A stretch of 64,000 nt of DNA from an uncultured Dehalococcoidia bacterium (GTDB taxonomy: Bacteria > Chloroflexota > Dehalococcoidia > Lucifugimonadales > CAJWUJ01). Shown piece by piece: positions 1-64,000 of the stretch (position 1 is the stretch's first letter; each line of letters starts with the position of its first letter). The translations under genes were made by a program, and so were the position numbers. The stretch is taken from the NCBI GenBank assembly GCA_913047625.1, contig CAJWUJ010000002.1, positions 2,743 through 66,742 of the forward strand. Reading direction: 5' to 3'. The notes beneath the pieces were generated by a model. It had not been told where the DNA came from and did not search any database. It saw only the letters and a list, made by a program, of their open reading frames with translations.

Positions 1-359
1 CGTTCAAATGCGTCTACGGCATTATTTCTTCTGGGATCAATGCCGAAAAAAGGGATTAATCGATTCGGATATGCTCGGCCCATTTCTGCAGATAACCTGT
101 TTTCTCCTTCTATAGTGAATGTGGGTTCTCCTAGTCGTAATCCGTAGTCAGCTACAAAGATAACCGTTGCATCCACTCCAGATTCATCAAGTTCGTTTAT
201 GTGATCCAAGGCAGCTTCCTTCCAATCTGGAACTAGAGGCAATGGATCGCTTTGTGCGTGGACGGGATCTAGCTTGCCGGGGTTTTTGGAAGCAATTTCC
301 GACGCTTGTGGGTAGCGCTGGTAAAATGACCATGTATGCCTATGTAGATCTATTATCAT
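1..359 (-). CDS. Amidohydrolase-2 type metal-dependent hydrolase, N-terminal part only (gene runs off the window start)
   Basis: Reverse-strand reading from ATG at 359 (AGGAG about 7 nt upstream) gives MIIDLHRHTWSFYQRYP...GVDATVIFVADYG...NRLIPFFGIDPRRNNAVDAFE. This shows the D-x-H-x-H metal motif and the layout typical of amidohydrolase-2 proteins. The frame stays open to position 1. Track ORF 167..418(+) is its antisense shadow. Confidence 0.7.
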   Translation of the reverse strand, partial: MIIDLHRHTWSFYQRYPQASEIASKNPGKLDPVHAQSDPLPLVPDWKEAALDHINELDESGVDATVIFVADYGLRLGEPTFTIEGENRLSAEMGRAYPNRLIPFFGIDPRRNNAVDAFE

Positions 360-376
360 CCCTACTCCTGCTTTGG

Positions 377-1441
377 TTAATCTGTGGAAAGTGTATCAAT
401 CCCGCTATGACGAACTAGATTCTCTTGTAGTTCGTTTGCGTGTTGGAAAATTAATGGAGTTCCACCCGTGTGGATGAAAACCACGGGGACTTCTTTAGAT
501 ATCAGACCCTTTTTAATATGATCTATTAATCCTGCCATGGCTTTGCCTGTGTAAACTGGATCCAAAATTAAGTTGTCGGTCTTAGCTGCTATATGAATTG
601 CTTCAATACTTGCTTCTGTAGGAACTGGATAAATTCCCTCGTATTTTCGGTCTATTTGCACTTCCTCTGGAGTAATACTTACAGGGAGATGCAATAATTC
701 ACTGACTCCTTTGGTCCAGCTCGGTATTGCCTCTGTGAAGTCTACATAGTCGCTCACTGGTATTCCAGTAACATGCCATGGTTTACCCATTAACTTTCCA
801 CCGAGTTGTAATCCTGCATGAGAATGGCCTGCGACGACATAAAACTGTGCCTCATTGATGCCCTTTTCATTCAATTGATCAGCTATCTCGATTGAAGCGT
901 GCAAATATCCCAGTGTTCCTGCGTGGTTAGCCCACGGAGTGTATTGGAATGTGAACGGATTATGGCCAGCTTGTTTAAGTCGGTCTTCTAAAGATTTAAT
1001 CTCCGTCAATATTTCTTCCGAATCTGAAGTTTCTAAAAACACCATTTCAGCGTTCATTAGATGATAAATTAGGGGATTACCTTGTAGAGGGTTAAGATGT
1101 TCGCCGGGCTTGATCAGCAAAATAAACCGAACCCCACTTTTCGTACAAGCAGCTGCCATTACTCTAGCGGCATTAGATGAAGGGGGATACTGTGCGATCA
1201 CTACGTCATGTCCTTGTTCTAAGACATGGCCCATGGCAAATTCAAAATGACGGGCCTTATTGCCGCCAAAGGCTGGTCCGGTTAGATCGTCTCTTTTGAC
1301 GAAAATTGGAGGACCATCAAGGAATCGGGAAAGATTTTGGACCTCTTCTAAAGGCGTTGTACCGCTAACAAATTTAAACCTTGGTGTTTGCTCTATAGCT
1401 TTATTCAGTTGTTCTGGCGTGTAATAAACAGGCTTTTGCAT
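377..1441 (-). CDS. PLP-dependent enzyme, ACC deaminase / D-cysteine desulfhydrase / L-cysteate sulfo-lyase family (paralog 1)
   Basis: Track ORF 377..1450. It carries KRDDLTGPAFGGNKARHFEF (GGNK PLP-lysine motif) and C-terminal FIHTGG. ATG at 1441 (AGGGG about 6 nt upstream) is preferred over GTG at 1450. Confidence 0.8.
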   Translation of the reverse strand: MQKPVYYTPEQLNKAIEQTPRFKFVSGTTPLEEVQNLSRFLDGPPIFVKRDDLTGPAFGGNKARHFEFAMGHVLEQGHDVVIAQYPPSSNAARVMAAACTKSGVRFILLIKPGEHLNPLQGNPLIYHLMNAEMVFLETSDSEEILTEIKSLEDRLKQAGHNPFTFQYTPWANHAGTLGYLHASIEIADQLNEKGINEAQFYVVAGHSHAGLQLGGKLMGKPWHVTGIPVSDYVDFTEAIPSWTKGVSELLHLPVSITPEEVQIDRKYEGIYPVPTEASIEAIHIAAKTDNLILDPVYTGKAMAGLIDHIKKGLISKEVPVVFIHTGGTPLIFQHANELQENLVRHSGIDTLSTD

Positions 1442-1487
1442 AGTATGCACCCCTAGGTGAAAATTAGACGGTTGCAGAAATTATACG

Positions 1488-2510
1488 TTATTTAGTATGC
1501 GTCGTGTAAACTACCTCATCTGCATGCTCAAAAAGCTTTGGGATTCCCCCCGTGTGGATAAATACGACTGGAACATCGGGAGAAATTTTCCCTGAAGTTA
1601 TATAATCAATCATTCCGTGCATTGATTTTCCTGAATATGCTGGATCAAGGACAATTCCTTCAGTGCTAGCAGTTAGGTTAATAGCTTCGACAGAGCCTTT
1701 TGTAGGTACGGAATATGTCTCTACATAATCAAAAGTTGTTTCTATTTCACTGGCCGGTAAGTCAGTCGGTAGCCCTAAAGTGCTAGCGACTTGTTCACTC
1801 CATCCAGTGAGGGGAAAGTCTTGTTCGAAATCTTGGCCAACGCCTATGCCGGTGACTCGCCACGGCAGCCCCAGTATTTTGGCTCCTAACTGGAGACCTA
1901 CTTGAGAATGCCCGTTCACGAGGAAGATATGGACTTTGGTTATGCCAATATCCGTGAGTTGTTTCTGAAGTTCAAGGGTAGCGTTTAAATAAGAAATTAC
2001 GCCTGACATATGGAACATTGGTTCTGCTTGAGCAACGTAGGGTTTGTGGCCAGCAGCAGCCAGTTCAATGCCAATTTGCTCTGCTGCGGATATGCCATCC
2101 TCTTTTGATTCTCCAGCCTCTCGCAATTCTGCACCAAATAAAACTGATAGAAGCATATTTCCTTGGTAGGGCCTTTGCAGGGGCGGAGTTACTAAGATAC
2201 ATTTCATCCCTGTTTTAGCACAAGCGCAGGCGGTTTGTCTTCCTGCATTTTTACTATCGGCGTATACATATGTGTCGCATCCTTTGCGAAGTGCATCAGC
2301 AAGGCGGTACTCCAAATGTCTCATCTTGTTGCCACCCAGTGCTTGTCCGGTCAAATCATCACGTTTTATCAAGATTTTGGGTCCGCCCAATGCCTTACTT
2401 AAATTATTAGCTTCTTCCAAAGGCGTCGGTAAATATGCCAAAGGTGTTCGGGGAACTTTCTTTAACACACTGGCAAGGGCATCTTGGGTCATATAGGTAT
2501 TTGATGTCAT
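1488..2510 (-). CDS. PLP-dependent enzyme, ACC deaminase / D-cysteine desulfhydrase / L-cysteate sulfo-lyase family (paralog 2)
   Basis: It carries KRDDLTGQALGGNKMRHLEY and FIHTGG. AGGAGA lies 5 nt upstream of the ATG. It sits 37 nt upstream of paralog 1 on the same strand. Confidence 0.8.
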   Translation of the reverse strand: MTSNTYMTQDALASVLKKVPRTPLAYLPTPLEEANNLSKALGGPKILIKRDDLTGQALGGNKMRHLEYRLADALRKGCDTYVYADSKNAGRQTACACAKTGMKCILVTPPLQRPYQGNMLLSVLFGAELREAGESKEDGISAAEQIGIELAAAGHKPYVAQAEPMFHMSGVISYLNATLELQKQLTDIGITKVHIFLVNGHSQVGLQLGAKILGLPWRVTGIGVGQDFEQDFPLTGWSEQVASTLGLPTDLPASEIETTFDYVETYSVPTKGSVEAINLTASTEGIVLDPAYSGKSMHGMIDYITSGKISPDVPVVFIHTGGIPKLFEHADEVVYTTHTK

Positions 2511-2536
2511 GATCGTCTCCTATTTGTGAGCACACC

Positions 2537-3280
2537 TTACTGCATGGTCAAACCGCCGTCTATCACTAAGCATGATCCTGTAACAAAATTACTGTCTTTT
2601 GATGCTAAGTACACGGCACCTGACGCAATTTCATGCGGTTGGCCTAACCTTCCCATTGGTTGGCGGTTAGTCATCTGTTTCTTAGTTTGAACTGGATCAG
2701 GGTAAGTTGCAACCATTCTATCTACCCATGGTGTGTCAACAGTGCCCGGACATATGGCATTACAGCGGACTCCTTCCCCCACGTAATCTAACGCAATAGA
2801 CCGCATAAGAGAGATCACCCCTCCTTTTGTAGCACAATAAGCCGTTCGTTCTTTGATTCCAACCATTCCAGCAACAGAAGCCATCATGATTATGGAGCCC
2901 TTGGACTGAATTAGATGAGGCATAAGGACTTGGGATACGAGAAAGGGTCCAGTAAGATTTACAGCTAACATTTGATGCCAATTGGGCTCAGTGGTTTCAA
3001 GCAGTGTTCCTGGTAAACCAAACCCGGCATTGTTCACAAGGGTATCTAGTCCTCCGAGCCAGTTGACGGCCTCTTTTGCAGCCATACCAATATCTGCAGA
3101 CTTCGTTACATCAGCCTTAACAAAAAGGCAGTTAGGATTCCTCTCCAGTTCCATATTTGTAATGGGATCCTTATCGATTATTGCAACTTTAGCCCCTTCC
3201 AACAGAAACGAGTCCACAATCGCTTTTCCGATTCCAGAACTGCCCCCTGTCACGATAGTTTTATAGTTGTTTAGTCGCAT
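2537..3280 (-). CDS. Short-chain dehydrogenase/reductase (classical SDR)
   Basis: TGGSSGIGKAI cofactor motif, NNAG, and catalytic YCATK (Y-x3-K). Strong RBS AAGGAGGG. Confidence 0.85.
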   Translation of the reverse strand: MRLNNYKTIVTGGSSGIGKAIVDSFLLEGAKVAIIDKDPITNMELERNPNCLFVKADVTKSADIGMAAKEAVNWLGGLDTLVNNAGFGLPGTLLETTEPNWHQMLAVNLTGPFLVSQVLMPHLIQSKGSIIMMASVAGMVGIKERTAYCATKGGVISLMRSIALDYVGEGVRCNAICPGTVDTPWVDRMVATYPDPVQTKKQMTNRQPMGRLGQPHEIASGAVYLASKDSNFVTGSCLVIDGGLTMQ

Positions 3281-3355
3281 GACAACTGCCCTCCTTGTTA
3301 TATACGATTATATATGCATATCCTGCCGTAGCTCACTCTTTTGTGGTCTCGAAAT

Positions 3356-3382
3356 GTGACAAGAAAAAGATTACTGTACAAT
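3356..3382 (+). promoter_or_regulatory. Candidate sigma70-like promoter for the DapA-like gene
   Basis: GTGACA (3356-3361), a 15-nt spacer, then TACAAT (3377-3382) preceded by TG. The spacer is short and promoter rules in this lineage are unknown. Confidence 0.2.
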
Positions 3383-3436
3383 TTTAATTCGAGAGGATAT
3401 AAATATTCTAGTAAAAAGGAAAATAAGGAGAAATTC

Positions 3437-4330
3437 ATGCAGGATAAATTTGCTGGCGTTCATTGGATGCTCAGTACCCCTTTTAATGAATCGGAGCAAG
3501 TTGACTATGAATCATTAGCTCGGTTAATTGTCAAAGCTCGTGAATTTGGGTGTGTGGGAGTTGTTGTGCTTGGTGTTACTGGCGAGGTGGCAAAATTAAC
3601 AGATTCGGAACGATACAAAATTGTTGAATTTGTCGTCCAGAAAGCAGCAGGGTTATCAGTTGTAGTAGGAACTACTGGATCTGGAACAGCTGTCGCTGTG
3701 GCGAGAAGTCAGGAGGCCGATCAATTAGGAGCACATGCTTTAATGATCGCTCCACCTCCTATAGCTAAACCAAATCTTGCTGCGGTAATACATTATTACT
3801 CATCAATAGCTGCAGCAACTTCTTTGCCGTTAGTTATACAGGATTATCCGGCAGTATCAGGTGTTTATATGACTGTTGAATTAATGAAACAATTGGCCGA
3901 TCAGCTGCCTTCTTTTAAGTATTTGAAATTAGAGGATCCCCCGACTCCCGCTAAGCTATCAATGATCAAGAAGAGCTTGGGTGACAGGATCGGTGTGTTC
4001 GGAGGCCTGGGAGGCTTGTGTCTCTTTGATGAATTAAACAGGGGATCTTTAGGGGCAATGACAGGTTTTGCTTTCATAGAGGTTTTTGTGGAAATTGTAC
4101 AATATATGCAGCAGCAGCAGCACGGGGAGGCTCGAGAATTATTCTATAAATACCTTCCTTTAGTGCAAATGGAAATGCAAGAAGGTATTGGGCTTAGTAT
4201 AAGGAAAGAGGCACTGAGATTACGAGGGCTAATTGATACCGCACTTGTACGACATCCTGGAGTTAATATCGATGATGTGACACGTAACGAGCTGAAAACA
4301 CTGGTTTCGTGGTTAGGTCTAGAGTTTTAA
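3437..4330 (+). CDS. Dihydrodipicolinate synthase (DapA)/N-acetylneuraminate lyase family class I aldolase-type enzyme
   Basis: Track ORF 3341..4330. The family-like region starts at MQDKFAGVHWMLSTPF with AAGGAG 6-7 nt upstream of ATG 3437. It shows GVTGEVAKLTDSER and a (beta/alpha)8 aldolase-like pattern. Confidence 0.7.
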   Translation: MQDKFAGVHWMLSTPFNESEQVDYESLARLIVKAREFGCVGVVVLGVTGEVAKLTDSERYKIVEFVVQKAAGLSVVVGTTGSGTAVAVARSQEADQLGAHALMIAPPPIAKPNLAAVIHYYSSIAAATSLPLVIQDYPAVSGVYMTVELMKQLADQLPSFKYLKLEDPPTPAKLSMIKKSLGDRIGVFGGLGGLCLFDELNRGSLGAMTGFAFIEVFVEIVQYMQQQQHGEARELFYKYLPLVQMEMQEGIGLSIRKEALRLRGLIDTALVRHPGVNIDDVTRNELKTLVSWLGLEF

Positions 4331-4346
4331 TTTATAGAGGAGTGCC

Positions 4347-4505
4347 ATGGGTGTTAATCAGCTTGGGTTTTTGATGTTCGTTTTTGGACTGATGCTAATG
4401 ATTCGGGCAATTAGAAATAGAGGGAAGCCAGCAATATTTCTTGGACCAGGAATGTCACTTGCATTCATAATCCTGGGATTTTTTCTTTTTGTAGCACAAA
4501 CTTAG
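4347..4505 (+). CDS. Small hydrophobic protein (52 aa, two predicted TM helices), unlisted in the ORF track
   Basis: ATG at 4347 with AGAGGAG 5-6 nt upstream. The product is MGVNQLGFLMFVFGLMLMIRAIRNRGKPAIFLGPGMSLAFIILGFFLFVAQT*, two hydrophobic stretches flanking a basic loop. It starts 16 nt after the DapA-like stop. Confidence 0.45.
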   Translation: MGVNQLGFLMFVFGLMLMIRAIRNRGKPAIFLGPGMSLAFIILGFFLFVAQT

Positions 4506-4651
4506 CAAGCTTAATTCGCACATGATCTATCATAGGAAACCACTGGTGGATCGAGGGAAGTTATCGACTTTACGGTCAATCCAGTTGTACTGTAGAGTGA
4601 GTGAAGTGACTAAACACCAAACTATGGTGTTGCTAAATGGAGGACTATGTG

Positions 4652-5704
4652 ATGAAAGTGGCTATTGTAGGAACAGGTGCAGTGGGAGGCTTCGTAGGTG
4701 GGGCGGCTGCTGACGCTGGTGAGGACATAACGTTGATTGATCCTTGGGATCAAAACGTAGAAGCTATACGGTCCAACGGAATATTGGTTGATGATCCTGT
4801 TGCTGGGCCGCGACATTTTCACCCACGTAAGGTTATATCTATTAACGAGATTGGTACGTTACAGGCATCGTTTGACTTGCTTTTAGTGGCTGTCAAATCT
4901 TATAACACTGAGATGGCTGTCACGAAAATGATCCCGTATTTAACAGAAGACAGTACTGTTGTAAGTGTTCAAAACAGTATAAATGAAGAAGTAATAATGC
5001 CAATTGTAGGTCGATCACGGACTGTGGGTGTGGTTGTACGGGGTAACTGTCAGATGATGCAACCAGCAAAAATTCTCATTACTCGATCCATTACGCAATC
5101 GGATAATACCGGGGTAGGAGGAGTCAATTACCTTGTTGGTGAACTAGATGGGAAGATTACCAAAAGAGCAGAAAGAATAGCGCAGGTACTGAGTCACGCT
5201 AATAAAGCAACTGTCACATCGAATTTATGGGGAGAGCGCTGGTCTAAATTGATAATTAACTGTGTCGCTAATTCTGTTTGCGGTGCAACAGGATTGAGAT
5301 CTTCTGAGGTCTGGACGAATCCAGCTCTTAGAAAAGTCAGTTCACAGCTTGCCTATGAAACTGTTGATGTGGGTAATCGGCTCGGTTATCCGATACCATC
5401 AGTGATGGGAGATTTGTCGGTAGATGATATTTTGGGTGTGCCAAAAGGAGAATCGGTTAAGTTAGATCAGGCGTTGCTCCAAAGGTCTCAAAAAGTCCAT
5501 GAACTGGCAATGCCTTCTCTCCTGCAAGATATTTTAAAAGAGAGACGGACTGAGATCGACTACTTGAATGGATTAGTAGTTAATAAAGGGAAAGAAGCAG
5601 GAGTTGCAACTGAAACAAGCCAAGCGATTGTGAGTCTTATTCATGCCATTGAACAGGGTCAGGCCAAGCCGAATCCTGATGCAGTAGCACAACTTGCAAT
5701 TTAA
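4652..5704 (+). CDS. 2-dehydropantoate 2-reductase (ketopantoate reductase, PanE/ApbA) family oxidoreductase
   Basis: MKVAIVGTGAVGG Rossmann start, VSVQNSIN and ERWSKLIINCVANS family motifs. ATG 4652 is preferred (GGAGGA upstream) over 4637. Confidence 0.75.
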   Translation: MKVAIVGTGAVGGFVGGAAADAGEDITLIDPWDQNVEAIRSNGILVDDPVAGPRHFHPRKVISINEIGTLQASFDLLLVAVKSYNTEMAVTKMIPYLTEDSTVVSVQNSINEEVIMPIVGRSRTVGVVVRGNCQMMQPAKILITRSITQSDNTGVGGVNYLVGELDGKITKRAERIAQVLSHANKATVTSNLWGERWSKLIINCVANSVCGATGLRSSEVWTNPALRKVSSQLAYETVDVGNRLGYPIPSVMGDLSVDDILGVPKGESVKLDQALLQRSQKVHELAMPSLLQDILKERRTEIDYLNGLVVNKGKEAGVATETSQAIVSLIHAIEQGQAKPNPDAVAQLAI

Positions 5705-5737
5705 TAAAACTGAAAGTGTCTATCGTTGAGGTTGTAA

Positions 5738-6841
5738 TCATCTGATCATCGCTCTGGCACTGACTGGCCATATTACCTCAAGCCTATTGTTTCTCATCCC
5801 AAAAAGATGGGTATGAAGATTTACAGTGGTGTCGTTGTGACCTGGAATAAGTTCAACTTTGTCGCCAGGACGCAGCTGTTGAGACGTTTCAGATTCCAGG
5901 GTTATTGTTAGGTGCTCGTCAGATGCAGATGCAACTGTTAGCCCACTAGCTGACTTTATAATAGGGGGCCATTGGTCCGTTGAAAGAGCCTTCATTCCAC
6001 AATCGATTACTGCTCGGTCTTGTGTAGGCCTGCTTATAACGCTAGCTATTATAGTTCCGGCATTCACAAAGTCGGGTAGTACCCTGCCATATTGAGCATC
6101 CATGAAAACGTATGAACCAGGTTGGATTTCAGTAATATGGGAATAGGAACCCGTCATGTTGTAGGTTCCTGTTCCTCCAGCAGTTACAATTTCACAGGGA
6201 ATTTCTGCGGATCGTAAATGGTTAATGGCAGCAAGGGTTTTTTCCATGGAGTCTGAATCAAGGGATTTTCTTTTGTCATCATCTTCTACACTTTGAATAG
6301 CACCGTTGTAGGCGTGAATACCTAGGAACTGGAGTCCAGGAGCTGCTTCGACGGCCTGTGCCAGATCTATAACAGATTTGTCGGGTTCAACACCACATCT
6401 GTTTTGTCCTACATTTACATCGAGCAAAACTCCAATAGATACTTGGGCTGCATTGGCTGCTTCTGATAAATCAACAACGTTTGCGACATCATCCACAGTC
6501 ACTGACACCTTCGTGCTTTTTGCGAGTGCCATCAGCCGACGGATTTTAAAAGATCCAATGATCTCATACGTTATTAAGATATTATCTATTCCGTGAGAAG
6601 CCATAATTTCAGCTTCTCCTAGTTTTTGACAGCAGATACCGATAGCTCCAGCTGCAATTTGTTTTTTGGCTATATCAGGACTTTTATGGTGTTTCGTATG
6701 GGGACGAAGATTAATTGATTTCGACCTACAATAAGAAGCCATTTTCTCAATATTATTTTCCATTGCATCGAGGTCAATGATAAATGAAGGTGTATCGAGT
6801 TCTTCTTTTGGTGTGCCTAATGATGGTGTAAACTCTTGCAT
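5738..6841 (-). CDS. Fold-type III PLP enzyme, D-serine dehydratase (DSD1) / D-threonine aldolase family
   Basis: NLRPHTKHHKSPDIAKKQ (R-P-H-x-K-x-H-K PLP-lysine motif of the alanine-racemase-N/DSD1 family). C-terminal metal motif PGHND (5831-5845). Confidence 0.75.
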   Translation of the reverse strand: MQEFTPSLGTPKEELDTPSFIIDLDAMENNIEKMASYCRSKSINLRPHTKHHKSPDIAKKQIAAGAIGICCQKLGEAEIMASHGIDNILITYEIIGSFKIRRLMALAKSTKVSVTVDDVANVVDLSEAANAAQVSIGVLLDVNVGQNRCGVEPDKSVIDLAQAVEAAPGLQFLGIHAYNGAIQSVEDDDKRKSLDSDSMEKTLAAINHLRSAEIPCEIVTAGGTGTYNMTGSYSHITEIQPGSYVFMDAQYGRVLPDFVNAGTIIASVISRPTQDRAVIDCGMKALSTDQWPPIIKSASGLTVASASDEHLTITLESETSQQLRPGDKVELIPGHNDTTVNLHTHLFGMRNNRLEVIWPVSARAMIR

Positions 6842-6964
6842 TAATCTCCTTTATTATGTTTCGTGTATAGGATGTCTTAAGGTAGAATGCTCTACAGGTG
6901 GATATTTAGTTAGTTTAATTCTGTAATTATATCAAAAACAAAACAATAATATTTGGGGGTTACT

Positions 6965-7924
6965 ATGTCCTTGATTAACTTTGTAGATGTACTACGAGCG
7001 AGAGAAACTATTGCGCCTTATGTGAACAAAACTCCTACTTATCCCTATATTGGATTGAGCAAATTGGTGGGAGCTGAAATCTACCTAAAGCATGAAAACC
7101 ACCATGCATTAGGCTCATTTAAAGTCAGAGGTGGCATAAATTACATGTCCAACTTGGCTGCTGAAAGTAAGAAAAGAGGCGTTATTACAGCGTCTACTGG
7201 GAATCACGGCCAGTCTATTGCGTACTCAGCTTCCGTTTTTGGTGTACCAGCAGTCATTGTTTCGCCCGAAGACGCCAACACAAGTAAAGTTGAGTCCATG
7301 CGAAATCTGGGGGCAGAATTGATTTTGAAAGGCAAAAACTTTGACGAAGCACGGGAAACGGTGGAAACTGAGGCATCGCAGAGAGGTTTAACGTATATTC
7401 ACGCTGCCAATGAACCATTGATAATCGCTGGTGTTGCTACCTATGGATTAGAGATGTTGGAAGATATACCGGATATTGAGGTGGTGATTGCACCAATAGG
7501 AGGTGGCAGTAATGCTGCTGCCCTCTGTACTGTTGCTAAAGTGATCAATCCTAAAATTCAAATCATTGGTGTCCAATCTGCTCAGGCACCAGCGGCGTAT
7601 CAATCTTGGACAAGCAAGGGAATTAAGAGTGCACCAACAAGTACTGTAGCTGAGGGACTAGCAACTTCAATCGGCTTTGAGTTAACACAGAACATTCTTT
7701 GGGAGCTCTTGGATGATTTCGTTCTTGTTGACGATAAAGAAATTGAAGGTAGTATCGTTACTTTAGCTACAAAAGCGCATACTCTTGCAGAAGAAGCAGG
7801 AGCTTCTACTCTAGCGTGTGCTTTAAAGATCAAGGATCGTTTATCGGGCAAGAAGGTAGCTCTAGTGATTTCGGGAGGAAATATTTCCTTGAAGCGACTG
7901 AAAGCCATAATGAGTACAGCTTAG
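6965..7924 (+). CDS. Fold-type II PLP enzyme, threonine/serine dehydratase (or hydroxy-amino-acid ammonia-lyase/racemase-like) family
   Basis: HALGSFKVRGG (PLP Lys), TASTGNHGQS and PIGGGS loops. ATG 6965 is preferred over the track's TTG at 6953. Confidence 0.8.
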   Translation: MSLINFVDVLRARETIAPYVNKTPTYPYIGLSKLVGAEIYLKHENHHALGSFKVRGGINYMSNLAAESKKRGVITASTGNHGQSIAYSASVFGVPAVIVSPEDANTSKVESMRNLGAELILKGKNFDEARETVETEASQRGLTYIHAANEPLIIAGVATYGLEMLEDIPDIEVVIAPIGGGSNAAALCTVAKVINPKIQIIGVQSAQAPAAYQSWTSKGIKSAPTSTVAEGLATSIGFELTQNILWELLDDFVLVDDKEIEGSIVTLATKAHTLAEEAGASTLACALKIKDRLSGKKVALVISGGNISLKRLKAIMSTA

Positions 7925-7958
7925 ATTAATGATTAGTCGTGTGCGCTATTAATAGAGC

Positions 7959-8576
7959 CTATCTAGTATTGGCGACTTGCCACATGTACCATGATCCAAT
8001 AGACCTGTAGGGTTTCCATTTAGCAGTCACTTTTTCCACGGCACCTGTATTAGGGGGTTTGTTCTGAAAGTATATTATACGGATTCCTTTCATCAGGCCT
8101 GCATCTCCAGGAGCAAAAACATCTAGTCGGTTCAGAGCAAACATCTGAAACATTTGCGCCGTCCAGGTTCCCACACCTTTTAGCTGTGTCAATGTTGTAG
8201 TGATTTCATGATTTTCCTTATCGGCTAGATCACTGAGATACGTAGGATTGTTAGTCAATACCTTGGCAATTGATTGAATACTAGAAGACTTTGCATAAGA
8301 CAGTCCACATGAGCGCAGCACATCCGTTTCCATTTCACTCAGTGCTGAAGGAACGAATTCGGTACTTTCTAACAGTCGATAAAGTCGATCTTTTAATGTC
8401 CGAGCCACTTTTGTAGATAGCTGTTGAGAAATGATGGAATTGATGAGCTGATCAAATAGATTGGGTTCAAATGCTCGCTGAGATAAGAATGTAGGTTGTC
8501 CAAATGATGCTATTAAGCACGCAAGCCTCTTGTCGTTCTTAACTAAATGTTGCTTTATAATTTGCCAATCTGTCAT
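7959..8576 (-). CDS. DNA-3-methyladenine glycosylase II-like HhH-GPD base-excision repair glycosylase
   Basis: LKGVGTWTAQMF helix-hairpin-helix followed by PGDAGLMKG (catalytic Asp region). Size is about 205 aa. Confidence 0.7.
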   Translation of the reverse strand: MTDWQIIKQHLVKNDKRLACLIASFGQPTFLSQRAFEPNLFDQLINSIISQQLSTKVARTLKDRLYRLLESTEFVPSALSEMETDVLRSCGLSYAKSSSIQSIAKVLTNNPTYLSDLADKENHEITTTLTQLKGVGTWTAQMFQMFALNRLDVFAPGDAGLMKGIRIIYFQNKPPNTGAVEKVTAKWKPYRSIGSWYMWQVANTR

Positions 8577-8672
8577 GGTATTGAGTGATAGTTGCTCGTA
8601 CTAGAACGATATCCCGTTAGTCTTTTTTAAAACATATAAGAAAAAAGGGAAGACAAGCAAGAACTTTCCAGA

Positions 8673-9113
8673 CTAAGAATTTACCGGTGTGAGGATTACA
8701 AGAGGTATTTCCCTTGATGTTGCCTGTTTGTATTTATCAAAACCACTGTATATTGCTACTGCTTTTTTCCATAGATCATAGTAAAGTGGATCTCCTGGCA
8801 CAACAATAGTGACCTTACTCTTCTTTACAGTGGATCCTATTCTAACTTGGGCTATAGCGTTGTACTTAAGGTTAACGAACCAAGATGGATTCACGTTGCT
8901 ACCGCCAAACGATGCTACTACAACGTATGATTTCCCAAATGGTATAGCTGCCAAGGGTGCCGTTCGAATTTTACCGGACTTTTTGCCGACTGTTGTAAGT
9001 AATAAAAATGTTATTCCTTTCCAACGCGTTCCAATTCGGCCACCCGAAAGAACATATATCAATTGGTGAATTCTGGAGAAAATTCGAATAATGTGAAATC
9101 TGGATTGCATCAT
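8673..9113 (-). CDS. Deazaflavin (F420)-dependent nitroreductase-like protein (Ddn/DUF385 family)
   Basis: LLLTTVGKKSGKIRTAPLA...VVVASFGGSNVNPSWFVNLKYN...REIPLVILTP matches the characteristic DUF385 pattern. Confidence 0.7.
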   Translation of the reverse strand: MMQSRFHIIRIFSRIHQLIYVLSGGRIGTRWKGITFLLLTTVGKKSGKIRTAPLAAIPFGKSYVVVASFGGSNVNPSWFVNLKYNAIAQVRIGSTVKKSKVTIVVPGDPLYYDLWKKAVAIYSGFDKYKQATSREIPLVILTPVNS

Positions 9114-9148
9114 GAAAAGGGTACAGAAAGAAAAAACGTTACGTACAA

Positions 9149-9913
9149 TTAAAGAAAGGCGCCAGTTTCACCGCCATCCAGATAAATGACCTGACCAGTC
9201 ATCCATTCAGCAGCTGGGCTTGCAAGGTACACAGCCAGCAAACCAAGATCTCGAAGGTCAGTCAACCGACCCATAGGGATTCCTTCCTTTGCCTTGGCTC
9301 GCTGTTCTGGTGTTTTTAAAGAGTTTTTACTCATATCCGTCTCAAACCAGCCAGGTCCAATGGCGTTTACTGAGATGTTGTAGCTGGCCCATTCCATTGC
9401 AAGCACTTTAGTCATCATGTTCAGGGCTGCTTTACTGCTGTTATAAGCAACACTACCACCAGTAGCCATAGCTCCGCTAATCGAAGAAATATTTATAATG
9501 CTTCCGGAATGTCGTGACTTCATTCCTTCTGCTACAGCGCGACAGCAATAAAAAGGCCCACTGAGATTCGTTTCAATAACTTGATGCCAAGCAGCATCAC
9601 TTAACGGGTCAGAAAATGGAGTGGTACTAATGCCCGCGTTATTTACTAGGATGTCGATAACTCCAAATTCATTAATAACTCCGGCAACCATTTCTCGAAC
9701 ACTGTCAGCATTACTGATATCTGCTTGGAAAGCTAGGGAACGCTTGCCTATGGAATGAATTTCATCAGCTACATCTTCTAACTGATTCATCGTTCTTGCG
9801 GTTAGTGCAACATTAGCACCTGCTTCTGCGAAAGTGAGGGCTATTGCCCGGCCTATTCCTCTTCCTCCACCAGTTATAAGAGCATTTTTCCCTTCCAGGC
9901 TGAATTCATTCAC
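9149..9913 (-). CDS. Short-chain dehydrogenase/reductase (FabG-like)
   Basis: TGGGRGIGRAIA, NNAG, and catalytic S...YNSSK. Confidence 0.85.
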   Translation of the reverse strand: MNEFSLEGKNALITGGGRGIGRAIALTFAEAGANVALTARTMNQLEDVADEIHSIGKRSLAFQADISNADSVREMVAGVINEFGVIDILVNNAGISTTPFSDPLSDAAWHQVIETNLSGPFYCCRAVAEGMKSRHSGSIINISSISGAMATGGSVAYNSSKAALNMMTKVLAMEWASYNISVNAIGPGWFETDMSKNSLKTPEQRAKAKEGIPMGRLTDLRDLGLLAVYLASPAAEWMTGQVIYLDGGETGAFL

Positions 9914-10043
9914 GTTCAGTATCCTCCCTGAGATTATTGCTGATGGCTATTGGTCTGTGTATGCAAGAATCACAAGCCAGACTGTCTATATTGGGGTTTT
10001 GTCTTGGCCACATTGAAAAACAGAGATGTGAAATAGTGTGAAT

Positions 10044-10118
10044 TGGCTCCCCGAGTAGGATTCGAACCTACGACCCGCCGGTTAACAGCCGGCTGCTCTA
10101 CCACTGAGCTATCGGGGA
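10044..10118 (-). tRNA. tRNA-Asn (anticodon GTT), CCA encoded
   Basis: The reverse complement TCCCCGA TA GCTC AGTGGTA GAGC A GCCGG CTGTTAA CCGGC GGGTC GTAGG TTCGAAT CCTAC TCGGGGA G CCA folds as a perfect 75-nt cloverleaf. Confidence 0.95.
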
Positions 10119-10176
10119 ATAATACCCGTCTCATTCTACCAAAAATCATCTCAGTAAGATTGATTTATTGATAGCA

Positions 10177-11367
10177 TCAAATGACTGCTTGTTTTCGAAG
10201 TTCTTCTATTTGTGCTTCGCTTAGATTTAAAAGTTCTTTTAACAGTTGGTCTGTATGTTGTCCAGGAGTTGGTGGTGATCCGACCGCAGGATTACTTCTT
10301 CCATAATGAAAATAATCTCCGGAAACCGCTATTGTACCAGACACTGGATCATCCACTTCCGTCATTATATTTCGCTCCCATGGGTGAGGATCCTCAGCTG
10401 CTTGCGTGAGACTATTAACTGGGCATGATGGAACATCAGCTTTAGCACATAGGGACACGATTTCCTTTGCAGTCAAACTCTTTGTCCACTCAATAACCGC
10501 TTCCTCAATAATATCTATATTAGCCTCTCTGCTTTCAAAATCAGCAAAGCGATCATCTCCAATCCAGTCTTCCTTGCCCATTAAAGAGCACAATCGGTGG
10601 AATATTTCTGCTCCTGTCGCTACTAATAAAACCCACCCGTCCTTGGTAGGATAAGTCCCATTGGGAGGCGCACCGTAGCGATTGCCTGTTTTTTCAGTGA
10701 CGTATCCTGTCCCTCGATAAGCAGAAACAGGTATTTCAGTTAGGCTATACCCTGAATCTGCCAAGCAGACATCTATAGTTTGTCCCTCGCCAGACAAATT
10801 CCTTTCCCATAAGGCTCCAAGTGCAGCTATAGCTCCATGTAGTGCTGTAATTCGATCAACGACTGGAGCGTATGTTTTTATGGGAGGCATATCTTTTTCC
10901 CCAGTTAATGACATATGGCCACTTAAGGCTTGGCCTATTTGGTCAAAACCCACGCGTTCCCAGTAAGGTCCGAACTGTCCGTAGGCAGAGATATTGACCA
11001 TGATAATACCTTTGTTGAGTTCTTTTAGTTTTTCGTACCCGAACCCCATTTTATCCATGGTTCCTGGTCGAAAGTTTTGGATCAGTATATCTGAAACCTT
11101 GACTAATTCACTGAGAATAGACTTGCCTTCTTCAGAACGGGTATCTAGGGTCAAACTTTTCTTCCCACTGTTATATTGAACCCAGTAGGCACTTTGGCCT
11201 CGAACAAACGGCCCGTGGTCTCTACTTCGATCCCCTTCACCTGGTTTTTCAATCTTGATTACTTCTGCTCCGAGTCTAGCCAATACTAGTCCGCATCTAG
11301 GACCAGCCTGAAATCTTCCCAGATCCAGAACCCGTACATTTGATAATGGAGTGTTTGGTATTCCCAC
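10177..11367 (-). CDS. Family III CoA-transferase (CaiB/BaiF/formyl-CoA transferase family)
   Basis: PLSNVRVLDLGRFQAGPRCGLVLARLGAEVIKIE N-terminus is typical of the family. GTG start with AGAGAGG 6 nt upstream. It lies 18 nt after the crotonase stop. Confidence 0.85.
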   Translation of the reverse strand: MGIPNTPLSNVRVLDLGRFQAGPRCGLVLARLGAEVIKIEKPGEGDRSRDHGPFVRGQSAYWVQYNSGKKSLTLDTRSEEGKSILSELVKVSDILIQNFRPGTMDKMGFGYEKLKELNKGIIMVNISAYGQFGPYWERVGFDQIGQALSGHMSLTGEKDMPPIKTYAPVVDRITALHGAIAALGALWERNLSGEGQTIDVCLADSGYSLTEIPVSAYRGTGYVTEKTGNRYGAPPNGTYPTKDGWVLLVATGAEIFHRLCSLMGKEDWIGDDRFADFESREANIDIIEEAVIEWTKSLTAKEIVSLCAKADVPSCPVNSLTQAAEDPHPWERNIMTEVDDPVSGTIAVSGDYFHYGRSNPAVGSPPTPGQHTDQLLKELLNLSEAQIEELRKQAVI

Positions 11368-11385
11368 GACAAGCCTCTCTTTAGT

Positions 11386-12159
11386 TTATTTTTGGGAAGA
11401 TTTACCTTTCCTGGTAAGGAAATCTTTGAACCCTTCTTTTACTGTGACTTTTTGCAGAGATTCTTTGACTATATCCCATTCCACGTCTAGATGGTTTCGC
11501 AGAGGACTTCCTATATTATCATGTAGGAGTTTCTTGATAGACTGAACACTAGTTGGATAATTGCCTGCGATTGCGGTAGCTATCTCCATTGATTTAGACA
11601 TCAAGTCCTCTTCTTTTACTAAATGGTTTAAAAGACCAATGCTTGCAGCTTCTTCTGCTTTTATCAACCGGCCGGTGTAGAGAAGTTCTTTGGCCATTGG
11701 CAATCCTACGAGTAATGGTAGTGACCAGGTTGAATTCAATCTCCCATATGCGGCAGCCAGAAATTTAAACTCGGTTTTCGGGCAGCCAATGCGGATATCA
11801 AAACAAGATGCAACAGTGGCTCCGCCACCGTAGGCTAAACCGTTGAGGGCTCCGATAGTGGGTTTCTTGCATGTAGCCAAATGCCAATAATAGTCCCAAC
11901 GCTTTACTTGCAAGGGTAAAGTGTCATCCACGGTAAGATCAGCCATTTCGTGAATGTCTGCTCCTGCGGAGAATGCCCGATCACCAGCTCCTGTGACAAT
12001 GATGGCGCGAATGTCGTCATTGACATCCCATTCATCCAGAATGTGGTCAACTTCTTCACCAAGAGCGAAATTAAGTGCATTCAGTTTCTCAGGCCGATTC
12101 AGTGTGATAATGCCAACGCCGTTTTCCGTGTGAGTTTTAATAAATTTATAGGTCATCAT
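11386..12159 (-). CDS. Enoyl-CoA hydratase/isomerase (crotonase) superfamily protein, first catalytic Glu not conserved
   Basis: ITLNRPEKLNAL, FSAGADI and LNGLAYGGG oxyanion-hole motifs. The position of the hydratase Glu (Q-P-E-I-L-L-G) reads FLAAAYG. The second Glu is retained (MAKELLYTG). Confidence 0.8.
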   Translation of the reverse strand: MMTYKFIKTHTENGVGIITLNRPEKLNALNFALGEEVDHILDEWDVNDDIRAIIVTGAGDRAFSAGADIHEMADLTVDDTLPLQVKRWDYYWHLATCKKPTIGALNGLAYGGGATVASCFDIRIGCPKTEFKFLAAAYGRLNSTWSLPLLVGLPMAKELLYTGRLIKAEEAASIGLLNHLVKEEDLMSKSMEIATAIAGNYPTSVQSIKKLLHDNIGSPLRNHLDVEWDIVKESLQKVTVKEGFKDFLTRKGKSSQK

Positions 12160-12293
12160 TTATTGTTGGGTCCTCGGTCGATGAGGTAATAATCCTACTC
12201 CTTTTCTGCCAGAATGCTAAGGAAGCTGTTTTTCACGAAAGTTCACTCGGTAATTGTTTCTTGCGAACTCGGGGGTATTATAAGGACACCTAT

Positions 12294-12327
12294 AAACGGC
12301 GGTCAAGAATCCTTTTGTCAGCCGTTT
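12294..12327. promoter_or_regulatory. 7-bp inverted repeat (AAACGGC N20 GCCGTTT) in the divergent crotonase/hyuB intergenic region
   Basis: Read directly from the sequence. It lies about 100 nt upstream of the hyuB ATG. Function is unknown (operator or leader hairpin). Confidence 0.2.
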
Positions 12328-12430
12328 TCAAATAGCTCGGTCGCTAACTTCAGAATCAAGGTGAGTCTTGCCTATTTAATCTGACTCGTGAATAATGAGA
12401 TACAGGGTTCAGTGAGGATATGAGAGCGCT

Positions 12431-14146
12431 ATGGCTAGGACTATTGATCCAATAAAATTTGAAGTTATTCGAAATGCATTTGTAGAAGCAACTGAGGAAA
12501 TGGCAGCTGCCTTAAGGCGATCTGCATATTCCACTAATATAAAGACACGATGTGATTTTTCGTGTGCTTTGTTTGATTCGAAGCTTCGGCCTATAGCGCA
12601 GTCATTTTCACAGCCCAACCACTTAGGATCAATGGTTAAGACAGTACAAAAGTCGGTTGCTGCTTACAAGTCCGAACATTTAGGAGAAGGTGACGCCTTA
12701 GTTGTCAATTATCCCTATATAGGTGGTGTCCATCTAAACGACATTTGTCTTATAAGCCCTGTTTACTATCAAGGAACTTTGGTGGCATACGTTGCGAATT
12801 TAGCACACCATGTGGATGTCGGTGGTGGAGCACCAGCAAGTGTTGGCTCGTTTAAAGAGATCTATCAGGAGGGAGTTATTATTCCACCTGTCAAATTAGT
12901 TTCTTCAGGGAAAGTTGTGCAGGATGTCATGAACTTTATCATGGCGCAAGTTCGATCAAAAAAGGAAACAGCAGGAGATTTTCGTGCCCAAATAGCATCG
13001 AATAATACGGGGGCAAGGAGACTACATTCTTTACTAGATACGTCTGGTCTGGGAACTGTTTTGACTTATATGGATGAATTGATTGATTATGGGGCCCGAA
13101 GAACCAAGCAGGCCATAGCAAAACTTCCTCGCGGAGAGTACTCGGCAGAAGGATATCTGGATAATGATGGATTTACAGAATCGCCAGTGCTCTTGAAAGC
13201 CAAGGTCATCATTGAAGAGGATAGCGTAACCTTTGATTTATCTGGATCTGACCCACAACGCAATGCACCAGTTAATTCCACATATGCCCAGACTTATTCA
13301 GCGTGTGCTTTTGTCTTGAAGTGTATTATTGATCCCGATATCCCAGTCAATGAAGGATTCTATAGATATGTTAATGTCAATGCGCCAGAGGGAACCGTTG
13401 TTAACTGTGTTCATCCTTTCCCTGTAGTGGGAGGATGGGAAACTCAGGATCGACTGACTGACGTAATTATTAAGGCGTTGTCGGTACCTATGCCTAATGA
13501 AATGATTGCAGGCACCAAAGCAATGATTTGCCATTCTGGATTTGGAGGCCAAAGACCAAACTCTGGGGATTTTTATTGTTTCCTAGAAACCGTTGCAGGC
13601 GGGTTCGGTGGGAGAGCTAGTAGTGATGGTCCAGATGCTGTCCAGGCGCATGGACAAAACACTCAAAATGCACCGGTTGAAGAAACAGAAATCAACTACC
13701 CTGTTCGAATTTTACGGTATGAATTAGTAGATGATTCCGAAGGTCCGGGAACATTTAGAGGAGGCCTTGGAGTGAGGCGGGATTATCTTTTCCCTTATAC
13801 TCCTGCACTGTTTACCGTCTTAGCGGACAGAGACCGATGGGGTCCGTGGGGTCTTTTTGGTGGTGGCTCTGGGAAAAAGGCTTCCTATAGATACATCACT
13901 GCTACCGAAGAAATCGATTTGAGTTCAAAAACTACGGTTGACTTAAATGTCGGTGATGTTATGAGCTATGAGACTTGTGGTGGCGGCGGCTATGGGCCTC
14001 CAGATGCCCGTATCCCAGAATTGGTTCTTCGTGATGTTAGGGAAGGGAAAGTTAGCCACGAGAGAGCTAGATCTGTGTATAAAGTCGTAATCGATAGAGA
14101 AAACTGGACAATTGACGAACAAGCAACAAAGAAACTGCGTAACTAA
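12431..14146 (+). CDS. Hydantoinase B / oxoprolinase (HyuB) family protein, copy 1
   Basis: 571 aa. The N-terminus IDPIKFEVIRNAFVEATEEMAAALRRSAYSTNIKTRCDFSCALFD and the C-terminal GGGGYGPP motif are typical of HyuB / 5-oxoprolinase B-type subunits. Confidence 0.85.
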   Translation: MARTIDPIKFEVIRNAFVEATEEMAAALRRSAYSTNIKTRCDFSCALFDSKLRPIAQSFSQPNHLGSMVKTVQKSVAAYKSEHLGEGDALVVNYPYIGGVHLNDICLISPVYYQGTLVAYVANLAHHVDVGGGAPASVGSFKEIYQEGVIIPPVKLVSSGKVVQDVMNFIMAQVRSKKETAGDFRAQIASNNTGARRLHSLLDTSGLGTVLTYMDELIDYGARRTKQAIAKLPRGEYSAEGYLDNDGFTESPVLLKAKVIIEEDSVTFDLSGSDPQRNAPVNSTYAQTYSACAFVLKCIIDPDIPVNEGFYRYVNVNAPEGTVVNCVHPFPVVGGWETQDRLTDVIIKALSVPMPNEMIAGTKAMICHSGFGGQRPNSGDFYCFLETVAGGFGGRASSDGPDAVQAHGQNTQNAPVEETEINYPVRILRYELVDDSEGPGTFRGGLGVRRDYLFPYTPALFTVLADRDRWGPWGLFGGGSGKKASYRYITATEEIDLSSKTTVDLNVGDVMSYETCGGGGYGPPDARIPELVLRDVREGKVSHERARSVYKVVIDRENWTIDEQATKKLRN

Positions 14147-14157
14147 AGGAGATATTA

Positions 14158-15327
14158 ATGGATAGTAATGCCGATGCTGTCGTGATTGGGGGCGGGATTT
14201 TTGGAGCAAGTGCTGCTCATTTTTTGGCAAAGAAAGGTTTTGGCAACATAGTGCTTTTAGAGAAGCGTTCACTCGCTGCAGTGAGTACGGGGCATTCTGC
14301 AGCAAATGTACGTACCTACTACTCTAATCCTATGACTGTGCAGCTTGCTTGGAAAGCAGTGCAAATGTTTGAAAGATCAGAGGAGCTCTTAGGAGGAGAT
14401 TGTGGTTTTGATCAAATCGGTTTTCTCTTGTTAATTGATGAAGAGAATAGAATTCCAGGAAAACATATTCTGGAGATGGAATCAAGTAATGGTGTAGAAG
14501 TGAAAGACATGTCTGTAGAGGACTTGAAAGAATTGGCTCCTGATATGAATACAGAAGGCTTGATTGGTGGTATTTACGAGGTGAGGTCTGGCTATGCGGA
14601 TCCAATCAAGACTACAAAATCTTTGGCTTATAAAGCTAAGGATTGGGGACTAAAGGTTTACGAAGGAGTAGAAGCAACAGGGATCTCACTTGAGGGTGAT
14701 AGGGTCACGGGAGTAAGTACATCTGATGGATTTATAAGTACTCCGGTCGTTATAAATGCTGCTGGTCCTTGGGGTAATCAAGTTGGCAGTTGGGTTGGCC
14801 TAAATCACTCGATTCGATGGAGTAGAGAAACAGATATGGCCGTCCATTTACCTCCTAATTTTGGTCGAATGCCAGTGGTTTCAGATCCCAGTCTGGTATT
14901 TTATTATCGACCTCAAGGGCAAGGTGAACTGGTGGCAGGATTGGGATTTCCAAAAGAGATAGAACCAGTGGACATAAATAGCTACGATGAGACACTTGAT
15001 CCAGATAGTCGCCACAGGATTGAGCGTAAACTATTTGAGAGATTACCGGTTCTCAAAGACGCTAAATATTCACATGGTTGGGCTTCTCTCTACACAATTT
15101 CTGATGATTGGCATCCTTTGGTAGGGAAAGAGGATGGACTTCAGGGATATTATTCGTGTTTTGCTGGAAGTGGACATTGTTTCAAGTTAGGACCTCCTAT
15201 TGGTGAGGCATTGGCTGATATGATCATGGGCCAAGACACATCAATAGATATCACCGCTCTGAGACCAAGTAGATTCAAAGAAGGTGAACCTATGACTTCT
15301 GCCTGGGGTGGCGGAAATAGAGCGTAG
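14158..15327 (+). CDS. FAD-dependent oxidoreductase, DAO family (sarcosine oxidase beta / glycine-D-amino-acid oxidase-like)
   Basis: DAVVIGGGIFGASAAHFLAKKG dinucleotide fold. C-terminal GHCFKLGPPIGEALA. AAGGAG RBS. It starts 11 nt after the hyuB stop. Confidence 0.8.
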   Translation: MDSNADAVVIGGGIFGASAAHFLAKKGFGNIVLLEKRSLAAVSTGHSAANVRTYYSNPMTVQLAWKAVQMFERSEELLGGDCGFDQIGFLLLIDEENRIPGKHILEMESSNGVEVKDMSVEDLKELAPDMNTEGLIGGIYEVRSGYADPIKTTKSLAYKAKDWGLKVYEGVEATGISLEGDRVTGVSTSDGFISTPVVINAAGPWGNQVGSWVGLNHSIRWSRETDMAVHLPPNFGRMPVVSDPSLVFYYRPQGQGELVAGLGFPKEIEPVDINSYDETLDPDSRHRIERKLFERLPVLKDAKYSHGWASLYTISDDWHPLVGKEDGLQGYYSCFAGSGHCFKLGPPIGEALADMIMGQDTSIDITALRPSRFKEGEPMTSAWGGGNRA

Positions 15328-15391
15328 TCAGACAATTACCATTGTAGTTTTGGCGTCGCTAATTTACAGAATAGTTATCTAGGAGTGTGGT

Positions 15392-16987
15392 ATGTTTTTT
15401 AATTCGCGTCGATCGTCTGTCTTGAGTAAGCAGGGTATGGTTGCCACTAGCCAACCGCTAGCAGCTGTAGCTGGTTTAAAAATGTTGATGAACGGCGGAA
15501 ATGCGGTTGATGCAGCAGTTGCTGCAGCGGCTGCATTAGCAGTAGTAGAACCTATGTCAACAGGTATAGGCGGTGATGCCTTTTCGCTTGTTTGGATAGC
15601 AAAGGAAAAGAAAGTTTATGCACTCAATGCTAGCGGAAGGGCTCCACAGGCAGCATCAGTGAATGAGCTTATAGGACAAGGTCTTACGGAAATTCCTTCC
15701 ACAAGCCCTTATTCTGTTTCGATTCCAGGAACAGTAGATGGATGGATCGATATCTTAAATAAATTTGGGACAATGCCTATTAGTGAGGTGCTCCAACCCT
15801 CCATAGACTATGCAGAATCAGGTTTTCCTGTTTCTGAGTTGATAGCGTCCCAGTGGTCCGAAGGAATGGTTAAGCTTAATCAATTTCCATCTGGTAGAGA
15901 ATTGAGTATTGACGGGGAAGCTCCTCGTCATGGACAGACTATTCGGTTGCCTGAGCTTGGTACCGTTCTCAGAAACATTGCTGAAGGAGGACGAGACGCA
16001 TTTTATCGGGGTGAGGTAGCGCAAAAGATTGCAGATTTCATCCAGCAGATTGGAGGTTGGATTACAGTCGAGGATCTTGCGCAGCATACTTCAAACTGGG
16101 AACAACCTATTGCTACTGATTACAGAGGGCTAACTTGCTGGGAGTGTCCACCCAACGGACAGGGTCTTGCGGCTCTTATCGCTTTGAACATAGCGGAGGG
16201 ATTTGATTTCGGAAAACTTAGCCATGATAGTCCTGAAAGGTACCACCTTCTTATTGAAACCATGCATTTAGCATTTGCGGACGCACTTGCCTATATTGCC
16301 GATCCTAGCGCTGCACACGTGCCTACTGAGCGATTAATATCCAAAAATTATGCAGAGGAGCGTCGTTCTCTTATAGGGGATAAGGCATCTTTGCTACATG
16401 TCAATCCTGGCAATATTACCAATGATGGAGATACAGTTTATATCTCTGTTGTTGACGGTGAAGGCAATGCGTGTTCTTTTATCAACAGCTTATATCAGGG
16501 ATTTGGATCTGGGCTAGTTGTCCCAGGTACTGGTATTGCCCTTCAGAACAGGGCTGCTTTGTTTTCTTTGGTTCCAGACCATCCAAACGTATTGGCTCCA
16601 GGGAAAAGACCTTTCCACACTATCATCCCTGCGATGGCTACCAAGGATGGTGAATTATGTCTAAGTTATGGTGTTATGGGTGGATTTCAGCAAGCACAAG
16701 GTCATTTACAGGTTATTAATAACATTGTCGATTACGGTATGAAGCCTCAGCAATCTTTGGATGCCAGGCGGTTTAGTGTGGTTGTTGGTCAGGGAGTGGC
16801 ACTAGAAGACGATATGAATCCAGAGACGATCAATGCACTTCAAAAATTGGGGCACAATATATCTCTGGTAAGCGGGCATGAACGGATGATGTTTGGAGGA
16901 GCACAGCTTATCCAAAGAGATCCGGAATCCGGAGTTCTGTGGGGGGCATCAGAACCTAGAAAAGATGGTTGCGCTATTGGATTCTAA
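15392..16987 (+). CDS. Gamma-glutamyltransferase family protein (no recognisable signal peptide)
   Basis: GMVATSQPLAAVAGLKMLMNGGNAVDAAVA N-terminal pattern, autoprocessing/nucleophile Thr in NDGDTVYISVVD, and GVMGGFQQAQGH. The N-terminus MFFNSRRSSVLSKQG lacks a hydrophobic leader. Confidence 0.85.
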   Translation: MFFNSRRSSVLSKQGMVATSQPLAAVAGLKMLMNGGNAVDAAVAAAAALAVVEPMSTGIGGDAFSLVWIAKEKKVYALNASGRAPQAASVNELIGQGLTEIPSTSPYSVSIPGTVDGWIDILNKFGTMPISEVLQPSIDYAESGFPVSELIASQWSEGMVKLNQFPSGRELSIDGEAPRHGQTIRLPELGTVLRNIAEGGRDAFYRGEVAQKIADFIQQIGGWITVEDLAQHTSNWEQPIATDYRGLTCWECPPNGQGLAALIALNIAEGFDFGKLSHDSPERYHLLIETMHLAFADALAYIADPSAAHVPTERLISKNYAEERRSLIGDKASLLHVNPGNITNDGDTVYISVVDGEGNACSFINSLYQGFGSGLVVPGTGIALQNRAALFSLVPDHPNVLAPGKRPFHTIIPAMATKDGELCLSYGVMGGFQQAQGHLQVINNIVDYGMKPQQSLDARRFSVVVGQGVALEDDMNPETINALQKLGHNISLVSGHERMMFGGAQLIQRDPESGVLWGASEPRKDGCAIGF

Positions 16988-17060
16988 TCTTGTACTCTGA
17001 TCCATCCCAACAAAAGTTGGCATAACACCATTGCTACGGTACACCATTAAATAGTTGCAG

Positions 17061-18620
17061 TTAATGAACCACTCTTCCGGGCACAGCCCCGGTATGTGAG
17101 CCATTTTTGATTACTTGTACACCGTTTACAAAGACGTGGTGTATTCCCTCTGCAAATTGTTTCGGGTCTTTTAAAGTGGCGGGAGCATGCACCTTTTCAG
17201 GATCAAAAACTACTATGTCTGCCTTCATGCCATCTCGTAAGATTCCCCTATCCTTCAATCCTAGCCTTTGTGCAGGGAACGAAGACATTTTGCGAATAGC
17301 TTCTCTAAGTTCAAGGTGGGCATTTTGGCGTACGAAAACATCAAGGATAATAGGGAAAGTCCCGTAGGTGCGGGGACTTGGATGTTCTCCAAGTAATACG
17401 GCATCACTACCAATCATTGCAGCTGGATGTCTATAAAAGTCAGCGATTGACATTTGATTTCCACCAGCTGCTACATAATTAGTAGCCAGGTTTTCTTCAA
17501 TTAAAATATCACAAACGACATCAGCTGGATCCTTACCGGTTGCGTCTGCAATTTCGCCCAATGACCATCCGTCCCATTTAATGTTGTCATGGTCGTGGAG
17601 ATGAGTGATCCACATGTCATTCCAAGTGGGTGCTCGGGGCTTAAGCTCCTTTACAATTCTTTGACGTTCGTCAGGAGACTTGAGCCGTTCTAGTAGGCTG
17701 GTTGGTCCACCTTCCTGGGCCCATTGAGGCATGAGGATGATAAGCCGAGTACTCCCGTAAATGTAGGGATAAGAATCAAAAGTAAGGTCAGTACCTTCTG
17801 ATAAAGCTTCGTCTATTAGCTCGATTTGTTTGGCGAAAGGACCACGTGAAGGTAGTCGATGGAAGAAGTGAGATATATGAAGAGGAACTCCACTTTTGTT
17901 CGAAATTTCGATAGCTTCTCTGAACGGATCCAAGAACTTATCCCCGAGCGCATAACGAACATGAGTAGCATAAAACCCGCCCAATTTATTAACTTCTTTT
18001 GAGAGTTCTATGAGCTCCTCAGTACTTGCATAACTGCCAGGAGGATAGTCAAGGCCAGTTGAAATTCCTACAGCGCCCTCCTCCATTCCTTGGTGAATTA
18101 GATATTTCATTTTTTTCATTTCGTCAGTAGTGGGAGGACGATTATCCCATCCCATTGCTGAAATTCGTAGTGCAGAGTTACCCATTACATAGGCAAAGTT
18201 ACAGGAGACTTTGTTGTCCAAATGTCCTAAGTACTCACTAACACTACTCCATTCCTGTTGTAGTTCAGGGTTTCCATCTAGTCCCGCATTAAGCACGCGG
18301 AAAGCAGTCAGGTCATCTTTTGACAAAAATGGCGCATAAGAACAACCGTCTATACCAATGAGTTCGGTAGTGATTCCTTGAGTGACTTTCGGTTCATGTA
18401 GAGGCTTATCTAAGACAACCATTCCTGAATGAGCATGCATGTCTATAAATCCTGGGCAGACGATAAGTCCAGAGGCGTCTAAGGTTTCTGTTGCCGATAT
18501 GGAAGAAACATCACCCCTGATGATTTTTACCGTGTTGTCTGTCACACCAACGGAAGCGTAGAAACCGAGATTCCCAGTCCCGTCAACAATAAACCCGTTT
18601 TTTATTAGTAGATCAAGCAT
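17061..18620 (-). CDS. N-acyl-D-amino-acid deacylase (D-aminoacylase) family amidohydrolase
   Basis: DLLIKNGFIVDGTGN...PGFIDMHAHS (H-x-H), about 520 aa, with a D-aminoacylase-like domain layout. Confidence 0.75.
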   Translation of the reverse strand: MLDLLIKNGFIVDGTGNLGFYASVGVTDNTVKIIRGDVSSISATETLDASGLIVCPGFIDMHAHSGMVVLDKPLHEPKVTQGITTELIGIDGCSYAPFLSKDDLTAFRVLNAGLDGNPELQQEWSSVSEYLGHLDNKVSCNFAYVMGNSALRISAMGWDNRPPTTDEMKKMKYLIHQGMEEGAVGISTGLDYPPGSYASTEELIELSKEVNKLGGFYATHVRYALGDKFLDPFREAIEISNKSGVPLHISHFFHRLPSRGPFAKQIELIDEALSEGTDLTFDSYPYIYGSTRLIILMPQWAQEGGPTSLLERLKSPDERQRIVKELKPRAPTWNDMWITHLHDHDNIKWDGWSLGEIADATGKDPADVVCDILIEENLATNYVAAGGNQMSIADFYRHPAAMIGSDAVLLGEHPSPRTYGTFPIILDVFVRQNAHLELREAIRKMSSFPAQRLGLKDRGILRDGMKADIVVFDPEKVHAPATLKDPKQFAEGIHHVFVNGVQVIKNGSHTGAVPGRVVH

Positions 18621-18805
18621 GCATGCCTCCTTCAGTGATTAGCGTCATTTACCAATTAATGATGTTGTAGAAAAGGAATAAACTGTATCCCTTCATGTTA
18701 TGATTATGATACCCTATTCTGGTTTCTGTCCAGCTTTATTGACGATTACGTGCGCCAATAAAGCTCGATAAGTGTTAGAAAATTGTCATAAAAAGGGATT
18801 TTTAT

Positions 18806-19312
18806 ATGAATTGGGCACAGGCGATAATTGCATCTTTAAAAGCGCAGGCTATTTCCATGATAGCCTTTGTTCCTGACGTCAGTATTGATAAAGTGACAAG
18901 ATTGATGGAAAAAGATCCCTTTTTTACTGTAGTTGCTGCAACCAGAGAGGAAGAAGCAATTGGCATAGCTTCTGGAGCTTACGCGGTTGGGAGAAATGCA
19001 GCAGTCTTTATGCAATCGAGTGGGTTTGGAAACTCCGTAAATGCTATCGCGAGCTTGTGTATGCCTTGCCGGATTCCAATTCCCATGTTCATCAACTTAC
19101 GAGGACAATTAGGAGAGTTTAACATTGCTCAGGTTGCTATGGGTCAAGCTACCCGTCCTATATTGGACGTTTTAGGATTGCCTCACTATGTATTAAATGC
19201 CTCTGATGATATCGAGAAAGTGACAACTGGAGCATTGCAGCTGTGTTATGGAAGCCGTCAACCACTGGCGATCTGTCTGACTCCTTTGTTAACTGGAGGA
19301 AAACTTGTTTAG
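18806..19312 (+). CDS. comD: TPP-dependent sulfopyruvate/phosphonopyruvate decarboxylase, alpha (ComD-like) subunit
   Basis: 168 aa. REEEAIGIASGAYAVGRNAAVFMQSSGFGNSVNAIASL is the TPP pyrimidine-binding half. The size and split architecture match ComD. Confidence 0.7.
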   Translation: MNWAQAIIASLKAQAISMIAFVPDVSIDKVTRLMEKDPFFTVVAATREEEAIGIASGAYAVGRNAAVFMQSSGFGNSVNAIASLCMPCRIPIPMFINLRGQLGEFNIAQVAMGQATRPILDVLGLPHYVLNASDDIEKVTTGALQLCYGSRQPLAICLTPLLTGGKLV

Positions 19313-19859
19313 GTATGAAGCAACCCAGATGATCCTTGGGTGTCTTCAGGATCAGCCTCTCGTGACTAATTTAGGACCTACTACTGACGAGCTTTGGGCA
19401 GCAGGGCATCGCGATCGGAATTTTTACACTTTTGGTTCTATGGGTCTCTGTTCTTCTATAGCGCTGGGAATGGCATTGTCTTTATCAGAGAAAGTGATTT
19501 CACTTGATGGTGACGGATCCCTGCTTATGAACCTTGGAACGATTGCTTCCATTGGTAGAGAACAACCTTCTAATCTTATTGTAGTGGTGTGGGACAACGA
19601 AGAATGGGCTCAAACGGGTCGTCAAAAAAGCCATACTGCATTTGGCACAAATTTGGAAGCCGTTGCTCGTTCTTGTAATATAACTCATACCAAGACAGTA
19701 ACTGACTTAACACAGTTTAAATCGGTATTTAAAGAGTCACTAACAACCGATGGTCCTTGGTTTATAGTTGCAAAGATTGAGGAAGGGGAACTATACCCCT
19801 TAATGCCTCAGGAACCTGATGCTACTCTTCTTAGATTCAGAGCGACATACCTCTCATAG
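19305..19859 (+). CDS. comE: TPP-dependent sulfopyruvate/phosphonopyruvate decarboxylase, beta (ComE-like) subunit
   Basis: 184 aa. GSMGLCSSIALGMAL...LDGDGSLLMNLG...VVWDNEEW is the TPP diphosphate-binding GDGS..N motif. TTG start with GGAGGA 4 nt upstream, overlapping the comD stop by 8 nt. Confidence 0.7.
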   Translation: MFRYEATQMILGCLQDQPLVTNLGPTTDELWAAGHRDRNFYTFGSMGLCSSIALGMALSLSEKVISLDGDGSLLMNLGTIASIGREQPSNLIVVVWDNEEWAQTGRQKSHTAFGTNLEAVARSCNITHTKTVTDLTQFKSVFKESLTTDGPWFIVAKIEEGELYPLMPQEPDATLLRFRATYLS

Positions 19860-19991
19860 ATTCCTCTTAAATTCTGACCTTATTTGGCTAGGTACTTCCC
19901 AAGGGTATTGACATAGGTATTATTATTAGTTATTCGGTAGATACAATATAGCCTTTTAGTAAAATGTCTAAAGGAAACCAAGGAGGTAGTC

Positions 19992-21149
19992 ATGACGAAG
20001 AAATTTAGGATTAGGTCATTCGGTGTCGTTGCTTGTTCCCTATTGCTAGGTTTAGCTGCAATTGGGTGTGGCATAATTGGTGGCTCTACAACGGTAAAGA
20101 TAGGGTTGCTGAGTCCTCAGACGGGCCCCATAGCAGTGTATGCGCCGGGCTTTGAGGATGCTGCTAGTGTAGCAATAGCGCAACTTAATGAGGCCAATGA
20201 TGATTATGAATTTGAACTAATTGTGGCCAATTCCGGTTGTGATGCAACTCAGGCAGCTACATCTGCCCAGTCGCTTGTTGATTCAGGTGTTGCAGGTATC
20301 GTAGGAGCGGCCTGTTCTGGTGCAACAATGTCTGCCATATCAGTGGCACAAGCAGCAGGAATTCCTATGGTCTCTTATGCGAGTACATCTCCAGCAATAA
20401 CTACATTGGCAGATGATGGTTATCTGTTCCGTGTAGTACCCAGTGATGCACAACAATCAGTAGCACTATCTGATGTAGTGAAAGCAAACGGTAGTACCAA
20501 TACTGGAGTGTTGTATATGACAAATGACTACGGTGCAGGACTAGCTGAAAACTTCAAGGGAGCTCATGGCGGTCTATGCACAGAAGTGGGTTATGATCCC
20601 GCAGAAGGTTCATACGATGCTTCTACGTTAGCTCAAGCCATTGTTGATGGCGGCTGTGACTCTGTTGTACTTGTGTCTTATGCTACTGACGGAGCTGCAA
20701 TAATGGAAGCATTGTTGTCACAAGGATTTAGCGGTGATCTTTATGGTGCTGATGGCGTCGCAGATGCAGCGTTCGTAAATTCGTTCACTGACACAAAGGC
20801 TGTTGATGGTCTTATTGCTACTAAACCTCGACCAGGCAAGGATTCTGCAGCAAAATCGACCTTTGAGACAGCTTACTCTGCAGCGGGTGGCGATACTGAG
20901 GGAATTTACACTCACGAAACCTATGACGCAGTTAACATAATTGCGGCAGCTGCAATGGCTGATGATTCAGATGACCTCAGAGATGATTTAAACAGTGTTG
21001 GTAAGGGATATGACGGAGCTAGTGGTTCCCATACTTTTGATTCTAATGGTGACGTATCCGGTACTGGTTATGATGTCTGTCACTTCCACGGAACAGACTT
21101 TGAGTGTGACAAGATTTGGACGTCTGACGGTGGCGTAACTAGCGGATAA
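19992..21149 (+). CDS. ABC transporter substrate-binding protein, Leu/Ile/Val-binding (LivK/type I PBP) family, probable lipoprotein
   Basis: Signal-like N-terminus ending LLLGLAAIGCG (Cys lipobox-like), then KIGLLSPQTGPIAVYAPG, typical of LivK-type binding proteins. Strong RBS AAGGAGG. Confidence 0.8.
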   Translation: MTKKFRIRSFGVVACSLLLGLAAIGCGIIGGSTTVKIGLLSPQTGPIAVYAPGFEDAASVAIAQLNEANDDYEFELIVANSGCDATQAATSAQSLVDSGVAGIVGAACSGATMSAISVAQAAGIPMVSYASTSPAITTLADDGYLFRVVPSDAQQSVALSDVVKANGSTNTGVLYMTNDYGAGLAENFKGAHGGLCTEVGYDPAEGSYDASTLAQAIVDGGCDSVVLVSYATDGAAIMEALLSQGFSGDLYGADGVADAAFVNSFTDTKAVDGLIATKPRPGKDSAAKSTFETAYSAAGGDTEGIYTHETYDAVNIIAAAAMADDSDDLRDDLNSVGKGYDGASGSHTFDSNGDVSGTGYDVCHFHGTDFECDKIWTSDGGVTSG

Positions 21150-21181
21150 AATAGACCGTTGGTTTGAATAGTTTCTATTTG

Positions 21182-21210
21182 AGGGGGTACTGATCTCATT
21201 AGTACCCCCT
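21182..21210 (+). terminator. Perfect 10-bp stem-loop between the binding-protein and permease genes (attenuator or partial terminator)
   Basis: AGGGGGTACT (21182-21191), 9-nt loop, AGTACCCCCT (21201-21210). There is no clean U-run directly after it, so it may act as an mRNA-stabilising or attenuating hairpin. Confidence 0.45.
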
Positions 21211-21263
21211 AATCAGTAAATTTATTGGGTTCTTTTCCTTAGAACCTAGCTTGGATTAAGATT

Positions 21264-24140
21264 TTGCAATTAAGGCTTGGACCAAGTCGTAGCTTGGAAC
21301 TGCTGGACACGCATAAGAAAACCCTCATCGCGGCGATATTGTTGCTTGATGCTTGTATTGGTCTGCTATACGGAGCTGGATCAGTAGCGTGGTCAGGCCT
21401 TTTTGCCGGAGATCTCAAATGGATGTTCCAGTCCTTTGAAATGTTTATCGGTGGATTTATCTTTATCCACTCCTTCTTCGAATACGTTAGGCGCACAAAA
21501 CCAGTAGTTGCTTTCGGCACTCTGATAATTCTCACTACAGTATTAATTGTATTAATCCTGCAGTTACTCCTCTCGAGCTTGGGTAAGTCGAGCACAGTGA
21601 ACTACAATCTTTCCTCAGTAGGTATGAGTGGTTTATATTGGACCGCTGCATATTTAAGTGTTGCCGCGGGACTAGCACTCACCTACAAAGTCCAGCGGTT
21701 CGGAAATTTTGCTCAAGCTGAAATGATGCTGATTGGTGCATATGTTGCCATTACACTTATGTGGTCCGAGTACTTTTTCCCGATTTCAAGCGCACCGGAG
21801 GACGGGAAACTTGATTGGAGTCTACTCATTTGCGCTGGACTGGCTGCGTTTTTACTCACGGGCTTTGTTGGCGTAGTGATTGACCGTTTCGTATACAGGA
21901 AATTCCGTAAAAAAGCAGCTTCTCCCCAAGTCATGATGATTGCATCTCTTGGTATTGCAATGGTTATCCGAGCATTCTTATACATGAGGTTTTCTGCTGG
22001 CACATTTCGTTTTGTGCCGGACACTGATTGGAGATTGGTAGAGTCTAAGTTTTCAGTTCCAACAAAGTTAGTGCAGTTTTCTATCGGGGATCGAGGAGAA
22101 CTTAGCATACTGAGAATCTCTGAGACTGCCAATGCATACGGTTTTGCTTTTATGAAAGTTGCTCTTGTGGTTGGAGTAATAGCATCGGTGGTCATATTGA
22201 TGTTCATTTTGTACAAGACTCGGTTGGGAAGGAAAATGAGAGCTGTATCAGATAATTCAGATCTTGCAGCATCAAGCGGTATTGATGTGGAACGAGTACA
22301 TTCGACGAGTGCATTTTTATCAGCCGGTATTTCGGGTCTTGGTGGGGCAATGCTTGCAGGGGTGTTGCCGATAAATCCAGAGCTGGGCATTACGTTGCTT
22401 CTGCCAGCCTTTGCAGTTCTTATTCTAGGTACAATCGGTTCAATCCCTGGGGTTTTTATTGGAGCCCTGGTGGTTGGATTAGTAAGGTCAACTTCAGAGC
22501 CATTTTTAATCGGGATTGGTAATGCCCTAGATAGACCTACAATGAGTGGATTTGCTGAGGTTATGCCTTTTGTATTTTTAATTGCTGTTCTATTACTTCT
22601 GCCGAGGGGAATAGGGGATGTACTGACCCAGTGGAATATAGATCGTATGAAAAAAAGAGATCACAGTAAATATACTATTGGTCTTGGGAGTGGTACTACT
22701 GGAAGAGAAATATTTGGATCGATACGTGATAATTTTGCGTCCACTATTACTATACTGAACAACCAGTGTAATCTGGTCTTTGCAAATGTTCGAAGCAAGC
22801 TTATATGGATACTCAGAAAGGTGGCGTATCTGGGTAATGTTTTTAGGTTAGTAATAGCATTGTTTAGTAGACTGCTGGTGAAAACATCGTCCACCTTCGG
22901 AACTACCAAAAGAGAAACAGAGCGTGGGTCGTGGGTTACATTTGGGATCCTTTTTTTTATCTTGGTGCTGATAGTGCTTTTGCTGCCCAGTGCTACAGCT
23001 TTAACTAAGATAATGCAAGTAGCAAGAGTGGTTTCCTTACTAGGGATTTTTAGCTTACTTGCCATATCATTGAACTTGCATACTGGGATCACGGGAATGA
23101 CTAACTTTGGTGTAATCTTTTTTGCAGGACTAGGAGCGATCATAGTTGGGATCCTATGTGCTCCAGTTGAAACAAATGGGTATGGATGGGCTCCTTGGCA
23201 GGCCACTATCCTGGCAGTTTGCATATCGGGCTTAGCAGGATGGTTACTTGCTTACCCTACTGCTAGGTTACGTATGGACTATTTTGCTATCGTGACCATT
23301 TCATTAGGAGAAATACTCAGTATTGCACTTCGGTCAGAACCGTTATTACGGGCTGGGACTGTTACATCTGCTATAGGAATATCGCAATACACCCGTCCAT
23401 TTGAAGATTGGTGGAATTCAGGTGTGTCAAAAACTGTAGGAAGCTCGCTTGGACTTCCAGGTGTGGCTCCGTATGTCCTTGTCATTGCCCTGATGTGTGT
23501 AATTTGCGTACCGCTCGTCTGGTGGCTTTTAAACACTGTCTTGCGCTCTCCATGGGGGCGTATTTTGCGGTCGATAAGGGAAGATGAAGAAGTTAGTCAG
23601 CATCATGGACACAGTGTACTCATTCATAAAGCGAGTAGTTTAGCGATGGGAGCGGCAATAGCTGGCCTTGCAGGAGCCATATGGGCTTGGCTGAACACAG
23701 GGATTTTTCCTGAATTTATGAATCCGGTGCGTTCTACATTTTTAGTCTGGGCTGCATTTATAGTAGGAGGAAGAGGAAACAACCGCGGTATGATTATCGG
23801 TGCATTTCTTATCGTCATAGTAGATTTCTTTTTTAATGTTATGGTTGTTGCGAGAGGAGGTGCCAGTCTTCCTTTTCATGGAATAGTTACATATATCGAT
23901 AGTGCTTTTAGATGGTTCATTGTGGATTTGGGAGGTTTGGTTTGGTCGGATATGTCGATTGACCAGGTTTTTAAACGAGGAATTATCACTGCTAATCTTG
24001 AATATCTTAAATTAGCCTTAATTGGCGGTGTTATAGTGGGGACATTACAGTTAGCGCCCAAAGGTTTGTTGCCAGAAATTCCTAGCAGACCCGAACGTTC
24101 CGTTGTTCAAAGTAGTGATAGAGGAAAGACTGATGAATAG
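21264..24140 (+). CDS. Fused branched-chain-amino-acid-type ABC permease (LivH-like domain + LivM-like domain in one polypeptide); start codon uncertain
   Basis: Single 958-codon ORF. The LivH-like core runs from GLYWTAAYLSVAAGLALTYKVQRFGNFAQAEMMLIGAYVA to AVSDNSDLAASSGIDV...LLLLPRGIG. After a linker of roughly 100 to 140 aa comes the LivM-like core (LNLHTGITGMTNFGVIFFAGLGA...ILRSIREDEEVSQHHG...GLAGAIWA). About 110 aa of extra N-terminal TM segments are present if the TTG at 21264 is used; ATG 21423 is an alternative. Confidence 0.75.
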   Translation: MQLRLGPSRSLELLDTHKKTLIAAILLLDACIGLLYGAGSVAWSGLFAGDLKWMFQSFEMFIGGFIFIHSFFEYVRRTKPVVAFGTLIILTTVLIVLILQLLLSSLGKSSTVNYNLSSVGMSGLYWTAAYLSVAAGLALTYKVQRFGNFAQAEMMLIGAYVAITLMWSEYFFPISSAPEDGKLDWSLLICAGLAAFLLTGFVGVVIDRFVYRKFRKKAASPQVMMIASLGIAMVIRAFLYMRFSAGTFRFVPDTDWRLVESKFSVPTKLVQFSIGDRGELSILRISETANAYGFAFMKVALVVGVIASVVILMFILYKTRLGRKMRAVSDNSDLAASSGIDVERVHSTSAFLSAGISGLGGAMLAGVLPINPELGITLLLPAFAVLILGTIGSIPGVFIGALVVGLVRSTSEPFLIGIGNALDRPTMSGFAEVMPFVFLIAVLLLLPRGIGDVLTQWNIDRMKKRDHSKYTIGLGSGTTGREIFGSIRDNFASTITILNNQCNLVFANVRSKLIWILRKVAYLGNVFRLVIALFSRLLVKTSSTFGTTKRETERGSWVTFGILFFILVLIVLLLPSATALTKIMQVARVVSLLGIFSLLAISLNLHTGITGMTNFGVIFFAGLGAIIVGILCAPVETNGYGWAPWQATILAVCISGLAGWLLAYPTARLRMDYFAIVTISLGEILSIALRSEPLLRAGTVTSAIGISQYTRPFEDWWNSGVSKTVGSSLGLPGVAPYVLVIALMCVICVPLVWWLLNTVLRSPWGRILRSIREDEEVSQHHGHSVLIHKASSLAMGAAIAGLAGAIWAWLNTGIFPEFMNPVRSTFLVWAAFIVGGRGNNRGMIIGAFLIVIVDFFFNVMVVARGGASLPFHGIVTYIDSAFRWFIVDLGGLVWSDMSIDQVFKRGIITANLEYLKLALIGGVIVGTLQLAPKGLLPEIPSRPERSVVQSSDRGKTDE

Positions 24141-24915
24141 TTTGCCTTTGAAAGTACAACGGATAACCAAGACTTTTGGTGGTCTCACCGCTGTTGGTGG
24201 AATCTCTTTTGAGATAACTGATGGCGAGTTTGTAGGTCTTATTGGACCAAATGGGTGCGGAAAATCTACAGTGTTTAATTGTATTTCGGGTCTATTGCCT
24301 GTTAATTCTGGAGACATACAGGTGTTTGGCACCCCTTCCTCAGATCTACGGCCTGATCAGATACAGAGACTGGGATTAACTAGAACATTCCAGCATACTC
24401 GTTTATGGATGGGCATGACAGTAATAGAAAACCTTTTAGTACCTCCTAGGCAGCAATTTGCACCTAATCGATTATTGTCCTTGTTTAGACCAGGTTCAAG
24501 GAAAGAGGAACTTGCTCGTATTGAACACGCTTACGCTGTATTGGAAACGCTTGAAATTTCACATATGGCCCATAACTTAGCTAACGAATTATCTGGAGGG
24601 CAGAGCAAGCTGGTAGATCTTGGACGGGCATTAATGGGTGATCCCAGAATGCTGTTGCTTGATGAACCCGTGGCTGGTGTTGCAGCTCCTCTAGCTGAAA
24701 AAATATTTAGCAATTTACGAAAATTAGCTTCTGAGCAGGGAACAAGTGTTTTGGTTGTGGAACATAATATGAATTTCATATTGCGTACAGGAGTAGATAG
24801 AGTAATTGTTATGGATAGGGGTGAAATCTTAATGCAAGGTACTCCTGATGAAGTACGCCAAAACAGTGACGTAGTTGCTGCATATTTAGGCGGAACTGAA
24901 AAGAGGTCAAAATGA
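24133..24915 (+). CDS. livG: ABC transporter ATP-binding protein (LivG-like)
   Basis: Walker A GPNGCGKST, signature LSGGQSKL, Walker B LLLDEP. ATG 24133 (GAGGAAAG upstream) overlaps the permease stop. Confidence 0.85.
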   Translation: MNSLPLKVQRITKTFGGLTAVGGISFEITDGEFVGLIGPNGCGKSTVFNCISGLLPVNSGDIQVFGTPSSDLRPDQIQRLGLTRTFQHTRLWMGMTVIENLLVPPRQQFAPNRLLSLFRPGSRKEELARIEHAYAVLETLEISHMAHNLANELSGGQSKLVDLGRALMGDPRMLLLDEPVAGVAAPLAEKIFSNLRKLASEQGTSVLVVEHNMNFILRTGVDRVIVMDRGEILMQGTPDEVRQNSDVVAAYLGGTEKRSK

Positions 24916-25628
24916 GTCGTGTCCTTGAAGTAATTGGATTAACTGGTGGATACGGACCAATACAAATACTCAACGGTATTGACCTTCATGTTGAGGAAGG
25001 AGAATTCATTACGATTATAGGACCGAACGGATGTGGGAAATCAACTTTCATAAAAGTGATATTCGGGATAGCTGATCGATATGAAGGCTTAATTTCATAT
25101 CGAGGGGAGGATATATCTACATGGCGACCCGATCAATTAGTCAATAATGGGATTGCGTATGTTCCTCAGGTAGATAACATTTTCCCCTCTCTGACAGTTC
25201 GTGAGAATTTGCAAATGGGAGGGATCCAATTAACCTCCAAAATTCTTGCTGAACGTATCACGGAGGCGTTGGATATGTTTGGCGATCTTAAGTTTCGCAT
25301 GAATGACTTAGGAGCTTCACTTTCTGGGGGAGAGAGACAGATGTTAGCTATATCGCGTGCATTAATATCTAATCCGTCTTTTTTGCTTCTGGATGAACCA
25401 ACTGCTGCGCTTTCGCCTAAATATCAAACAGAGATCATAAATAGCATTGCGGCTCTCAAGGGAAAAGGCCTGACGATTTTGATTATAGAGCAAAATGCTA
25501 GGTTATCGTTATCAAAATCTGATCGAGGATACATTTTTGTAGGAGGAGAGGTAGCCTATGTCGCGAATGCAGACCAATTGCTTAATAGTACCGATATAGG
25601 GGCGTACTTTCTTGGTGCAAAGAGTTAG
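24912..25628 (+). CDS. livF: ABC transporter ATP-binding protein (LivF-like)
   Basis: Walker A GPNGCGKST, LSGGERQML, LLLDEP. ATGA overlap with the livG-like gene. Confidence 0.85.
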   Translation: MSRVLEVIGLTGGYGPIQILNGIDLHVEEGEFITIIGPNGCGKSTFIKVIFGIADRYEGLISYRGEDISTWRPDQLVNNGIAYVPQVDNIFPSLTVRENLQMGGIQLTSKILAERITEALDMFGDLKFRMNDLGASLSGGERQMLAISRALISNPSFLLLDEPTAALSPKYQTEIINSIAALKGKGLTILIIEQNARLSLSKSDRGYIFVGGEVAYVANADQLLNSTDIGAYFLGAKS

Positions 25629-25637
25629 CCTTTGAAG

Positions 25638-26660
25638 CTAATCTAATTCACTTACCCTGACTATCAACTTCCCAAAATTGTCTCCTCTAAGTAGTCCCGC
25701 AAAAGCAGTAGGCGCATGTTCAAATCCGTCTACAATATCTTCCTTGTACTTAAGTCGACCATCTCTCATCCATCCAGCCAATCTTCTCCGCGCAATTTCG
25801 TGTCTTCTTTCAAAATCGTATACTAAAAATCCTTGCACTGTGGCTCTCGCAATCAGTAGAGCGCCCATATTGCGGGGACCTTGCGCAATCCCAACCGCAT
25901 TGTACTGTGATACTTGACCGCAAATAGCAATTCGTGAGGAATCAGCTAAGTTTTCCATTACTGCATCAAGAACTGGGCCACCGACATTATCGAAGTAAAC
26001 ATCTATGCCAGAAGAGGTTAGCTCTTTAAACCTACTAGACACGTCTTCAGTTTTATAATTTATCGCAGCATCAAATCCGAGTTCATCAGTGACATACCTA
26101 CACTTGTCATTACTACCTGCAACCCCTATCACAAAACAACCGTTAATTTTCCCGATTTGCCCTACAATTGCTCCTACAGCACCAGAAGCGGCTGATACGA
26201 CCAAAGTGTCTCCAGCTTTTGGGTGACATATTTCCAGCAATCCGAAATAGGCGGTTAGCCCTGGCATTCCGAGTATGCCTACTGCAGTGGATATCGGTCC
26301 AAGTGAAAGATCTACTGGTTTTGCTAGGTGGGCAGGGATTACTCCCCATTCTTGCCATCCTATAGATGAGCGAACGATGTCTCCAACAGAAAATCTTTTT
26401 GTCTTACTATATTCTACTCTTGCTACGACTTCCCCTTGCATTATGTCGCCTGGCTCAAGCGGTGTAGCATACGAAGGTCCAGATCGCATTCTGCCGCGCA
26501 TGTACGGATCTAAAGAAAGGAAGAGTGTGCGCAGTAAAACCTCGCCATGCTGTACAGTTGGGATTTCGAATTCTACTAGCTTGAAATTGTCAGGTTTAGG
26601 TTCGCCAACAGGCCGGCTTGCCATCGTCCAGGCACGGTTCATTTTGATGGTGTTTTTCAT
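25638..26660 (-). CDS. NADP-dependent oxidoreductase, medium-chain (zinc-independent) alkenal/one reductase / YncB-like family
   Basis: LSLDPYMRGRM and AASGAVGAIVGQIGK cofactor motif, ending GKLIVRV. This is typical of the leukotriene-B4 dehydrogenase/YncB subgroup. Confidence 0.75.
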   Translation of the reverse strand: MKNTIKMNRAWTMASRPVGEPKPDNFKLVEFEIPTVQHGEVLLRTLFLSLDPYMRGRMRSGPSYATPLEPGDIMQGEVVARVEYSKTKRFSVGDIVRSSIGWQEWGVIPAHLAKPVDLSLGPISTAVGILGMPGLTAYFGLLEICHPKAGDTLVVSAASGAVGAIVGQIGKINGCFVIGVAGSNDKCRYVTDELGFDAAINYKTEDVSSRFKELTSSGIDVYFDNVGGPVLDAVMENLADSSRIAICGQVSQYNAVGIAQGPRNMGALLIARATVQGFLVYDFERRHEIARRRLAGWMRDGRLKYKEDIVDGFEHAPTAFAGLLRGDNFGKLIVRVSELD

Positions 26661-26766
26661 GGGAGTAGCGATGTATCACCTTTCGTATGCCAACTTGAGT
26701 TACAGGCAATTTCCAGAGTGCCAGATTCATAACTTTATGACCGTAGTGTAATGAAAGAGAACCGAA

Positions 26767-27660
26767 TTAGCCCTTTTTGACTTCAACCTTGGCCATTGAT
26801 TCAATGAACTGAACAACACCTGAATGATCTTGGTCACCTTTACCATCAGTCACCAACGCGCCTAGGACTTGTTGGATGAGTCCTGTAAAAGGAAGCGATA
26901 CCCCTAGGTCTTTTCCTGCAGACAAAGCATTATTTAGGTCTTTCTGATGAAGTTTGATACGGAAGCCAGGCTTGAAGTTTCTGTCCATCATCATTGGTGC
27001 CTTGGCATTCATAACATTGCTGCCAGCTAGGCCTCCTTTTATAGCGTCAAAAACTAGACTTGGATCTAAGCCAGCCTTACTTGCTAATACCAGGGCTTCA
27101 CTAAGGCCTGCAATATTAACTGCAACACAAATTTGATTTGCGAGTTTGGTCGTATTTCCAGCTCCAACTTCACCTACGCGTACGACGCTTTTACCTAACA
27201 CAGTTAGTATATCGATACATTTATTGAATATGTCCTGCTTACCACCAACCATAATAGCTAAGGTTCCCTCAATAGCACCTGGTTCACCGCCACTTACAGG
27301 AGCATCCAGAAGCTCCACTTGTTTTTCCCCACAAGCCTTCGCGATTTTTTGAGAAACCAAGGGATTAATTGAGCTCATATCAATAATAATCGTGTTTGGC
27401 TTGGATCCAGCTAGAACTCCTTTTTCAGTCAAAATTGCAGCTTCAGAATCAGCTGAATCAGGTACCATAACAATCACTACATCTGAAGCAGAAGCGACTT
27501 CGCTTGCAGAACCACATTTGGTTGCTCCTGAGTTTACTATTTCATCGACAGGCGCCTGATTAAGATCAAACACTCTTAAGGTGTAACCTGCATTGATTAG
27601 GTTTTTCGCCATGGGCTTTCCCATAATTCCCAGTCCAACAAAACCAATTGTAGTCGTCAT
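26767..27660 (-). CDS. Beta-hydroxyacid dehydrogenase (2-hydroxy-3-oxopropionate reductase / 3-hydroxyisobutyrate dehydrogenase family)
   Basis: IGFVGLGIMGKPMAKNL, DAPVSGG and the GAGNTTKLANQ catalytic-Lys region. AAGGAG RBS. Confidence 0.85.
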   Translation of the reverse strand: MTTTIGFVGLGIMGKPMAKNLINAGYTLRVFDLNQAPVDEIVNSGATKCGSASEVASASDVVIVMVPDSADSEAAILTEKGVLAGSKPNTIIIDMSSINPLVSQKIAKACGEKQVELLDAPVSGGEPGAIEGTLAIMVGGKQDIFNKCIDILTVLGKSVVRVGEVGAGNTTKLANQICVAVNIAGLSEALVLASKAGLDPSLVFDAIKGGLAGSNVMNAKAPMMMDRNFKPGFRIKLHQKDLNNALSAGKDLGVSLPFTGLIQQVLGALVTDGKGDQDHSGVVQFIESMAKVEVKKG

Positions 27661-27918
27661 CGGATAAACTCCTTGATATATTTTTAGTTGGAAAAAGAAC
27701 TTGTAACAACTCTTTTTCAGGAGGCGTATTGTATATCAAGTCTAGTACAGTTTCAACGGCAGAGAATTACGTAGAGTTTGGTAACACAGCAACTTCAAGT
27801 TTGAGCTTTGTTCCTGCTTATGATATACAGAAATACAGTAGGCTAGAATTATAGATAGACATTGAAGGTGTAGCATCCCTCCATAGTACTTTAGATCAGG
27901 ATATCGAGGAGAATAATT

Positions 27919-29646
27919 ATGACAAGTGGAACAACTGATGCAGCAAGACTAGAGGTTTTAAAGAATAGCCTTGAGGGTATTGCTGACGGCATGGCTATGA
28001 CAGTGCTTAGGACAGCACGGTCGGCAGTTGTCAGGCAATCAACTGACTTTTCAACTGCCATACTAAGCGCTAATGGAGAATTAATTGGCCAGGGATTTTG
28101 TTTACCTCCTCACATGGGCGGTATGGTTCCTGCACTTCGGGCAGTGGTTGCTCGATACGAAGGCCAAATATTCCCAGGAGATATGTTTGCCCTTAATGAC
28201 CCATATGAAGGAGGTAGCCATCTGCCTGACATATTCATTTTTAAGCCTATGTTTCGGAACGATACCATAGTGGCTTATTTGTGTGCTATGGCTCATCAAA
28301 CTGATATTGGAGGGAGAGTAGCGGGTGGTAATGCATGCGATTCTTCTGAAATTTATCAAGAAGGACTCAGGATTCCACCAGTGAAGCTCTATGATGAAGG
28401 AATACCCAACGAGACAGTATTTCGCATTTTAGAAAAAGCGGTTCGTGTTCCAGATATTGTGATGGGGGATATTGCTGCTCAGATAGCAGCTATTCACTAT
28501 GGTGAAGGGGAATTCTTGAAAGTAGTGGATCGCTATGGTCTGGAAAACTTTCAGCAATATGTTGAAGAACTGGTTGATTATACTGAATCATTAACACGAG
28601 CTGCCATTCGGAAAATGCCAGATGGTTCATGGACTTGGAGTGATTATATTGATGATGACGGGTTTGATTCAGGAACAATCACTATTACCGCGACCGTAAC
28701 AAAAAAAGAGGATGAACTTTTTGTAGACTTTACTGGAACTTCACCTCAGTGTAAGGGGGCAATTCAGCCAGTATTTGCAACTACAAAAGCAGTAGTTTAT
28801 GCAGCTCTTAAAACAATGCTAGGAAACGAAATTCCCAATACATCGGGATATTTTCGCCCAGTGACAATCACGGCTCCGGAAGGAACGTTTGTCAACCCAA
28901 TTTTACCAGCGCCTGTTGCAGCCAGAACATTGGGTCTCATACGGATCGTTAATGCCGTTTTTGGGGCGTTTGCTCAGATGGCTCCAGACACAGTATATGC
29001 TGCCTGTGCTGGTTCAGATCTAGGACTAGGTATGGCTGGATATGACAAATCTAAGGTTCCATGGAAGCCTTGGGTTCTATTGGAATTCCATAATGAACCA
29101 GGTAGAGGAGGTTTCCCAGATAGAGATGGTCATGACGGAGTCGCAGCCGGTATTGTCAACCAAGCTAATATTCCAGTCGAAACTATTGAAGCAGAACACC
29201 CCCTAAAGGTATTGGAGTACAACTTTGTTTCTGATACCGAGGGAGCCGGCATGTTCAGGGGTTCAATGGGGATGACTCGATCTTGGGAATACACAATGTC
29301 TGATACGGTGCTACAGGTGCGTAGTGACCGACAGAAACATGCCCCTTATGGCTTGCATGGTGGCCAAGAACCGAGACTAGGAACTATTTCAGTCAAGAAA
29401 AACGGTGAAGAAAAGCCCATGCCTTCAAAATTCCTAACTGACATGGGGGTTGGTGACACAATCAGCGTGGTGTGGCCAGGTGGAGGTGGTTGGGGCGACC
29501 CTTCCCAAAGAGATCCGGAGATGGTCTTATGGGATGTGATTGAGGAGAAAGTTTCATTGGAAAGGGCAAAGGCTGTATATCGCGTTGCTATTACTTCTGA
29601 TGGAACCAGTATTGATTGGGCTGAAACCAAACAGATACGCGGCTAA
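27919..29646 (+). CDS. Hydantoinase B / oxoprolinase (HyuB) family protein, copy 2
   Basis: 575 aa, collinear with copy 1 (LEVLKNSLEGIADGMAMTVLRTARSAVVRQSTDFSTAIL...PGGGGWGDP). GAGGAG RBS 7 nt upstream. Confidence 0.85.
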   Translation: MTSGTTDAARLEVLKNSLEGIADGMAMTVLRTARSAVVRQSTDFSTAILSANGELIGQGFCLPPHMGGMVPALRAVVARYEGQIFPGDMFALNDPYEGGSHLPDIFIFKPMFRNDTIVAYLCAMAHQTDIGGRVAGGNACDSSEIYQEGLRIPPVKLYDEGIPNETVFRILEKAVRVPDIVMGDIAAQIAAIHYGEGEFLKVVDRYGLENFQQYVEELVDYTESLTRAAIRKMPDGSWTWSDYIDDDGFDSGTITITATVTKKEDELFVDFTGTSPQCKGAIQPVFATTKAVVYAALKTMLGNEIPNTSGYFRPVTITAPEGTFVNPILPAPVAARTLGLIRIVNAVFGAFAQMAPDTVYAACAGSDLGLGMAGYDKSKVPWKPWVLLEFHNEPGRGGFPDRDGHDGVAAGIVNQANIPVETIEAEHPLKVLEYNFVSDTEGAGMFRGSMGMTRSWEYTMSDTVLQVRSDRQKHAPYGLHGGQEPRLGTISVKKNGEEKPMPSKFLTDMGVGDTISVVWPGGGGWGDPSQRDPEMVLWDVIEEKVSLERAKAVYRVAITSDGTSIDWAETKQIRG

Positions 29647-29717
29647 TTACAGACTGAACAATCAAGATTCAAATTAAGCAGAGTATATGCTTACTACGCA
29701 GAGGGTGCTTGGATAGA

Positions 29718-30506
29718 TCAAGTGACAGGACTTGCCCCTCCGTCTGCATTTACCGAAACACCTGTGATATAGCTGGCGCGGTCTGAAGAAAGAAACGTGA
29801 TGAGATCTCCTGCTTCATAGTCTTCGCCTACGCGTTGCAGAGAAGCCCCTCGTCCAGCAGCTGTTTTATTTAACCATGCTTGCTCATCTTCACCTTTCCC
29901 CGCTTTCACCCACCTGTTATGTACCTGTTCACTTTTAATCAGACCAATAGGTACTGTATTCACGCGAATATTGAATTGACCAAATTCCTTGGACATAGCT
30001 TTAGTTAGGGCGATTCCAGCAGCTCTGCTTATAGCGGTTGGAAACGATGAAGCGGGAGGCGCTTTCCCAAGGACTGCAGTAACATTAACGATACTACCTC
30101 CTCCTTGTTTTTTCATATGGGGTATTACCTGTCTGCTGAATCGGATTGCACCAAATAGTTTCAAATCCAAATCAGCTGCCCATTCGGCATCATCAACTTC
30201 ATCAAAAGGATTGCTGGAAGCAGTACCAGCATTATTGACCAATATGTCAATTTTCCCGAACAAGTCAATTGCTTTTTGCACAGCTCCTTCTATATCTTTT
30301 GGCTTTGTGACGTCACCTGAAACTGTTGTGATATTGGCTCCAGTAGCATCCAGTATTTCCTTTGATGCATTATCGAGTCTTTCTTGTCTTCGGGCAAATA
30401 TGATAACGTTTGCTCCTTCAGCAGCAAGACTTTTGGCGGCAGCTTTCCCGATGCCCTCGCTTCCACCAGTGATGATAGCAACTTTACCCTTGAGTCCTAG
30501 ATCCAT
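29718..30506 (-). CDS. SDR-fold protein with non-canonical active-site motif
   Basis: TGGSEGIGKAAA and NNAG are present. The Y-x3-K position reads T-A-I-S-R (30024-30038) and the catalytic-Ser region reads NVTAV. Confidence 0.75.
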   Translation of the reverse strand: MDLGLKGKVAIITGGSEGIGKAAAKSLAAEGANVIIFARRQERLDNASKEILDATGANITTVSGDVTKPKDIEGAVQKAIDLFGKIDILVNNAGTASSNPFDEVDDAEWAADLDLKLFGAIRFSRQVIPHMKKQGGGSIVNVTAVLGKAPPASSFPTAISRAAGIALTKAMSKEFGQFNIRVNTVPIGLIKSEQVHNRWVKAGKGEDEQAWLNKTAAGRGASLQRVGEDYEAGDLITFLSSDRASYITGVSVNADGGASPVT

Positions 30507-30588
30507 TGTATCCTCCTCTATACATTACTTAACTTAGTACTACTGTTGATTATATCAAATGAAAAAACGTCGAATCCTATGACCTGAA

Positions 30589-30969
30589 TTAGCTATGAGT
30601 AGGAGCCTGCAATACTTGGATAATGTTGTTCTCTGGGTCTTTAAAAGTAGCGACAAAGCCACCCCATGCCTCTAACTCAGGCATTCTGATGAACTTCACT
30701 CCTTTTGTAACCATTGACACGGCTAGTTCATGGATATTATCGGTACCAAGATTGATCATTATGCGGTACGGATCTTTAGCTCGGCCTTCTACTTGTTCGT
30801 GGAAACCAATGTTTAGCCTAGTGTTACCAAACTTGAAAGCTACAAAGTTTTCGTTGATGCGGTGGGGCTTTATGTCAAAGACGCGGGAATAAAAATCAAC
30901 CAGCAGTTCTACATCTGTGGTCCAGATTATGACTCCTATAATACCAGATACACTAGGCGAGATATTCAT
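30589..30969 (-). CDS. VOC (glyoxalase/bleomycin-resistance/dioxygenase) family protein
   Basis: 126 aa with the paired beta-alpha-beta-beta-beta pattern (VDFYSRVFDIKP...ATFKDPENNIIQV). Its start lies 2 nt after the crotonase stop. Confidence 0.65.
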   Translation of the reverse strand: MNISPSVSGIIGVIIWTTDVELLVDFYSRVFDIKPHRINENFVAFKFGNTRLNIGFHEQVEGRAKDPYRIMINLGTDNIHELAVSMVTKGVKFIRMPELEAWGGFVATFKDPENNIIQVLQAPTHS

Positions 30970-30971
30970 GA

Positions 30972-31742
30972 TTATTTTCCTTTGAATACAGGCAATCGTT
31001 TTTCAGCAAAAGCCAATTTTGCTTCGTATCGGTCTTCCGTGTTTTCTAGAAGATCGTACGTTTCATCAATGTACTTGTACAAGGAGTCAAAGCCAGCTGT
31101 TTCTAGTAATAGATTGGTAGCTCTTTTAGTATACATCAGTCCAAGAGGGGGTTTCGAAGCTAGAAGAGTTGCCATATCATCCACAGCCGTTTCTAATTCA
31201 GGCTCTTCAACAACTGTATTTATTAATCCCCATTTTTCTGCTTCGAAAGCACTGATAAATCGTCCTGTCATGTTGATTTCCATTGCCCTTGCTCTACCAA
31301 CAGTAAATAGGTGAGCTCCTCCACTGTGCATGCCAATAAGGATTTCGCGCATTGCAAATCTAGCGTGACTTGCTGCGATTATGATATCGCATGCGGTTGC
31401 TAGATAGCATCCTCCACCGAGAGCGTCACCGTTTATTTTGGCTATTACTGGTTTGTCCATAGTGCGTAAAAGTTCCCGAGTATCAAGATTGACCTTCATG
31501 TATTCTTTAAACTCCTGCCGAGTGGCTTCTAGTGTGAAAGTGAGGTCTTGACCAGCGCAGAAAACTGGCCCGTTGCCTGTCAGTACAATGACTCGGACAT
31601 TGTTGTCGCTGAGAGCCTGCACAATAGCAGCGTTTAGTGCAGTGTACAGCTCGGGATTAGTAGCATTTCGCTTCTCAGGACGGTTCAGCGTAATTGTTGC
31701 TATTTTCTTATCAGTTGTATACAAAACTAAGGATTCGCTCAT
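30972..31742 (-). CDS. Enoyl-CoA hydratase/isomerase (crotonase), both catalytic Glu positions conserved
   Basis: ITLNRPEKRNA, FCAGQDL, INGDALGGG, AMREILIG and AMEINMTG. Confidence 0.85.
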   Translation of the reverse strand: MSESLVLYTTDKKIATITLNRPEKRNATNPELYTALNAAIVQALSDNNVRVIVLTGNGPVFCAGQDLTFTLEATRQEFKEYMKVNLDTRELLRTMDKPVIAKINGDALGGGCYLATACDIIIAASHARFAMREILIGMHSGGAHLFTVGRARAMEINMTGRFISAFEAEKWGLINTVVEEPELETAVDDMATLLASKPPLGLMYTKRATNLLLETAGFDSLYKYIDETYDLLENTEDRYEAKLAFAEKRLPVFKGK

Positions 31743-31833
31743 TCAACACCTCCATTGATCATTGACACAGCTAACAGGGTTGCGATGATACTTCTTCTAT
31801 AGTAACTGTGTATGCATATAACTAATAATTAAA

Positions 31834-32430
31834 CTACGCATGTGTAGAGGGTATGTCAAATGTAAGAATCGCGAAGCTGGATTCCAAATCCCGTTTTTGT
31901 TTTAGGTTAAAGCCTACAGCTTCTGCGGTTTTACTTAAGGAACTGAGTAAGGAATCCCTGTCTTTATTGCCGTTCCGTTCTTGCGGATTAGGGTCCGAGA
32001 TGATGATTGTAAGCCAGCCTTTGGCTCCCAAATCTGACATAAAGGATTGAAATTCTAGTCTGGAAGGAAATTTCTTAGTCGTGTCTACGTCGATAATAAA
32101 GCCATCCAGAGATCCTATGTGGTTTTTGGGACCAGCCTTTGGGTTTTGTGTAATGGAAACATTTGAGAGGCGGGCGGTATCGATGGTTTCTTGATAGTTT
32201 GTTAAATCTTTTTTAGTAGTGACAATTATAGATAGATGGCCTTCCCATAATGCCTTACCGAGAGCAGTGGCTAAGTCATTTGATTTAGCAATTGGGAATA
32301 ATCCGATATTCAAATAAGGACGTAATGGTATGAATGATAGTAGACGATGTAGGTCTCGTATCACTGGCTTAGAAGAGAAAGCTGAAATACCAACATGTTT
32401 TGGCATGATTGTCTTCTTCTGATCTGGCAT
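31834..32430 (-). CDS. Hypothetical protein (198 aa)
   Basis: ORF only. It sits on the same strand between the MFS and crotonase genes. It has a weak Rossmann/methyltransferase-like alternation (LDGFIIDVD...GAKGWLTIIISD) without a G-x-G-x-G motif. Confidence 0.5.
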   Translation of the reverse strand: MPDQKKTIMPKHVGISAFSSKPVIRDLHRLLSFIPLRPYLNIGLFPIAKSNDLATALGKALWEGHLSIIVTTKKDLTNYQETIDTARLSNVSITQNPKAGPKNHIGSLDGFIIDVDTTKKFPSRLEFQSFMSDLGAKGWLTIIISDPNPQERNGNKDRDSLLSSLSKTAEAVGFNLKQKRDLESSFAILTFDIPSTHA

Positions 32431-32467
32431 AGCAATCGGGGGTCTTATTTATAATTCGACCATTAAC

Positions 32468-33670
32468 TTAGGAACGAGGAATCTGGTCTTTTCTTGGTAG
32501 CGGAACGATTAAGCTTATGACGCATGATAGCATAATACAGGCTGATCCATAATAAAAAGCAGTCGAATTTTCTCCTGTAGCACTGACTAACACTCCAGTA
32601 ATCATCGGCGAGACAATTGATGAAAGAGACCCACCTGTAAACAGTACTCCAATTGTTGTGCCTTCACCACCGGTTGGGGCTGCATCCATTGCGGCCGCAA
32701 TGGATATGCTGGTTACTGCGTAAAATGTCAGACCAAGAAAAGCAACTGCAAGCGTGAATTGCCATCCACTAGCCGTGACTCCAAGTAAATAAGCCCCTAA
32801 TGCTGCCATGAAAAGTGCTGTGGCTAGCACAGGCTTCCGGCCAAATTTATCGGAGAGAATGCCAAGAATAGGTGCTGATCCCATGCCAAGAAGGGTTATA
32901 AGAGTAAGATGCAATCCAATTGCAGGGGTGTCGTAGAATAGATCTTCCTTGAGATAAATGGTAAAAAAGGTCAACAGACCGAAACGACCTGCAGATTGTA
33001 AAGCCATAACAAACATTAAACCCAAAAGGACTTTACTTCTAATAAAGTGACGAACTGCAGCTATAAACGAGTTATCTTTATTCGTTTGGTCTTTTATTCC
33101 CTGTACGCCTGGTAGTAGCCACCACAACAAAATAGCGAAGATAATACAGGGAAGAATTGCATAATGGGAGAGAGTTCTCCAAGAAACAGCAACAAGTAGG
33201 AAGCCAGTCAATATAGGGGCCAAGCTTTCCCCTGTGCTCGCTCCCGTAGCATGAATTGAAATTGCGAGACCCCTCTGATTCTTGATCCGCTGTGATAATG
33301 TGGAGATAGCTGGATGATGCCATGCCATACTCGAGACTCCGATGAGACTACAGGAGAAGAGAATAAGGAGATAATTAGGCGCAAGGCCAAGTAATAGATA
33401 GGATCCCCCTGCCCAAATAGTAGTTCCGGCTAATATGATTCTCCAATGTTTATATAAGATGTCGGAAAGCACTCCAAGAGGGAAGTTTAGTGTACCTCCC
33501 AAGAAGTTTCGCGAAGTAACAAGCAGGCTTGACTGAATGGGGCTCAGACCCATATCTGCTTTGATGAGAGGGAGAAACATTAAGAATCCCTGCAAGTAAA
33601 GATGCTGGATCCCATGACCTATGGCAATCGCCACCATGAGAACCCATTTATTTCGTCTCGTAATGCTCAT
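32468..33670 (-). CDS. MFS transporter
   Basis: 400 aa with about 12 hydrophobic segments and an inter-domain basic loop. Confidence 0.75.
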   Translation of the reverse strand: MSITRRNKWVLMVAIAIGHGIQHLYLQGFLMFLPLIKADMGLSPIQSSLLVTSRNFLGGTLNFPLGVLSDILYKHWRIILAGTTIWAGGSYLLLGLAPNYLLILFSCSLIGVSSMAWHHPAISTLSQRIKNQRGLAISIHATGASTGESLAPILTGFLLVAVSWRTLSHYAILPCIIFAILLWWLLPGVQGIKDQTNKDNSFIAAVRHFIRSKVLLGLMFVMALQSAGRFGLLTFFTIYLKEDLFYDTPAIGLHLTLITLLGMGSAPILGILSDKFGRKPVLATALFMAALGAYLLGVTASGWQFTLAVAFLGLTFYAVTSISIAAAMDAAPTGGEGTTIGVLFTGGSLSSIVSPMITGVLVSATGENSTAFYYGSACIMLSCVISLIVPLPRKDQIPRS

Positions 33671-33686
33671 CTAAAAAGTATGTTAT

Positions 33687-34403
33687 TCAATTAACAATCA
33701 TTAGGGCTTCTGTGAGGTCAATCGTACCACTGTACAGTGCTTTGCCCAAAATAGCTCCATCAATATTCAGGCTTGATAGCATTTGCAAATCTGCTACTTT
33801 GTGCATGCCGCCGGCTGCTAATATCTTCCCCTTTGTATTGGTGTTGACTTGTTGTATTAGATCAACATTTGGGCCTTTCAAAGTACCGTCGCGTTCGATG
33901 TCTGTAACAAGAAAGCGCAGTACCCCAACTTGCTCCATATGTTTCAGCAGGACCGACGCTGGCGTGGAAGTGAGTTCCTTCCAACCTTTCACTGCTACTT
34001 TCCCGTTTTGGCAATCCACTGCGACAATTATCTTTTCATTTCCAAATAACGCAATGCACTCTTCTATAAAGGCAGGATTTTCTATAGCTTTTGTTCCAAT
34101 AATAATTCTGTCTGCACCAGCCTGAAATGCCTGGGTTACACTTTCTAATGATCGGATTCCCCCGCCTAATTGAATAGGTATTGTAAGCTGGGAAGTTATT
34201 TTTTCGATTAGATCGAGGTTTTGAGGACTTCCTTCAGAGGAACCGTCTAGGTCTATAATGTGTAACCGTGTTGCACCCAAGGATTCCCAATGAAGAGAAG
34301 TTGCAATTGGATCGTCAGAAAAAACGGTAGCTTCTGTATACTTTCCCTTATGTAATCGGACCACTTGCCGCTCCAAGATATCAATTGCAGGAATTAGTTC
34401 CAT
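33687..34403 (-). CDS. hisA: 1-(5-phosphoribosyl)-5-[(5-phosphoribosylamino)methylideneamino]imidazole-4-carboxamide isomerase
   Basis: LIPAIDILERQVVRLHKGKY, LHIIDLDG, QLGGGIRS, VTDIERDGTLKG and GKALYSG. Confidence 0.9.
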   Translation of the reverse strand: MELIPAIDILERQVVRLHKGKYTEATVFSDDPIATSLHWESLGATRLHIIDLDGSSEGSPQNLDLIEKITSQLTIPIQLGGGIRSLESVTQAFQAGADRIIIGTKAIENPAFIEECIALFGNEKIIVAVDCQNGKVAVKGWKELTSTPASVLLKHMEQVGVLRFLVTDIERDGTLKGPNVDLIQQVNTNTKGKILAAGGMHKVADLQMLSSLNIDGAILGKALYSGTIDLTEALMIVN

Positions 34404-34411
34404 TAGTGTGC

Positions 34412-35044
34412 TTACCCAATCCCTTTCATGAAGTTGTCATAAATTGTTAACCCAAGTGGCCCACTTTTCTCTGGGTGAAACTGAGTAGCTAGAATATTGC
34501 CTGTTGCCAATACACTACAGAAAGAGAGGCCGTAGTTTGTAGTTCCAATTATTGTTTGTTGATCCTGCGGATCTGCGTAATAACTGTGAACAAAATAGAA
34601 GTAGGAAGCTGGCGGAATATCTTTAAAGGCTGGGTGTGAATCACTTAAATCGACTTTATTCCAGCCCATGTGTGGTACTTTAACCGAATTAGGTAAAAGT
34701 CGAGTCACCCCTGGAATTATATCCAAACACGCAGTATCTCCTTCTTCAGAACGAGACATCAAAGTTTGTAGGCCTAGACAAATTCCAAGAAAAGGGGTTC
34801 CGTTTTGAATAACAGTTTTTAGTGCATCAGCAATGTCGAGTCGGAGCAAGGCTGACATTGCTTTCGGAGATGAACCTTGTCCGGGGAAAACAATAGAATC
34901 TCCTAATAGTATGTCTTTTGGGTTGTTAGTAATAAATGGTTTATACCCCAAGTATTCAAAGGCGTTTTTAATGCTTTTGAGATTACCAGCTCCATAATCT
35001 ACAATAATTATTGAATTCTTCACATTAAACCCTACTAAGCTCAA
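34412..35044 (-). CDS. hisH: Imidazole glycerol phosphate synthase, glutamine amidotransferase subunit
   Basis: IIIVDYGAGNLKSIKNAF, GICLGLQ (nucleophile Cys), VHSY and TQFHPEKS. The track start is TTG 35044; GTG 35023 is an alternative. Confidence 0.9.
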   Translation of the reverse strand: MSLVGFNVKNSIIIVDYGAGNLKSIKNAFEYLGYKPFITNNPKDILLGDSIVFPGQGSSPKAMSALLRLDIADALKTVIQNGTPFLGICLGLQTLMSRSEEGDTACLDIIPGVTRLLPNSVKVPHMGWNKVDLSDSHPAFKDIPPASYFYFVHSYYADPQDQQTIIGTTNYGLSFCSVLATGNILATQFHPEKSGPLGLTIYDNFMKGIG

Positions 35045-35100
35045 TATATTTTTATAAAGCTATTAATTCGACTAACAATGGTGTGTTCAAACTTACCTGT

Positions 35101-35676
35101 TCAGCTTTTTGATCGCTTGGATGAAGGATCTTTGAATTGTTCAAAGCCCTTAGTCCTGTCGTTGAAACGTGCCAAAATGAATAACAGATCCGAGAGTCTA
35201 TTTAGGTAACGAAGCACCTCAGAGTTGGCTAGAAGGTTAGCTTCATAAAGTTTGACTGCTTCTCGTTCTGCTCTTCGTACAATGGTGCGTGCCATATCTA
35301 GAGCAGATGAGGTAGGCGAGTTTCCTGGAATGATGAATGATTTAGGTAGTTCAAACTTACCAGTCAACTCATCAATTTTTTCTTCGAGGCGGAGAGTCAT
35401 CTTTTCAGATACAGTTGTAAAGTGCTCTTGCAACTTACTGTAATCCTTAGGGCTGGTGGACAATTCTGCTCCTATAGTAAACAAGTCTTCTTGAAGTGAT
35501 TTAATTATGGATTTTATGTCAGTACTATCAGAAAGTGATCTGGCGAGACCAAGAGCAGAAACAGCTTCATCTGTGGTACCGTATGCTGCTAAATAAGGAT
35601 CAGATTTTGAGATCCTTCCCCCATATAAAAGACCCGTTTTGCCCTGATCACCATGCTTAGTATATATCTTTCCCAT
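35101..35676 (-). CDS. ATP:cob(I)alamin adenosyltransferase, PduO/MMAB type
   Basis: MGKIYTKHGDQGKTGLLYGGRISKSD is the typical PduO-type N-terminus. ATG 35676 has AAGAGG upstream. The 27-codon extension in the track ORF would lie upstream of the candidate promoter. Confidence 0.85.
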   Translation of the reverse strand: MGKIYTKHGDQGKTGLLYGGRISKSDPYLAAYGTTDEAVSALGLARSLSDSTDIKSIIKSLQEDLFTIGAELSTSPKDYSKLQEHFTTVSEKMTLRLEEKIDELTGKFELPKSFIIPGNSPTSSALDMARTIVRRAEREAVKLYEANLLANSEVLRYLNRLSDLLFILARFNDRTKGFEQFKDPSSKRSKS

Positions 35677-35709
35677 AAGACCTCTTATTCTTTTAGGATC
35701 ATTGCAAGG

Positions 35710-35718
35710 ATTATAGCA
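35710..35718 (-). promoter_or_regulatory. Candidate extended -10 promoter element (TGCTATAAT) for the adenosyltransferase gene
   Basis: The reverse complement of 35710-35718 is TGCTATAAT, about 35-40 nt upstream of ATG 35676. Confidence 0.3.
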
Positions 35719-35767
35719 CTTATGCTTGAAGACGGAGCAGGTGTTCAGATAATTCAACTAGTGTTTG

Positions 35768-35797
35768 TTGACTAATGATGTTGTACAATTGTACTAT
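35768..35797 (+). promoter_or_regulatory. Candidate sigma70-like promoter for iscA-ygfZ-fabI, with an embedded 12-bp perfect palindrome
   Basis: TTGACT (35768-35773), an 18-nt spacer, then TACTAT (35792-35797). The palindrome GTACAATTGTAC (35783-35794) overlaps the -10. Confidence 0.35.
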
Positions 35798-35846
35798 GAC
35801 CGCTACTAGGGCTATCTGCTAATTTAATAGGATGTAAGTAAAACTG

Positions 35847-36191
35847 ATGACAACGACCCAACCTTTAACTATTCATATAACCGAGAAAGCAGCATTACAT
35901 GTTAAAGAGTATGCGTCTGCCGAAAGCAAGCCAGGATACGGATTGCGAGTAGGAGTGAAGGGCGGAGGCTGTTCTGGTTTGACTTATACATTGTCCTTGG
36001 AGTTACAGCCTCAAGAAACTGACAAAATCATAGACGAACACGACGTTCGACTCTTTGTAGATAAGAAAGGCTATATTTTTCTCGCAGGAACGACACTTGA
36101 TTATTCAGACGGGCTAAATGGGAAAGGATTTGTTTTTAACAATCCTAACGCTAAGACCACCTGTGGTTGCGGTACCTCGTTTTCCGTCTAG
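35847..36191 (+). CDS. iscA: Iron-sulfur cluster insertion/assembly A-type carrier (IscA/ErpA/HesB family)
   Basis: 114 aa with GLRVGVKGGGCSGLTY and C-terminal CGCGTSF. Confidence 0.9.
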   Translation: MTTTQPLTIHITEKAALHVKEYASAESKPGYGLRVGVKGGGCSGLTYTLSLELQPQETDKIIDEHDVRLFVDKKGYIFLAGTTLDYSDGLNGKGFVFNNPNAKTTCGCGTSFSV

Positions 36192-36236
36192 AAACATGTG
36201 GCAGCTTGGCCTACAGAACACTGTAGGTGATTCGAT

Positions 36237-37304
36237 ATGGTGACATCTTCATTAGAGAGTATATATAAGGCTGATGGAGCTGTGTTCACTGATCGAAGCG
36301 GGCATAAAATTGTTGGTCATTTTGGCAACTTCCATAAAGAAATTGAGGTGCTGCAAAGCAATGCAGGTCTCCTCGATATGTCTTACTGTGACAGATTAAA
36401 TGTAACTGGAGATGATGCTCTCGATTTACTTAACCGATTATCCACGAATCAGTTAGAAGGAATGGATATTGGCTCAGTCAGATGGACTATATTAACGACA
36501 CCAAAAGGTCGTATTATTGATGTACTCAGAGTTGCCAGGATGGAGGATTATCTGAGTGTTGGTGCTAGCCCTGAGAGGATCCAAAACATTATGGAGTGGA
36601 TCGACTTTTACACATTTGGAGAAGACGTTCAACTTGTAGATGTTTCTCAAAACACTGTTGAATTTTCTTTGATTGGTCCAAATGCACCATTAGTGCTAGG
36701 CAAGTTCGTTACGGGCGGGAAGGTACTCCCAAACGATACATGCGATAGTGTTCAGATAGGTGATACCAGTATTGCTGTTATTCGTTCTGATATGAAAGAC
36801 TATCCAAGAATTAACGTAATATGCCAGAGTAATGTTGCAATTGATATTAGACAGAGCCTTTTTGAAGCCGGCAAGGATTTCCACTTGATGGCAGTGGGGT
36901 TTCAGGCAGAGGATTTTCTTAGAATCACATTAGGGATACCAATTTACGGTTTTGAACTTGATGATAAAGTGGACCCCTTAACTGCTGGTCTTCTTGGCTA
37001 TGTTAATTTTGAGAAAGGATGTTATGTGGGGCAAGAGGTAGTAACGAGGCTGAACACGTACCAGAAGATCAAGAAAAAACTTATGATGATCCAATTAAGG
37101 GATGAGGTTAACTTGGGTGCAGAAATTTATAGTGACAATACTCTTATTGGCGAAATCACTTCAGTAGCTCCAGGGGAGCAGGGACAATGGAACTCTTTAG
37201 CTTATGTCAAGAAAACTTACGCTATTCCTGGTTTAGTATGTACTGTTGGGTCAGAATCGTTGGTTGAAGCACGAATTGTAGCTGAATGTTCTATCAAAGT
37301 CTGA
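36237..37304 (+). CDS. ygfZ: Folate-binding YgfZ/GcvT-like protein (Fe-S cluster repair associated)
   Basis: GcvT-like fold pattern and the diagnostic EKGCYVGQEVVTRL motif. It lies directly after the A-type carrier gene. Confidence 0.8.
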   Translation: MVTSSLESIYKADGAVFTDRSGHKIVGHFGNFHKEIEVLQSNAGLLDMSYCDRLNVTGDDALDLLNRLSTNQLEGMDIGSVRWTILTTPKGRIIDVLRVARMEDYLSVGASPERIQNIMEWIDFYTFGEDVQLVDVSQNTVEFSLIGPNAPLVLGKFVTGGKVLPNDTCDSVQIGDTSIAVIRSDMKDYPRINVICQSNVAIDIRQSLFEAGKDFHLMAVGFQAEDFLRITLGIPIYGFELDDKVDPLTAGLLGYVNFEKGCYVGQEVVTRLNTYQKIKKKLMMIQLRDEVNLGAEIYSDNTLIGEITSVAPGEQGQWNSLAYVKKTYAIPGLVCTVGSESLVEARIVAECSIKV

Positions 37305-37326
37305 ATTTTGTTATCATGAGGACACT

Positions 37327-38100
37327 ATGGAAAGTCTTGATCTAAAAGGGAAAAAGGGAATTGTTTTCGGTGTTGCTAACGACCGGAGCATTGCCTGGGC
37401 AATTGCACAGGTTCTGTTGCAAAGTGGAGCTAAGCTGGCGGTAACTTATCAAAATGATCGCTTGAGGCCTCGGGTAGAAAAATTACTTGAACCCTATGGT
37501 GACGCATTGATTTTCGAGTGTGATGTCAGTGATGATGCGAACGTGGAAACCCTGTTCAAATCAGTCCGGGAGCAATATGGATCTCTTGACTTCGTTATTC
37601 ACTGTATTGCTTTTGCACAGAAGGAAGATTTACAGGGAGAATATTCAGCAACTCAGCGAGAAGGGTTCCGTATAGCTTTGGAAGTTAGTGCATATTCACT
37701 GCTTCCAATAGTGAAAAATGCGGCACCTCTTATGACCAATGGAGGAAGCGTAGTAACTCTTAGTTTTCTGGCTGCAGAACGGGTATTCCCCGGATATAAT
37801 ATTATGGGGACCGCAAAAGCGGCCTTAGAGAACGCAGTGAAGCAGCTCGCATATGAAGTTGGGGAAAAGAATGTCAGAGTAAATGCCATATCTGCTGGAC
37901 CACTTGATACACTAGCGTCACGGGGCATTAAAGGCTTTCTTGATATGAAAGGTATATATGTAGAGCGTTCACCTATGCGTAGGAATATTACCCATCAAGA
38001 AGTAGCAAATACAGCCCTCTTTCTTTGTAGCGATCTTTCAACAGGAATCACTGGTACGGTTCTTCATGTGGATGCTGGCTATCATATTATGGCAGTTTAA
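37327..38100 (+). CDS. fabI: Enoyl-[acyl-carrier-protein] reductase (NADH)
   Basis: LKGKKGIVFGVANDRSIAWAIA and YNIMGTAKAALE (Y-x6-K), 257 aa. Confidence 0.9.
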   Translation: MESLDLKGKKGIVFGVANDRSIAWAIAQVLLQSGAKLAVTYQNDRLRPRVEKLLEPYGDALIFECDVSDDANVETLFKSVREQYGSLDFVIHCIAFAQKEDLQGEYSATQREGFRIALEVSAYSLLPIVKNAAPLMTNGGSVVTLSFLAAERVFPGYNIMGTAKAALENAVKQLAYEVGEKNVRVNAISAGPLDTLASRGIKGFLDMKGIYVERSPMRRNITHQEVANTALFLCSDLSTGITGTVLHVDAGYHIMAV

Positions 38101-38172
38101 GTATTCTGATTTCGTTGTAGGAGCTAGCTTCACTGGTCTCCCTAAGGTGCTAAAAGGTAGCAATCCGATTAT

Positions 38173-38207
38173 TGCCTGTACTTTTTGTTTCGTTTCAAAC
38201 ACAGGCA
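38173..38207. terminator. Possible bidirectional hairpin between convergent fabI and M20 genes
   Basis: TGCCTGT (38173-38179) pairs with ACAGGCA (38201-38207), with an inner GTTT/AAAC pairing. The loop/bulge is large, so the call is weak. Confidence 0.25.
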
Positions 38208-38237
38208 TACTTTCAATTGGCAGGAGAAAAGAGGCGC

Positions 38238-39413
38238 TCAGGAAAGAAATTCTATTGCTGCTCTGGACATTGTTTCAAGTGCTATAGGCAGTGCCTCTTC
38301 GTCGAGATCGTATTCGGGGCTGTGAAGAGGAGCTCCAGCACCTTTTTCCGCGTTCCCTACCCCCAAAAGGAAATAACACCCTGGGGCTTCATTGAGGAAG
38401 ACAGAAACATCATCACCAACAGTGCTTTGGCCTGGATCCACTACATTGTTGGAGCCTACAACGAGTGATGCAGCCTCTCGTACTGCATTTGCAACTTCTG
38501 CATTATTCCAGACTGCTGGCGCGCTTCTCTCCACGCTTACAGTAGCCGAACATCGATAAGCTTCGGCTATGTGTTGCGAGATTTCCTCTACTCTTCTCCG
38601 AACAAACTCTCGGGTGTCATCCGAGAAAGTTCTACTGGATCCCCGAATTTCGATAGCATCTGGAATAACATTAAACCGAGTTCCTCCAGAGAATACGCCC
38701 ATCGTCAGTGCGGCAGGGTTAAATGGAGATAATTCGCGTGCTATTATATTTTCTAAGGAGAGAACAATGTTGGATCCAGCTACTATGGGATCTGCAGTGA
38801 CATGCGGGGTACCGCCATGTCCTCCAGTACCTTTTACCTTTATGCACAGTTCCTCTACTCCGGCCCACATTGCTCCATTCCTGACCCCAATTTGTCCTCT
38901 TGGCAGACTCGGAAAAGTGTGGAAACCTATTACTCGGTCAGGCTTAGGATTTTCCATAACCCCTTCTTCAAGCATGAGCTTGCCTCCAGCTACTATTTCT
39001 TCTGCCGGCTGGAAGACAATCTTGACTTTCCCTTTTAATTGGTCTTTGTGTTTGGCCAAGATGTCCGCTATAACTAGACTGACGGCTGTATGACCATCAT
39101 GGCCACAGGCGTGCATCTTGCCGGGATACGTGGAGCCGTAAGAACGCCCTTCAATTTCTTGTATAGGCAAGGCATCTATATCTGCTCGTAGCATCAAAGT
39201 TTTTCCTGGCTTACCAAGATCAAGGACACCAACTACCCCTGTTTTAGCTACCCCTGTTTGTACTTCAAATCCCAGTTTTTGGAGTCGTGTGGCAAGAATT
39301 TCTGCAGTCCGGTGCTCTTCAAAGGCAAGCTCAGGATGCATATGAAAATCTCTTCTAACCGCTATTAGCTCCTCTTTAAGTTCGGTAACCTCTTGTTTGA
39401 TGTCTATGTTCAT
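38238..39413 (-). CDS. M20D family amidohydrolase (N-acyl-L-amino acid amidohydrolase / hippurate hydrolase-like)
   Basis: MHACGHDGH metal motif, HMHPELAFEE near the N-terminus, 391 aa. Confidence 0.85.
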   Translation of the reverse strand: MNIDIKQEVTELKEELIAVRRDFHMHPELAFEEHRTAEILATRLQKLGFEVQTGVAKTGVVGVLDLGKPGKTLMLRADIDALPIQEIEGRSYGSTYPGKMHACGHDGHTAVSLVIADILAKHKDQLKGKVKIVFQPAEEIVAGGKLMLEEGVMENPKPDRVIGFHTFPSLPRGQIGVRNGAMWAGVEELCIKVKGTGGHGGTPHVTADPIVAGSNIVLSLENIIARELSPFNPAALTMGVFSGGTRFNVIPDAIEIRGSSRTFSDDTREFVRRRVEEISQHIAEAYRCSATVSVERSAPAVWNNAEVANAVREAASLVVGSNNVVDPGQSTVGDDVSVFLNEAPGCYFLLGVGNAEKGAGAPLHSPEYDLDEEALPIALETMSRAAIEFLS

Positions 39414-39547
39414 TTTTTACCTCGCTTTATACTAGTCCTATGCTTAAAATGTTGATTAATATATAGTCTACATAAACCAAAAGCAATCAGTTAACCTTAT
39501 TGCTGAATAAATCATCAGTTTTATTTTTTAGAAGGATAGGGTGATTT

Positions 39548-40204
39548 GTGAGCCAAGAAAAAGAAATACCTCTCTTCCCATTAAACGTTACATTATTCCC
39601 TCACATGACACTCCCATTGCATATTTTTGAGCAACGGTATCGCACCATGATGAAAGACATCATGGATGGGGACAAATTATTTGGCGTTGTTTTGATAAAG
39701 TCAGGACCTGAAGTTGGGGGACCCGCAATCCCGTATTCAATTGGCACAACTGCTATGGTGGAGACCACTAAGACCTTAGATGATGGACGTCTAAATATAT
39801 CTACAAAGGGAGTGGATCGTTTTCGCATAAAAAATATAATACGAAATACCCCGTATTTATTTGCTAATGTGGATATTATTCCTGAGGATACAAGTATTGA
39901 TCTTGGGGCTCATCAATCCCTTTTGGACGAAGTAAGAGAATTAACTAGAGAGTATGTTAAAGGCTTAGTAGGATTAGAAGGTGGGTGGATGCAATCGGTT
40001 AGTTTACCTGACACTGGGAATAATCTGAGCTACTTTATCGCTAGTGTCCTGCGTGTAGATGCAAATGTGAAACAGCAATTGCTGGAAATACCTGCTACCC
40101 TCGATCGATTTAAACAAGAAGCAATCATTCTTCGAGAGCAAGTTAAGAAGATTCAAATTCGGATTCAAAAGAAATATAAGTTTCCGAAATCAGGATTTAA
40201 TTAA
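39548..40204 (+). CDS. LON N-terminal substrate-binding domain protein
   Basis: IPLFPLNVTLFPHMTLPLHIFEQRYRTMM is typical of the LON-N domain. 218 aa, GTG start. Confidence 0.75.
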   Translation: MSQEKEIPLFPLNVTLFPHMTLPLHIFEQRYRTMMKDIMDGDKLFGVVLIKSGPEVGGPAIPYSIGTTAMVETTKTLDDGRLNISTKGVDRFRIKNIIRNTPYLFANVDIIPEDTSIDLGAHQSLLDEVRELTREYVKGLVGLEGGWMQSVSLPDTGNNLSYFIASVLRVDANVKQQLLEIPATLDRFKQEAIILREQVKKIQIRIQKKYKFPKSGFN

Positions 40205-40218
40205 CCTTCTTTGGGTCC

Positions 40219-41313
40219 TTATACAGAAGCGCTATGTAAGGCGTTTTTTACGGATTCGGCTATACGTTCTTTGGTTTGTCGTAGTAAGGATGTATTAACA
40301 TTGATGGTAAAAGTACGACTTGGACGTTGATTAGGATCCAAATAAATTGCATGTTCGGAGAGAGCCTGTCTGAATGTCTTCGGATTAATAGTTGGGGACA
40401 ATTTAACCAAGAAGATGTTGGATCCGTTCTTGAAAGCAGTGATACTGATCCCAGGTAAATTATTAATCAGCCTGAAGAGTAACTGAGACGTGCTAAAGGC
40501 TTTTTTATAGGTTTCTTCGAATGAGGTTAGTTCTTTTAGTGCCAATGCGGCAAAGAAGTAGGCACCCCACAGTGCTCCGCCAAACATTCGTCTGGACTGA
40601 ATCATAGGTTTCAGGAGATACGTTGGTCCAGCGAGAATAGCCCCGGATGGGGAATTAAGGTATTTATAGAGTGAAACGTAGACGGTATCAAAAAGCTTTG
40701 TGTAATCAGTAATAGGGATTTTGGTGGCTGCGGACATCATAAAAAGGCGAGCCCCGTCCAAGTGGCAGGCAATAGAATTTTGCCGGCAATAATCCGTGAT
40801 ACGTTGCATGTCACCATAAGCTACAGTCTGGCCCATTTTGCGTCGCACAGGGCTTTCTATAACTAGAGCAGCAATAGGTGTATCGACTCGTCCCGTTTTG
40901 GCGTTCCTGATTGCTTCTTTCAGTTCGTTGAGGGAGAAACATACCCTATTTTTCCCTAGTGGAATCAGTTTCAAACCACTTAGTTTTTCGAGTCCATCAC
41001 CAGTATCGTTATAAATGTGGCTCTGTTCAGGTACGATTACTCTTTTTTGCGACTGACATAAGTGCCGAAGAGCCAAATGGTTGGCCAGAGTCCCTGTTGG
41101 CATAAAAATAGCAGATTCTTTTCCGAGCAACGATGCCATTTGCTCTTCCAGAAGTTTAACAGTACCTCCAAGAGAAAAATGATCGGTCTCCAATCCCGAC
41201 ATCTCATGATAATGCTGTAGTCGTTCTAGGAGATCTCCAGGGTTCAGCCTGTCGCTTTCTCCCCATAAATAGACTGGTTGAGACTTGTGGTCGTTGCTAT
41301 GTTCAGAAAACAT
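40219..41313 (-). CDS. Fold-type I PLP enzyme, threonine aldolase / beta-eliminating lyase family
   Basis: LEEQMASLLGKESAIFMPTGTLANHLALRHL and SLYKYL (candidate PLP Lys), 364 aa. Confidence 0.6.
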   Translation of the reverse strand: MFSEHSNDHKSQPVYLWGESDRLNPGDLLERLQHYHEMSGLETDHFSLGGTVKLLEEQMASLLGKESAIFMPTGTLANHLALRHLCQSQKRVIVPEQSHIYNDTGDGLEKLSGLKLIPLGKNRVCFSLNELKEAIRNAKTGRVDTPIAALVIESPVRRKMGQTVAYGDMQRITDYCRQNSIACHLDGARLFMMSAATKIPITDYTKLFDTVYVSLYKYLNSPSGAILAGPTYLLKPMIQSRRMFGGALWGAYFFAALALKELTSFEETYKKAFSTSQLLFRLINNLPGISITAFKNGSNIFLVKLSPTINPKTFRQALSEHAIYLDPNQRPSRTFTINVNTSLLRQTKERIAESVKNALHSASV

Positions 41314-41336
41314 CTACTGTCCGTTTCCTTAATTGA

Positions 41337-42356
41337 CTACAAGGAGAGTTCTTTCCGTACGATAGCTGTTCCTTGCACCATGGCAGTGAGTTTACTTACC
41401 GCTATGTACCGTGGGCTCCACCCAAAACCGCAGTCAGGATTTACGAATACGGTGTCTGGTTTGGCGTATTTCAAGACGTCCCTAAGGCGAGAGGCTACAT
41501 CCTCTGGTGATTCAGGATGGAATGATTTAACGTCTATGATCCCAGCACCGAGTTCTCTTCCATCTGCCCAATCTGACCACTTTTCGACTTCACTCATTTC
41601 TCGACTTGCGTATTCCAGAACGAATTGGTCTGCATTAGCATTGAGAACGCCTGGGAAGTAATCGCCATAGGATCGTTTGAAGCGTGCGCGGCCTGCTCTA
41701 TTGCCAAAGCAGATGTGAAATGCAAGTTTGGCTTTCACTCCATTAGTTGCTTTGTTGAAAAGCCGTGCCATTTCTTCGCCTGTTACGTTTCCTCTTGCTG
41801 GTTCGTCGATTTGGATGAAGGTAGCTCCGTTTGCAACAAGTTCCTTGAGCTCGGTGTTAATCACCTCGGCAAATTCTTCAGCAACACTCACTGTGTCTTT
41901 ATAAATATTAGCCGGATGTATCCTAGAGCCGAATGTCAGTGGTCCAGCACAAGTTGCTTTAGTATGAAGGCTAGTTTTACTAACAAGATAGGTATATTCA
42001 CTGACAATTCCTAAACCAGCGGGAGCTTTTATAGGTGCTGTAGCCTTATACCGAGTTTGTTGATCATATCCCCAAGGACCAGCTTTGCGTTTTGGTTCTG
42101 TGGCCTGAATACCCTCGATAATTGCATAGTAACCATCGACATATCCATCGAGCCTTCTTGATTCGCCATCGGTAATAATATCTAGGCCTGCTCTTTCCTG
42201 ATCTAATATCGCAATGTCAACGGCGTCGTCTAGAAGCTCTGAGAGATCCTGAGATCCCCATTCTCCTGTATCTATCAAGCCTTTGCACTGATGCCACCAG
42301 CTTGGCTTAGCATGGGAACCTACGACTGTGGTTGGTAATAAGGGTAACTTATTCAT
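41337..42356 (-). CDS. Cobalamin-independent methionine synthase catalytic-domain-like protein (short MetE-like, Meth_synt_2 family)
   Basis: LLPTTVVGSHAKPSWW, IQIDEPA, HICFGN and NPDCGF (Zn-ligand His/Cys pattern), 339 aa. Its start overlaps the aconitase stop by 8 nt. Confidence 0.75.
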   Translation of the reverse strand: MNKLPLLPTTVVGSHAKPSWWHQCKGLIDTGEWGSQDLSELLDDAVDIAILDQERAGLDIITDGESRRLDGYVDGYYAIIEGIQATEPKRKAGPWGYDQQTRYKATAPIKAPAGLGIVSEYTYLVSKTSLHTKATCAGPLTFGSRIHPANIYKDTVSVAEEFAEVINTELKELVANGATFIQIDEPARGNVTGEEMARLFNKATNGVKAKLAFHICFGNRAGRARFKRSYGDYFPGVLNANADQFVLEYASREMSEVEKWSDWADGRELGAGIIDVKSFHPESPEDVASRLRDVLKYAKPDTVFVNPDCGFGWSPRYIAVSKLTAMVQGTAIVRKELSL

Positions 42357-44280
42357 CTTTACTATTCTCTCCTACGTATGTTAGTAATCCTCCAGCCAAC
42401 AAGATTTCTCTTTGCCGACTGCTGATTTCAAGGTTTGTGATTATTGTTGTTTCTGAGGTTTGGTTGTGAACCGGAAACGAATTCGAACCACTTTCAAGAA
42501 GTTCTATAACATTATCCAAGTTTAATGTATCTCCTTCTTGAATAGCATCATAGTCTGCCTCTGACTGAAGCGTTAGGGGCAAGATGCCATAGTTGATCAG
42601 GTTGCCAAAATGAATTCTTGAGAATGATTTTGCAATGACAATTGTAACGCCCAGAGACATTGGGCAAAGAGCTGCATGCTCTCTAGAACTACCTTGGCCA
42701 TAATTATGACCGCCTACGATAATACCGCCTTGCTTTTTCTTGACACGGTTGATGAAATCGGCGTCCACATATTTGAAAAGATATTCTCGTATAGCCGGCA
42801 CGTTCGACCGAAGAGGAAGCACTGTGGGACCTGCTGGGAGTATGTGATCTGTAGATATATTGTCACCAAGTTTAATGAGAATATCGCCTACTATTTTTCG
42901 GCCCATGGGGTTTTTGACTGGGACTGGTTGAATGTTTGGTCCCCTCCGGATTTGAACATATTGCCCGTTCTTTGGAGGGGGAATGATGCCATTGGTATTA
43001 ATATTAAATCGCTCAGGGTTTTCGGGCGCGGACGATATATCAAGGTCTCTAGGATCAGCTATGTAGCCACTTAGCGCTGCTGCAGCACAAGCGATTGGAC
43101 TTGCTAAATACACGTGGTTATCTAATCCACCTGAGCGACCTGGGAAATTGCGGTTAAATGAACGAACAGAAACAGCACCTGAGGAAGGGATTTGCCCCAT
43201 TCCGGCGCAAGGACCACATGCTGACTCCAGTATTCGGGCACCAGCGGCAATCATATCGGCCAGAGCACCGTTTTCTGCTATTAGTTGGAGCACTTGTTTC
43301 GAACCTGGGCTAACGACCATATTAACATTTGGATGGATCGTTTTACCACGTAATGCAGAAGCTACAGTCATTAGATCTGAAAATGATGAGTTTGTGCAAC
43401 TTCCAATTGCTACTTGGTTCACAGGGGTTCCAGAGACTTCCGTTATTGAGCACACATTGTCAGGACTATCAGGTCTGGCAATCAGAGGTTCTAATTCAGA
43501 CAAATCCAACGTTAGTGTGTCATCATAACATGCATCAGCATCTGGACGAAGCTCTTGAAAATAAGACTCACGGCCTTGTTGAACCAAATATGCTAGAGTT
43601 TGTTTGTCACTTGGGAAAATAGATGTCGTTGCCCCTAATTCTGCGCCCATATTGGTTATTGTGGCTCGTTGGGGGACATCTAAAGTTGCTACTCCTGGGC
43701 CGTAATATTCGAGTGCCCAACCGATACCTCCTTTAACGGAGAGATCACCAAGGAGTTTCATGATGATGTCTTTTGCACTGACTCCACGGGAAAGCTGTCC
43801 TTCTAAGCAAATGCCTCTGACTTTTGGCATCTTAAAGTAGTACGGGCTTCCAGCCATAGCAATAGCCACGTCCAGACCACCTGCGCCCAAAGAGAGAGTA
43901 CCCATGCCTCCACATGTAGGGGTATGGCTATCAGTTCCTAGTAGAGTGACTCCAGGTACTGCAAATCTTTCTAAGTGTACTTGGTGGCAGATACCATTAC
44001 CTGGTCGAGAAAAATGAATTCCATATTTGGCAGCCACATCTTGAAGATAAATATGATCATCTGCGTTTCGGAAGTCACCTTGCATCATATTATGATCAAT
44101 ATAACTTACTGCGAGATCAACTTTGACGCGATCAGCCCCCGTAGCTTCGAATTGAAGATATGATAGGGTGCCTGTGGCATCCTGTGTCAGTGTCTGATCA
44201 ACTCGAATAGCTATTTCATTTCCAGCTTCAGGCGTTCCACTAACCAAGTGGGCTTGTATAATCTTTTGGACAAGATTCAA
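42349..44280 (-). CDS. Aconitase-family Fe-S hydro-lyase (about 640 aa, catalytic and swivel domains fused)
   Basis: DQTLTQDATGT, GTDSHTPTCGG, GSCTNSS and CGPCAGMG (three cluster Cys), with a C-terminal swivel domain GGHNYGQGSSREHAA. TTG 44280 (AAGGAG 7 nt upstream, giving MNLVQKIIQAH) is preferred over the track's GTG 44322. Confidence 0.85.
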   Translation of the reverse strand: MNLVQKIIQAHLVSGTPEAGNEIAIRVDQTLTQDATGTLSYLQFEATGADRVKVDLAVSYIDHNMMQGDFRNADDHIYLQDVAAKYGIHFSRPGNGICHQVHLERFAVPGVTLLGTDSHTPTCGGMGTLSLGAGGLDVAIAMAGSPYYFKMPKVRGICLEGQLSRGVSAKDIIMKLLGDLSVKGGIGWALEYYGPGVATLDVPQRATITNMGAELGATTSIFPSDKQTLAYLVQQGRESYFQELRPDADACYDDTLTLDLSELEPLIARPDSPDNVCSITEVSGTPVNQVAIGSCTNSSFSDLMTVASALRGKTIHPNVNMVVSPGSKQVLQLIAENGALADMIAAGARILESACGPCAGMGQIPSSGAVSVRSFNRNFPGRSGGLDNHVYLASPIACAAAALSGYIADPRDLDISSAPENPERFNINTNGIIPPPKNGQYVQIRRGPNIQPVPVKNPMGRKIVGDILIKLGDNISTDHILPAGPTVLPLRSNVPAIREYLFKYVDADFINRVKKKQGGIIVGGHNYGQGSSREHAALCPMSLGVTIVIAKSFSRIHFGNLINYGILPLTLQSEADYDAIQEGDTLNLDNVIELLESGSNSFPVHNQTSETTIITNLEISSRQREILLAGGLLTYVGENSKDE

Positions 44281-44333
44281 ATATCTGCTCCTTGATATGC
44301 ATTCTAACGATAGTGACACCACACCGATCTGAT

Positions 44334-45488
44334 TCAGCCTAGTGAACTTAAAGGCACCAAGATTGATCCTTCCATAATCCTTCTGGCAGTTCGATAGGTC
44401 GTGATTCTTTTAGCTTGCCATGACCCGCCCACTTGTTTCATCTCTGCTCCTACTTCGATGACACCGGCAGGATGACCGATTCTGAGTGGGCCTTGCATGG
44501 CGGCGCCGATTGTATCGTGTACGATAGTATTGTTTATATTAGCAGCAGCTGCCAGACACATGCTTACAGTAGCGGGGATTGTTCTGTGGGTCAAACCCAT
44601 AGAAATTGCCCGTATGCAGAGGTCAGTTTCGTGTGTAGCAATATACCTATTATCGCTTGTCTGGTAAGAGGTTGAAGAACCAATCATAACAACTTTTGGT
44701 ACTGCTTTACTTGAAATTAAGGAATTATCAACACCGTTGGACAATTGCATCTTTTGTGAGGCATGTACCCTAATTGTTTCCAAAAGCGATTGCAGGGCTG
44801 TATCTGCATCCAAATCAGGTGGGAACTTGGTTATGTCTGCGCTTACATCTTCTGCTCGTACGAAAACCACCGGTATTGTAACGTCAACGATGGAGACTGA
44901 AATTGTCTTGTTGGGGGAAATTTGGATAGTGTCTGTCGGGCTACCAGTTGGAAGAATTGATCCCGTGGTGTTGCCACTGGGATTAATAAAGTCGAGCTTT
45001 ACGGGAGATCCAGTTCCCGGAACTCCTGCAATGGCATAATCCCCTTCTACTTGGTACTGACCGTCTTTGACTGAGATATGGGCTTCGATGAGCTGACTAG
45101 TATTTGTTGCTAGTATGCGAACTTTGGTAATAGGATCTCGTGTCTTAATAAGATTTTCCTCTATACCGTAAGGTCCTACTGCTGCCATCATATTTCCGCA
45201 GGTGCCTTTCCAATCAATGATTGGAGTACGGACGTCAACTTGCCCAAACGTGAAAGTCAGGTCGATGCCGGAGGTTGAGCTTTTGCCTATAATACCAACT
45301 TTACTGAGGGATGAAATTCCCCCACCGAGACCGTCAATTTGCCGACCATAGGGGTCAGGACTCCCTAAAGCAGTTAATATAATTTTATTCTTATCTTCGG
45401 AAGAGTACTTGGCAATATCATTTTCTGCAAAGAAAACTGCTCTGCTGGTACCACCCCGCATAAATACTGCAGGAACTTTGACTTGAAT
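44334..45488 (-). CDS. prpF: PrpF / methylaconitate-methylitaconate isomerase family protein; probable non-canonical ATT start
   Basis: MRGGTSRAVFF, GSPDPYGRQIDGLGGG and WKGTCGNM. The family-conserved strand IQVKVPAVF precedes the first ATG (45461) in frame, with no ATG/GTG/TTG upstream. ATT at 45488 lies 8 nt after AGAGAGG. Confidence 0.8.
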   Translation of the reverse strand: MQVKVPAVFMRGGTSRAVFFAENDIAKYSSEDKNKIILTALGSPDPYGRQIDGLGGGISSLSKVGIIGKSSTSGIDLTFTFGQVDVRTPIIDWKGTCGNMMAAVGPYGIEENLIKTRDPITKVRILATNTSQLIEAHISVKDGQYQVEGDYAIAGVPGTGSPVKLDFINPSGNTTGSILPTGSPTDTIQISPNKTISVSIVDVTIPVVFVRAEDVSADITKFPPDLDADTALQSLLETIRVHASQKMQLSNGVDNSLISSKAVPKVVMIGSSTSYQTSDNRYIATHETDLCIRAISMGLTHRTIPATVSMCLAAAANINNTIVHDTIGAAMQGPLRIGHPAGVIEVGAEMKQVGGSWQAKRITTYRTARRIMEGSILVPLSSLG

Positions 45489-45503
45489 AACTGATACCTC
45501 TCT

Positions 45504-46634
45504 TTAAAGATTTTGAGACTTGTGTTTTTTGCCTCGTTCCCCGGTGTAAAGGGCTCTTGGCCGAATCAACCTATTGTTGTTATATTGTTCCAGAATATGT
45601 GCAGACCACCCAGCTATTCTGGTGCTAGCGACGACGTTTGTCATCATGTTTAACTGGAAGCCTAGTTGGTACAGAACTATAGCAGCATAGTAGTCCACAT
45701 TCGGTATGATATTTTTCGAGTTTTTCATGGCTTGTTCAGCCTCTTGGGCTATTTCATACCACTGGCTGTCTCCATGGGATGTACTCATTTCTCGTGCCAG
45801 ATCCTTAAGTTCAGCAGCGCGAGGATCTCCTGCCCGGTAAACTCTGTGGCCAAAGCCTGACAATTTTTGTTTATTGGATAGGGCTGTTTCAACATAAGGT
45901 TTTGCCTTATCTGGAGACCCTATATCCATAAACATTCGCATTGCATCGTCTATCGCGCCACCGTGCAGCGGCCCTTTAATAGCTCCAATCCCCGCGACTA
46001 CTGATGAGTAGAAATCTGAGAGCGTACCCACAACCACACGACAGGCAAATGTGGAGGCATTTGTTTCATGCTCAGCATATAAGACAAGAGTAGTTTCAAA
46101 TGCCTTTAGGTCAACAGGATCTGGTTTTTCACCAGTAAGCATATATAAGTAGTTTTCAGAATGTCCTAGTGCTGGATTCGGAGATACGGGGTCTTTACCA
46201 CTCTGTATTCTTGATTGAGCAGCAACGATTGTGGGCATTTTGGCTGTTAGATTTATAGCCTTTCTGAGATTGTCATCATTCGTTAGATTATCAGCGCTTG
46301 GATCTGAAGCACCGATTAACGATACAGCAGTACGCAATACTGCCATAGGATGTGCTTCCTTAGGGGTTGTGGAAAGAACCTGTAATACAGAAGATGGAAT
46401 ATTGCGAAGAGAAGCAAGCTCTTTGCTGAAATCATTGAGGACATCACCTGTAGGTAAAGTACTGTACAACAAGAGGTAAGTCATCTCTTCGAAGCTAAGA
46501 GAGCTTGCAATTTCTTTGATATCGTATCCGCGAATAATTAACTCAGGTATGTTACCGTCAATAGTCGCTATAGATGATTCGAACGCCAGAATGCCATCCA
46601 AGCCTAGCTTCACTTGATTTTGTTCAGTTGTCAT
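45504..46634 (-). CDS. Citrate synthase family protein (2-methylcitrate synthase / small citrate synthase type)
   Basis: 376 aa with GPLHGGA and SGFGHRVYRAGDPRA active-site His motifs. Confidence 0.85.
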   Translation of the reverse strand: MTTEQNQVKLGLDGILAFESSIATIDGNIPELIIRGYDIKEIASSLSFEEMTYLLLYSTLPTGDVLNDFSKELASLRNIPSSVLQVLSTTPKEAHPMAVLRTAVSLIGASDPSADNLTNDDNLRKAINLTAKMPTIVAAQSRIQSGKDPVSPNPALGHSENYLYMLTGEKPDPVDLKAFETTLVLYAEHETNASTFACRVVVGTLSDFYSSVVAGIGAIKGPLHGGAIDDAMRMFMDIGSPDKAKPYVETALSNKQKLSGFGHRVYRAGDPRAAELKDLAREMSTSHGDSQWYEIAQEAEQAMKNSKNIIPNVDYYAAIVLYQLGFQLNMMTNVVASTRIAGWSAHILEQYNNNRLIRPRALYTGERGKKHKSQNL

Positions 46635-46745
46635 AAGTTTTTCCTTTAAGTGGAGATTTCTTTGGTCGTTAGTTTAGCGGGAATTATCCGCTATTTCGAA
46701 AAACTAATTTTCAACTAGTGAGTCGTTACAGTCAACTTGATAGAT

Positions 46746-47504
46746 TTAAGCTCTGGAACCAAAGCTGGTGACTCCTCCGTCAATAATCAGTTCTGTGCCT
46801 GTGACATAGGATGCTTCATCAGAGGCTAGGAAGACGACTCCTTGAGCTATCTCTATAGGTTGAGCTAAGCGGCCCGTCAGGGTATTTTTTTCGCGATCCT
46901 TGAGTACCTCACCAACGAAGATGTCTTTTGTCATATCTGTAGCTGTATAGCCGGGGTGAACAGAATTAACTCGAATTCCGAAAGAAGCATATTCCACTGC
47001 TGCAGCTTTGGTAAATAATCGAACTGCACCTTTTGATGCTGTATAGGCGCTCGAATTACTACCTGCTATGTTTGCTCCTATGGACGCAAAATTAATAATT
47101 GATCCGGTTAAAGCTTTCTTCATCACACTGGCAACATACTTTGTGCCAAGAAAAGTTCCCCGAGCATTAATGTTCATGACACGATCCCACGTTTCGACAT
47201 CAGTGTCGTCTATGCTTATACGAGGATAAATGGCCGCGGTATTTACTAATATATCGATTTTTTTAAAAGTATCACTAATGAACTTGGTAGCTTGTTGCCA
47301 ATCAGCTTCTGCTGATACATCTAGCTTGGTAAAAAAAGTGTTGACGCCTTGTTGATTGAGATCATTGACGAGCTTTTTGCCTTGGTCCTCAAGAATATCT
47401 GCGATGACGACCGTCGCTCCCTCTTTACAAAAAAGTTCTGCTGTAGCAGCTCCTATACCTCTAGCACCCCCACTAATAAGGGCAACTTTGTTTTCTAATC
47501 GCAT
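46746..47504 (-). CDS. Short-chain dehydrogenase/reductase
   Basis: SGGARGIGAATA, NTAA, and catalytic S...YTASK. Confidence 0.85.
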   Translation of the reverse strand: MRLENKVALISGGARGIGAATAELFCKEGATVVIADILEDQGKKLVNDLNQQGVNTFFTKLDVSAEADWQQATKFISDTFKKIDILVNTAAIYPRISIDDTDVETWDRVMNINARGTFLGTKYVASVMKKALTGSIINFASIGANIAGSNSSAYTASKGAVRLFTKAAAVEYASFGIRVNSVHPGYTATDMTKDIFVGEVLKDREKNTLTGRLAQPIEIAQGVVFLASDEASYVTGTELIIDGGVTSFGSRA

Positions 47505-47603
47505 GGGCTACCTTCCTAATAAAATATCAAGTGCCTTTGTTGGAACCTCTAACTAAGGTGGTATTTAGAAGTTGATGATAAGATAGCAATGAAAAGGAAC
47601 ATT

Positions 47604-48596
47604 ATGCAATACAACGTACTAGGGAAAACTCAATTAAAAGTGTCTTGTTTAGGATTAGGAACCATGACATTTGGGGGTCAGGTTGACGTAAAGAACGCCC
47701 AAATGATTGTGGATGAGTGCGTGGAAGCTGGGATTAATTTTTTTGATACAGCTGATGTGTACCAAGACGGACACTCTGAAGAAGTTCTTGGTAAATGCAT
47801 CGCTAAACATAGATCAAATATCGTTCTCGCTACTAAGGTTGGTATGGGACCTAATTTAACACTGAAGGGCTTATCTCGTAGACAGATCATAGAGGCTGTT
47901 GAGCTGAGTCTGAAAAGGCTAGAAACTGACTATATCGATTTATACCAGGTTCATAGGCCTGACTATTCAATTGATCTTGAAGAAACGTTGAGAGCTTTGG
48001 ATGAGTTAGTCAAGCAAGGAAAAGTGCGGTATGTAGGATGCTCCAACTACCTCGCTTGGTATTTGTGTAAAGCATTATGGATTAGTGATGCGTATGGTTT
48101 AACCCAGTTTTCCACCACTCAGGCTCGATACAACTTGTTGGATCGTAGGATAGAAGATGATTTACTCAAACTGTCTAGAGAACAGAAGCTTGGGGTTATC
48201 ACCTATAATCCCCTGGCCGGTGGGTTTTTAACGGGGAAATATGCCAGAGGAAAAGATCCAAGCCCTGGCACCATGCTTGAAAAAAATAGCAGCTATAAGG
48301 AACGATACTGGTTCCATGAAAACTTTGATGCTGTAGAAACTTTTCTCGATTTAACCCGATCGCTTGGTCGTGATCCAGTCCATTTAGCTTTACGGTGGGT
48401 GATGAACAATCCTCTCGTAACAGTTCCCATAGTAGGGATAAGCTCCATTGAGCAGCTGAAGCACGCTTTACCGGTGCTCAATATGGATATTAGCCAAGAG
48501 GAACTCGACCAGTGCAACACAGTCCTTGGGGTAGCATTTGATCGTTATGCACCATGGTTGTCTACTAACCCTAGGAATATCACAACACCTAGCTAA
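47604..48596 (+). CDS. Aldo/keto reductase
   Basis: MQYNVLGKTQLKVSCLGLGTMTFGG, FDTADVYQDG, and LYQVHRPD. ATG 47604 (AAGGA upstream) is preferred over 47589. Confidence 0.85.
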   Translation: MQYNVLGKTQLKVSCLGLGTMTFGGQVDVKNAQMIVDECVEAGINFFDTADVYQDGHSEEVLGKCIAKHRSNIVLATKVGMGPNLTLKGLSRRQIIEAVELSLKRLETDYIDLYQVHRPDYSIDLEETLRALDELVKQGKVRYVGCSNYLAWYLCKALWISDAYGLTQFSTTQARYNLLDRRIEDDLLKLSREQKLGVITYNPLAGGFLTGKYARGKDPSPGTMLEKNSSYKERYWFHENFDAVETFLDLTRSLGRDPVHLALRWVMNNPLVTVPIVGISSIEQLKHALPVLNMDISQEELDQCNTVLGVAFDRYAPWLSTNPRNITTPS

Positions 48597-48671
48597 GGTA
48601 GCATAAAGTTAGGGATCTTGATTCACACAGTGTCTCTGATCCTCACGTGACTTGATATTGGTTGTTCGTTC

Positions 48672-49805
48672 CTATGGCTCTAAGCATGCCCTTGTTACTG
48701 CTACTTGATCGCGGCCATCCCACTCAGCAGCTTTAAACGCGTTGGTAATATCTGTTAATTTGAACCTATGACTCACGAGTTTGTGCCAAGGAAAGGTGTT
48801 CTGGGTGCGAACCAGTAGATCGAGTATTTTCGGAATAACGCTTGGTTTGTACATCCAAGAACCGACTATTTTTCTTTCGGGTATAAAATCAAAAGGATCA
48901 ATCATTACGGGTCTCCCGATAACCACATTTCCTATTTCTACTGAGGTACCTCCGAATCGTGTCATTCGGAGACATTCAGGAAGGATAGACGACATTCCAA
49001 CAAGTTCGAGTGCCAGATCGGCACCTCTGTTATCGGTAAGTTCCCAAACTCGTTCAATTCGGCTTTCTGCACTCTCATACTGAGATGCATCTATCGTTTC
49101 ATCAGCGCCAAATTCTTTTGCAAGTTCCAGTCTGTTTGCTAATTTGTCCACAGCTATGATTTTCCCTGCTCCCATATCTCGAGCGAACGCGATAGCTGCC
49201 AGACCTAGGCCTCCTGCTCCCATTACCACGACAGAATCGCCGCCTTTGATTTCTCCTTTGAGTAAGCCTTGGTAGACTGTGCCATAGGCGCAGTTTACAG
49301 GAACGATCATTTCGTCAGTAAGCTCATCAGGCACTTTGAATACCAGTTGGTTGGGGCGAATATAGAAATAATCTCCAAATGTTCCCGTGAAATGAGGAGG
49401 AGTTTCAGGAGAATTCCCTGGAGTATTGTATGCTCGCATTCTTATACCGCATATATTAGGATCTCCATTAAGGCAGTTTTTGCATGTCCCACAACCAACC
49501 ACTTGATTGGAAACAATACGATCGCCAGGCTTAATGGGGTTGCCTAACGAATCTGCTGTAACTCCCTCTCCCAAAGTGTCGATAGTTCCTGCCCATTCGT
49601 GCCCTTGGATTCGACCACCTTCTGGGATGCCTTGATAAGCTCGGTCTCCTCGCCAGTCGTGGAGGTCAGAGCCACAAAGGCCTGCAAGAGTCACTTTACC
49701 TAATATGGCACCAGGTTCCGGTTTAGGAATGGGATATTCTCGAATTTCCCATGGATTTCCAGGACCCATAAAGACTGCTAACTTGCCATATCCTGCTTTG
49801 GTCAT
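48672..49805 (-). CDS. Zinc-dependent medium-chain alcohol dehydrogenase family protein
   Basis: GLCGSDLH, GHEWAG, structural-Zn cysteines GCGTCKNCLNGDPNIC, and GAGGLGLAA. Confidence 0.85.
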   Translation of the reverse strand: MTKAGYGKLAVFMGPGNPWEIREYPIPKPEPGAILGKVTLAGLCGSDLHDWRGDRAYQGIPEGGRIQGHEWAGTIDTLGEGVTADSLGNPIKPGDRIVSNQVVGCGTCKNCLNGDPNICGIRMRAYNTPGNSPETPPHFTGTFGDYFYIRPNQLVFKVPDELTDEMIVPVNCAYGTVYQGLLKGEIKGGDSVVVMGAGGLGLAAIAFARDMGAGKIIAVDKLANRLELAKEFGADETIDASQYESAESRIERVWELTDNRGADLALELVGMSSILPECLRMTRFGGTSVEIGNVVIGRPVMIDPFDFIPERKIVGSWMYKPSVIPKILDLLVRTQNTFPWHKLVSHRFKLTDITNAFKAAEWDGRDQVAVTRACLEP

Positions 49806-50029
49806 ATTGCCCTCCTGTCTACTGCTGCAATGAAGATTAGGTACTACCCCGATGGGTTGGGTAGAACCTATCCCTCTGCAGTAAAAATGTCAAGACGCTG
49901 GAACTCTGACAGTCCTCTCTGTGATCATCTAGACACTTGGTGTGAAACTTGATACCCTCGGCTGTGTTCTTGAAATCTTAAATGACCTGTAATTTATTGA
50001 AATTCACTGGGTGTTGAGGAGTATGCACT

Positions 50030-51175
50030 ATGAAATACACTACGATTTCTGCCGATTCCCATATTGATATGACCTGGCTTCCTGGCGACTTGTTCACCAG
50101 TAATGTCTCTAGTCAATGGAAAGAAGCGGTTCCTAAAGTTGTTGAAACAAAGGAAGGTTTTCGGTGGGTAGCGGAAGGCAAAGAACTTGGAGTAGTTGGT
50201 GGAATGGGGCATGGTTTTGGTGCACCGAAACGGGGTCTTTCATTGCGCACGGACAAGATGATTGACGTTGGATTTTATAAAGACGGTTCTTTGGGGAAAC
50301 CTCATCCTACCACTCCTGAGCTTCGGTTAAAAGATATGGAAATGGATCAGATAGACGCTGAAGTTATCTATGGGATTTTAGCTACTGGTTTACGGTTGGA
50401 TAATAAAGACTTGGTAACAATTGTGTACCAAGTTTATAACAACTGGATCAGTGAATTTTGCAATTCTTACCCTGGGAGATGGGCTGGATTGGCCTGTATT
50501 CCTAACCATGATCCAGAGCAGGCGGCTAAGGAGGTGTATAGGGCTTCATCATTAGGTTTAAAAGGTGCCGATTTTGATGTAGTGACTGCTTCTAAAGATT
50601 TATGGGATATGGATTGGGAACCCCTTTGGCATGCCTTGGAAGAGTGCAAGATGCCGGTATCCTTCCATGTTACGGGCCCACGGGGGTATCCACTCCGTGA
50701 AGATCTTGCAAATGACTCTCGAGAAGGATTGATTTTCATTGGAATAAGACTGACTTTATTTCAAAGCTGTGCAGCAGAATTCTTAGCCAGTATTATTCTT
50801 TCAGGGGCTCTTGACCGACATCCTGGGTTGAACTTTGTTTTAGGGGAAGCAGGAGCTGGTTGGTTACCCTATACATTAGAGCGTATGGATTTAGAATACG
50901 AAGACAGACTCCAAGGCTTGAATCTAAGTATGAAACCAAGCGAATTTTGGTATCGTCAGGGATATACTACCTTTCAAACGGAAACTACCGGTCCTAAAAC
51001 ATTGGATATGATTGGCTATGACAACGTTATGTGGGGGTCTGATTATCCTCATCCTGACGGGGTTTGGCCGGGTTCCCAAGATGCAATTTCGAATGACATG
51101 GGCCATCTTTCGGAAGATGTTCGCGATAAGCTGATTCGCGGAAACGCTGCTCGTCTCTACGGTTTTAGTACCTGA
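50030..51175 (+). CDS. Amidohydrolase-2 family metal-dependent hydrolase/decarboxylase
   Basis: ISADSHIDM N-terminal metal motif, FHV, and WGSDYPHPDG C-terminal motif. Confidence 0.8.
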   Translation: MKYTTISADSHIDMTWLPGDLFTSNVSSQWKEAVPKVVETKEGFRWVAEGKELGVVGGMGHGFGAPKRGLSLRTDKMIDVGFYKDGSLGKPHPTTPELRLKDMEMDQIDAEVIYGILATGLRLDNKDLVTIVYQVYNNWISEFCNSYPGRWAGLACIPNHDPEQAAKEVYRASSLGLKGADFDVVTASKDLWDMDWEPLWHALEECKMPVSFHVTGPRGYPLREDLANDSREGLIFIGIRLTLFQSCAAEFLASIILSGALDRHPGLNFVLGEAGAGWLPYTLERMDLEYEDRLQGLNLSMKPSEFWYRQGYTTFQTETTGPKTLDMIGYDNVMWGSDYPHPDGVWPGSQDAISNDMGHLSEDVRDKLIRGNAARLYGFST

Positions 51176-51227
51176 CCTATGTGTCTGAACATGTCTGATT
51201 CTGTGACTTTTAGGAATACTAGTTCTT

Positions 51228-51257
51228 TTGACAAATGTTCCTCATCTGTGCTATACA
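51228..51257 (+). promoter_or_regulatory. Candidate sigma70-like promoter for the TRAP permease genes
   Basis: TTGACA (51228-51233), an 18-nt spacer, then TATACA (51252-51257). It lies about 105 nt upstream of ATG 51364. Confidence 0.3.
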
Positions 51258-51363
51258 GCAACCATCCATTTCAGTTTGTGATGACGTAGTAATTTTTAAA
51301 ATTGATCAAACATGTCTATTTTGTTGAGAGATAAAGTAACATTTACTATTGGAGGATATGTTC

Positions 51364-52401
51364 ATGGGCAGTAATCCCTTAGTTAGTCTGTATCTTAAGC
51401 CCGCTGGTAGGGTAGGTCGGCAGGTGTATTTTATTAATACCACGCTTGTACTAATACTTACATTCCTCACCTATTTTATGAGCCAAATGTTACTTGATGT
51501 GCAGATACAGGCAGATTTATCTGAATCACCTTTTTGGGCATTTATAGGCGTTCGAGTTGTTCCAATCATTATCCTTGCGATACTGTATGTATGCCAGATT
51601 GCATTAACTATAGGATGGGTAGTGATTACTGCAAAAAGAATCCAGGATATAGGTTTGTTATTCCCCGTTGGAATGGTGACTGGTGTAATATCCGCAGCCA
51701 TTTGGATTTACTGGCTGTATTTCCAATATTCAGTTGATGAAGAGGCTGGAGAGAGTACATTAATCCGTATGATATGTTCCCTGTTGCTCCTTGCCCTAGG
51801 ATTGGTGTTGACTATTGTTAACGGCACGAAGGGTGATAACCAGAACGGGAGCCCCGCTGAGGATTCGATTACTGAATTAAGCAAAGTATTACCTGATAAG
51901 GTATTTGGAGTAGGATTAGCTATTGGTTGTGCTGCCGTATTCTTTATGGCTTGGATTGTTACCATAAACGTAGTTATCCGCAAGACGATTGACTGGTCTA
52001 TTGACTGGAGCGTCGAAATGGTGCAGTACATGATGGTTGTTTTAACCTTTGCAGCACTTGCCCATACTTTGCGAGTAGGTCGACATATTACTATTGACTT
52101 CTTTACTAATAGACTGCCTATCAAAGTGCAAGATTATTTGGAATTAGTCATGATAACTGGTTCCTTTATTTTCACTTTTCTGTTTATGTTGCGATCCTAT
52201 CATTCAGTCGAAAGGGCTTACGGCTACGCTACGCAAGACTGGACCGGAATATTGCAGGCTAAAATTTGGGTTCCTATGACAGCATTACCTGCTGGATTCG
52301 CCTTTCTGGCTGTTGCGCTATTGATTGTTCTTGTTGAGAAATGGGATGTTATGTTTTTCGGTAGGAAGCGGGAAGAAAAGGAAATAGCGCCAAGTCATTA
52401 G
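51364..52401 (+). CDS. dctQ: TRAP transporter small permease (DctQ-like) fused to an N-terminal DUF805-like membrane domain
   Basis: The C-terminal ~165 aa (FFMAWIVTINVVIRKTIDWSIDWSVEMVQYMMVVLTFAALAHTLRVGRHITIDFF) matches the DctQ pattern. The N-terminal ~140 aa (YLKPAGRVGRQVYF...ITAKRIQDIG...) resembles DUF805 (cf. G-R-x-x-R...RRLHD). ATG 51364 has GGAGGA 7 nt upstream. Confidence 0.7.
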   Translation: MGSNPLVSLYLKPAGRVGRQVYFINTTLVLILTFLTYFMSQMLLDVQIQADLSESPFWAFIGVRVVPIIILAILYVCQIALTIGWVVITAKRIQDIGLLFPVGMVTGVISAAIWIYWLYFQYSVDEEAGESTLIRMICSLLLLALGLVLTIVNGTKGDNQNGSPAEDSITELSKVLPDKVFGVGLAIGCAAVFFMAWIVTINVVIRKTIDWSIDWSVEMVQYMMVVLTFAALAHTLRVGRHITIDFFTNRLPIKVQDYLELVMITGSFIFTFLFMLRSYHSVERAYGYATQDWTGILQAKIWVPMTALPAGFAFLAVALLIVLVEKWDVMFFGRKREEKEIAPSH

Positions 52402-52491
52402 GTATTAAACTACATTGACACAGAAAAGTGACGCCGGCATATACGACAGCCGGGTTCTTTCCAAAAATTCACAATATAAGGGAGCAAATAT

Positions 52492-53820
52492 ATGTCGGAA
52501 CTAGATCTACCGTTATGGGCAACAACAATGTTACTAGTGGTACCCTTGCTGGCACTTCTGTTTGCAGGTATGTATGTGGCAGTGGCATTAGGGGTGGTCA
52601 GTTTCATAGGGTTTTATTTGATGCTAGGCGGGAATATGCCTGTTCTCATCGGGGATACGACATTTAACTTAACCAATAACTTTGTTCTGTCAGCGGTCCC
52701 CTTATTTATATTTATGGGCTCATTGATTCTGCATACTGGTTTTAGCAGCGGGTTATACAAAGGGGTATCTGTTTTCTCAAGATATGTACCAGGTAACTTA
52801 TTGCATTCCAATATTATTGCATGCACGATTTTCTCAGCATGTTCTGGATCTAGTGTGGCCACTGCAGCAGCCATTGGAACCGTTGCGTTGCCTGAGATGG
52901 AAAGTCAGGGCTACGAGCGAAAGATAACTGCTGGTTCTCTTGCTGCAGGAGGGACTCTGGGTCCTATTATTCCACCGAGCCTGGGATTCATTATTTATGG
53001 TGCTATTACGGAGACCTCGGTTGGTCAGCTGTTTTTCGCAGGTGCCATTCCTGGTTTGATTTTGTCAGGTATGTTTATGTCGTATATTGTCGTCCGTGTT
53101 GTGCTTGACCCAAGTTTGGTTCCCTCTAAGAAAGACTCTGCTTTGCCGTTTGCGAAAAAGGTTACAACAGTTCTTGCCGCATGGCCTATATTCGGTATTA
53201 TGCTTACTGTGTTGGGTGGAATCTATTTAGGTTGGACAACACCAACTGAAGCAGCAGCAATAGGATGTACTGCAACGATGGTTCTTGCAGCTGTCTATAG
53301 GGTATTGAAATGGGAAGGCATTAAAGATGCGCTTCGTGAAGCGGTGCACACTGCTAGCATGCTCATGTTCATCGTATGTAGCGCGATGATGCTTGGGGTT
53401 GTTTTAGCAAACCTGGGTATTCCTAAAGCAATCGTGGCTTTTGTTCTAGGTTCAAATGTTGATGCCACCATGGTATTAATGCTACTGTTTGCCATGTACT
53501 TTGTGTTGGGTATGTTCTTCGATGGAATATCCATTATGATCATTACTCTCCCTGTTGTGTACCCGGTTATAGTGAATATTGGATATGATCCTATCTGGTT
53601 TGGTGTGGCTCTTATGATTCTTATTGAGGTAGGCTTGTTGACGCCTCCTGTAGGTTTGAACCTTTATGTGATTCACGGCATTTCGAAGCAGCGTCCTTTC
53701 TCTGAAGTAGCGATTGGAGCAGCACCGTTTTTCGTAGTGATGCTAGTTGGACTGGTTATCATAACAGTTTGGCCTGAATTGGCACTGTGGCTGCCTGGTA
53801 AGATGATCCCAGCTTCCTAG
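52492..53820 (+). CDS. dctM: TRAP transporter large permease (DctM family)
   Basis: 442 aa polytopic protein with SGSSVATAAAIG and GTLGPIIPPS motifs typical of DctM. Confidence 0.9.
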   Translation: MSELDLPLWATTMLLVVPLLALLFAGMYVAVALGVVSFIGFYLMLGGNMPVLIGDTTFNLTNNFVLSAVPLFIFMGSLILHTGFSSGLYKGVSVFSRYVPGNLLHSNIIACTIFSACSGSSVATAAAIGTVALPEMESQGYERKITAGSLAAGGTLGPIIPPSLGFIIYGAITETSVGQLFFAGAIPGLILSGMFMSYIVVRVVLDPSLVPSKKDSALPFAKKVTTVLAAWPIFGIMLTVLGGIYLGWTTPTEAAAIGCTATMVLAAVYRVLKWEGIKDALREAVHTASMLMFIVCSAMMLGVVLANLGIPKAIVAFVLGSNVDATMVLMLLFAMYFVLGMFFDGISIMIITLPVVYPVIVNIGYDPIWFGVALMILIEVGLLTPPVGLNLYVIHGISKQRPFSEVAIGAAPFFVVMLVGLVIITVWPELALWLPGKMIPAS

Positions 53821-53846
53821 AAAGTTAAAACTAAATTTGAAAAGCA

Positions 53847-53891
53847 GATGCCTGTACTGGCAATAAGTTGGTACAGGCATCGGTTTTTTTA
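53847..53891 (+). terminator. Rho-independent terminator after dctM
   Basis: 11-bp perfect stem GATGCCTGTAC / GTACAGGCATC (53847-53857 / 53871-53881) followed by GG and T7 (53884-53890). Confidence 0.85.
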
Positions 53892-53973
53892 TTAGGAAAA
53901 TGCAGAACAAGAGCTAATCTATCTACAGTTAGAATAATATATTGCTTGGCAGAGTATAGGAGAATTTATAGGC

Positions 53974-55356
53974 ATGACTCAAAGTGCTGACTTAACTCTT
54001 GGGGCAATCAGTAACTTGATTCAGCAGAAAGAATTATCTGTTACTGAGGTTGTTAATAATTATCTGGATCGAATTAAACAATTTGAGTCTACTTTGAAGG
54101 CATGGGTATCGGTTGATGAAGAAAATGCTTTAGCCAAAGCCAGTGTTTTGGATAAAGCAGTAAGAGGCGATAATAATCGAAGCTTGTTACACGGAATACC
54201 ATTTGGTGTAAAGGATATTTTCTGGGTCAAAGACTCTGTAACGTCTGCTGGGTCTCCTATCTATCGTGATTTTGTACCAAGGCAACATGCTACGGTTGTC
54301 GGCAACCTTTTATCGGCTGGTGCGGTTTTCCTTGGGAAGACAGTTACTACAGAATTTGCAACAGGAGATCCACCTCAGACAGTAAATCCATGGAATCCGT
54401 TACATACTCCTGGGGGATCTAGTAGTGGATCGGCTGTAGCTGTTTCCACTGGGATGTGTTCCTTTGCTTTGGGTTCTCAGACAAGTGGATCAGTATTGCG
54501 TCCAGCTTCGTATAACGGAATTGTAGGGTTTAAACCCACTTTTGGTCTGCTTAGTAAATTTGGGATGTTTTCAGCATCATGGTCTATGGATACTGTCGGC
54601 GTGTTGTGCCGATCAGTACAAGATTCGTCCTATGCTTTTCATTACATGGCTAGCCATGACCAAAGAGATCCTAGTAGCAGCGCTAAACACGTCACTTTGG
54701 CCGGTAAAGACATAACTGCACCTGATAACTTGCGCCCTCGCCTCGGCGTTGTCAAAGGTATGTTTAAGGATGCTTCTGACCACATAGCTTGGGCTAATTT
54801 CGAGTCAGTAGTTCAAAAGGCTGCAAAGAATGGGGCTACAGTTATTGAATTTGATCCTTCGGATATCTTTGAACGAGCGAGAATGGCCCAATACATTATC
54901 CAAAGATCTGAGTTTGCTTCTTATCAAGAAGAAAACTATAACAAATGGCCCCATCTTTATAGTCCTGTTAGTAGAAGTTGGGTTGAACACGGCAAGGTAT
55001 TTACCGGTGTTGATTACATTAATGCTCAGCGTATCAGGAGTTTGTTTATCGAAGAGATGAGAAGTTTTTTCTCTCAGGTCGATGTACTTTTGACTCCGTC
55101 TACCCCAGCTGCTGCTCCGAAGGATCTCTCGAAGACGGGCAATCCACTGTTTCAGGGTCTTTGGACCTTGAGTGGAGCTCCAGCTATCAGTATCCCTTCA
55201 GGGTTATCCGACCAAGGTATGCCTTTGGGTTTACAAATACTAGGTAATTGGTATGATGAAAATCAGTTGTTAGTGATAGCAAGATGGTTCGAAGAGTTAT
55301 TGAATCTTCATTTAATTCCTCCACTAGTAGTACGTAAAACAAACGAAGGAGCCTAA
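53974..55356 (+). CDS. Amidase (amidase-signature family, GatA-like)
   Basis: GIPFGVKD (Lys), GGSSSGSAVAV and GSQTSGSVLRPAS (Ser-cisSer-Lys triad context). Confidence 0.85.
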   Translation: MTQSADLTLGAISNLIQQKELSVTEVVNNYLDRIKQFESTLKAWVSVDEENALAKASVLDKAVRGDNNRSLLHGIPFGVKDIFWVKDSVTSAGSPIYRDFVPRQHATVVGNLLSAGAVFLGKTVTTEFATGDPPQTVNPWNPLHTPGGSSSGSAVAVSTGMCSFALGSQTSGSVLRPASYNGIVGFKPTFGLLSKFGMFSASWSMDTVGVLCRSVQDSSYAFHYMASHDQRDPSSSAKHVTLAGKDITAPDNLRPRLGVVKGMFKDASDHIAWANFESVVQKAAKNGATVIEFDPSDIFERARMAQYIIQRSEFASYQEENYNKWPHLYSPVSRSWVEHGKVFTGVDYINAQRIRSLFIEEMRSFFSQVDVLLTPSTPAAAPKDLSKTGNPLFQGLWTLSGAPAISIPSGLSDQGMPLGLQILGNWYDENQLLVIARWFEELLNLHLIPPLVVRKTNEGA

Positions 55357-55357
55357 C

Positions 55358-56416
55358 TTGAAATTTGGAGTTTTCTTATTTGCTGTTAGCAGTGATCCTG
55401 TCGATGACGGTGATGTTATTCGTAAATCTATTGAAGAGGCAGTGCTTGCAGAAAAGTTAGGTTTCAGTGCTGTGTGGTTATCTGAGCATCATTTTGATGG
55501 TGCTACTGCCTACGCAGATCCAATAGTGTTTGGATCTGCAATAGCTGCCAGAACTAGTACCATCGACATTGGGTTTGCAGTACTAGAAATGGCTTTGCAT
55601 CATCCTATTCGGCTTGCAGTACAAACAGCCTTACTTGATCAAGTGAGTCAAGGCCGCCTAATTGTCGGCACTGGACGAGGCTCTGCATACAATGAGTTTG
55701 AGTATAGAGGTTTTGGTTTAACTCTAGAGCAGGGAAGAATGATGTTAACAGAGTCAGAGGAACTTTTAATTAAGGCGTGGACTCAGAGACCGCTTGTCCA
55801 TAATGGCAATTATTGGAACGTGTCTTTTCCTGAATTGCGACCCAGACCTTATCAGCTGCCTCATCCACCTTTGGTACGTGCATGTATAGGGAAAGAATCC
55901 ATGATGGCTATGGCTAGGATCGGTCGTCCCGTCCTCTACGGAGTTCAGAGTACAGAAGCTATTGCTGATCGGCTGAAACTCTATAGAGAAACCATGGAAA
56001 ACGAGAACTTTGCAACTGAGGATATCGAATATGCATTAGACAACTCATGGGTTCAAAAAAGTCTCATGGTTGCGGATACGACCGAGTATGCGATAGACAT
56101 TGCTGCACAAGGTTTTCGCCGTGAGCGGGCCCATATACGAGAAGGAAGAGAAAAATATAACCCACAGGGCAACAAAGGTGGTGTTCAGTTAGCTAAGCCT
56201 CCCTCGGAAGGAGAACAACTTGCTAATGCTTTTGTTGTTGGTGATGTAAAAAGCGTAACTGAGCAGCTTGTAGCTCTACAAAAAGCGGGTGTCCGAAACA
56301 TCCTGTTTAAAGTTGATACTGGGGGCATGGATTTTGAAGATGTCAGCAGATCAATGCACCTCTTTAGTCGAGAGGTAGCTCCACTGTTTGCTGAGTCCTC
56401 GCTAAGCTCATCATAA
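55358..56416 (+). CDS. Luciferase-like (LLM class) flavin/F420-dependent oxidoreductase
   Basis: MKFGVFLF...LGFSAVWLSEHHF...GRLIVGTGRG. TTG start 1 nt after the amidase stop, with GAAGGAG 7 nt upstream. Confidence 0.8.
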   Translation: MKFGVFLFAVSSDPVDDGDVIRKSIEEAVLAEKLGFSAVWLSEHHFDGATAYADPIVFGSAIAARTSTIDIGFAVLEMALHHPIRLAVQTALLDQVSQGRLIVGTGRGSAYNEFEYRGFGLTLEQGRMMLTESEELLIKAWTQRPLVHNGNYWNVSFPELRPRPYQLPHPPLVRACIGKESMMAMARIGRPVLYGVQSTEAIADRLKLYRETMENENFATEDIEYALDNSWVQKSLMVADTTEYAIDIAAQGFRRERAHIREGREKYNPQGNKGGVQLAKPPSEGEQLANAFVVGDVKSVTEQLVALQKAGVRNILFKVDTGGMDFEDVSRSMHLFSREVAPLFAESSLSSS

Positions 56417-56433
56417 TGTATAGAGGTTAGGGC

Positions 56434-57441
56434 TTATTCGCCCCAAACCTCTATAAACAGTCTAAGGAAGTTCTCTCCTAGAATTTTCTTAATATCCACT
56501 TCGGAATAGCCTCGGTCAGCCAGTCCTCTTGCAATATTTATGATGTCAGTGGCAGATTCCAAATTTTTAACTTTAGAAAAAGGGAAATTGTTCAGAGATG
56601 CTTTTTCTTTCTCTTCCTTGCTTCTAGTATGAGTACCTTGGATTTTTTCTAGCCAGTCAAAGAATTCCTTTGTGTGACCGTATGTGAAATCAATTCCCAA
56701 ACCTACGTGATCAATGCCAACCTTTTCAATGAGCACTTCGAGTGAATCTAGGTAGTTGTCCAGTGTGCAGTGATTCTGGCATGGAAGAAATAAGGGAAAT
56801 GCGTTAGTTCCAACAACACCTCCTTTTTCAGCTACCAATTTAAGAGCAGTGTCAGGGTGATTTCTAGGATGTTGGTAATGACTTCTAGCTCCCGCATGTG
56901 TGAACGCAACAGGTTGATCAGATTGTTCTATTGTATCTATTACTGTTTGGTCTCCGACATGAGAAAGGTCAATAAGTATCTTAAGCCGATTCATTTCCTT
57001 TACTGCCTCTCGCCCAAAAAAACTCAGTCCGCCATCGCGCGCTTCATAACAGCCCGTACCTAGCAGGTTTCGTTCGTTATAGGTTAGCTGCATGATCCGG
57101 ACGCCCAGTGTATGGAACAGTTCTAGTCTCGCAAGTTCATTTTCTATGGGGGTCGAGTTTTGCCATCCCAGTATGATTCCACTGCGGTTTTCTTTTTTTG
57201 CTTTTCTAATATCTGTTGCTGATCTAATGGGGATAATATGCTGGGAGTGCGTACGAAATCGATCAGGCCACTTGGTTATGCCTGCTATTTCCTGCAAAAA
57301 GTTCTCGTATACCGCGATTGTTGCATTAATCGCAGTTACTCCTCCTTCATGAAGGTTTTGGAATACTCCAGGGTCATCCCAGTTGCTGGGATTGCATGCG
57401 TCAATGACAATTGCTTCACTAAAGAGTTTATCTATATCCAT
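56434..57441 (-). CDS. Peptidase M19 (renal/membrane dipeptidase) family homolog with a degenerate binuclear-metal site
   Basis: Collinear with DPEP1-type proteins (LGVRIMQLTYN, LIDLSHVG, FTHAGARS, GLGIDF). The H-x-D motif reads C-N-P (VIDACNP, 57388-57402) and the bridging-Glu position reads Q (LGWQNS). Confidence 0.75.
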   Translation of the reverse strand: MDIDKLFSEAIVIDACNPSNWDDPGVFQNLHEGGVTAINATIAVYENFLQEIAGITKWPDRFRTHSQHIIPIRSATDIRKAKKENRSGIILGWQNSTPIENELARLELFHTLGVRIMQLTYNERNLLGTGCYEARDGGLSFFGREAVKEMNRLKILIDLSHVGDQTVIDTIEQSDQPVAFTHAGARSHYQHPRNHPDTALKLVAEKGGVVGTNAFPLFLPCQNHCTLDNYLDSLEVLIEKVGIDHVGLGIDFTYGHTKEFFDWLEKIQGTHTRSKEEKEKASLNNFPFSKVKNLESATDIINIARGLADRGYSEVDIKKILGENFLRLFIEVWGE

Positions 57442-57497
57442 GTCTACAAACCTCCAGTACTCTGCTCAAAAGAGTTTCAATGTTATAGATCTTAGCA

Positions 57498-58610
57498 CTA
57501 TAGTGCAAGGCGATTAGGGCTAAAGGGACTTATATCGTACGCACTTGATTTATTCATAATGATTTCGGACAGGTACTTTCCTGTCGCTGGACTCAAAAGG
57601 ATTCCCTCCGGCCCGTGACCCGCAGCGATATACAGGTTGTCCCAGCTAGGAAGTTGCCCAATAAATGGGTAATTATCTTCAGATAAAGGTCGCAAACAAG
57701 CACTGGAACTCATGACTGAAACCTCTTGGGATAAAGGTGACATATAGAGTGCGTTTTTGATAATTTGTTCTTGGCCCTGCTGGGTGGTGTTGTTCGAGAA
57801 TCCTGCGTCTTCCCATGTAGTCCCTGCAAACAGTCTCCCTGACAACTTGGGTAAAATGTATGAGTCATTATGAATTAAAGCGTACTCTGGATGTTTATGT
57901 GGAGAGTCGAGATATAGAATTTGTCCCCTTTGCGGTTTCACAGGAATATGAAAGCCTATCCATGGCTTTAAAAAGTGAGACCACGGACCCATTGCTAACA
58001 CAACACTATCAGCTGACAGTTCCCTCCCATCATGCAAACACACCCCAGTAATGCTGGATCCCGCTGTTGTTATATTCGTTACCTCTGCAGATATTATCTT
58101 GGCTCCATGATATTCGGACGCTTGTGCTATAGCCATTGTTAGAGGGTAGGCGTCCACTTGTGGTTCTATGGTGGAAAGAATTGCAGATTGAACATTACGT
58201 CCGATCCAGCTGGACATTTGCTGTGCAGTTTTTCCGGATAACCACTCAACAGATAGACCGTCTTTACTGCGGTCTGCATACCATTTGCTTAGAGACTGTT
58301 CGTCTGTCTCTGAGAAGGCCAGACGAAGAAACGGTATGACGCCGTAGTGATAGTCGATATTAGTGTACTCGGGAAGTTCCTTGTGGAGGTCAGCATGGAG
58401 CCGAAGATTCTCTCCTGAAAAGTCAGCCAATGTTTTATCTACCGGGGCCCAGTAAGGAGTAAGTAAACCAGCTGCTCCTCCTGAAGCCTGACTTCCTACA
58501 GCATCTCTTTCGACGATAGTAACACTGACCTTGGCCTTTGCCAGATAAAAAGCAGTCATACATCCGATTATGCCACCGCCTACGATGATTACGTGTTGGT
58601 CATTTAACAT
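57498..58610 (-). CDS. FAD-dependent oxidoreductase, DAO family
   Basis: HVIIVGGGIIGCMTAFYLAK dinucleotide fold, C-terminal GHGPEGILLSPATG. Confidence 0.8.
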   Translation of the reverse strand: MLNDQHVIIVGGGIIGCMTAFYLAKAKVSVTIVERDAVGSQASGGAAGLLTPYWAPVDKTLADFSGENLRLHADLHKELPEYTNIDYHYGVIPFLRLAFSETDEQSLSKWYADRSKDGLSVEWLSGKTAQQMSSWIGRNVQSAILSTIEPQVDAYPLTMAIAQASEYHGAKIISAEVTNITTAGSSITGVCLHDGRELSADSVVLAMGPWSHFLKPWIGFHIPVKPQRGQILYLDSPHKHPEYALIHNDSYILPKLSGRLFAGTTWEDAGFSNNTTQQGQEQIIKNALYMSPLSQEVSVMSSSACLRPLSEDNYPFIGQLPSWDNLYIAAGHGPEGILLSPATGKYLSEIIMNKSSAYDISPFSPNRLAL

Positions 58611-58644
58611 GTAGACTTTTCCGATCTGGTAAATGCTACGGCTT

Positions 58645-58670
58645 GTTGATCAACAAACAAGTTGATCAAC
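58645..58670. promoter_or_regulatory. Tandem 10-bp perfect palindromes (GTTGATCAAC x2), candidate operator upstream of the DAO/M19 genes
   Basis: GTTGATCAAC at 58645-58654 and 58661-58670, separated by AAACAA (16 bp centre to centre). They lie 35-60 nt upstream of the DAO-family start at 58610. The second copy overlaps the stop of the upstream small ORF. Confidence 0.45.
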
Positions 58671-59013
58671 TTTTAATTAGTTCTCGTATTTTGGAGATAA
58701 TTACATCTGCTTTTTTCAGATCAAGTTGGATGCTGCCGATATTGGAATGCCTAATTTTGCTTTTTAATTCCTTAATTAGTGCCATGTCTTTTGAGCTTGT
58801 ACGGTTGAGCATAATAATTGCATCAGTGAGGATGCCTTTAAGTGAATCACGACCAGCTTCTTGTTCTGAAGACTCATCCATGTCCGAAGCAGGTATCCTT
58901 CGTTGTAATTCAGTTAACAGCTCCACTTTGACGGAGCTTATTTCCATTAACTGTTCCAATAGGTCTAAAACTGCTTTATCTGTTAGTGAAGTGGAATTAT
59001 TCGCTGTCATCAA
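58666..59013 (-). CDS. Hypothetical helical protein (115 aa)
   Basis: ORF only. The charged, helix-prone sequence (…LLEQLMEISSVKVELLTELQRRIP…IKELKSKIRHS…) is preferred over the overlapping 127-aa + strand ORF, whose Ser/Leu/Arg-rich composition looks like an antisense shadow. Confidence 0.45.
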   Translation of the reverse strand: MMTANNSTSLTDKAVLDLLEQLMEISSVKVELLTELQRRIPASDMDESSEQEAGRDSLKGILTDAIIMLNRTSSKDMALIKELKSKIRHSNIGSIQLDLKKADVIISKIRELIKS

Positions 59014-59166
59014 TATTGCTTTTTAATGTTTTGGCATTGAAGATTAAGGTGTGATTCAAGTTGACTGGCATAAGTTATAAACAGCATAACAAATGTTCCG
59101 CCATTCGTCATTGATCACAACTTGCCTCAATGGATTAATGACTGGTTCTACTAAGTTTGTAATTAG

Positions 59167-59214
59167 TTTTCCTGTCTTACATCGTAAAATCAGGTAAACT
59201 AGAAGACAGGAAAA
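59167..59214. other. 12-bp perfect inverted repeat with 24-nt spacer in the MFS leader region
   Basis: TTTTCCTGTCTT (59167-59178) and AAGACAGGAAAA (59203-59214). It lies about 80 nt upstream of the MFS start. Confidence 0.4.
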
Positions 59215-59290
59215 CTCCAGCTATTACAGAGGTTACTCCATGGATAGCTAGATTTCCGAAAGCCTGTCACTTTTTAGATCGAAAGGAATC

Positions 59291-60562
59291 TTGGTGGTTT
59301 CGAATCAACAGCCAAAGATCTTTTACGGATGGTGGATGGTAATTACATCTGTGGTTATCAGTTTTCCATGCGCACTTATTTTTGGAGGATTTAGTGCACT
59401 TATTGATCCCATACAGGTAACCTTTGCAGCTACAACAACTATGGCAGTTATAGCTTTTACACTGTTGAGGGCAGAATCTGGATTTGCGGTCCCTTTGGCA
59501 GGATTCCTCGTTGATACTTACGGTTCAAGGGTCATAATCTTAGTCGGAGGTATCCTAATAGGAATAGGTTCAGTTATTGCAGGTCTGGCTCCCTCTTTGG
59601 TGGTCTTTTACATAGGTTTTATTGTTTTGTCGGCAGGATTCAGTTTTGGTAATCCTGTGATCATGTCAATAGCGGTGGCACCTTGGTTTAGAAAGTATAG
59701 AGGTAGAGCATTTGCCATAACGACTTGTGGCGTACCTATTTGGTCTATATGTATTCCACTGCTGGTTGTTGCAATCGATGCACTTGGGTGGCGAACTGCA
59801 TTGATTGGTTTAGGGATAGCATCCATGGTTATGATGATTCCTGGTAGCTTGGTGTTCCGACGGCACCCGAGAGACTTTGGCCTATATCCTGATGGTGCTA
59901 TTTCTGAACCAACTCAATCATCATCAATTTCTACCAGGGCAACTATTACAGTGAAAGAAGTAATCCGATTTTCTGGTTTTTGGTGGCTGTCAGCGTGCTA
60001 TGCATGTTTTGCATTTGTCCATACAGGGTTAGCTGCTCAGTGGATCCCTCTGGTACAAGACCTTGCTGGCGTTGGGCGGCAAGGCGCGGCAATGATAGCA
60101 ACAATGATTCCCGTTGTCAGTCTCTTCGGGCGCCTAGGCATAGGGATTGCCTCTGATTATATTAGTGCCCGTTATGTTTTTGGTTTTTCTTTGTTCCTAA
60201 TGTGCTTGGGTCTTAGCTCTTTGGCCTTTGTACACAGCCTAGCTGGTGCAATTGGATTGGTTGTTCTTTACGGAGTCGGTTATGGAGGATTCGCACCCCT
60301 GAGATATTCACTTCAGGGATGGATGTTTGGTCCCAACAAGTTTGGACGTATTCAAGGAATGTTAAGACTTGTTGATACATTTATCGGAATACCAGCACCG
60401 ATACTCTTGGCTTTCTTGAAAGATGTTCGAGGGGATTATGTTGTCTCCATATATATTTGTGTAATCTTAGTAGCTATGACGATTCCTGTGGCGATTCGAT
60501 TGCAACGTGCCCCATCAAGTGATGAGTTCAACACGGAGCCCGTTAAAGACGTCCGTGGGTAG
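59291..60562 (+). CDS. MFS transporter (oxalate/formate antiporter-like layout)
   Basis: 423 aa with about 12 TM segments, N-terminal FYGWWMV. TTG 59291 or GTG 59294 follows AAAGGA. Confidence 0.75.
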   Translation: MVVSNQQPKIFYGWWMVITSVVISFPCALIFGGFSALIDPIQVTFAATTTMAVIAFTLLRAESGFAVPLAGFLVDTYGSRVIILVGGILIGIGSVIAGLAPSLVVFYIGFIVLSAGFSFGNPVIMSIAVAPWFRKYRGRAFAITTCGVPIWSICIPLLVVAIDALGWRTALIGLGIASMVMMIPGSLVFRRHPRDFGLYPDGAISEPTQSSSISTRATITVKEVIRFSGFWWLSACYACFAFVHTGLAAQWIPLVQDLAGVGRQGAAMIATMIPVVSLFGRLGIGIASDYISARYVFGFSLFLMCLGLSSLAFVHSLAGAIGLVVLYGVGYGGFAPLRYSLQGWMFGPNKFGRIQGMLRLVDTFIGIPAPILLAFLKDVRGDYVVSIYICVILVAMTIPVAIRLQRAPSSDEFNTEPVKDVRG

Positions 60563-60606
60563 GCAAAAAATAGTTTAGTGGTCACTACTTGCCTTGAGGT
60601 TGGTGA

Positions 60607-61803
60607 CTAGCCCTCAAAAATAGGGGAGTCTTCTAGGTAATCCAGTTTCCTCGAAGCGTTAAATCGTGCTGGGGAAAAGGCTTCATAGTTGAATAGTTGT
60701 TGATTGCCTGATCCCAAGATAAAATCGTGAATCATTTTAGCTGTAATGAAAGAAAGATGAACACCTCGTGCAGTATGCCCAGTAGCCAGATACAATCCTT
60801 CCCAGGTAGGGATGCTACCAATAAGCGGTTTTCGGTCAGGAGTCGCTGGACGCGATCCAGCCAACTGCTGAACTACTTGGGCATTCTCTAAACAAGGCAT
60901 GACCATAACGGCTCTTTGTAAAAGATCCAAACGAGCTTCTTCCGAAGGGCTGTAATTTATCGCAGAGGACGGTTTTCCGCTTTGATCATCATCGTCTCTT
61001 CCTCCAGTACTACCAATACTCCATAAACCGTCTTTTCTCGTTATGATATGTCCCCCTTTTGGAGATCCCAGAAATAAAGGCAAGGGCTTTCCGTTCATTT
61101 TAAGGATGAGCCGTTCACCTTTTAAGGGTTCAACAAAAATTGGATATTTAATTTGATCGCTGAAGAGGTTAGACCACGAGCCCGTTGCAAGAATAATAGA
61201 TTCACATTCAATTTCCCCATTAGGAACTTCAATACCGGTCACTTTTTTTTTATGATGCTTGATTTTAGTTGCTCGTCTGAATTTGATCGTAGCACCATTT
61301 TGTTCACTGGCTTTAGCTAAGGCCAGTGTAAGCCTATAGCTATCAATTTGGAGCGCGTCAGGCTCTAGCATTCCTCCAATAACCTTTTTTGTGATACGTG
61401 GTTCCATTTGGTGGCACTGGGTAGCGCTAAGCCATCTGATAGGCAAGTATCGAGATTGCCAAGTTCCCATGGACTGGATCATATCTTTATCTTCCTGATC
61501 AAGAGCGAGGCGGATTGCTTGTTTGTGCTGGAATAGCGTTTCTATAGATGTTTCGTGTTCCAGGGCAGGTACCATTGTTTTACAAATCGAGTGAGATGCT
61601 AATGCCATCTCAAAACTTGGTCCATCACTAAAGTCACTGCCCAGAAGAGTGAAAAGGCCTGTAGCATGAGCTGAAGAGCCACTACCTATTGAATCTTGTT
61701 CTAGGATAGTAACCTGAAGCCCTGCTTTACTAAGCAGGTACGCAATGGCACAACCAACGGCTCCTGCTCCTACTATTACTATGTCGCACCGTTCATTTTT
61801 CAT
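60607..61803 (-). CDS. FAD-dependent oxidoreductase, DAO family
   Basis: CDIVIVGAGAVGCAIAYLLSKAG dinucleotide fold, C-terminal TGHTARGVHLSFITA. Confidence 0.8.
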   Translation of the reverse strand: MKNERCDIVIVGAGAVGCAIAYLLSKAGLQVTILEQDSIGSGSSAHATGLFTLLGSDFSDGPSFEMALASHSICKTMVPALEHETSIETLFQHKQAIRLALDQEDKDMIQSMGTWQSRYLPIRWLSATQCHQMEPRITKKVIGGMLEPDALQIDSYRLTLALAKASEQNGATIKFRRATKIKHHKKKVTGIEVPNGEIECESIILATGSWSNLFSDQIKYPIFVEPLKGERLILKMNGKPLPLFLGSPKGGHIITRKDGLWSIGSTGGRDDDDQSGKPSSAINYSPSEEARLDLLQRAVMVMPCLENAQVVQQLAGSRPATPDRKPLIGSIPTWEGLYLATGHTARGVHLSFITAKMIHDFILGSGNQQLFNYEAFSPARFNASRKLDYLEDSPIFEG

Positions 61804-61854
61804 GAGGCTTTAGTTGTTTTCTGAATTGGTGTGGATGAAAATAGATCGAAAGGC

Positions 61855-64000
61855 TTAACTTACTGGGTTGAGTTCCCAGTAGATACGTTCAGGATTCATT
61901 GGCAATGAGCGAATTCGTTTGCCTGTAGCATTATAAATTGCATTGGCTAAGGCAGCTGCAGGAGGGATAATTGGAACTTGCCCGGCTCCACGGATACCGA
62001 AAGGATTTTCAGCAGATGCGATCTCAACTATATGAATATCGATAAAAGGAACATCGAGAGAAGTCATCATTCGATAGTCTAGAAGATTCGAGTTTTGGAG
62101 AGCTCCGTGTTTGTCAAAGATGTATTCTTCAGATAGAGCCCAGCCAATACCTTGAAGGGCACCCCCTTGGACTTGCCCTTCAAATTGACTTGGATTTACA
62201 GCGAATCCAGCGTCTTGAAATGCTGTGTATTGGAGAATGGATACTTTTCCTGTTTCAGAATCTACTTCAACATCTACTACATGACCCCCCGCTATAGGTG
62301 CTGGATTTCCTTCTGCTGAAGAACTCGCGTATGAAAATACGGGTTTCCCTACATGGAAGCTAAATGCCACTAATTCTGCCAAGGACAAGTGATTTGCAGC
62401 ACTAGACTGGTCGTAGTAGTAGTTGCGGTCTGAAACAATTTGATTCCGTTGAACCTGTAGTTTTAGGGCTGCTAAGTCAAGTAATTGATTTTTGATATTA
62501 GCGCATGCAGTTTGAATGGCACGACTCATATTAAAGGTAATTTTATCTCCATTGCTCGCGTCGCTGAACGGTATTGAGTCAGTATCTCCAGTTAAAACCC
62601 TGACTTCAGATGCCTCGATTCCTAGTTCTTCTGCTAGAATTTGGCTCATGCTGGTTCTTGTAGCTGAAAGATCAACTGTTCCCATGACAAGAGTAGCAGA
62701 CGCGTCCGCATTAAGCCGGATATGACAAGTGGTTGTTGCGGGACTTGCTGCCCAAAGGCCCATAGCTAATCCTCGCCCTCTGTTTTTCCCAGATAACTTG
62801 TTTTTCCAACACGGATGTTGCTGGATAATTTGAAGAGTTTCGGATAAACCCATTTTGGTTAAAATGGCACCCGTTGGCATGGGATCTCCTTCTTGGGAAC
62901 TGTTCCTTAGTCGGAAGTCTATTGGATCCATGCCCAGTTCTTCAGCTAGTTCATCTATAACGGATTCTACTGCAAAGCCAGTGGATGTTCCTCCTGGGGC
63001 TCTGTAATCTGCTACTCGAGGCTTATTGGTTACGACGTCAAAAGCGTCTATTCTTAAATTAGGTGTTTTGTACAGGGCATAGAGCCTTCTGATTGATGGG
63101 AATAAGGGAGCACCTGGAAAGGCTCCAGCATCATAAATCAACCGTGCTTCCACAGCTGTGATAATGCCATCTTTAGTTGATCCTACCTTTACGTTCATCA
63201 CGGTAGCACTACCTGGTCCAGTTGAAGTTAGCACCTCATCTCTCGATAAGGTAAGCTGCACCGGACGACCACTCTTCTTTGAAAGTAGTACGCAGAGAGG
63301 AGCGATTCGAGCATCTATTTTCCCCCCAAATGCACCACCTACCTCTGTAGGGATGACCCGGATTTTGCTTTCAGGAACATCAAGCAGTACAGCTAGTTCA
63401 TTGCGAAAAGGGAAAATACCTTGTGTGTTTGCCCATACAATGATTGTACCGTCTGGGCGGACATCTGCAGTTTCACTGTCAGGTTCTATATATCCTTGGT
63501 GAACAGTTTGGGTACGGTAGCTTCGTTCAACAACTACTTCGGCTCGGTTGAATCCTTCTCGGGTATCTCCTCGAACAAACTGCATATGGCGCGCTATATT
63601 GCTAGGGGATTTTGACGCTGGATCTGATTGTGCACACCCATAGACTTCGACGACTGTTGTGACGTCTTCATGCAGTATTGGGGCAGAAGTTAGCATACTT
63701 TCTTCTGGATCGAGGACTATTTCCAAGGGTTCATATTCTACTTCTATTGCACTGATTGCCTGTTGTGCTATGTCTGCTGTGTCTGCTGCGACGGCAGCAA
63801 CAGGATGCCCGTGAAATAGGACTTTGTCTCTAGCAAGAATAGTTTTGCTCCAATGATAAAGATTTGCTGGAGGAATACCAGAAGGTGCCTTGGCGCCTGG
63901 TTTCAGTTGGGGGAAATCCTTCCCTGTGATTATTGCTCTCACTCCTGGGATAGATTCAGCTTTACTGGTATCTATTTTCTTGATGTAGGCATGTGCAACA
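61855..64000 (-). CDS. Xanthine dehydrogenase / aldehyde oxidase / CoxL family molybdopterin-binding subunit (N-terminus beyond window end)
   Basis: YRTQTVHQGYIEPD, GGAFGGK and GIRGAGQVPIIPPAAALANAI motifs. The frame stays open upstream of the track's GVRAI start (…VAHAYIKKIDTSKAESIPGVRAIITGKDF), so the gene is truncated by the window edge. Confidence 0.85.
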   Translation of the reverse strand, partial: VAHAYIKKIDTSKAESIPGVRAIITGKDFPQLKPGAKAPSGIPPANLYHWSKTILARDKVLFHGHPVAAVAADTADIAQQAISAIEVEYEPLEIVLDPEESMLTSAPILHEDVTTVVEVYGCAQSDPASKSPSNIARHMQFVRGDTREGFNRAEVVVERSYRTQTVHQGYIEPDSETADVRPDGTIIVWANTQGIFPFRNELAVLLDVPESKIRVIPTEVGGAFGGKIDARIAPLCVLLSKKSGRPVQLTLSRDEVLTSTGPGSATVMNVKVGSTKDGIITAVEARLIYDAGAFPGAPLFPSIRRLYALYKTPNLRIDAFDVVTNKPRVADYRAPGGTSTGFAVESVIDELAEELGMDPIDFRLRNSSQEGDPMPTGAILTKMGLSETLQIIQQHPCWKNKLSGKNRGRGLAMGLWAASPATTTCHIRLNADASATLVMGTVDLSATRTSMSQILAEELGIEASEVRVLTGDTDSIPFSDASNGDKITFNMSRAIQTACANIKNQLLDLAALKLQVQRNQIVSDRNYYYDQSSAANHLSLAELVAFSFHVGKPVFSYASSSAEGNPAPIAGGHVVDVEVDSETGKVSILQYTAFQDAGFAVNPSQFEGQVQGGALQGIGWALSEEYIFDKHGALQNSNLLDYRMMTSLDVPFIDIHIVEIASAENPFGIRGAGQVPIIPPAAALANAIYNATGKRIRSLPMNPERIYWELNPVS

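Follow-up and report, generated by a model that had tools for sequence, protein, structure and literature searches.

The window, the whole stretch of 64,000 nucleotides that we analyzed, belongs to a small marine SAR202-type (Dehalococcoidia) metagenome-assembled genome of 1.55 Mb that is 91% complete. Nine genes lie at its beginning:

1-359 (119 codons, 3-359), minus strand: 5' part of an Amidohydro_2 gene (full gene 304 aa, PF04909, contig C2 2187-3101)
377-1450, minus strand: A, a DcyD/CuyA/ACC-deaminase-family fold-II PLP enzyme of 357 aa (PALP)
1488-2510, minus strand: B, a second DcyD/CuyA-family fold-II PLP enzyme of 340 aa (PALP)
2537-3280, minus strand: C, a classical SDR oxidoreductase of 247 aa and the first gene of its operon (SDR family match)
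3437-4330, plus strand: D, a divergent DapA-family Schiff-base enzyme of 297 aa (DHDPS family; true start 3437)
4347-4505, plus strand: ORF for a 52-aa membrane mini-protein with two helices, lying 17 nt after D and kept beside D homologues at 88% and 74% identity
4637-5704, plus strand: E, a PanE/ApbA-family NAD(P)H 2-oxoacid reductase of 351-355 aa (ApbA/PanE)
5738-6841, minus strand: F, a fold-III PLP enzyme of the D-threonine aldolase/BhcC clade, 367 aa (Ala_racemase_N and D-ser_dehydrat)
6953-7924, plus strand: G, a threonine/serine-dehydratase-like fold-II PLP enzyme of 319-323 aa (PALP) without a regulatory domain

The genes named in the first-pass annotation were all found in place and belong to the families it had given (ORF check; Pfam and NCBIfam searches). 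As it had also remarked, no regulator or transporter lies among them, though the 52-aa membrane ORF had gone unlisted. In profile-HMM subfamily assignment, no protein of the locus reached an NCBIfam equivalog cut-off.

The genes C, B, A and the amidohydrolase form a minus-strand operon in that order, with gaps of 26, 37 and 17 nt. The amidohydrolase gene, the last of the operon, is cut by the window start, its end lying 555 bases outside; its in-window 119-codon piece had no Pfam match, whereas the full-length gene matched PF04909. No NCBIfam model matched it, and its best PDB match was the uncharacterized 3irs (57 bits). For A and B, which are 42% identical, the best NCBIfam matches were CuyA (D-cysteate sulfo-lyase, the top model for both), XcbE, DcyD and ACC deaminase. 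Both share the fold and the PLP-binding GGNK motif with D-cysteine desulfhydrase (PDB 4d8t, 7ysk) and ACC deaminase (PDB 1rqx), and they carry the Tyr-Ser/Thr and His-Thr-Gly-Gly motifs of the DcyD type. Their scores, however, lie under all subfamily and equivalog cut-offs, at 228 and 233 bits for A and B against CuyA (cut-off 450, about twice their scores) and at 190 and 181 bits against TIGR01275 (cut-off 289). An assignment as ACC deaminase was rejected: Glu295 and Leu322 (Pseudomonas numbering), the hallmark residues of that enzyme, are replaced by Ser and Thr in B and by Thr and Thr in A.

Of the five-residue set described for DcyD and CuyA (Lys51, Ser78, Asn79, Tyr287 and Thr315 in StDcyD numbering; PMC11193023), A retains all and B retains four, with Lys at the conserved Ser78 position. 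DcyD/CuyA enzymes favor D-substrates (PMC11193023), a preference expected from a Tyr287-type base, and the lyases of CuyA/CuyB clusters (with HpsN/CuyC) are, like A and B, DcyD-derived fold-II PLP enzymes (PMC11193023, PMC12814064). The two proteins represent separate old orthogroups (A and the G055 homologue fall into one, at 55% identity). Since A-type and B-type genes stand singly in other genomes, we set aside an obligate A-B heteromer, which we had also considered. Most likely, A and B are anciently diverged DcyD/CuyA-type lyases that catalyze alpha,beta-elimination on D-amino acids bearing a beta leaving group; the leaving group would be released along with ammonia and a 2-oxo acid. The SDR (C) and the metal hydrolase accompany them in the operon.

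The rank of CuyA among the models raises the question of whether A and B are cysteate-type sulfo-lyases in a locus for organosulfonate (cysteate/cysteinolate) degradation. Seawater is rich in sulfonates (PMC12814064), and a sulfopyruvate-decarboxylase-like split ThDP enzyme is encoded 11 kb downstream (18806-19859). We nevertheless consider this reading very unlikely, given the scores above and the lack in B of Ser78, which CuyA and DcyD share. The CuyB racemase, the histidinol-dehydrogenase-type HpsN, CuyC and CuyZ are all absent from the cluster, and a search of the 91%-complete genome for two means of handling sulfite, a TauE-type exporter and a molybdenum sulfite oxidase, detected neither.

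The first-pass annotation had named bona fide DapA or PanE identity as a possible objection to a catabolic locus, and this objection fell away, as D and E are spare paralogs rather than the housekeeping enzymes. D scored 127 bits against the DapA model TIGR00674 (cut-off 206) and is nearest to the uncharacterized 3dz1 and to L-2-keto-3-deoxyarabonate dehydratase; the real dapA is a 311-bit DHDPS gene on contig C12, where dapB lies about 2.6 kb away. E passes the TIGR00745 subfamily cut-off (170 vs 141 bits) but ranks third of four such genes in its own genome, and a search for panB in this 91%-complete genome gave no match, so a housekeeping PanE was likewise rejected. In the 52-aa ORF, 8 nucleotide changes give one amino acid change in one comparison and 18 give five conservative changes in another. 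D would be a Schiff-base enzyme that cleaves or dehydrates a 2-oxo acid, and E a 2-oxoacid reductase, the two forming one predicted unit with the membrane ORF.

The fold-III enzyme F scored 258-290 bits against D-threonine aldolase and BhcC structures, compared with 93 bits against His/Cys dehydratases. In alignment, F and its orthologs retain the PLP Lys59, Arg157 and the metal ligands His347 and Asp349, all in common with the D-threonine aldolase of Alcaligenes xylosoxidans (PDB 4v15, PMC4401734) and with BhcC (PDB 6qkb). The exception is His193, the proposed catalytic base, reported to be conserved in all annotated D-threonine aldolases (PMC4401734): F has Ser there, and four F orthologs have Ser, Gly or Ala. 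F, a transcription unit by itself, would be a metal-dependent member of the aldolase clade that acts on D-beta-hydroxy amino acids and has an altered catalytic base.

The dehydratase-like G resembles TdcB (PDB 2gn0) and serine racemase-like short dehydratases in length, in its SFKxRG lysine motif and in its GNH motif. It differs from TdcB in lying outside any tdc operon and in a motif that reads Ser-Thr-Gly-Asn-His. At the Ser-Thr place, the residues are Ser-Ser in serine racemases and Ser-Ala in IlvA/TdcB. Its best threonine ammonia-lyase (IlvA/TdcB) scores were 304 bits (cut-off 496) and 290 bits (cut-off 379), with matches to the catalytic part only. That G might be a bona fide IlvA had been foreseen as a further objection. 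G falls below the IlvA equivalog cut-offs; it resembles a general dehydratase that is widely conserved in single copy. Exactly one ortholog (45-62% identity) occurs in 74 of 120 other genomes of the order, in unrelated contexts. The host genome has ilvC, and no long IlvA or citramalate synthase above cut-off was found in it. G, again a transcription unit by itself, is probably the cell's general threonine/serine dehydratase.

Adjacent and divergent, F and G invite comparison with the beta-hydroxyaspartate cycle, of which they might form a reduced module (a BhcC-like aldolase and a BhcB-like dehydratase, with E replacing the imine reductase). BhcC (NF045642) is the top NCBIfam match for F, BhcB is among the matches for G, and the D-3-hydroxyaspartate aldolase structure 6qkb scored 262 bits against F. 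We find such a module highly improbable: F reaches 345 of the 690 bits required for BhcC and lacks the histidine that BhcC shares with D-threonine aldolases, and G, at 207 vs 550 bits for BhcB, is better matched by threonine ammonia-lyase models. The Bhc partner genes are missing from the locus, including the aminotransferase and the ornithine-cyclodeaminase-type reductase, and the F-G adjacency is missing in every genome with an F ortholog.

The concentration of amino-acid-cleaving enzymes within about 8 kb, reported in the first-pass annotation, is real. The genome holds 11 PALP, 5 DSD1-like, 4 DHDPS and 4 ApbA genes; when 20 such genes were placed at random among 1500, none of 200,000 trials put at least five within eight genes, and counting A and B as one gene gave 5.6e-4, figures that are generous because the enzyme class was chosen post hoc. 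Composition gave no genomic-island signal (GC 0.42-0.44 throughout).

Conservation of the arrangement was confined to very close relatives. The complete gene order was seen only in seawater contigs 96-100% identical to the locus (17 DNA runs from 11 studies); C, D, the small ORF and E remain together at 88% identity, and D and the small ORF at 74%. A D-based search of the genome and metagenome contigs returned only one near-identical 2.6-kb contig and distant Firmicutes matches. Synteny in relatives had been set beforehand as a test of the proposed pathway, and the genes proved not to be syntenic: in none of the 120 other genomes of the order did any two homologues of B, D, F and G come within 10 kb of each other; they were either separated by more than 100 kb or carried by different contigs, in a comparison where the host's own family was represented by one species and the nearest comparators came from other families, so that synteny of an accessory locus may already be lost among them.

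The genes adjoining homologues of F, G, B, D and the amidohydrolase were unrelated to this cluster and not conserved. F orthologs (four genomes, 56-62% identity) had no other locus gene within 10 kb and no neighbors in common with one another. B homologues (24 of the 120 genomes, at most 49% identity) lacked an adjoining SDR or amidohydrolase, and some adjoin M20 peptidases; D orthologs (20 of 120, 47-56% identity) were never near B, F or G homologues, and on two metagenome contigs they adjoin cupin, PIG-L and the nuo operon. Amidohydro_2 homologues at 53-59% identity occurred as tandem pairs with MFS transporters. Within the host genome, a third DcyD-like gene adjoins hisS and an Amidohydro_2 paralog sits with Amidohydro_3 and EamA; none of the paralogous loci repeats the gene association of the cluster. 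Separately, contigs from two DNA runs had loose ends at 1444/1447, 5228/5571 and 7966/8018, which had no match in the genome or the examined loci and could mean strain variants with other neighbors.

The strand layout predicts at least four transcription units. No enriched motif, and only shared 8-mers, emerged from the C|D, small ORF|E and F|G intergenic regions in a search for a common operator; TTTAATTCG, with one mismatch allowed, occurs 23 times in the window against 20.4 expected, and consensus scans for promoters and terminators stayed at or below shuffle expectation. Two metatranscriptome runs gave six short low-depth contigs each; between them these touch the amidohydrolase, A, B, C, F and G in part, with none placed on D or E, a coverage too sparse to judge co-expression and weak as evidence of transcription because DNA carry-over is possible.

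These results bear on whether the nine genes form a lineage-restricted regulon that breaks down D-configured or beta-hydroxylated amino acids step by step, in which G would perform racemization or dehydration, F retro-aldol cleavage, A and B elimination, and E, D and C reduction or aldol chemistry on the resulting 2-oxo acids. The non-random clustering favors it, as do the spare paralogs D and E, free for catabolic roles, the arrangement kept in every near relative seen and, subject to the carry-over noted above, the RNA-library contigs. The PLP enzymes also all come from families acting at C-alpha or C-beta, three of them D-specific (PMC11193023, PMC4401734). Against it, no gene pair is linked in the 120 other genomes, at least four units are without a detected shared operator, transporter and regulator are absent, G is present in single copy almost throughout the order, and pyruvate and 2-oxobutyrate, the products of A, B and G, require no further dedicated enzymes. 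We regard such a regulon as unlikely. A more ambitious version, one regulon stripping nitrogen and carbon from those amino acids in refractory dissolved organic matter that are D-configured or beta-substituted, with new specificities in B (Lys at Ser78) and in the F orthogroup lacking the His193 base, seems to us likewise unlikely.

Our data instead favor, with reasonable though incomplete confidence, a lineage-specific mosaic of independent enzymes over one conserved pathway. The cluster is confined to one narrow marine SAR202 lineage and its genes lie apart in all other relatives searched, which argues for a local collection of separate salvage enzymes. Their probable substrates are D-configured or beta-substituted amino acids; the enzyme classes put forward in the first-pass annotation, and the substrate bias it had suggested, agree with the families, but its stepwise pathway found no support. 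Given the lack of synteny, the unrelated neighbors, the wide conservation of G and the separate units without a common operator, that pathway is an idea for this lineage only. Each enzyme would probably draw a separate substrate from the dissolved organic nitrogen pool and deliver pyruvate, 2-oxobutyrate or glycine, with ammonia, to central metabolism, and the juxtaposition would have arisen in this lineage by rearrangement inside a paralog-rich catabolic region. Of this picture, the genes present, their families, the active-site residues, the missing synteny and the numbers of paralogs are direct observations, while the substrates, the independent action of the enzymes and the housekeeping role of G are inferred. 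Some observations sit less easily with a mosaic: clustering far above the uniform null, which functional grouping would also give; an arrangement stable across many seawater samples, for C-D-E down to 88% identity; and a common D-theme in family stereochemistry, which unites D-specific lyases with a D-specific aldolase clade.

Paralog-rich catabolic regions are known from SAR202 (Saw et al. 2020, PMC6946804), likewise in small marine Chloroflexota genomes full of divergent catabolic paralogs and, as at this locus, with gene contexts poorly conserved between lineages. Those paralogs were proposed to serve chirally complex dissolved organic matter, with emphasis on enolase-superfamily racemases, monooxygenases and dioxygenases; the terms aldolase, sulfo-lyase and desulfhydrase are absent from that text (term search). 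A single pathway would offer a handle on the use of D-amino acids and chirally unusual nitrogen by abundant deep-ocean SAR202, and so on marine carbon and nitrogen cycling (PMC6946804). As found, the locus mainly shows that in these genomes function is poorly predicted by gene neighborhood, and it brings out a few divergent enzymes that merit assays, namely B, the F orthogroup and G, the short dehydratase with wide conservation.

All of the genes that the first-pass annotation had named, from an amidohydrolase running off the start of the window to a threonine-dehydratase-like protein, are present in our ORF list and in the Pfam and NCBIfam searches. They belong to a source genome of 1.55 Mb (42 contigs, 91% complete), in which the window spans bases 2743-66742 of contig C2. 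The named homologues we found come from SAR202 cluster bacterium and Chloroflexi MAGs, and the DNA runs containing the stretch are all marine/seawater metagenomes (11 studies).

Features of the cluster (window positions unless stated)
Contig C2 2187-3101, minus strand: Amidohydro_2 gene (PF04909), 304 aa, with only its first 119 codons inside the window
377-1450, minus strand: A, a PALP enzyme
1488-2510, minus strand: B, a second PALP enzyme
2537-3280, minus strand: C, an SDR
Start 3437, plus strand: D, DHDPS family, 297 aa, true start set by homologues
4347-4505, plus strand: 52-aa ORF between D and E
Beyond the 52-aa ORF, plus strand: E, PanE/ApbA
Minus strand: F (Ala_racemase_N and D-ser_dehydrat domains), the sole minus-strand gene there, convergent with E and divergent from G
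6953-7924, plus strand: G, a threonine-dehydratase-like PALP protein of 319-323 aa, convergent with an HhH-GPD glycosylase gene

The minus-strand genes run in the order C, B, A and Amidohydro_2 (intergenic gaps of 26, 37 and 17 nt), the last facing a convergent HyuA-type gene. This strand layout implies at least four transcription units. The 52-aa ORF, which is unannotated and preceded by GAGGAG, codes for a pair of hydrophobic helices plus a basic loop; it lies 3' of D in relatives at 96%, 88% and 74% identity, and most substitutions among them are synonymous or conservative.

Genome-wide there are 11 PALP, five DSD1-like, four DHDPS-family and four ApbA-family genes, of which three, one, one and one, respectively, fall within the 8.5 kb of the cluster. 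When 20 such genes were placed randomly among 1500, none of 200,000 trials put five or more of them inside a stretch of eight genes (frequency 5.6e-4 with A and B counted as one gene), for an enzyme class picked post hoc, with the data already seen. In spite of that choice, the concentration of elimination/aldol-type enzymes claimed earlier is real.

Conservation of the cluster is confined to close relatives. The full order (HyuA, cluster, CoA transferase, ECH, HyuB) occurs in contigs with 91-100% identical proteins; in a relative at 88% identity, C, D, the 52-aa ORF and E still stand together on a 2.8-kb contig, and in one at 74% D and the 52-aa ORF do, followed by another partial ORF. Nothing was found between 74% and ~57% identity. 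Since the source genome is the sole species of its family in the comparison set, the genomes set against it all come from other families of the order, and across these 120 genomes homologues of B, D, F and G are unlinked. The proposal of a D-/beta-hydroxy-amino-acid catabolic locus holds for its enzyme classes and its D-configured or beta-substituted theme, but the synteny comparison, a check suggested along with the proposal, does not favour a conserved pathway and comes out against one. The simplest account is that deaminating and cleaving enzymes, each independent of the others, lie side by side in this lineage only, within a catabolic region rich in paralogs, in agreement with the description of SAR202 (PMC6946804). 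Because close relatives are lacking and the clustering is statistically strong, a regulon restricted to this lineage keeps a minor but real share of the probability. A search for a shared operator found only 8-mers common to the three promoter-bearing intergenic regions, the best of them without enrichment within the window. In two metatranscriptome runs, parts of the amidohydrolase and of A, B, C, F and G are covered by short contigs of low depth, too sparse to judge whether the genes are co-expressed or whether D and E are silent. Single contigs from two seawater DNA runs follow the window as far as 1444-1447 and 7966-8018 and then continue into unlike sequence; these breaks may represent variants within the population in which other genes adjoin at the A|B and G|H junctions.

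None of the cluster proteins reached an NCBIfam equivalog cut-off. The top model for A and B was CuyA (228 and 233 bits, respectively, vs. a cut-off of 450), followed by XcbE, DcyD and ACC deaminase, and in the PDB they lie closest to D-cysteine desulfhydrases and ACC deaminases (162-176 bits). Glu295 and Leu322 are hallmark residues of ACC deaminase; in the alignments these positions read Ser/Thr and Thr in A and B, neither of which is therefore an ACC deaminase. Both proteins keep the lysine of the GGNK motif, Asn79, the base tyrosine (Tyr287) and the threonine of HTGG, and position 78 is Ser in A and Lys in B. Lys51, Ser78, Asn79, Tyr287 and Thr315 are common to DcyD and CuyA, and Tyr287 is tied to D-substrate preference (PMC11193023). 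The CuyA-like scores, together with a ThDP enzyme split into two parts similar to the alpha and beta subunits of sulfopyruvate decarboxylase (18806-19859, plus strand; 144 bits vs. 148 and 153 vs. 222), would fit a cluster serving sulfonate degradation. We consider this improbable: unlike CuyA-type systems (PMC11193023, PMC12814064), the cluster lacks a racemase, HpsN, CuyC and an exporter, and neither TauE nor a molybdenum sulfite oxidase was found in the 91%-complete genome. A periplasmic binding protein gene (19992-21149) follows the split enzyme.

A and B share 42% identity. In a tree they separate into two well-supported sister groups, both of which include members found singly in other families, so the pair is old but no obligate couple. 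Homologues of B, mostly single-copy and at most 49% identical, occur in 24 of the 120 genomes, in none of which they adjoin an SDR or amidohydrolase. An M20 peptidase/amidohydrolase gene directly adjoins them in families f7 and f28 and lies 4.4 kb off in f52 (loci L059 4481-5839, L060, L063, L065 and L053), which may hint that B-type enzymes act on amino acids freed from N-acyl or peptide precursors.

F scores highest against D-threonine aldolases (7dib, 290 bits; 4v15, 258) and D-3-hydroxyaspartate aldolase (6qkb, 262), far above the His/Cys dehydratases (93 bits), and retains Lys59, Arg157 and the Mn ligands His347 and Asp349. The position of His193, the proposed base, reportedly conserved in all annotated DTAs (Uhl et al., PMC4401734), is Ser in F, Ser, Gly or Ala in four orthologs, and His in the Alcaligenes xylosoxidans enzyme, 7dib and BhcC. 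By sequence, F therefore belongs to the aldolase clade yet fails one of its defining features, and its reaction may or may not be aldol cleavage. Its orthologs (56-62% identity; G034, G015, G014 and G004) have no other cluster protein within ~10 kb and no neighbours in common. Tandem DSD1-like fold-III PLP pairs, 30-39% identical to F, are widespread (this genome and ~18 others of the order); the His/Asp metal motif present in F is missing from both copies of our pair (C5:39030-41267; L052 5019-7283), and such tandems may represent a form of the enzyme that has two subunits or uses no metal.

The closest structures to G are TdcB (194 bits) and serine racemases. Exactly one ortholog (45-62% identity) occurs in 74 of the 120 genomes, in varying neighbourhoods, and our genome contains ilvC, with neither IlvA nor citramalate synthase over cut-off in its 91%-complete assembly. 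These observations make G the best candidate for a general threonine dehydratase, a role for which we judge the case evenly balanced; if right, its membership of the cluster would be an accident of position. In thirteen genomes without a G ortholog, the sole homologue is 34-41% identical and occupies a frame of at least 390 aa, the length we would expect of IlvA with its regulatory domain, suggesting that a threonine dehydratase without that domain is the norm in this order.

The best structural matches to D are 3dz1, an uncharacterised protein (162 bits), and, at 105 bits, L-2-keto-3-deoxyarabonate dehydratase. The true dapA, whose product scores 311 bits to PF00701, is on contig C12, ~2.6 kb from dapB. 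Orthologs of D (47-56% identity) occur in 20 of the 120 genomes, none near homologues of B, F or G, which lie on separate contigs or >100 kb away: all four are on different contigs in G015, and in G037 132 kb separate D from B. Homologues at ~55% sit directly beside a cupin, a PIG-L deacetylase and the NADH dehydrogenase (nuo) operon on two independent SAR202-like metagenome contigs (e.g., L027 10001-20930). E exceeds the PanE subfamily cut-off and ranks third among four paralogs; panB was not found in the 91%-complete genome, so the organism may not make pantoate, and all four would then be general 2-oxoacid reductases. The closest homologues of the amidohydrolase (53-59%) form tandem Amidohydro_2 pairs, with an MFS transporter nearby in two of three contigs; transposase/integrase genes also lie near them in two of three. 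The 59% paralog in our genome adjoins Amidohydro_3 and EamA genes.

Follow-up and report, generated by a model that had tools for sequence, protein, structure and literature searches.

HyuA is an ASKHA ATPase that phosphorylates a cyclic amide and hands the intermediate to the metal site of HyuB, where the ring is hydrolysed. What, then, is the business of a hyuB gene that stands in line with genes for a DAO-family flavoenzyme and a gamma-glutamyltransferase (GGT)-family protein, with no hyuA beside it? Is its product an orphan that has found other company, or is the partner encoded elsewhere?

Table 1. Features of the window (the whole 64,000-nucleotide stretch of DNA that was analysed) and of its left flank; positions are window coordinates, negative to the left of base 1.
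Feature	Position	Strand	Remarks
hyuB3	-4405 to -2672	+	577 aa; contig Ga0211585_10000107
hyuA	-2672 to -573	+	699 aa; Hydant_A_N, Hydantoinase_A and Hydant_A_C domains; exact sequence match
Divergent intergenic region	12160..12430	.	271 nt; between ECH/CoA-transferase genes (-) and hyuB1 (+); presumed promoter of the trio
hyuB1	12431..14146	+	571 aa; PF02538 Hydantoinase_B, profile 1-519/519, E 3.5e-175; NCBI MBH74376.1
DAO-family FAD oxidoreductase gene	14158..15327	+	389 aa; PF01266 DAO, E 1e-55; NCBI MBH74375.1
GGT-family Ntn hydrolase gene	15392..16987	+	531 aa; PF01019 G_glu_transpept, E 9e-154; NCBI MBH74374.1
D-aminoacylase/N-acyl-D-glutamate-deacylase-like Amidohydro_3 gene	17061..18620	-	PF07969; convergent with the trio
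hyuB2 (second lone Hydantoinase_B gene, outside the trio)	27919..29646	+	PF02538, E 9e-159

The trio of hyuB1, DAO and GGT genes looks like an operon. The first-pass annotation had described three same-strand genes with short gaps and good ribosome-binding sites (RBSs), and its coordinates, gaps and AGGAG-type RBSs hold: 11 nt separate hyuB1 from DAO and 64 nt separate DAO from GGT, GAGGA lies 13 nt before the hyuB1 ATG, and AGGAG lies 8 and 7 nt before the ATGs of DAO and GGT, respectively. A simple scan finds no terminator-like site in either gap. The divergent region upstream of hyuB1 contains promoter-like hexamers at 12368-12396 (+, 9/12 matches) and 12306-12277 (-, 11/12 matches), in numbers not above shuffled expectation, and no match to an Rfam family. 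Purifying selection on all three genes is strong: compared with a 95%-identity relative (dS 0.5-0.7), dN/dS is 0.035 for HyuB1, 0.049 for DAO and 0.035 for GGT. The trio is carried by the marine Dehalococcoidia MAG GCA_002717085.1.

That no hyuA adjoins the trio is correct and extends to the whole window: no Hydantoinase_A domain is found in its scanned ORFs of at least 150 aa, and a tblastn search of the 64 kb for a HyuA remnant with 8 confirmed HyuA proteins gives a best E of 0.4. The conclusion drawn from this absence, that HyuB is an orphan, does not survive a step across the window's left edge. Contig Ga0211585_10000107, which agrees with the window over 12,510 nt (0 mismatches), carries on hyuB1's strand a hyuB3-hyuA operon whose end lies 574 nt short of window base 1; 13,004 nt separate the end of hyuA from the start of HyuB1 downstream, and hyuA's own hyuB (hyuB3) is adjacent to it. 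The arrangement is identical in two more assemblies, the NCBI MAG included. The ATP motifs of this HyuA are intact (DVGGTFTD, DMGGTT and GADPGP, of the type described for the HyuA ATP site; PMC8453981), and the HyuAs that stand beside HyuB1-like genes of relatives share 57-70% identity with it. A HyuA just outside the window and co-conserved with hyuB is what the first-pass annotation had itself named as refuting its proposal, and it is what is found. Among 35 genome loci with a HyuB of at least 60% identity, 23 have HyuA adjacent and 5 more read HyuB-HyuB'-HyuA (28 of 35 in total). HyuB1 is thus not an orphan at the level of the genome. The usual organisation, with hyuA adjacent to or in one operon with hyuB1, is not found here; with hyuA 13 kb upstream of a spare-copy HyuB1, the enzyme system is an ordinary one and only the arrangement of its genes is unusual.

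HyuB1 itself looks functional. Its residues D42/H101/D104/H126 align with the metal tetrad D41/H99/D102/H124 of the caprolactamase subunit CapB (PMC8453981), so that the Asp-His-Asp-His site is kept. The protein family, chosen by similarity to HyuB1 and accordingly biased toward it, has 234 near-invariant columns, of which HyuB1 keeps 229 and HyuB3 214. HyuB1 and HyuB3 are 61.8% identical and are sisters in a neighbor-joining tree (bootstrap a moderate 64%), and HyuB1 shares 63-72% identity with orthologs in direct coupling with HyuA. By sequence, it is a well-conserved paralog of the HyuA-adjacent HyuB3, and the more conservative of the pair. What its substrate might be is less obvious. NCBI labels it "5-oxoprolinase [Dehalococcoidia bacterium]"; there is no hit to an NCBIfam 5-oxoprolinase equivalog. 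The best solved relative is an N-methylhydantoinase in which HyuA and HyuB are fused (HyuA::HyuB, PDB 7HK5, E 1e-86). HyuB1 also aligns end to end with CapB of the Pseudomonas jessenii caprolactamase CapAB (PDB 6YRA, E 3e-71), a system that resembles the present one in the Asp-His-Asp-His site and in the three ASKHA ATP motifs of HyuA. The genes are differently placed: capB and capA are adjacent, while hyuB1 is 13 kb from a hyuA that has its own hyuB. A role as caprolactamase beta subunit was tried and rejected: with 294 bits against a cut-off of 1000 (NF050157), HyuB1 is not a caprolactamase ortholog.

Could HyuB1 nevertheless act on its own as a metal-dependent amidase or lactamase, and do HyuB, DAO and GGT form a new module that handles cyclic amides or gamma-glutamyl amines, along the lines of the first-pass annotation? 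At least three lineages (those of the window, L044 and L141) have kept the trio under strong purifying selection with no HyuA beside it; only three of the 35 HyuB loci (L014, L031 and L038) are without HyuA within 10 kb, and one further locus (L047) has a tandem HyuB pair with no HyuA in view, so that a HyuA-independent function is still conceivable. In the 77 kb examined there are also three HyuB paralogs to a single HyuA. The third of these paralogs, HyuB2, belongs to another HyuB clade (34.5% identity to HyuB1, metal tetrad kept) whose members adjoin a second clade of HyuA; no HyuA of that second clade is seen from -5.2 kb to +71.8 kb. We nonetheless hold a stand-alone HyuB1 to be decidedly improbable: a HyuA of the matching clade is encoded 13 kb upstream on the same strand, HyuB1 resembles its HyuA-coupled orthologs closely and is the more conservative paralog, and GGT is missing from all other related loci. 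No HyuA-independent HyuB was found in the literature searched, and in caprolactamase ATP-dependent activation is assigned to the alpha subunit (PMC8453981). The likeliest partner of HyuB1 is the trans-encoded HyuA.

The flavoenzyme is a "hypothetical protein" to NCBI. Its closest solved relative is the beta chain of Pyrococcus horikoshii L-proline dehydrogenase (1Y56_B, E 4e-48 over residues 4-382), at an identity of only roughly one third and with no PDH alpha-type partner gene beside DAO. It falls below every NCBIfam cut-off, and was rejected as a sarcosine oxidase of either kind (heterotetrameric beta/soxB, TIGR01373, 89.5 against 529; monomeric, TIGR01377, 71.2 against 480). These scores bear on an explanation that the gene names invite: a route from creatinine through N-methylhydantoin and N-carbamoylsarcosine to sarcosine, with HyuB1 as N-methylhydantoinase beta and DAO as sarcosine oxidase. 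The pairing of a Hyu enzyme with a DAO-family oxidase is indeed common to both, the kinship of HyuB1 to the fused N-methylhydantoinase fits, and at JGI homologs go under "N-methylhydantoinase B" and "sarcosine oxidase subunit beta", although such automatic names are of a generic KEGG type. Sponge-symbiont MAGs are the source of many close HyuB relatives, creatinine use by such symbionts has reportedly been discussed, and a creatinase-like M24 gene lies near a 69% DAO relative (L051). Against this stand the DAO's scores and the scanned ORFs of the window, in which Pfam and NCBIfam find no creatininase, no creatinine-deaminase and no isochorismatase-type N-carbamoylsarcosine amidase domain. The route is very doubtful, and the first-pass annotation was right that the cluster matches neither it nor the textbook gamma-glutamyl cycle.

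What DAO does share with HyuB is an address. Among 23 DAO relatives of at least 33% identity with both flanks usable, 16 have HyuB within 3 kb, and HyuA is present too in most of the HyuB+DAO loci with enough flank. The order may be DAO-HyuB-HyuA (L049, L055, L057), DAO next to a fused HyuA::HyuB (L050), or HyuA-HyuB-DAO (L069, L070, L080, L085, L091 and others); L049, L050, L055, L057 and the octopine-type Ti plasmid pTiA6 have contiguous triads on one strand. The trio departs from this pattern, with the order HyuB-DAO-GGT and HyuA 13 kb away. HyuB+DAO is nevertheless a recurrent and widespread neighbourhood. (MR_MLE racemase/epimerase-type enzymes and S15 X-Pro peptidases also recur as neighbours of the DAO-Hyu clusters.)

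The pTiA6 genes, an FAD oxidoreductase, HyuA and HyuB beside an ABC transporter, are a precedent for the pairing: the three families are those of the relatives' DAO-HyuB-HyuA clusters (HyuA 44% and HyuB 37% identical). They differ from the trio in that their oxidoreductase and the DAO of the window share only 23% identity, HyuA is part of the Ti operon, and GGT is missing. We take this triad to be agaE-agaF-agaG, which Lyi and colleagues reportedly placed in agropinic and mannopinic acid catabolism in 1999; presumably agropinic acid, a lactam (an N-substituted pyroglutamate), is first opened and then cleaved oxidatively.

GGT is the least securely attached of the three. As the first-pass annotation had noted, it has no leader: its N-terminus, MFFNSRRSSVLSKQGMVATSQPLA, runs directly into the conserved large-subunit start with no hydrophobic segment ahead. 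The 120 best GGT homologs have a median length of 531 aa and the same N-terminus; to judge by these, a leaderless GGT of ~531 aa is the norm for the subfamily and no peculiarity. The protein passes TIGR00066 (413 bits, cut-off 358); the periplasmic E. coli type was rejected (NF007187, 269 bits against 990; no hydrophobic leader). The best PDB match is full-length, to the Bacillus halodurans "cephalosporin acylase" 2NLZ (E 2e-142), which likewise has no signal peptide and has Thr at the start of its small subunit; processed small-subunit chains align from GGT residue 348 (the T of GDTVYISVVD), the Thr nucleophile. B. subtilis YwrD is presumably another leaderless GGT-like protein. The physiological substrates of the 2NLZ subclass are poorly defined, and the link of GGT to HyuB and DAO is here confined to a single narrow clade.

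Is GGT, perhaps with the D-aminoacylase-like gene, then a mere neighbour brought in by local rearrangement, HyuB+DAO (+HyuA) being the functional unit? GGT occurs in 0 of 36 HyuB-centred and 0 of ~80 DAO-centred related loci (~120 in total), and its relatives L046 and L047 (64-65% identity) and L048 (85%) lie in unrelated contexts, beside MFS, thiolase or class-V aminotransferase genes. The DAO-GGT gap (64-88 nt) is wider than the HyuB-DAO gap (11-13 nt). Because co-occurrence is confined to the clade, the functional link of GGT to HyuB1 and DAO is weak. Within that clade of marine Dehalococcoidia (L044, L141 and one Logan contig, relatives of 88-95% identity), the trio is retained past synonymous saturation: L141 keeps it, with the convergent Amidohydro_3 gene next to GGT, at dS above 1, and DAO-GGT adjacency and orientation persist there at dS 1.3-1.9; no terminator-like site separates DAO from GGT, and the part of their gap that holds the RBS is conserved. 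On these grounds the accidental neighbour is the less likely reading, albeit one to be taken seriously. The claim of a distinct, conserved module accordingly survives in part: the GGT-containing trio is a real feature of one narrow clade, while its HyuB+DAO core is common property, mostly with HyuA present.

The Amidohydro_3 protein, convergent with the trio, matches D-aminoacylase (1m7j, E 4e-67) and N-acyl-D-glutamate deacylase (3gip, E 4e-58). Homologs of 31-33% identity directly follow DAO relatives at L097, L101, L105 and L112, and as a recurrent neighbour it possibly takes part in the trio's pathway. (The window also encodes a D-serine-dehydratase-like enzyme, an M19 dipeptidase and two further DAO paralogs.) With this protein a glutamate salvage pathway can be drawn up, as a substrate-level variant of the trans-HyuA reading: HyuA/HyuB would open 5-oxoproline or N-substituted pyroglutamates, GGT would cleave gamma-(D/L)-glutamyl amides, the D-aminoacylase-like enzyme would cleave N-acyl-D-glutamate, and DAO would oxidise the released amine, D-amino or imino acid. 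The NCBI name of HyuB1, the GGT score and the 3gip match all fit, as do the racemase/epimerase-type and X-Pro peptidase neighbours of the DAO-Hyu clusters and the additional amino acid enzymes of the window. The lactam opening of agropinic acid presumed for the pTiA6 triad would be in keeping with it too. The scheme is built throughout from family names; a 5-oxoprolinase equivalog hit is missing, the DAO is distant from the pTiA6 oxidoreductase, and the GGT link is clade-specific. On balance it is unlikely in this specific form.

The reading to which we give somewhat better than even weight is a clade-specific operon for three proteins: an extra HyuB, served by the trans-encoded HyuA; a flavoenzyme of the proline-dehydrogenase-beta/SoxB-like kind; and a cytoplasmic amidase of the GGT family. 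Its steps might run as follows: 1) HyuA, its ATP motifs intact, would activate a cyclic amide of the lactam, hydantoin or 5-oxoproline type by phosphorylation, as its family does. 2) A HyuB subunit would take over the intermediate and hydrolyse the ring at its Asp-His-Asp-His metal site, again by analogy with the family. 3) HyuB1 would use the trans-encoded HyuA as an alternative beta subunit, or may pair with HyuB3 in a beta/beta' heterodimer around which an (alpha-beta)2-type complex is built. Acetophenone carboxylase, with its paralogous alpha and alpha' subunits (PMC8453981), offers a precedent in the same superfamily for complexes of paralogous copies of one subunit type; there, however, it is the ATP-binding HyuA-like subunit that is duplicated, and here the metal-binding HyuB. 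4) The flavoenzyme would oxidise the amine or imino acid that ring opening yields, as the conserved DAO-HyuB(-HyuA) adjacency suggests. 5) Perhaps the same pool is fed by other amide-linked derivatives, probably glutamyl ones, which GGT and the D-aminoacylase-like enzyme would cleave.

An apparently orphan subunit, then, can be an artefact of where a window ends, in this case 574 nt short of the partner operon. The wider yield is that, in marine, sponge-associated and soil bacteria alike, a DAO-family flavoenzyme is linked to HyuA/HyuB enzymes of the lactamase type. HyuB genes are repeatedly duplicated around a single hyuA, a hint that several hydrolase subunits may share one ATP-activating subunit. 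It is improbable, in our estimate, that HyuB1 acts independently of HyuA in a clade-specific glutamyl-type amide pathway, or else that one HyuA serves HyuB1, HyuB3 and perhaps HyuB2. (The first of these would be a HyuB-DAO-GGT pathway, plus the D-aminoacylase-like enzyme, for cyclic or gamma-linked amides of marine dissolved organic matter.) If true, one HyuA with interchangeable HyuB specificity subunits would be a modular design of one ATPase and many hydrolases, not described for this family. Either the DAO-Hyu link or the duplication of HyuB could guide the discovery of substrates in a large and poorly characterised enzyme family, whose hosts are believed to break down recalcitrant organic nitrogen of marine origin.

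The HyuB1, DAO and GGT genes of the trio lie on one strand with gaps of 11 nt (HyuB1-DAO) and 64 nt (DAO-GGT), and each has a Shine-Dalgarno motif (GAGGA for HyuB1, AGGAG for DAO and again for GGT). A simple scan finds no terminator-like site in either gap, and an Rfam search of the window finds no regulatory RNA 5' of the trio. The three-gene operon of the first-pass annotation is borne out; it is real, and it is conserved within a narrow clade. Marine contigs from Tara Oceans and the NCBI MAG GCA_002717085.1 (Dehalococcoidia bacterium) carry exactly these proteins, there named "5-oxoprolinase", "hypothetical protein CL896_01095" and "gamma-glutamyltransferase", respectively. Among relatives (L numbers are handles of their loci or contigs), a 95% relative, L044, keeps the trio with identical gap lengths; L141 and one Logan contig also keep it (DAO 88% and GGT 90% identical), together with the convergent Amidohydro_3 gene and the split TPP enzyme, at dS of 1.3-1.9.

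Features of the window and its left flank (negative coordinates are nt upstream of window base 1 on the same contig)
Feature	Coordinates	Strand	Remarks
hyuB3	-4405 to -2672	+	577 aa; left-flank view, window orientation
hyuA	-2672 to -573	+	699 aa; left-flank view, window orientation
Ala_racemase_N + D-ser_dehydrat protein	5738-6841		
tRNA gene	10047-10118	-	Rfam RF00005, 73 bits; between SDR and CoA-transferase genes; sole Rfam match in window
HyuB1	12431-14146	+	571 aa; Pfam Hydantoinase_B, whole profile, E 3.5e-175
DAO	14158-15327	+	389 aa; Pfam DAO, E 1e-55
GGT	15392-16987	+	531 aa; Pfam G_glu_transpept, E 9e-154
Amidohydro_3	17061-18620		
Split TPP enzyme, N-domain	18806-19312	+	168 aa; overlaps next ORF by 8 nt
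Split TPP enzyme, C-domain	19305-19859	+	184 aa
958-aa ORF	21264-24140	+	two BPD_transp_2 stretches; public gene callers also give 958 aa
HyuB2	27919-29646	+	Hydantoinase_B; different clade, 34.5% identity to HyuB1; metal tetrad intact
Amidase	53974-55356		
Peptidase_M19 dipeptidase	56434-57441		
DAO paralog	57498-58610		
DAO paralog	60607-61803		

Is HyuB1 an orphan, as was first proposed? Within the window it has that appearance: the Hydantoinase_A domain is absent (Pfam or NCBIfam) from the scanned window ORFs of at least 150 aa, and the whole 64 kb, queried by tblastn with eight Pfam-confirmed HyuA proteins, returns nothing below E = 0.4, so that not even a HyuA remnant is to be found there. 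The statement that no HyuA adjoins HyuB1 accordingly holds across the 64-kb window, and the next 7.8 kb to its right are free of Hyu genes. The left flank was viewed over 10 kb with a window-encoded protein near that edge as anchor, and on three independent assemblies it carries a hyuB3-hyuA pair, the two genes overlapping by one boundary base. (The window corresponds to bases 5255-69254 of the 160-kb JGI contig Ga0211585_10000107, with 0 mismatches across the 12.5 kb compared.) This HyuA has the domains Hydant_A_N, Hydantoinase_A and Hydant_A_C and the motifs DVGGTFTD, DMGGTT and GADPGP, the family's ATP-site motifs as set out in a study of caprolactamase (PMC8453981). Its gene shares the HyuB1 strand; from its end it is 574 nt to window base 1 and 13,004 nt to the HyuB1 start codon. 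The apparent orphan status of HyuB1 is a consequence of the place where the window was cut; a HyuA just outside the edge, co-conserved with HyuB1-type genes, counts against the earlier reading.

That co-conservation was counted over 35 genome loci whose HyuB is at least 60% identical to HyuB1: HyuA directly adjoins HyuB at 23, five Dehalococcoidia loci have the arrangement HyuB-HyuB'-HyuA, four have contig ends too close for a call, and at three (L014, L031, L038) HyuA is absent within 10 kb. HyuB1 homologs number in the thousands, the closest (63-72% identical) coming from Chloroflexota, Poribacteria, Alpha- and Gammaproteobacteria and Latescibacterota, with sponge MAGs numerous among them; the HyuAs that neighbour HyuB1-like genes are 57-70% identical to that of the window genome. 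HyuB3 and HyuB1 share 61.8% identity and are sisters in NJ trees (64% bootstrap support). HyuB1 keeps 229 of 234 near-invariant family columns and HyuB3 214 of 234, which makes HyuB1 the more conservative copy, on a count biased by the choice of the family by similarity to HyuB1. The metal tetrad D42/H101/D104/H126 of HyuB1 is intact, and its dN/dS against a 95% relative is 0.035 at dS 0.68. Co-conservation, column retention, metal tetrad and dN/dS together argue that HyuB1 is a functional extra beta-subunit paralog, and not a decaying or partnerless one.

Tandem HyuB duplication has occurred several times independently in other lineages, yielding HyuB-HyuB'-HyuA with a single HyuA (L008; L022, L024, L026, L028 and L034 in the L022-L034 group; L062 and L063), which suggests beta/beta' hetero-complexes or interchangeable beta subunits. 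Other arrangements occur: in a Gammaproteobacteria MAG (L029:7798-14003), two HyuAs of different clades, 65% and 43% identical to a Poribacteria HyuA, flank one HyuB; and at L045:14979-18106, from a 72% relative of HyuB1, another lone HyuB gene (599 aa) with an Aminotran_3 gene after it lies a few kb from a HyuB-HyuA pair, echoing the pairing of lactamase with aminotransferase in caprolactam degradation.

The more genuinely partnerless HyuB here is HyuB2, which lies between a 3-hydroxyisobutyrate-dehydrogenase-like gene and an opposite-strand SDR gene. Relatives of its clade adjoin a second HyuA clade, of which the stretch between -5.2 kb and +71.8 kb shows no member. Two tandem HyuB2-type HyuBs lie near a 65% GGT relative at L047:13197-16748, with no HyuA in view; one is broken in two (415 aa and 154 aa), likely by a frameshift, and several transposase genes lie on the far side of the GGT.

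The association of HyuB with DAO is both old and widespread, and HyuA is often in view as well. HyuB-HyuA immediately follows DAO relatives at 55-66% identity (L049, L055, L057; L054 and L058 reach the contig end), and at L050:10001-14900 a 66% relative is followed, after 4 nt, by a 1241-aa HyuA::HyuB fusion, the architecture also seen in the N-methylhydantoinase 7HK5. More distant relatives show HyuA-HyuB-DAO-(MR_MLE)-HyuB-HyuB'-HyuA (L061-L064) or HyuA-HyuB-DAO (L069, L070, L080, L084, L085, L091), and short contigs show HyuB-DAO alone (L071, L073-L075, L077, L086). For DAO loci flanked on either side by 1.5 kb or more of sequence, a HyuB is present within 3 kb at 5/6 with DAO identities above 50%, 2/5 at 40-50%, 9/12 at 33-40% and 0/14 at 33% or less. 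Plasmid relatives of DAO reach at most ~30% identity, in ETF/dimethylglycine-type contexts, and are uninformative here. Recurrent extra neighbours--MR_MLE enolase-superfamily proteins, Amidohydro_3 proteins (31-33% identical to the window's) and S15 X-Pro dipeptidyl peptidases--point tentatively to proline-, dipeptide- or N-acyl-D-amino-acid-related substrates; they are seen at L062:9130-10284, L069, L070, L097, L101, L105, L055:5939-7942 and L014:11408-13249. Literature searches on SAR202 and hydantoinase, on hydantoinase B and FAD oxidoreductase clusters, and on agropinic acid and hydantoinase found no description of this module.

The GGT association is clade-specific, so that the trio's synteny holds for L044, L141 and the Logan contig and not outside that clade. 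GGT is absent from 36 HyuB-centred and ~80 DAO-centred loci. A GGT at 85% identity (L048) is preceded by a class-V aminotransferase, and next to GGTs at 64-65% (L047, and L046 in a SAR202 single-cell genome) are MFS and thiolase genes; with no DAO or HyuB alongside these relatives, a widespread DAO-GGT pair was rejected.

HyuB1 has its best solved relatives in the fused N-methylhydantoinase 7hk5 (1e-86) and caprolactamase beta 6yra_B (3e-71), and scores far under the CapB equivalog cut-off. DAO is closest to the P. horikoshii L-proline dehydrogenase beta chain (1y56_B, 4e-48), below every NCBIfam cut-off, soxB included. Membership in the creatinine pathway was rejected: pathway enzymes are missing among the window ORFs scanned and DAO scores are sub-threshold. 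GGT passes the TIGR00066 cut-off, with Thr348 as nucleophile and the leaderless Bacillus halodurans protein 2nlz (2e-142) as best solved match. It is indeed leaderless, as first remarked, which is ordinary for its subfamily and not special: the best 120 homologs are all ~531 aa with the same N-terminus. For the window's Amidohydro_3 protein, the resemblance is to D-aminoacylase and N-acyl-D-glutamate deacylase.

In this family the HyuA-type subunit uses ATP to activate the substrate, which then reaches the HyuB-type metal site by way of a tunnel; the enzyme is an (alpha-beta)2 tetramer whose beta subunits touch each other (PMC8453981). The observed gene content, positions, conservation and intact catalytic motifs can be read against this background in three steps: 1) HyuB1, either by itself or in a heterodimer with HyuB3, would rely on the HyuA encoded 13 kb upstream. 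2) DAO would oxidise the ring-opened amine, a step with precedents in the creatinine route and in the pTiA6 triad of FAD oxidoreductase, HyuA and HyuB (presumably agaEFG). 3) For GGT and the D-aminoacylase-like enzyme, the substrates might be related compounds with an amide linkage, possibly glutamyl ones.

Enzymes of the kinds usual in D-amino-acid and small-amide catabolism abound in the window, from the Ala_racemase_N + D-ser_dehydrat protein to the dipeptidase and amidase; two further DAO paralogs are glycine-oxidase-like, and there are F420/LLM oxidoreductases and many SDR, ECH and CoA-transferase III paralogs. The split TPP enzyme, kept beside Amidohydro_3 in L141, resembles two-subunit sulfopyruvate or phosphonopyruvate decarboxylases. 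The 958-aa ORF, inside a branched-chain-amino-acid-type ABC transporter operon, is apparently a fused LivH/LivM-type permease. Mildly of interest are the widespread DAO-HyuAB neighbourhood and the recurrent duplication of HyuB around one HyuA.

Follow-up and report, generated by a model that had tools for sequence, protein, structure and literature searches.

Why would a gene for a MetE-like zinc enzyme, predicted to bind homocysteine, share an operon with genes for a citrate/2-methylcitrate synthase and its dehydratase? This question is raised by a 64-kb stretch of DNA (hereafter, the window) from the genome of a marine Dehalococcoidia bacterium (SAR202-type). No described pathway accounts for such a pairing, and we found no description of this operon in the literature. 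Single-barrel MetE-like enzymes form a large family that is routinely annotated as methionine synthase, although a second substrate is established for few of them. Here, one tight clade of them (MetEl) is coupled to a particular clade of citrate synthases and to a dehydratase of methylcitrate type; the lineages involved (SAR202, Tectomicrobia, Nitrospinota, Binatia, and Rokubacteria) are abundant and for the most part uncultured. Solving this link would reveal either a new carbon-sulfur reaction off the methylcitrate route or methionine synthesis with neither a folate site nor B12. The latter outcome, if true, would alter how ocean and soil metagenomes are scored for B12 dependence and propionate metabolism.

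A conserved four-gene unit

The original prediction of five genes on one strand, and of their identities, was borne out, with all five ORFs confirmed on the minus strand. The conserved module starts with a type-II citrate/2-methylcitrate synthase (376 aa; 45504..46634; PF00285, E 1.6e-124), followed by a PrpF-family isomerase (44334..45488; PF04303, E 2e-107) of 384 aa if translated from an ATT at 45488 or 375 aa if translated from an ATG at 45461. Then come a short, "Aquifex-type" Fe-S aconitase (643 aa; 42349..44280; NF005558, TIGR01342), with a TTG start behind AAGGAG, and MetEl, a predicted single-barrel MetE-like Zn/homocysteine enzyme (339 aa; 41337..42356; PF01717, E 2.5e-28). Last is a threonine-aldolase/GntG-like fold-I PLP enzyme (364 aa; 40219..41313; PF01212, E 3.5e-42). 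The predicted spacings hold as well, two of them given particular start codons. The end of the aconitase gene and the start of MetEl overlap by exactly 8 nt (ATGAATAA), and exactly 23 nt separate the MetEl stop from the start of the PLP enzyme, which is preceded by AAGGAA. The 15-nt gap between synthase and PrpF depends on the ATT start at 45488, while that of 53 nt between PrpF and aconitase depends on the TTG at 44280, the longest aconitase ORF beginning at GTG 44322. This ATT is likely to be the PrpF start since AGAGAGG precedes it by 7-9 nt and the longer protein regains a conserved strand (QVKVPAVFMRGGTS); the score against Shewanella PrpF (PDB) also rises from 255 to 265 bits. The operon is preceded by a 111-nt spacer, in which a consensus scan and direct reading revealed a promoter-like TTGACT/GAAAAT pair and a palindrome, AGCGGATAATTCCCGCT (46676..46735, minus strand). 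The pair is a candidate, total consensus-scan matches in the region being no more numerous than expected by chance. A riboswitch search of the 64-kb window returned none.

The gene order was then compared in relatives, read as 20-kb loci. The four-gene order recurs in these loci, while the five-gene order originally proposed is confined to the window's own species. The conserved unit therefore consists of the genes for the type-II (2-methyl)citrate synthase, PrpF, the 643-aa Fe-S aconitase, and MetEl. Among 85 non-redundant MetEl loci, 30 show the order synthase-PrpF-aconitase-MetEl (Tectomicrobia, SAR202, Binatia, Nitrospinota, and Chloroflexota) and two show CS-Acn-PrpF...MetEl, where CS is the synthase and Acn the aconitase. 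In nine others, from one Dehalococcoidia clade, the order is synthase-MetEl-PrpD-family; both aconitase and PrpF are missing, and the synthase and MetEl remain adjacent. Finally, in ~30 Rokubacteria/Methylomirabilota loci, MetEl, with the same active-site residues, lies behind a LivKHMGF-type ABC transporter with no synthase nearby. The four-gene order is seen again in 30 other species-level loci, and the arrangement far exceeds chance. The MetE-like gene, which recurs with the synthase cluster across related loci, is a true operon member, as had been suggested. In 18 of the 30 four-gene loci, it begins within the end of the aconitase gene (-4 or -8 nt), and in 9/9 PrpD-type loci it lies against the end of the synthase gene (-8 to +6 nt). 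Unrelated genes flank the four-gene set on both sides in Tectomicrobia, and neither downstream nor export genes are conserved alongside the set.

At least five phyla have inherited the four genes as one block. Identity across five phyla is 59-78% for the block, with MetEl its most conserved member, which fits the transfer of a functional unit; the GC content of MetEl loci spans 38% to 72%. Pairwise identities of the four proteins correlate (r 0.85-0.95; Mantel p 0.001 for synthase vs MetEl), as would equally be expected from plain vertical descent. Approached from the synthase side, both of two blind homologue look-ups led to MetEl clusters; a minimum of 14 further synthase homologues lie on contigs equal in length to those of MetEl matches.

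The synthase and the two dehydratase forms

The synthase passes the model for PrpC-type (type-II) citrate/2-methylcitrate synthases (TIGR01800, 457 bits vs a cut-off of 421) and displays the catalytic motifs HGGA (224), GHRVY (262), and NVDYY (312). Its nearest 120 homologues are 59-67% identical, those looked up lying in MetE-like clusters. The synthase belongs to a clade of type-II (2-methyl)citrate synthases dedicated to this unit. As for the aconitase, it scores far above the cut-offs of NF005558 (911 bits vs 612) and TIGR01342 (891 vs 719). It has cluster cysteines in GSCTN and CGPCAG, the GSSREHA and PLRSN motifs, and the tricarboxylate-binding Arg, and among solved structures it comes nearest to mitochondrial aconitase (E 2e-99). 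AcnD (~860 aa) was considered and rejected for this 643-aa protein, which scores 179 bits against TIGR02333 for a cut-off of 1420, in line with the earlier remark that it is too short and with its NF005558/TIGR01342 type. PrpF matches PF04303 and falls below the equivalog cut-offs of both TIGR02334 (299 vs 441) and the OMA tautomerase. It is ~45% identical to Shewanella PrpF (2PVZ) and has kept the equivalents of catalytic Lys73 and Cys107 (SLSK and GTCGN). Its scores are 255-265 bits against PrpF and 238-248 bits against 3-methylitaconate isomerase (3G7K).

2-Methylcitrate can be dehydrated in two ways, either by an aconitase that needs PrpF or by a PrpD-type enzyme that does not. The exchange of aconitase plus PrpF for PrpD among our loci mirrors, by analogy, these two forms of the 2-methylcitrate cycle. 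This strengthens the likeness to the AcnD/PrpF variant that was originally pointed out, inasmuch as sister genomes swap two genes for a single PrpD-family gene (its product scoring under the equivalog cut-off) and keep the synthase and MetEl. Given this known either/or, the most likely task of the first enzymes is to condense propionyl-CoA (or acetyl-CoA) with oxaloacetate into (2-methyl)citrate and then to turn this into (2-methyl)-cis-aconitate by dehydration.

The remainder of a canonical prp operon is absent from the window. Its 64 kb encode no PrpB/ICL, PrpD, PrpE, or PrpR, nor any further citrate synthase or aconitase, and Pfam scans of all its ORFs of at least 150 aa revealed neither an AMP-binding ligase nor a sigma-54 regulator. 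PEP-mutase and ICL Pfam families are likewise absent from 10 Pfam-annotated related loci, and tblastn with an ICL query found ICL genes only in seven SAR202 loci, where they adjoin the cluster. The reported lack of PrpB thus holds for the window and extends to related clusters, in which none was detected, and that of PrpE and PrpR holds for the window. By analogy with canonical prp operons, we infer that MetEl holds the slot of the methylisocitrate lyase PrpB.

The operon therefore resembles the prpB-prpC-acnD-prpF operons of Shewanella, Vibrio, and Ralstonia in combining a type-II synthase, an Fe-S aconitase-family dehydratase, and a PrpF with its Lys and Cys, and it resembles the prpBCD form through the sister genomes. 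It differs in its 643-aa Aquifex-type aconitase, as opposed to ~860-aa AcnD, in having a MetE-like enzyme in place of PrpB and neither PrpE nor PrpR, and in PrpF and PrpD-like proteins that fall under equivalog cut-offs. Citrate synthase, aconitase, and a PrpF-family isomerase also make up the set that yields trans-aconitate in aconitate isomerase routes to trans-aconitate/itaconate (Ustilago Adi1/Tad1, Bacillus trans-aconitate genes, and engineered E. coli; PMC12492653). In contrast to these routes, the operon has no decarboxylase or exporter, and the PrpD-type sister clusters have no isomerase.

MetEl and its homocysteine site

MetEl scores below every NCBIfam methionine-synthase cut-off, whether PRK04326 (209 bits vs 406, the best), PRK09121 (150 vs 392), or PRK00957 (95 vs 258). 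With 339 aa and one barrel, vs two barrels and ~750 aa for MetE, it reaches only 74 bits against TIGR01371, for which the cut-off is 930. Its AF2 model (pLDDT 81) bears out the single barrel and shows a Foldseek TM of 0.8 to both the C-terminal barrel of MetE and MesD (3RPD), the invariant loops 91-100 and 221-230 being flexible parts of the model. The predicted Zn ligands (H214, C216, E248, and C309) and homocysteine ligands (S14, E65, and D184) do not vary among 20 family members and are those by which core methionine synthases are recognized (PMC7857596). MetEl further shares the QIDEP motif with MetE.

While half the size of MetE, MetEl also differs from it in the region where methyl-folate binds. 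In the C-terminal barrel of T. maritima MetE, W539 stacks on the folate, E583 contacts N3/2-NH2, and R493/R496 contact the glutamate (PMC539065). Mapping this numbering via N. crassa 4ZTX (constant offset of 32) onto an alignment of ~22% identity, anchored by GP.T...P and DEPA, we found the changes W539→R145, E583→N190, R493→D98, and R496→T101. In addition, H672 is replaced by Lys, and DMV has become DGYV. By sequence, then, MetEl retains the Zn and homocysteine residues of MetE/MesD and has lost the methyl-folate residues of MetE. MetEl paralogues vary at exactly the replaced positions, and in the wider single-barrel family (3461 representatives at E<=1e-3), the folate Trp occurs in just 1 of 45 full-length representatives. 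R67, R68, R252, K277, and R316, which lie near the Zn site, are common in that wider family and hence not MetEl-specific.

The closest parallel is with the core methionine synthases MesA-MesD/split MetE (Price et al. 2021, PMC7857596), which are likewise single barrels of ~340 aa with an HCEC Zn site and a Ser/Glu/Asp homocysteine site and lack the N-terminal barrel that binds folate. MetEl is 28% identical to MesD (3RPD) and scores below the cut-offs of all curated family models. Its partners also differ, with a citrate synthase and a dehydratase instead; DUF1852 (MesX), a corrinoid protein, or a Meth_synt_1 partner is encoded in none of the annotated loci L001-L010, L091-L094, and L097-L099. 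At another locus (L084), MetEl is immediately preceded by a methylene-THF reductase (MTHFR) gene. None of the annotated loci contains genes for an alkene monooxygenase or for CoM; one homologue (P0034) is labelled epoxyalkane:CoM transferase (2-hydroxypropyl-CoM lyase) in one source.

Possible reactions of the encoded pathway

The reading that we tentatively favor, at a probability of roughly 0.3, is that MetEl adds Zn-activated homocysteine to (methyl)aconitate made by its neighbors. The synthase would condense propionyl-CoA or acetyl-CoA with oxaloacetate into (2-methyl)citrate, which the dehydratase genes would convert to (2-methyl)-cis-aconitate. This unsaturated tricarboxylate would be the second substrate of MetEl, whose zinc-activated homocysteine thiolate would add across the activated double bond to give an S-(tricarboxyalkyl)homocysteine thioether, the route departing from the methylcitrate pathway ahead of the lyase step. 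Comparable Zn-thiolate chemistry is carried out by LanC cyclases and epoxyalkane:CoM transferase. In favor of this reading are the conservation of the four-gene module, the exchange between the two dehydratase forms, the retained Zn/homocysteine residues with altered folate positions, and the lack of a lyase in the window and the annotated loci. Against it, free carboxylate enoates are poor Michael acceptors, and we know of no product of this kind, nor can we name a physiological role for it. To our knowledge, all characterized relatives with the Zn/homocysteine residues of MetEl are methionine synthases, so the family precedent is methyl transfer. The ~30 Rokubacteria/Methylomirabilota loci without a synthase and the MTHFR gene at L084 also count against it. 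The conserved neighbors might alternatively provide the second substrate in the way that MesX does for MesD. If they supplied an alkyl or methyl donor made from central metabolites, MetEl would be a fifth folate-/cobalamin-independent homocysteine alkyltransferase family, a tricarboxylate-fed methionine or thioether synthase, a scheme that we regard as rather improbable.

The main rival of the thioether reading, itself doubtful but to be taken seriously, is that the operon spares B12. MetEl would be a stand-alone methionine synthase needing neither cobalamin nor a MetE-type folate site, beside a cobalamin-independent propionyl-CoA (methylcitrate) route with which it would share regulation rather than substrates; the genes would be co-located because both replace B12 enzymes (MetH and methylmalonyl-CoA mutase). 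MetEl keeps all Zn and homocysteine residues, its closest solved structure is a methionine synthase (MesD, 3RPD), and the MTHFR gene at L084 is in line with such a role. The organism uses B12, since the window encodes a PduO-type cobalamin adenosyltransferase. Moreover, MetH/MetE and mutase/methylcitrate pairs are established, e.g., in M. tuberculosis (PMC4428469), and an algal core-MetE fusion is induced under B12 shortage (PMC10861871). However, neither the window nor seven related loci showed a cobalamin or SAM riboswitch, for which the 111-nt leader would not leave enough room. PrpB, although essential for the methylcitrate route, went undetected in the clusters, in which MetEl is always there. 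The replaced folate determinants leave the methyl donor unexplained, and mixed-pathway operons seldom survive three re-arrangements across phyla. In another reading, MetEl and its paralogues would be demethylases, moving a methyl group from an imported, already activated sulfonium or ammonium compound to homocysteine, with the remainder entering the synthase/dehydratase route as a CoA ester. In its favor, in Rokubacteria operons an FAD oxidoreductase, a MetE paralogue, an enoyl-CoA hydratase, a CaiC-like ligase, LivKHMGF, and MetEl follow one another, a CoA-transferase III and a hydratase are often next, and up to three paralogues per locus, catalytically intact by sequence, differ at donor-pocket positions that vary throughout the wider single-barrel family. 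Such catabolic methyl transfer is nevertheless unlikely, for the four-gene operons are self-contained with no transporter or ligase, the CaiC-like and transporter matches are under curated cut-offs, and we could name no methyl donor whose remainder would require a citrate synthase.

Two further explanations carry less weight. The synthase and aconitase could be the TCA enzymes of these lineages, with PrpF repairing trans-aconitate and MetEl a normal methionine synthase, their adjacency being metabolically meaningless. This agrees with the NCBI annotation (citrate synthase, aconitate hydratase, and methionine synthase), with the curated "aconitate hydratase" models that the aconitase passes, with the absence of a second synthase or aconitase in 64 kb, and with the isocitrate lyase gene adjoining seven SAR202 clusters, as in a glyoxylate-shunt cluster. 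It is made quite improbable by the nine loci in which a PrpD-family protein, which cannot make isocitrate, stands for the aconitase with synthase and MetEl still coupled. The conservation of the block in five phyla at 59-78% identity, MetEl foremost, also speaks against it, as does the PrpF and aconitase pair, a signature of methylcitrate handling rather than of the TCA cycle. The original prediction had offered, as an alternative, a different branched pathway for di- or tricarboxylates, akin to those of methylitaconate/dimethylmalate or (homo)citramalate. We consider it very improbable, even though PrpF scores nearly as high against 3G7K as against PrpF, and a CoA-transferase III and a CitE/RipC-like lyase lie divergently beside PrpD-type clusters. 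PrpF is slightly nearer to methylaconitate isomerases than to Mii, the aconitase is of the fused, full-length true type (tricarboxylate-binding Arg and GSSREHA) rather than the two-subunit DmdAB/LeuCD type, the synthase belongs to the citrate-synthase family and not to LeuA/CimA, and none of the mutases, lyases, or dehydrogenases that such pathways use is conserved.

As for the fifth gene, tblastn found the PLP enzyme in L001-L006 only, which are copies of one species, that of the window. Its gene belongs to the operon in this species alone and lies outside the conserved module. Its scores are below the cut-offs of both the GntG family (130 bits vs 230) and LtaE (91 vs 312), and the protein carries the fold-I lysine motif SLYK.

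Genes of the operon and their surroundings

The five minus-strand ORFs between 40219 and 46634 that make up the operon were confirmed where the original prediction had placed them. The first, a type-II citrate/2-methylcitrate synthase (45504-46634), scores 457 bits against TIGR01800 (cut-off 421) and has all its catalytic motifs. It is followed by a PrpF-family protein (PF04303, E 2e-107), which retains Lys73/Cys107, and by a 643-aa Fe-S aconitase, which keeps three cluster cysteines and the Ser/Arg motif. This aconitase lies above the curated cut-offs for “Aquifex-type” aconitate hydratases (911 vs. 612 for NF005558, 891 vs. 719 for TIGR01342) and far from AcnD, scoring 179 against a cut-off of 1420. 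The fourth gene (41337-42356) encodes a 339-aa MetE-like protein, here named MetEl, which consists of a single PF01717 barrel, scores under all curated methionine-synthase cut-offs, and starts 8 nt before the end of the aconitase gene. The last gene, which begins 23 nt after MetEl, encodes a threonine-aldolase/GntG-like PLP enzyme (40219-41313) that is also under curated cut-offs. The predicted spacings are exact, given an ATT start for PrpF (45488) and a TTG start for the aconitase (44280), the latter preceded by AAGGAG. The rare ATT codon lies 27 nt upstream of the ATG selected by gene callers (45461-45488, minus strand). The resulting extension restores the conserved N-terminal first strand (QVKVPAVFMRGGTS) and raises the score against Shewanella PrpF by 10 bits, and an AGAGAGG ribosome site is found upstream. 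As judged by these features, PrpF translation most likely begins at ATT 45488. The 111-nt leader of the operon contains a perfect palindrome, AGCGGATAATTCCCGCT, downstream of a promoter-like TTGACT/GAAAAT pair (46676-46735). This palindrome may be an operator; no regulator adjoins the operon in the window.

Marine assemblies, Tara Oceans among them, also contain the DNA of the window, as does an NCBI MAG (GCA_002717085.1, labelled Dehalococcoidia bacterium). When every ORF of at least 150 aa was assigned, a typical SAR202-type catabolic landscape emerged. None of these ORFs encodes PrpB/isocitrate lyase, PrpD, PrpE, PrpR, MetH, MetF, or a second synthase or aconitase; the absence of PrpB had already been noticed.

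Conservation of the unit and exchange of the dehydratase

A MetEl homologue alignment was scanned against one genome per species, which gave 80 loci, and look-ups added more; gene content was read by tblastn with known queries and by Pfam-annotated look-ups. Among the 85 non-redundant MetEl-carrying loci used for counting, 30 have the synthase, PrpF, aconitase, and MetEl genes in this order on one strand, while four more are truncated at a contig edge. Nine have the order synthase-MetEl-PrpD family, two have synthase-aconitase-PrpF farther upstream of MetEl, and 39 carry MetEl without synthase, aconitase, PrpF, or PrpD genes. The full set of four genes is shared by Entotheonella/Tectomicrobia, SAR202/Dehalococcoidia, Binatia, Nitrospinota, and other Chloroflexota, in loci ranging from 38% to 72% GC, and in a Tectomicrobia genome the four genes stand alone amid flagellar and unrelated genes. 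The PLP gene was seen by tblastn over the loci only in the window's own species and is therefore outside the unit, which reduces the five-gene unit originally proposed to four. MetEl is translationally coupled to whichever gene precedes it, starting at -4 or -8 nt relative to the aconitase stop in 18 of the 30 four-gene loci, and at -8 to +6 nt from the synthase stop in all nine PrpD-type loci. The pairwise identities of the four proteins correlate (r 0.85-0.95; synthase vs. MetEl, Mantel p 0.001), which is equally expected under vertical descent, and mean identity is highest for MetEl (73%), followed by the aconitase (68%), synthase (62%), and PrpF (57%). We conclude that the unit is a co-inherited four-gene module.

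The synthase of the window has its nearest 120 homologues at 59-67% identity, at least 14 of which lie on contigs equal in length to those of MetEl matches. Two homologues picked for lacking such a length match and looked up blind were found in a synthase-MetEl-PrpD cluster and in a four-gene cluster, respectively, and the closest relative comes from a PrpD-type cluster. The synthase clade is therefore dedicated to MetEl clusters. Unlike the synthase, PrpF has homologues (~52% identical) in unrelated clusters as well, of the M20/ADH/luciferase type. One such conserved cluster (L095 and L096, two of the related loci from other genomes; 4790-10191) consists of an M20 amidohydrolase, a Zn-ADH, two luciferase-like monooxygenases, and PrpF. 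In the clusters surveyed, the aconitase is invariably accompanied by PrpF, and the PrpD-family gene occurs without either. The PrpD-like gene product has diverged, with 144 bits where the cut-off is 950; among solved structures, 2-methylcitrate dehydratases match it best (E 3e-26), and cis-aconitate decarboxylases come next. In the 2-methylcitrate cycle, 2-methylcitrate is dehydrated either by PrpD alone or by an Fe-S aconitase-family enzyme together with PrpF, which isomerizes the product. The same either/or is seen in the present clusters, which supports the earlier suggestion of a resemblance between the AcnD/PrpF branch and the way in which the first three genes function, even if the aconitase of the window is not AcnD. 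The dehydratase module has been swapped, with synthase and MetEl kept together. CoA-transferase III genes and a CitE/RipC-like lyase lie near PrpD-type clusters.

Operons of the prpBC-acnD-prpF and prpBCD types hold PrpB, and by analogy MetEl would take the slot of PrpB. PrpB itself went undetected in the related clusters. Just upstream of the synthase, seven SAR202 loci carry LysR and isocitrate lyase genes (711 bits for the lyase, cut-off 562); isocitrate lyase is present neither in the window nor at the other surveyed loci. The two genes are divergent and belong to one SAR202 subclade (L031, L032, L034, L036, L037, L038, and L040; about 3000-5500). The aconitase-MetEl spacer is 200-270 nt in five of these seven loci, with L031 and L040 keeping a 4-nt overlap. 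MetEl is overlain by an antisense ORF exceeding 350 aa in L025 (9803-10891) and in ~40 further high-GC loci; this ORF is missing from the window (43% GC) and is regarded as an artefact of codon composition.

Active site of MetEl

The closest solved structure to MetEl is Shewanella MesD (3RPD; E 3e-31 by sequence, 28% identity, TM 0.79), followed by MetE C-terminal barrels (TM 0.8); the AF2 model has a pLDDT of 81 and a pTM of 0.85. Methionine synthases can be recognized by seven residues (Price et al., PMC7857596), all of which are invariant in MetEl: H214, C216, E248, and C309 for zinc, and S14, E65, and D184 for homocysteine. The folate determinants of the MetE C-barrel listed by Pejchal and Ludwig (PMC539065) were mapped via an N. 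crassa alignment, with a constant offset of 32 from T. maritima (D499/W571/E615 vs. D467/W539/E583). In MetEl, W539 is replaced by R145, E583 by N190, R493 by D98, H672 by K277, and DMV by DGYV. Next to MetEl, the annotated loci show no MesX, corrinoid protein, or Meth_synt_1 partner. Since the zinc and homocysteine residues are kept and the folate determinants replaced, MetEl is predicted to be a homocysteine-binding zinc alkyltransferase whose second substrate would be held otherwise than folate is in MetE.

MetEl forms a tight clade, with the next full-length relatives 48-50% identical. Across the wider single-barrel family, the zinc and homocysteine residues are retained and positions 70-72, 95-102, 145, 188-190, and 219-220 vary, and the folate Trp is found in just 1 of 45 full-length representatives. 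Rokubacteria paralogues of MetEl are catalytically intact by residues and differ at exactly these variable positions. An argument from an “arginine-rich pocket” is weakened, R67, R68, R252, K277, and R316 being common to the whole family. Two other roles were rejected for MetEl, a non-homologous methylisocitrate lyase and an itaconate-making UROD-like decarboxylase, both because the zinc site is of the coordinatively saturated, thiol-alkylation type and because invariant acidic residues bind the homocysteine amino group.

Possible links between MetEl and its neighbors

What stands firm is that a methylcitrate-type synthase/dehydratase is tied in function to a MetE-like homocysteine enzyme of a new clade, which would interest those who study methionine synthesis, B12 ecology, or propionate metabolism. 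The component families are described in the literature, in which no account of a citrate synthase/PrpF/aconitase/MetE-like cluster turned up. As to the nature of the tie, we infer that (methyl)aconitate made by the neighboring enzymes could be the second substrate of MetEl, on which zinc-activated homocysteine would add to its double bond. We give this addition a probability of roughly 0.3, and chose it as the most direct link that agrees with either form of the cluster, with the missing lyase, and with a folate site that has been lost. However, methyl transfer is the precedent in the family, no product of such a kind is known, and MetEl also occurs at loci without a synthase. A further point against it is the MTHFR neighbor in L084, where the order is synthase-aconitase-PrpF-unknown-MetE#3-MTHFR(+MTHFR_C)-MetEl; the third MetE-like paralogue is followed there by a methylene-THF reductase fused to an MTHFR C-terminal Cys-rich domain (PF12225), and then by MetEl (7436-11008).

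Slightly less probable is a pairing that spares B12, in which a methionine synthase accompanies the methylcitrate route. The seven retained methionine-synthase residues favor it; the replaced folate determinants speak against it, as does a riboswitch search that gave nothing in the window or in seven related loci. Catabolic methyl transfer from an imported donor seems unlikely; for this reading, ~30 Rokubacteria/Methylomirabilota loci are of interest, in which a LivKHMGF-type transporter operon ends with MetEl, often with a PF12831 flavoprotein, a MetE paralogue, an enoyl-CoA hydratase, and a CaiC-like ligase ahead of it. L074 joins both contexts (synthase-aconitase-PrpF-LivKHMGF-PhyH-MetEl). 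(Methyl)aconitate itself was rejected as the source of a transferable methyl group, plausible chemistry not being found. That these are plain housekeeping genes is improbable: the lack of a second synthase or aconitase in the window speaks for it, but nine loci have a PrpD-family gene instead of the aconitase. The methylitaconate/dimethylmalate pathway of the original prediction is highly improbable.

Several other gene arrangements were observed. In Rokubacteria, L092 (88-11023; also L069, L072, L076, L079, L080, and L087) has PF12831, MetE paralogue, enoyl-CoA hydratase, CaiC-like CoA ligase, LivKHMGF, and MetEl genes; the second MetE paralogue is catalytically intact and 45% identical to MetEl, which places two homocysteine-type zinc enzymes within one catabolic-looking operon. 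At a distance of 3-5 kb from the operon, the window has a PduO-type cobalamin adenosyltransferase (35101-35757) and a GCV_T aminomethyltransferase/DmdA-like gene (36237-37304); both are relevant to B12/one-carbon readings and are not conserved beside the operon elsewhere. Two Hydantoinase_B/oxoprolinase genes (12431-14146 and 27919-29646) are without an adjoining Hydantoinase_A. The N- and C-domains of a thiamine-diphosphate enzyme are encoded by two separate genes that overlap (18806-19312 and 19305-19859), a layout as in sulfopyruvate and phosphonopyruvate decarboxylases. A Peripla_BP_6 ABC operon (19992-25628) has a 958-aa permease (21264-24140) in which two BPD_transp_2 (LivH/LivM-type) modules are fused.
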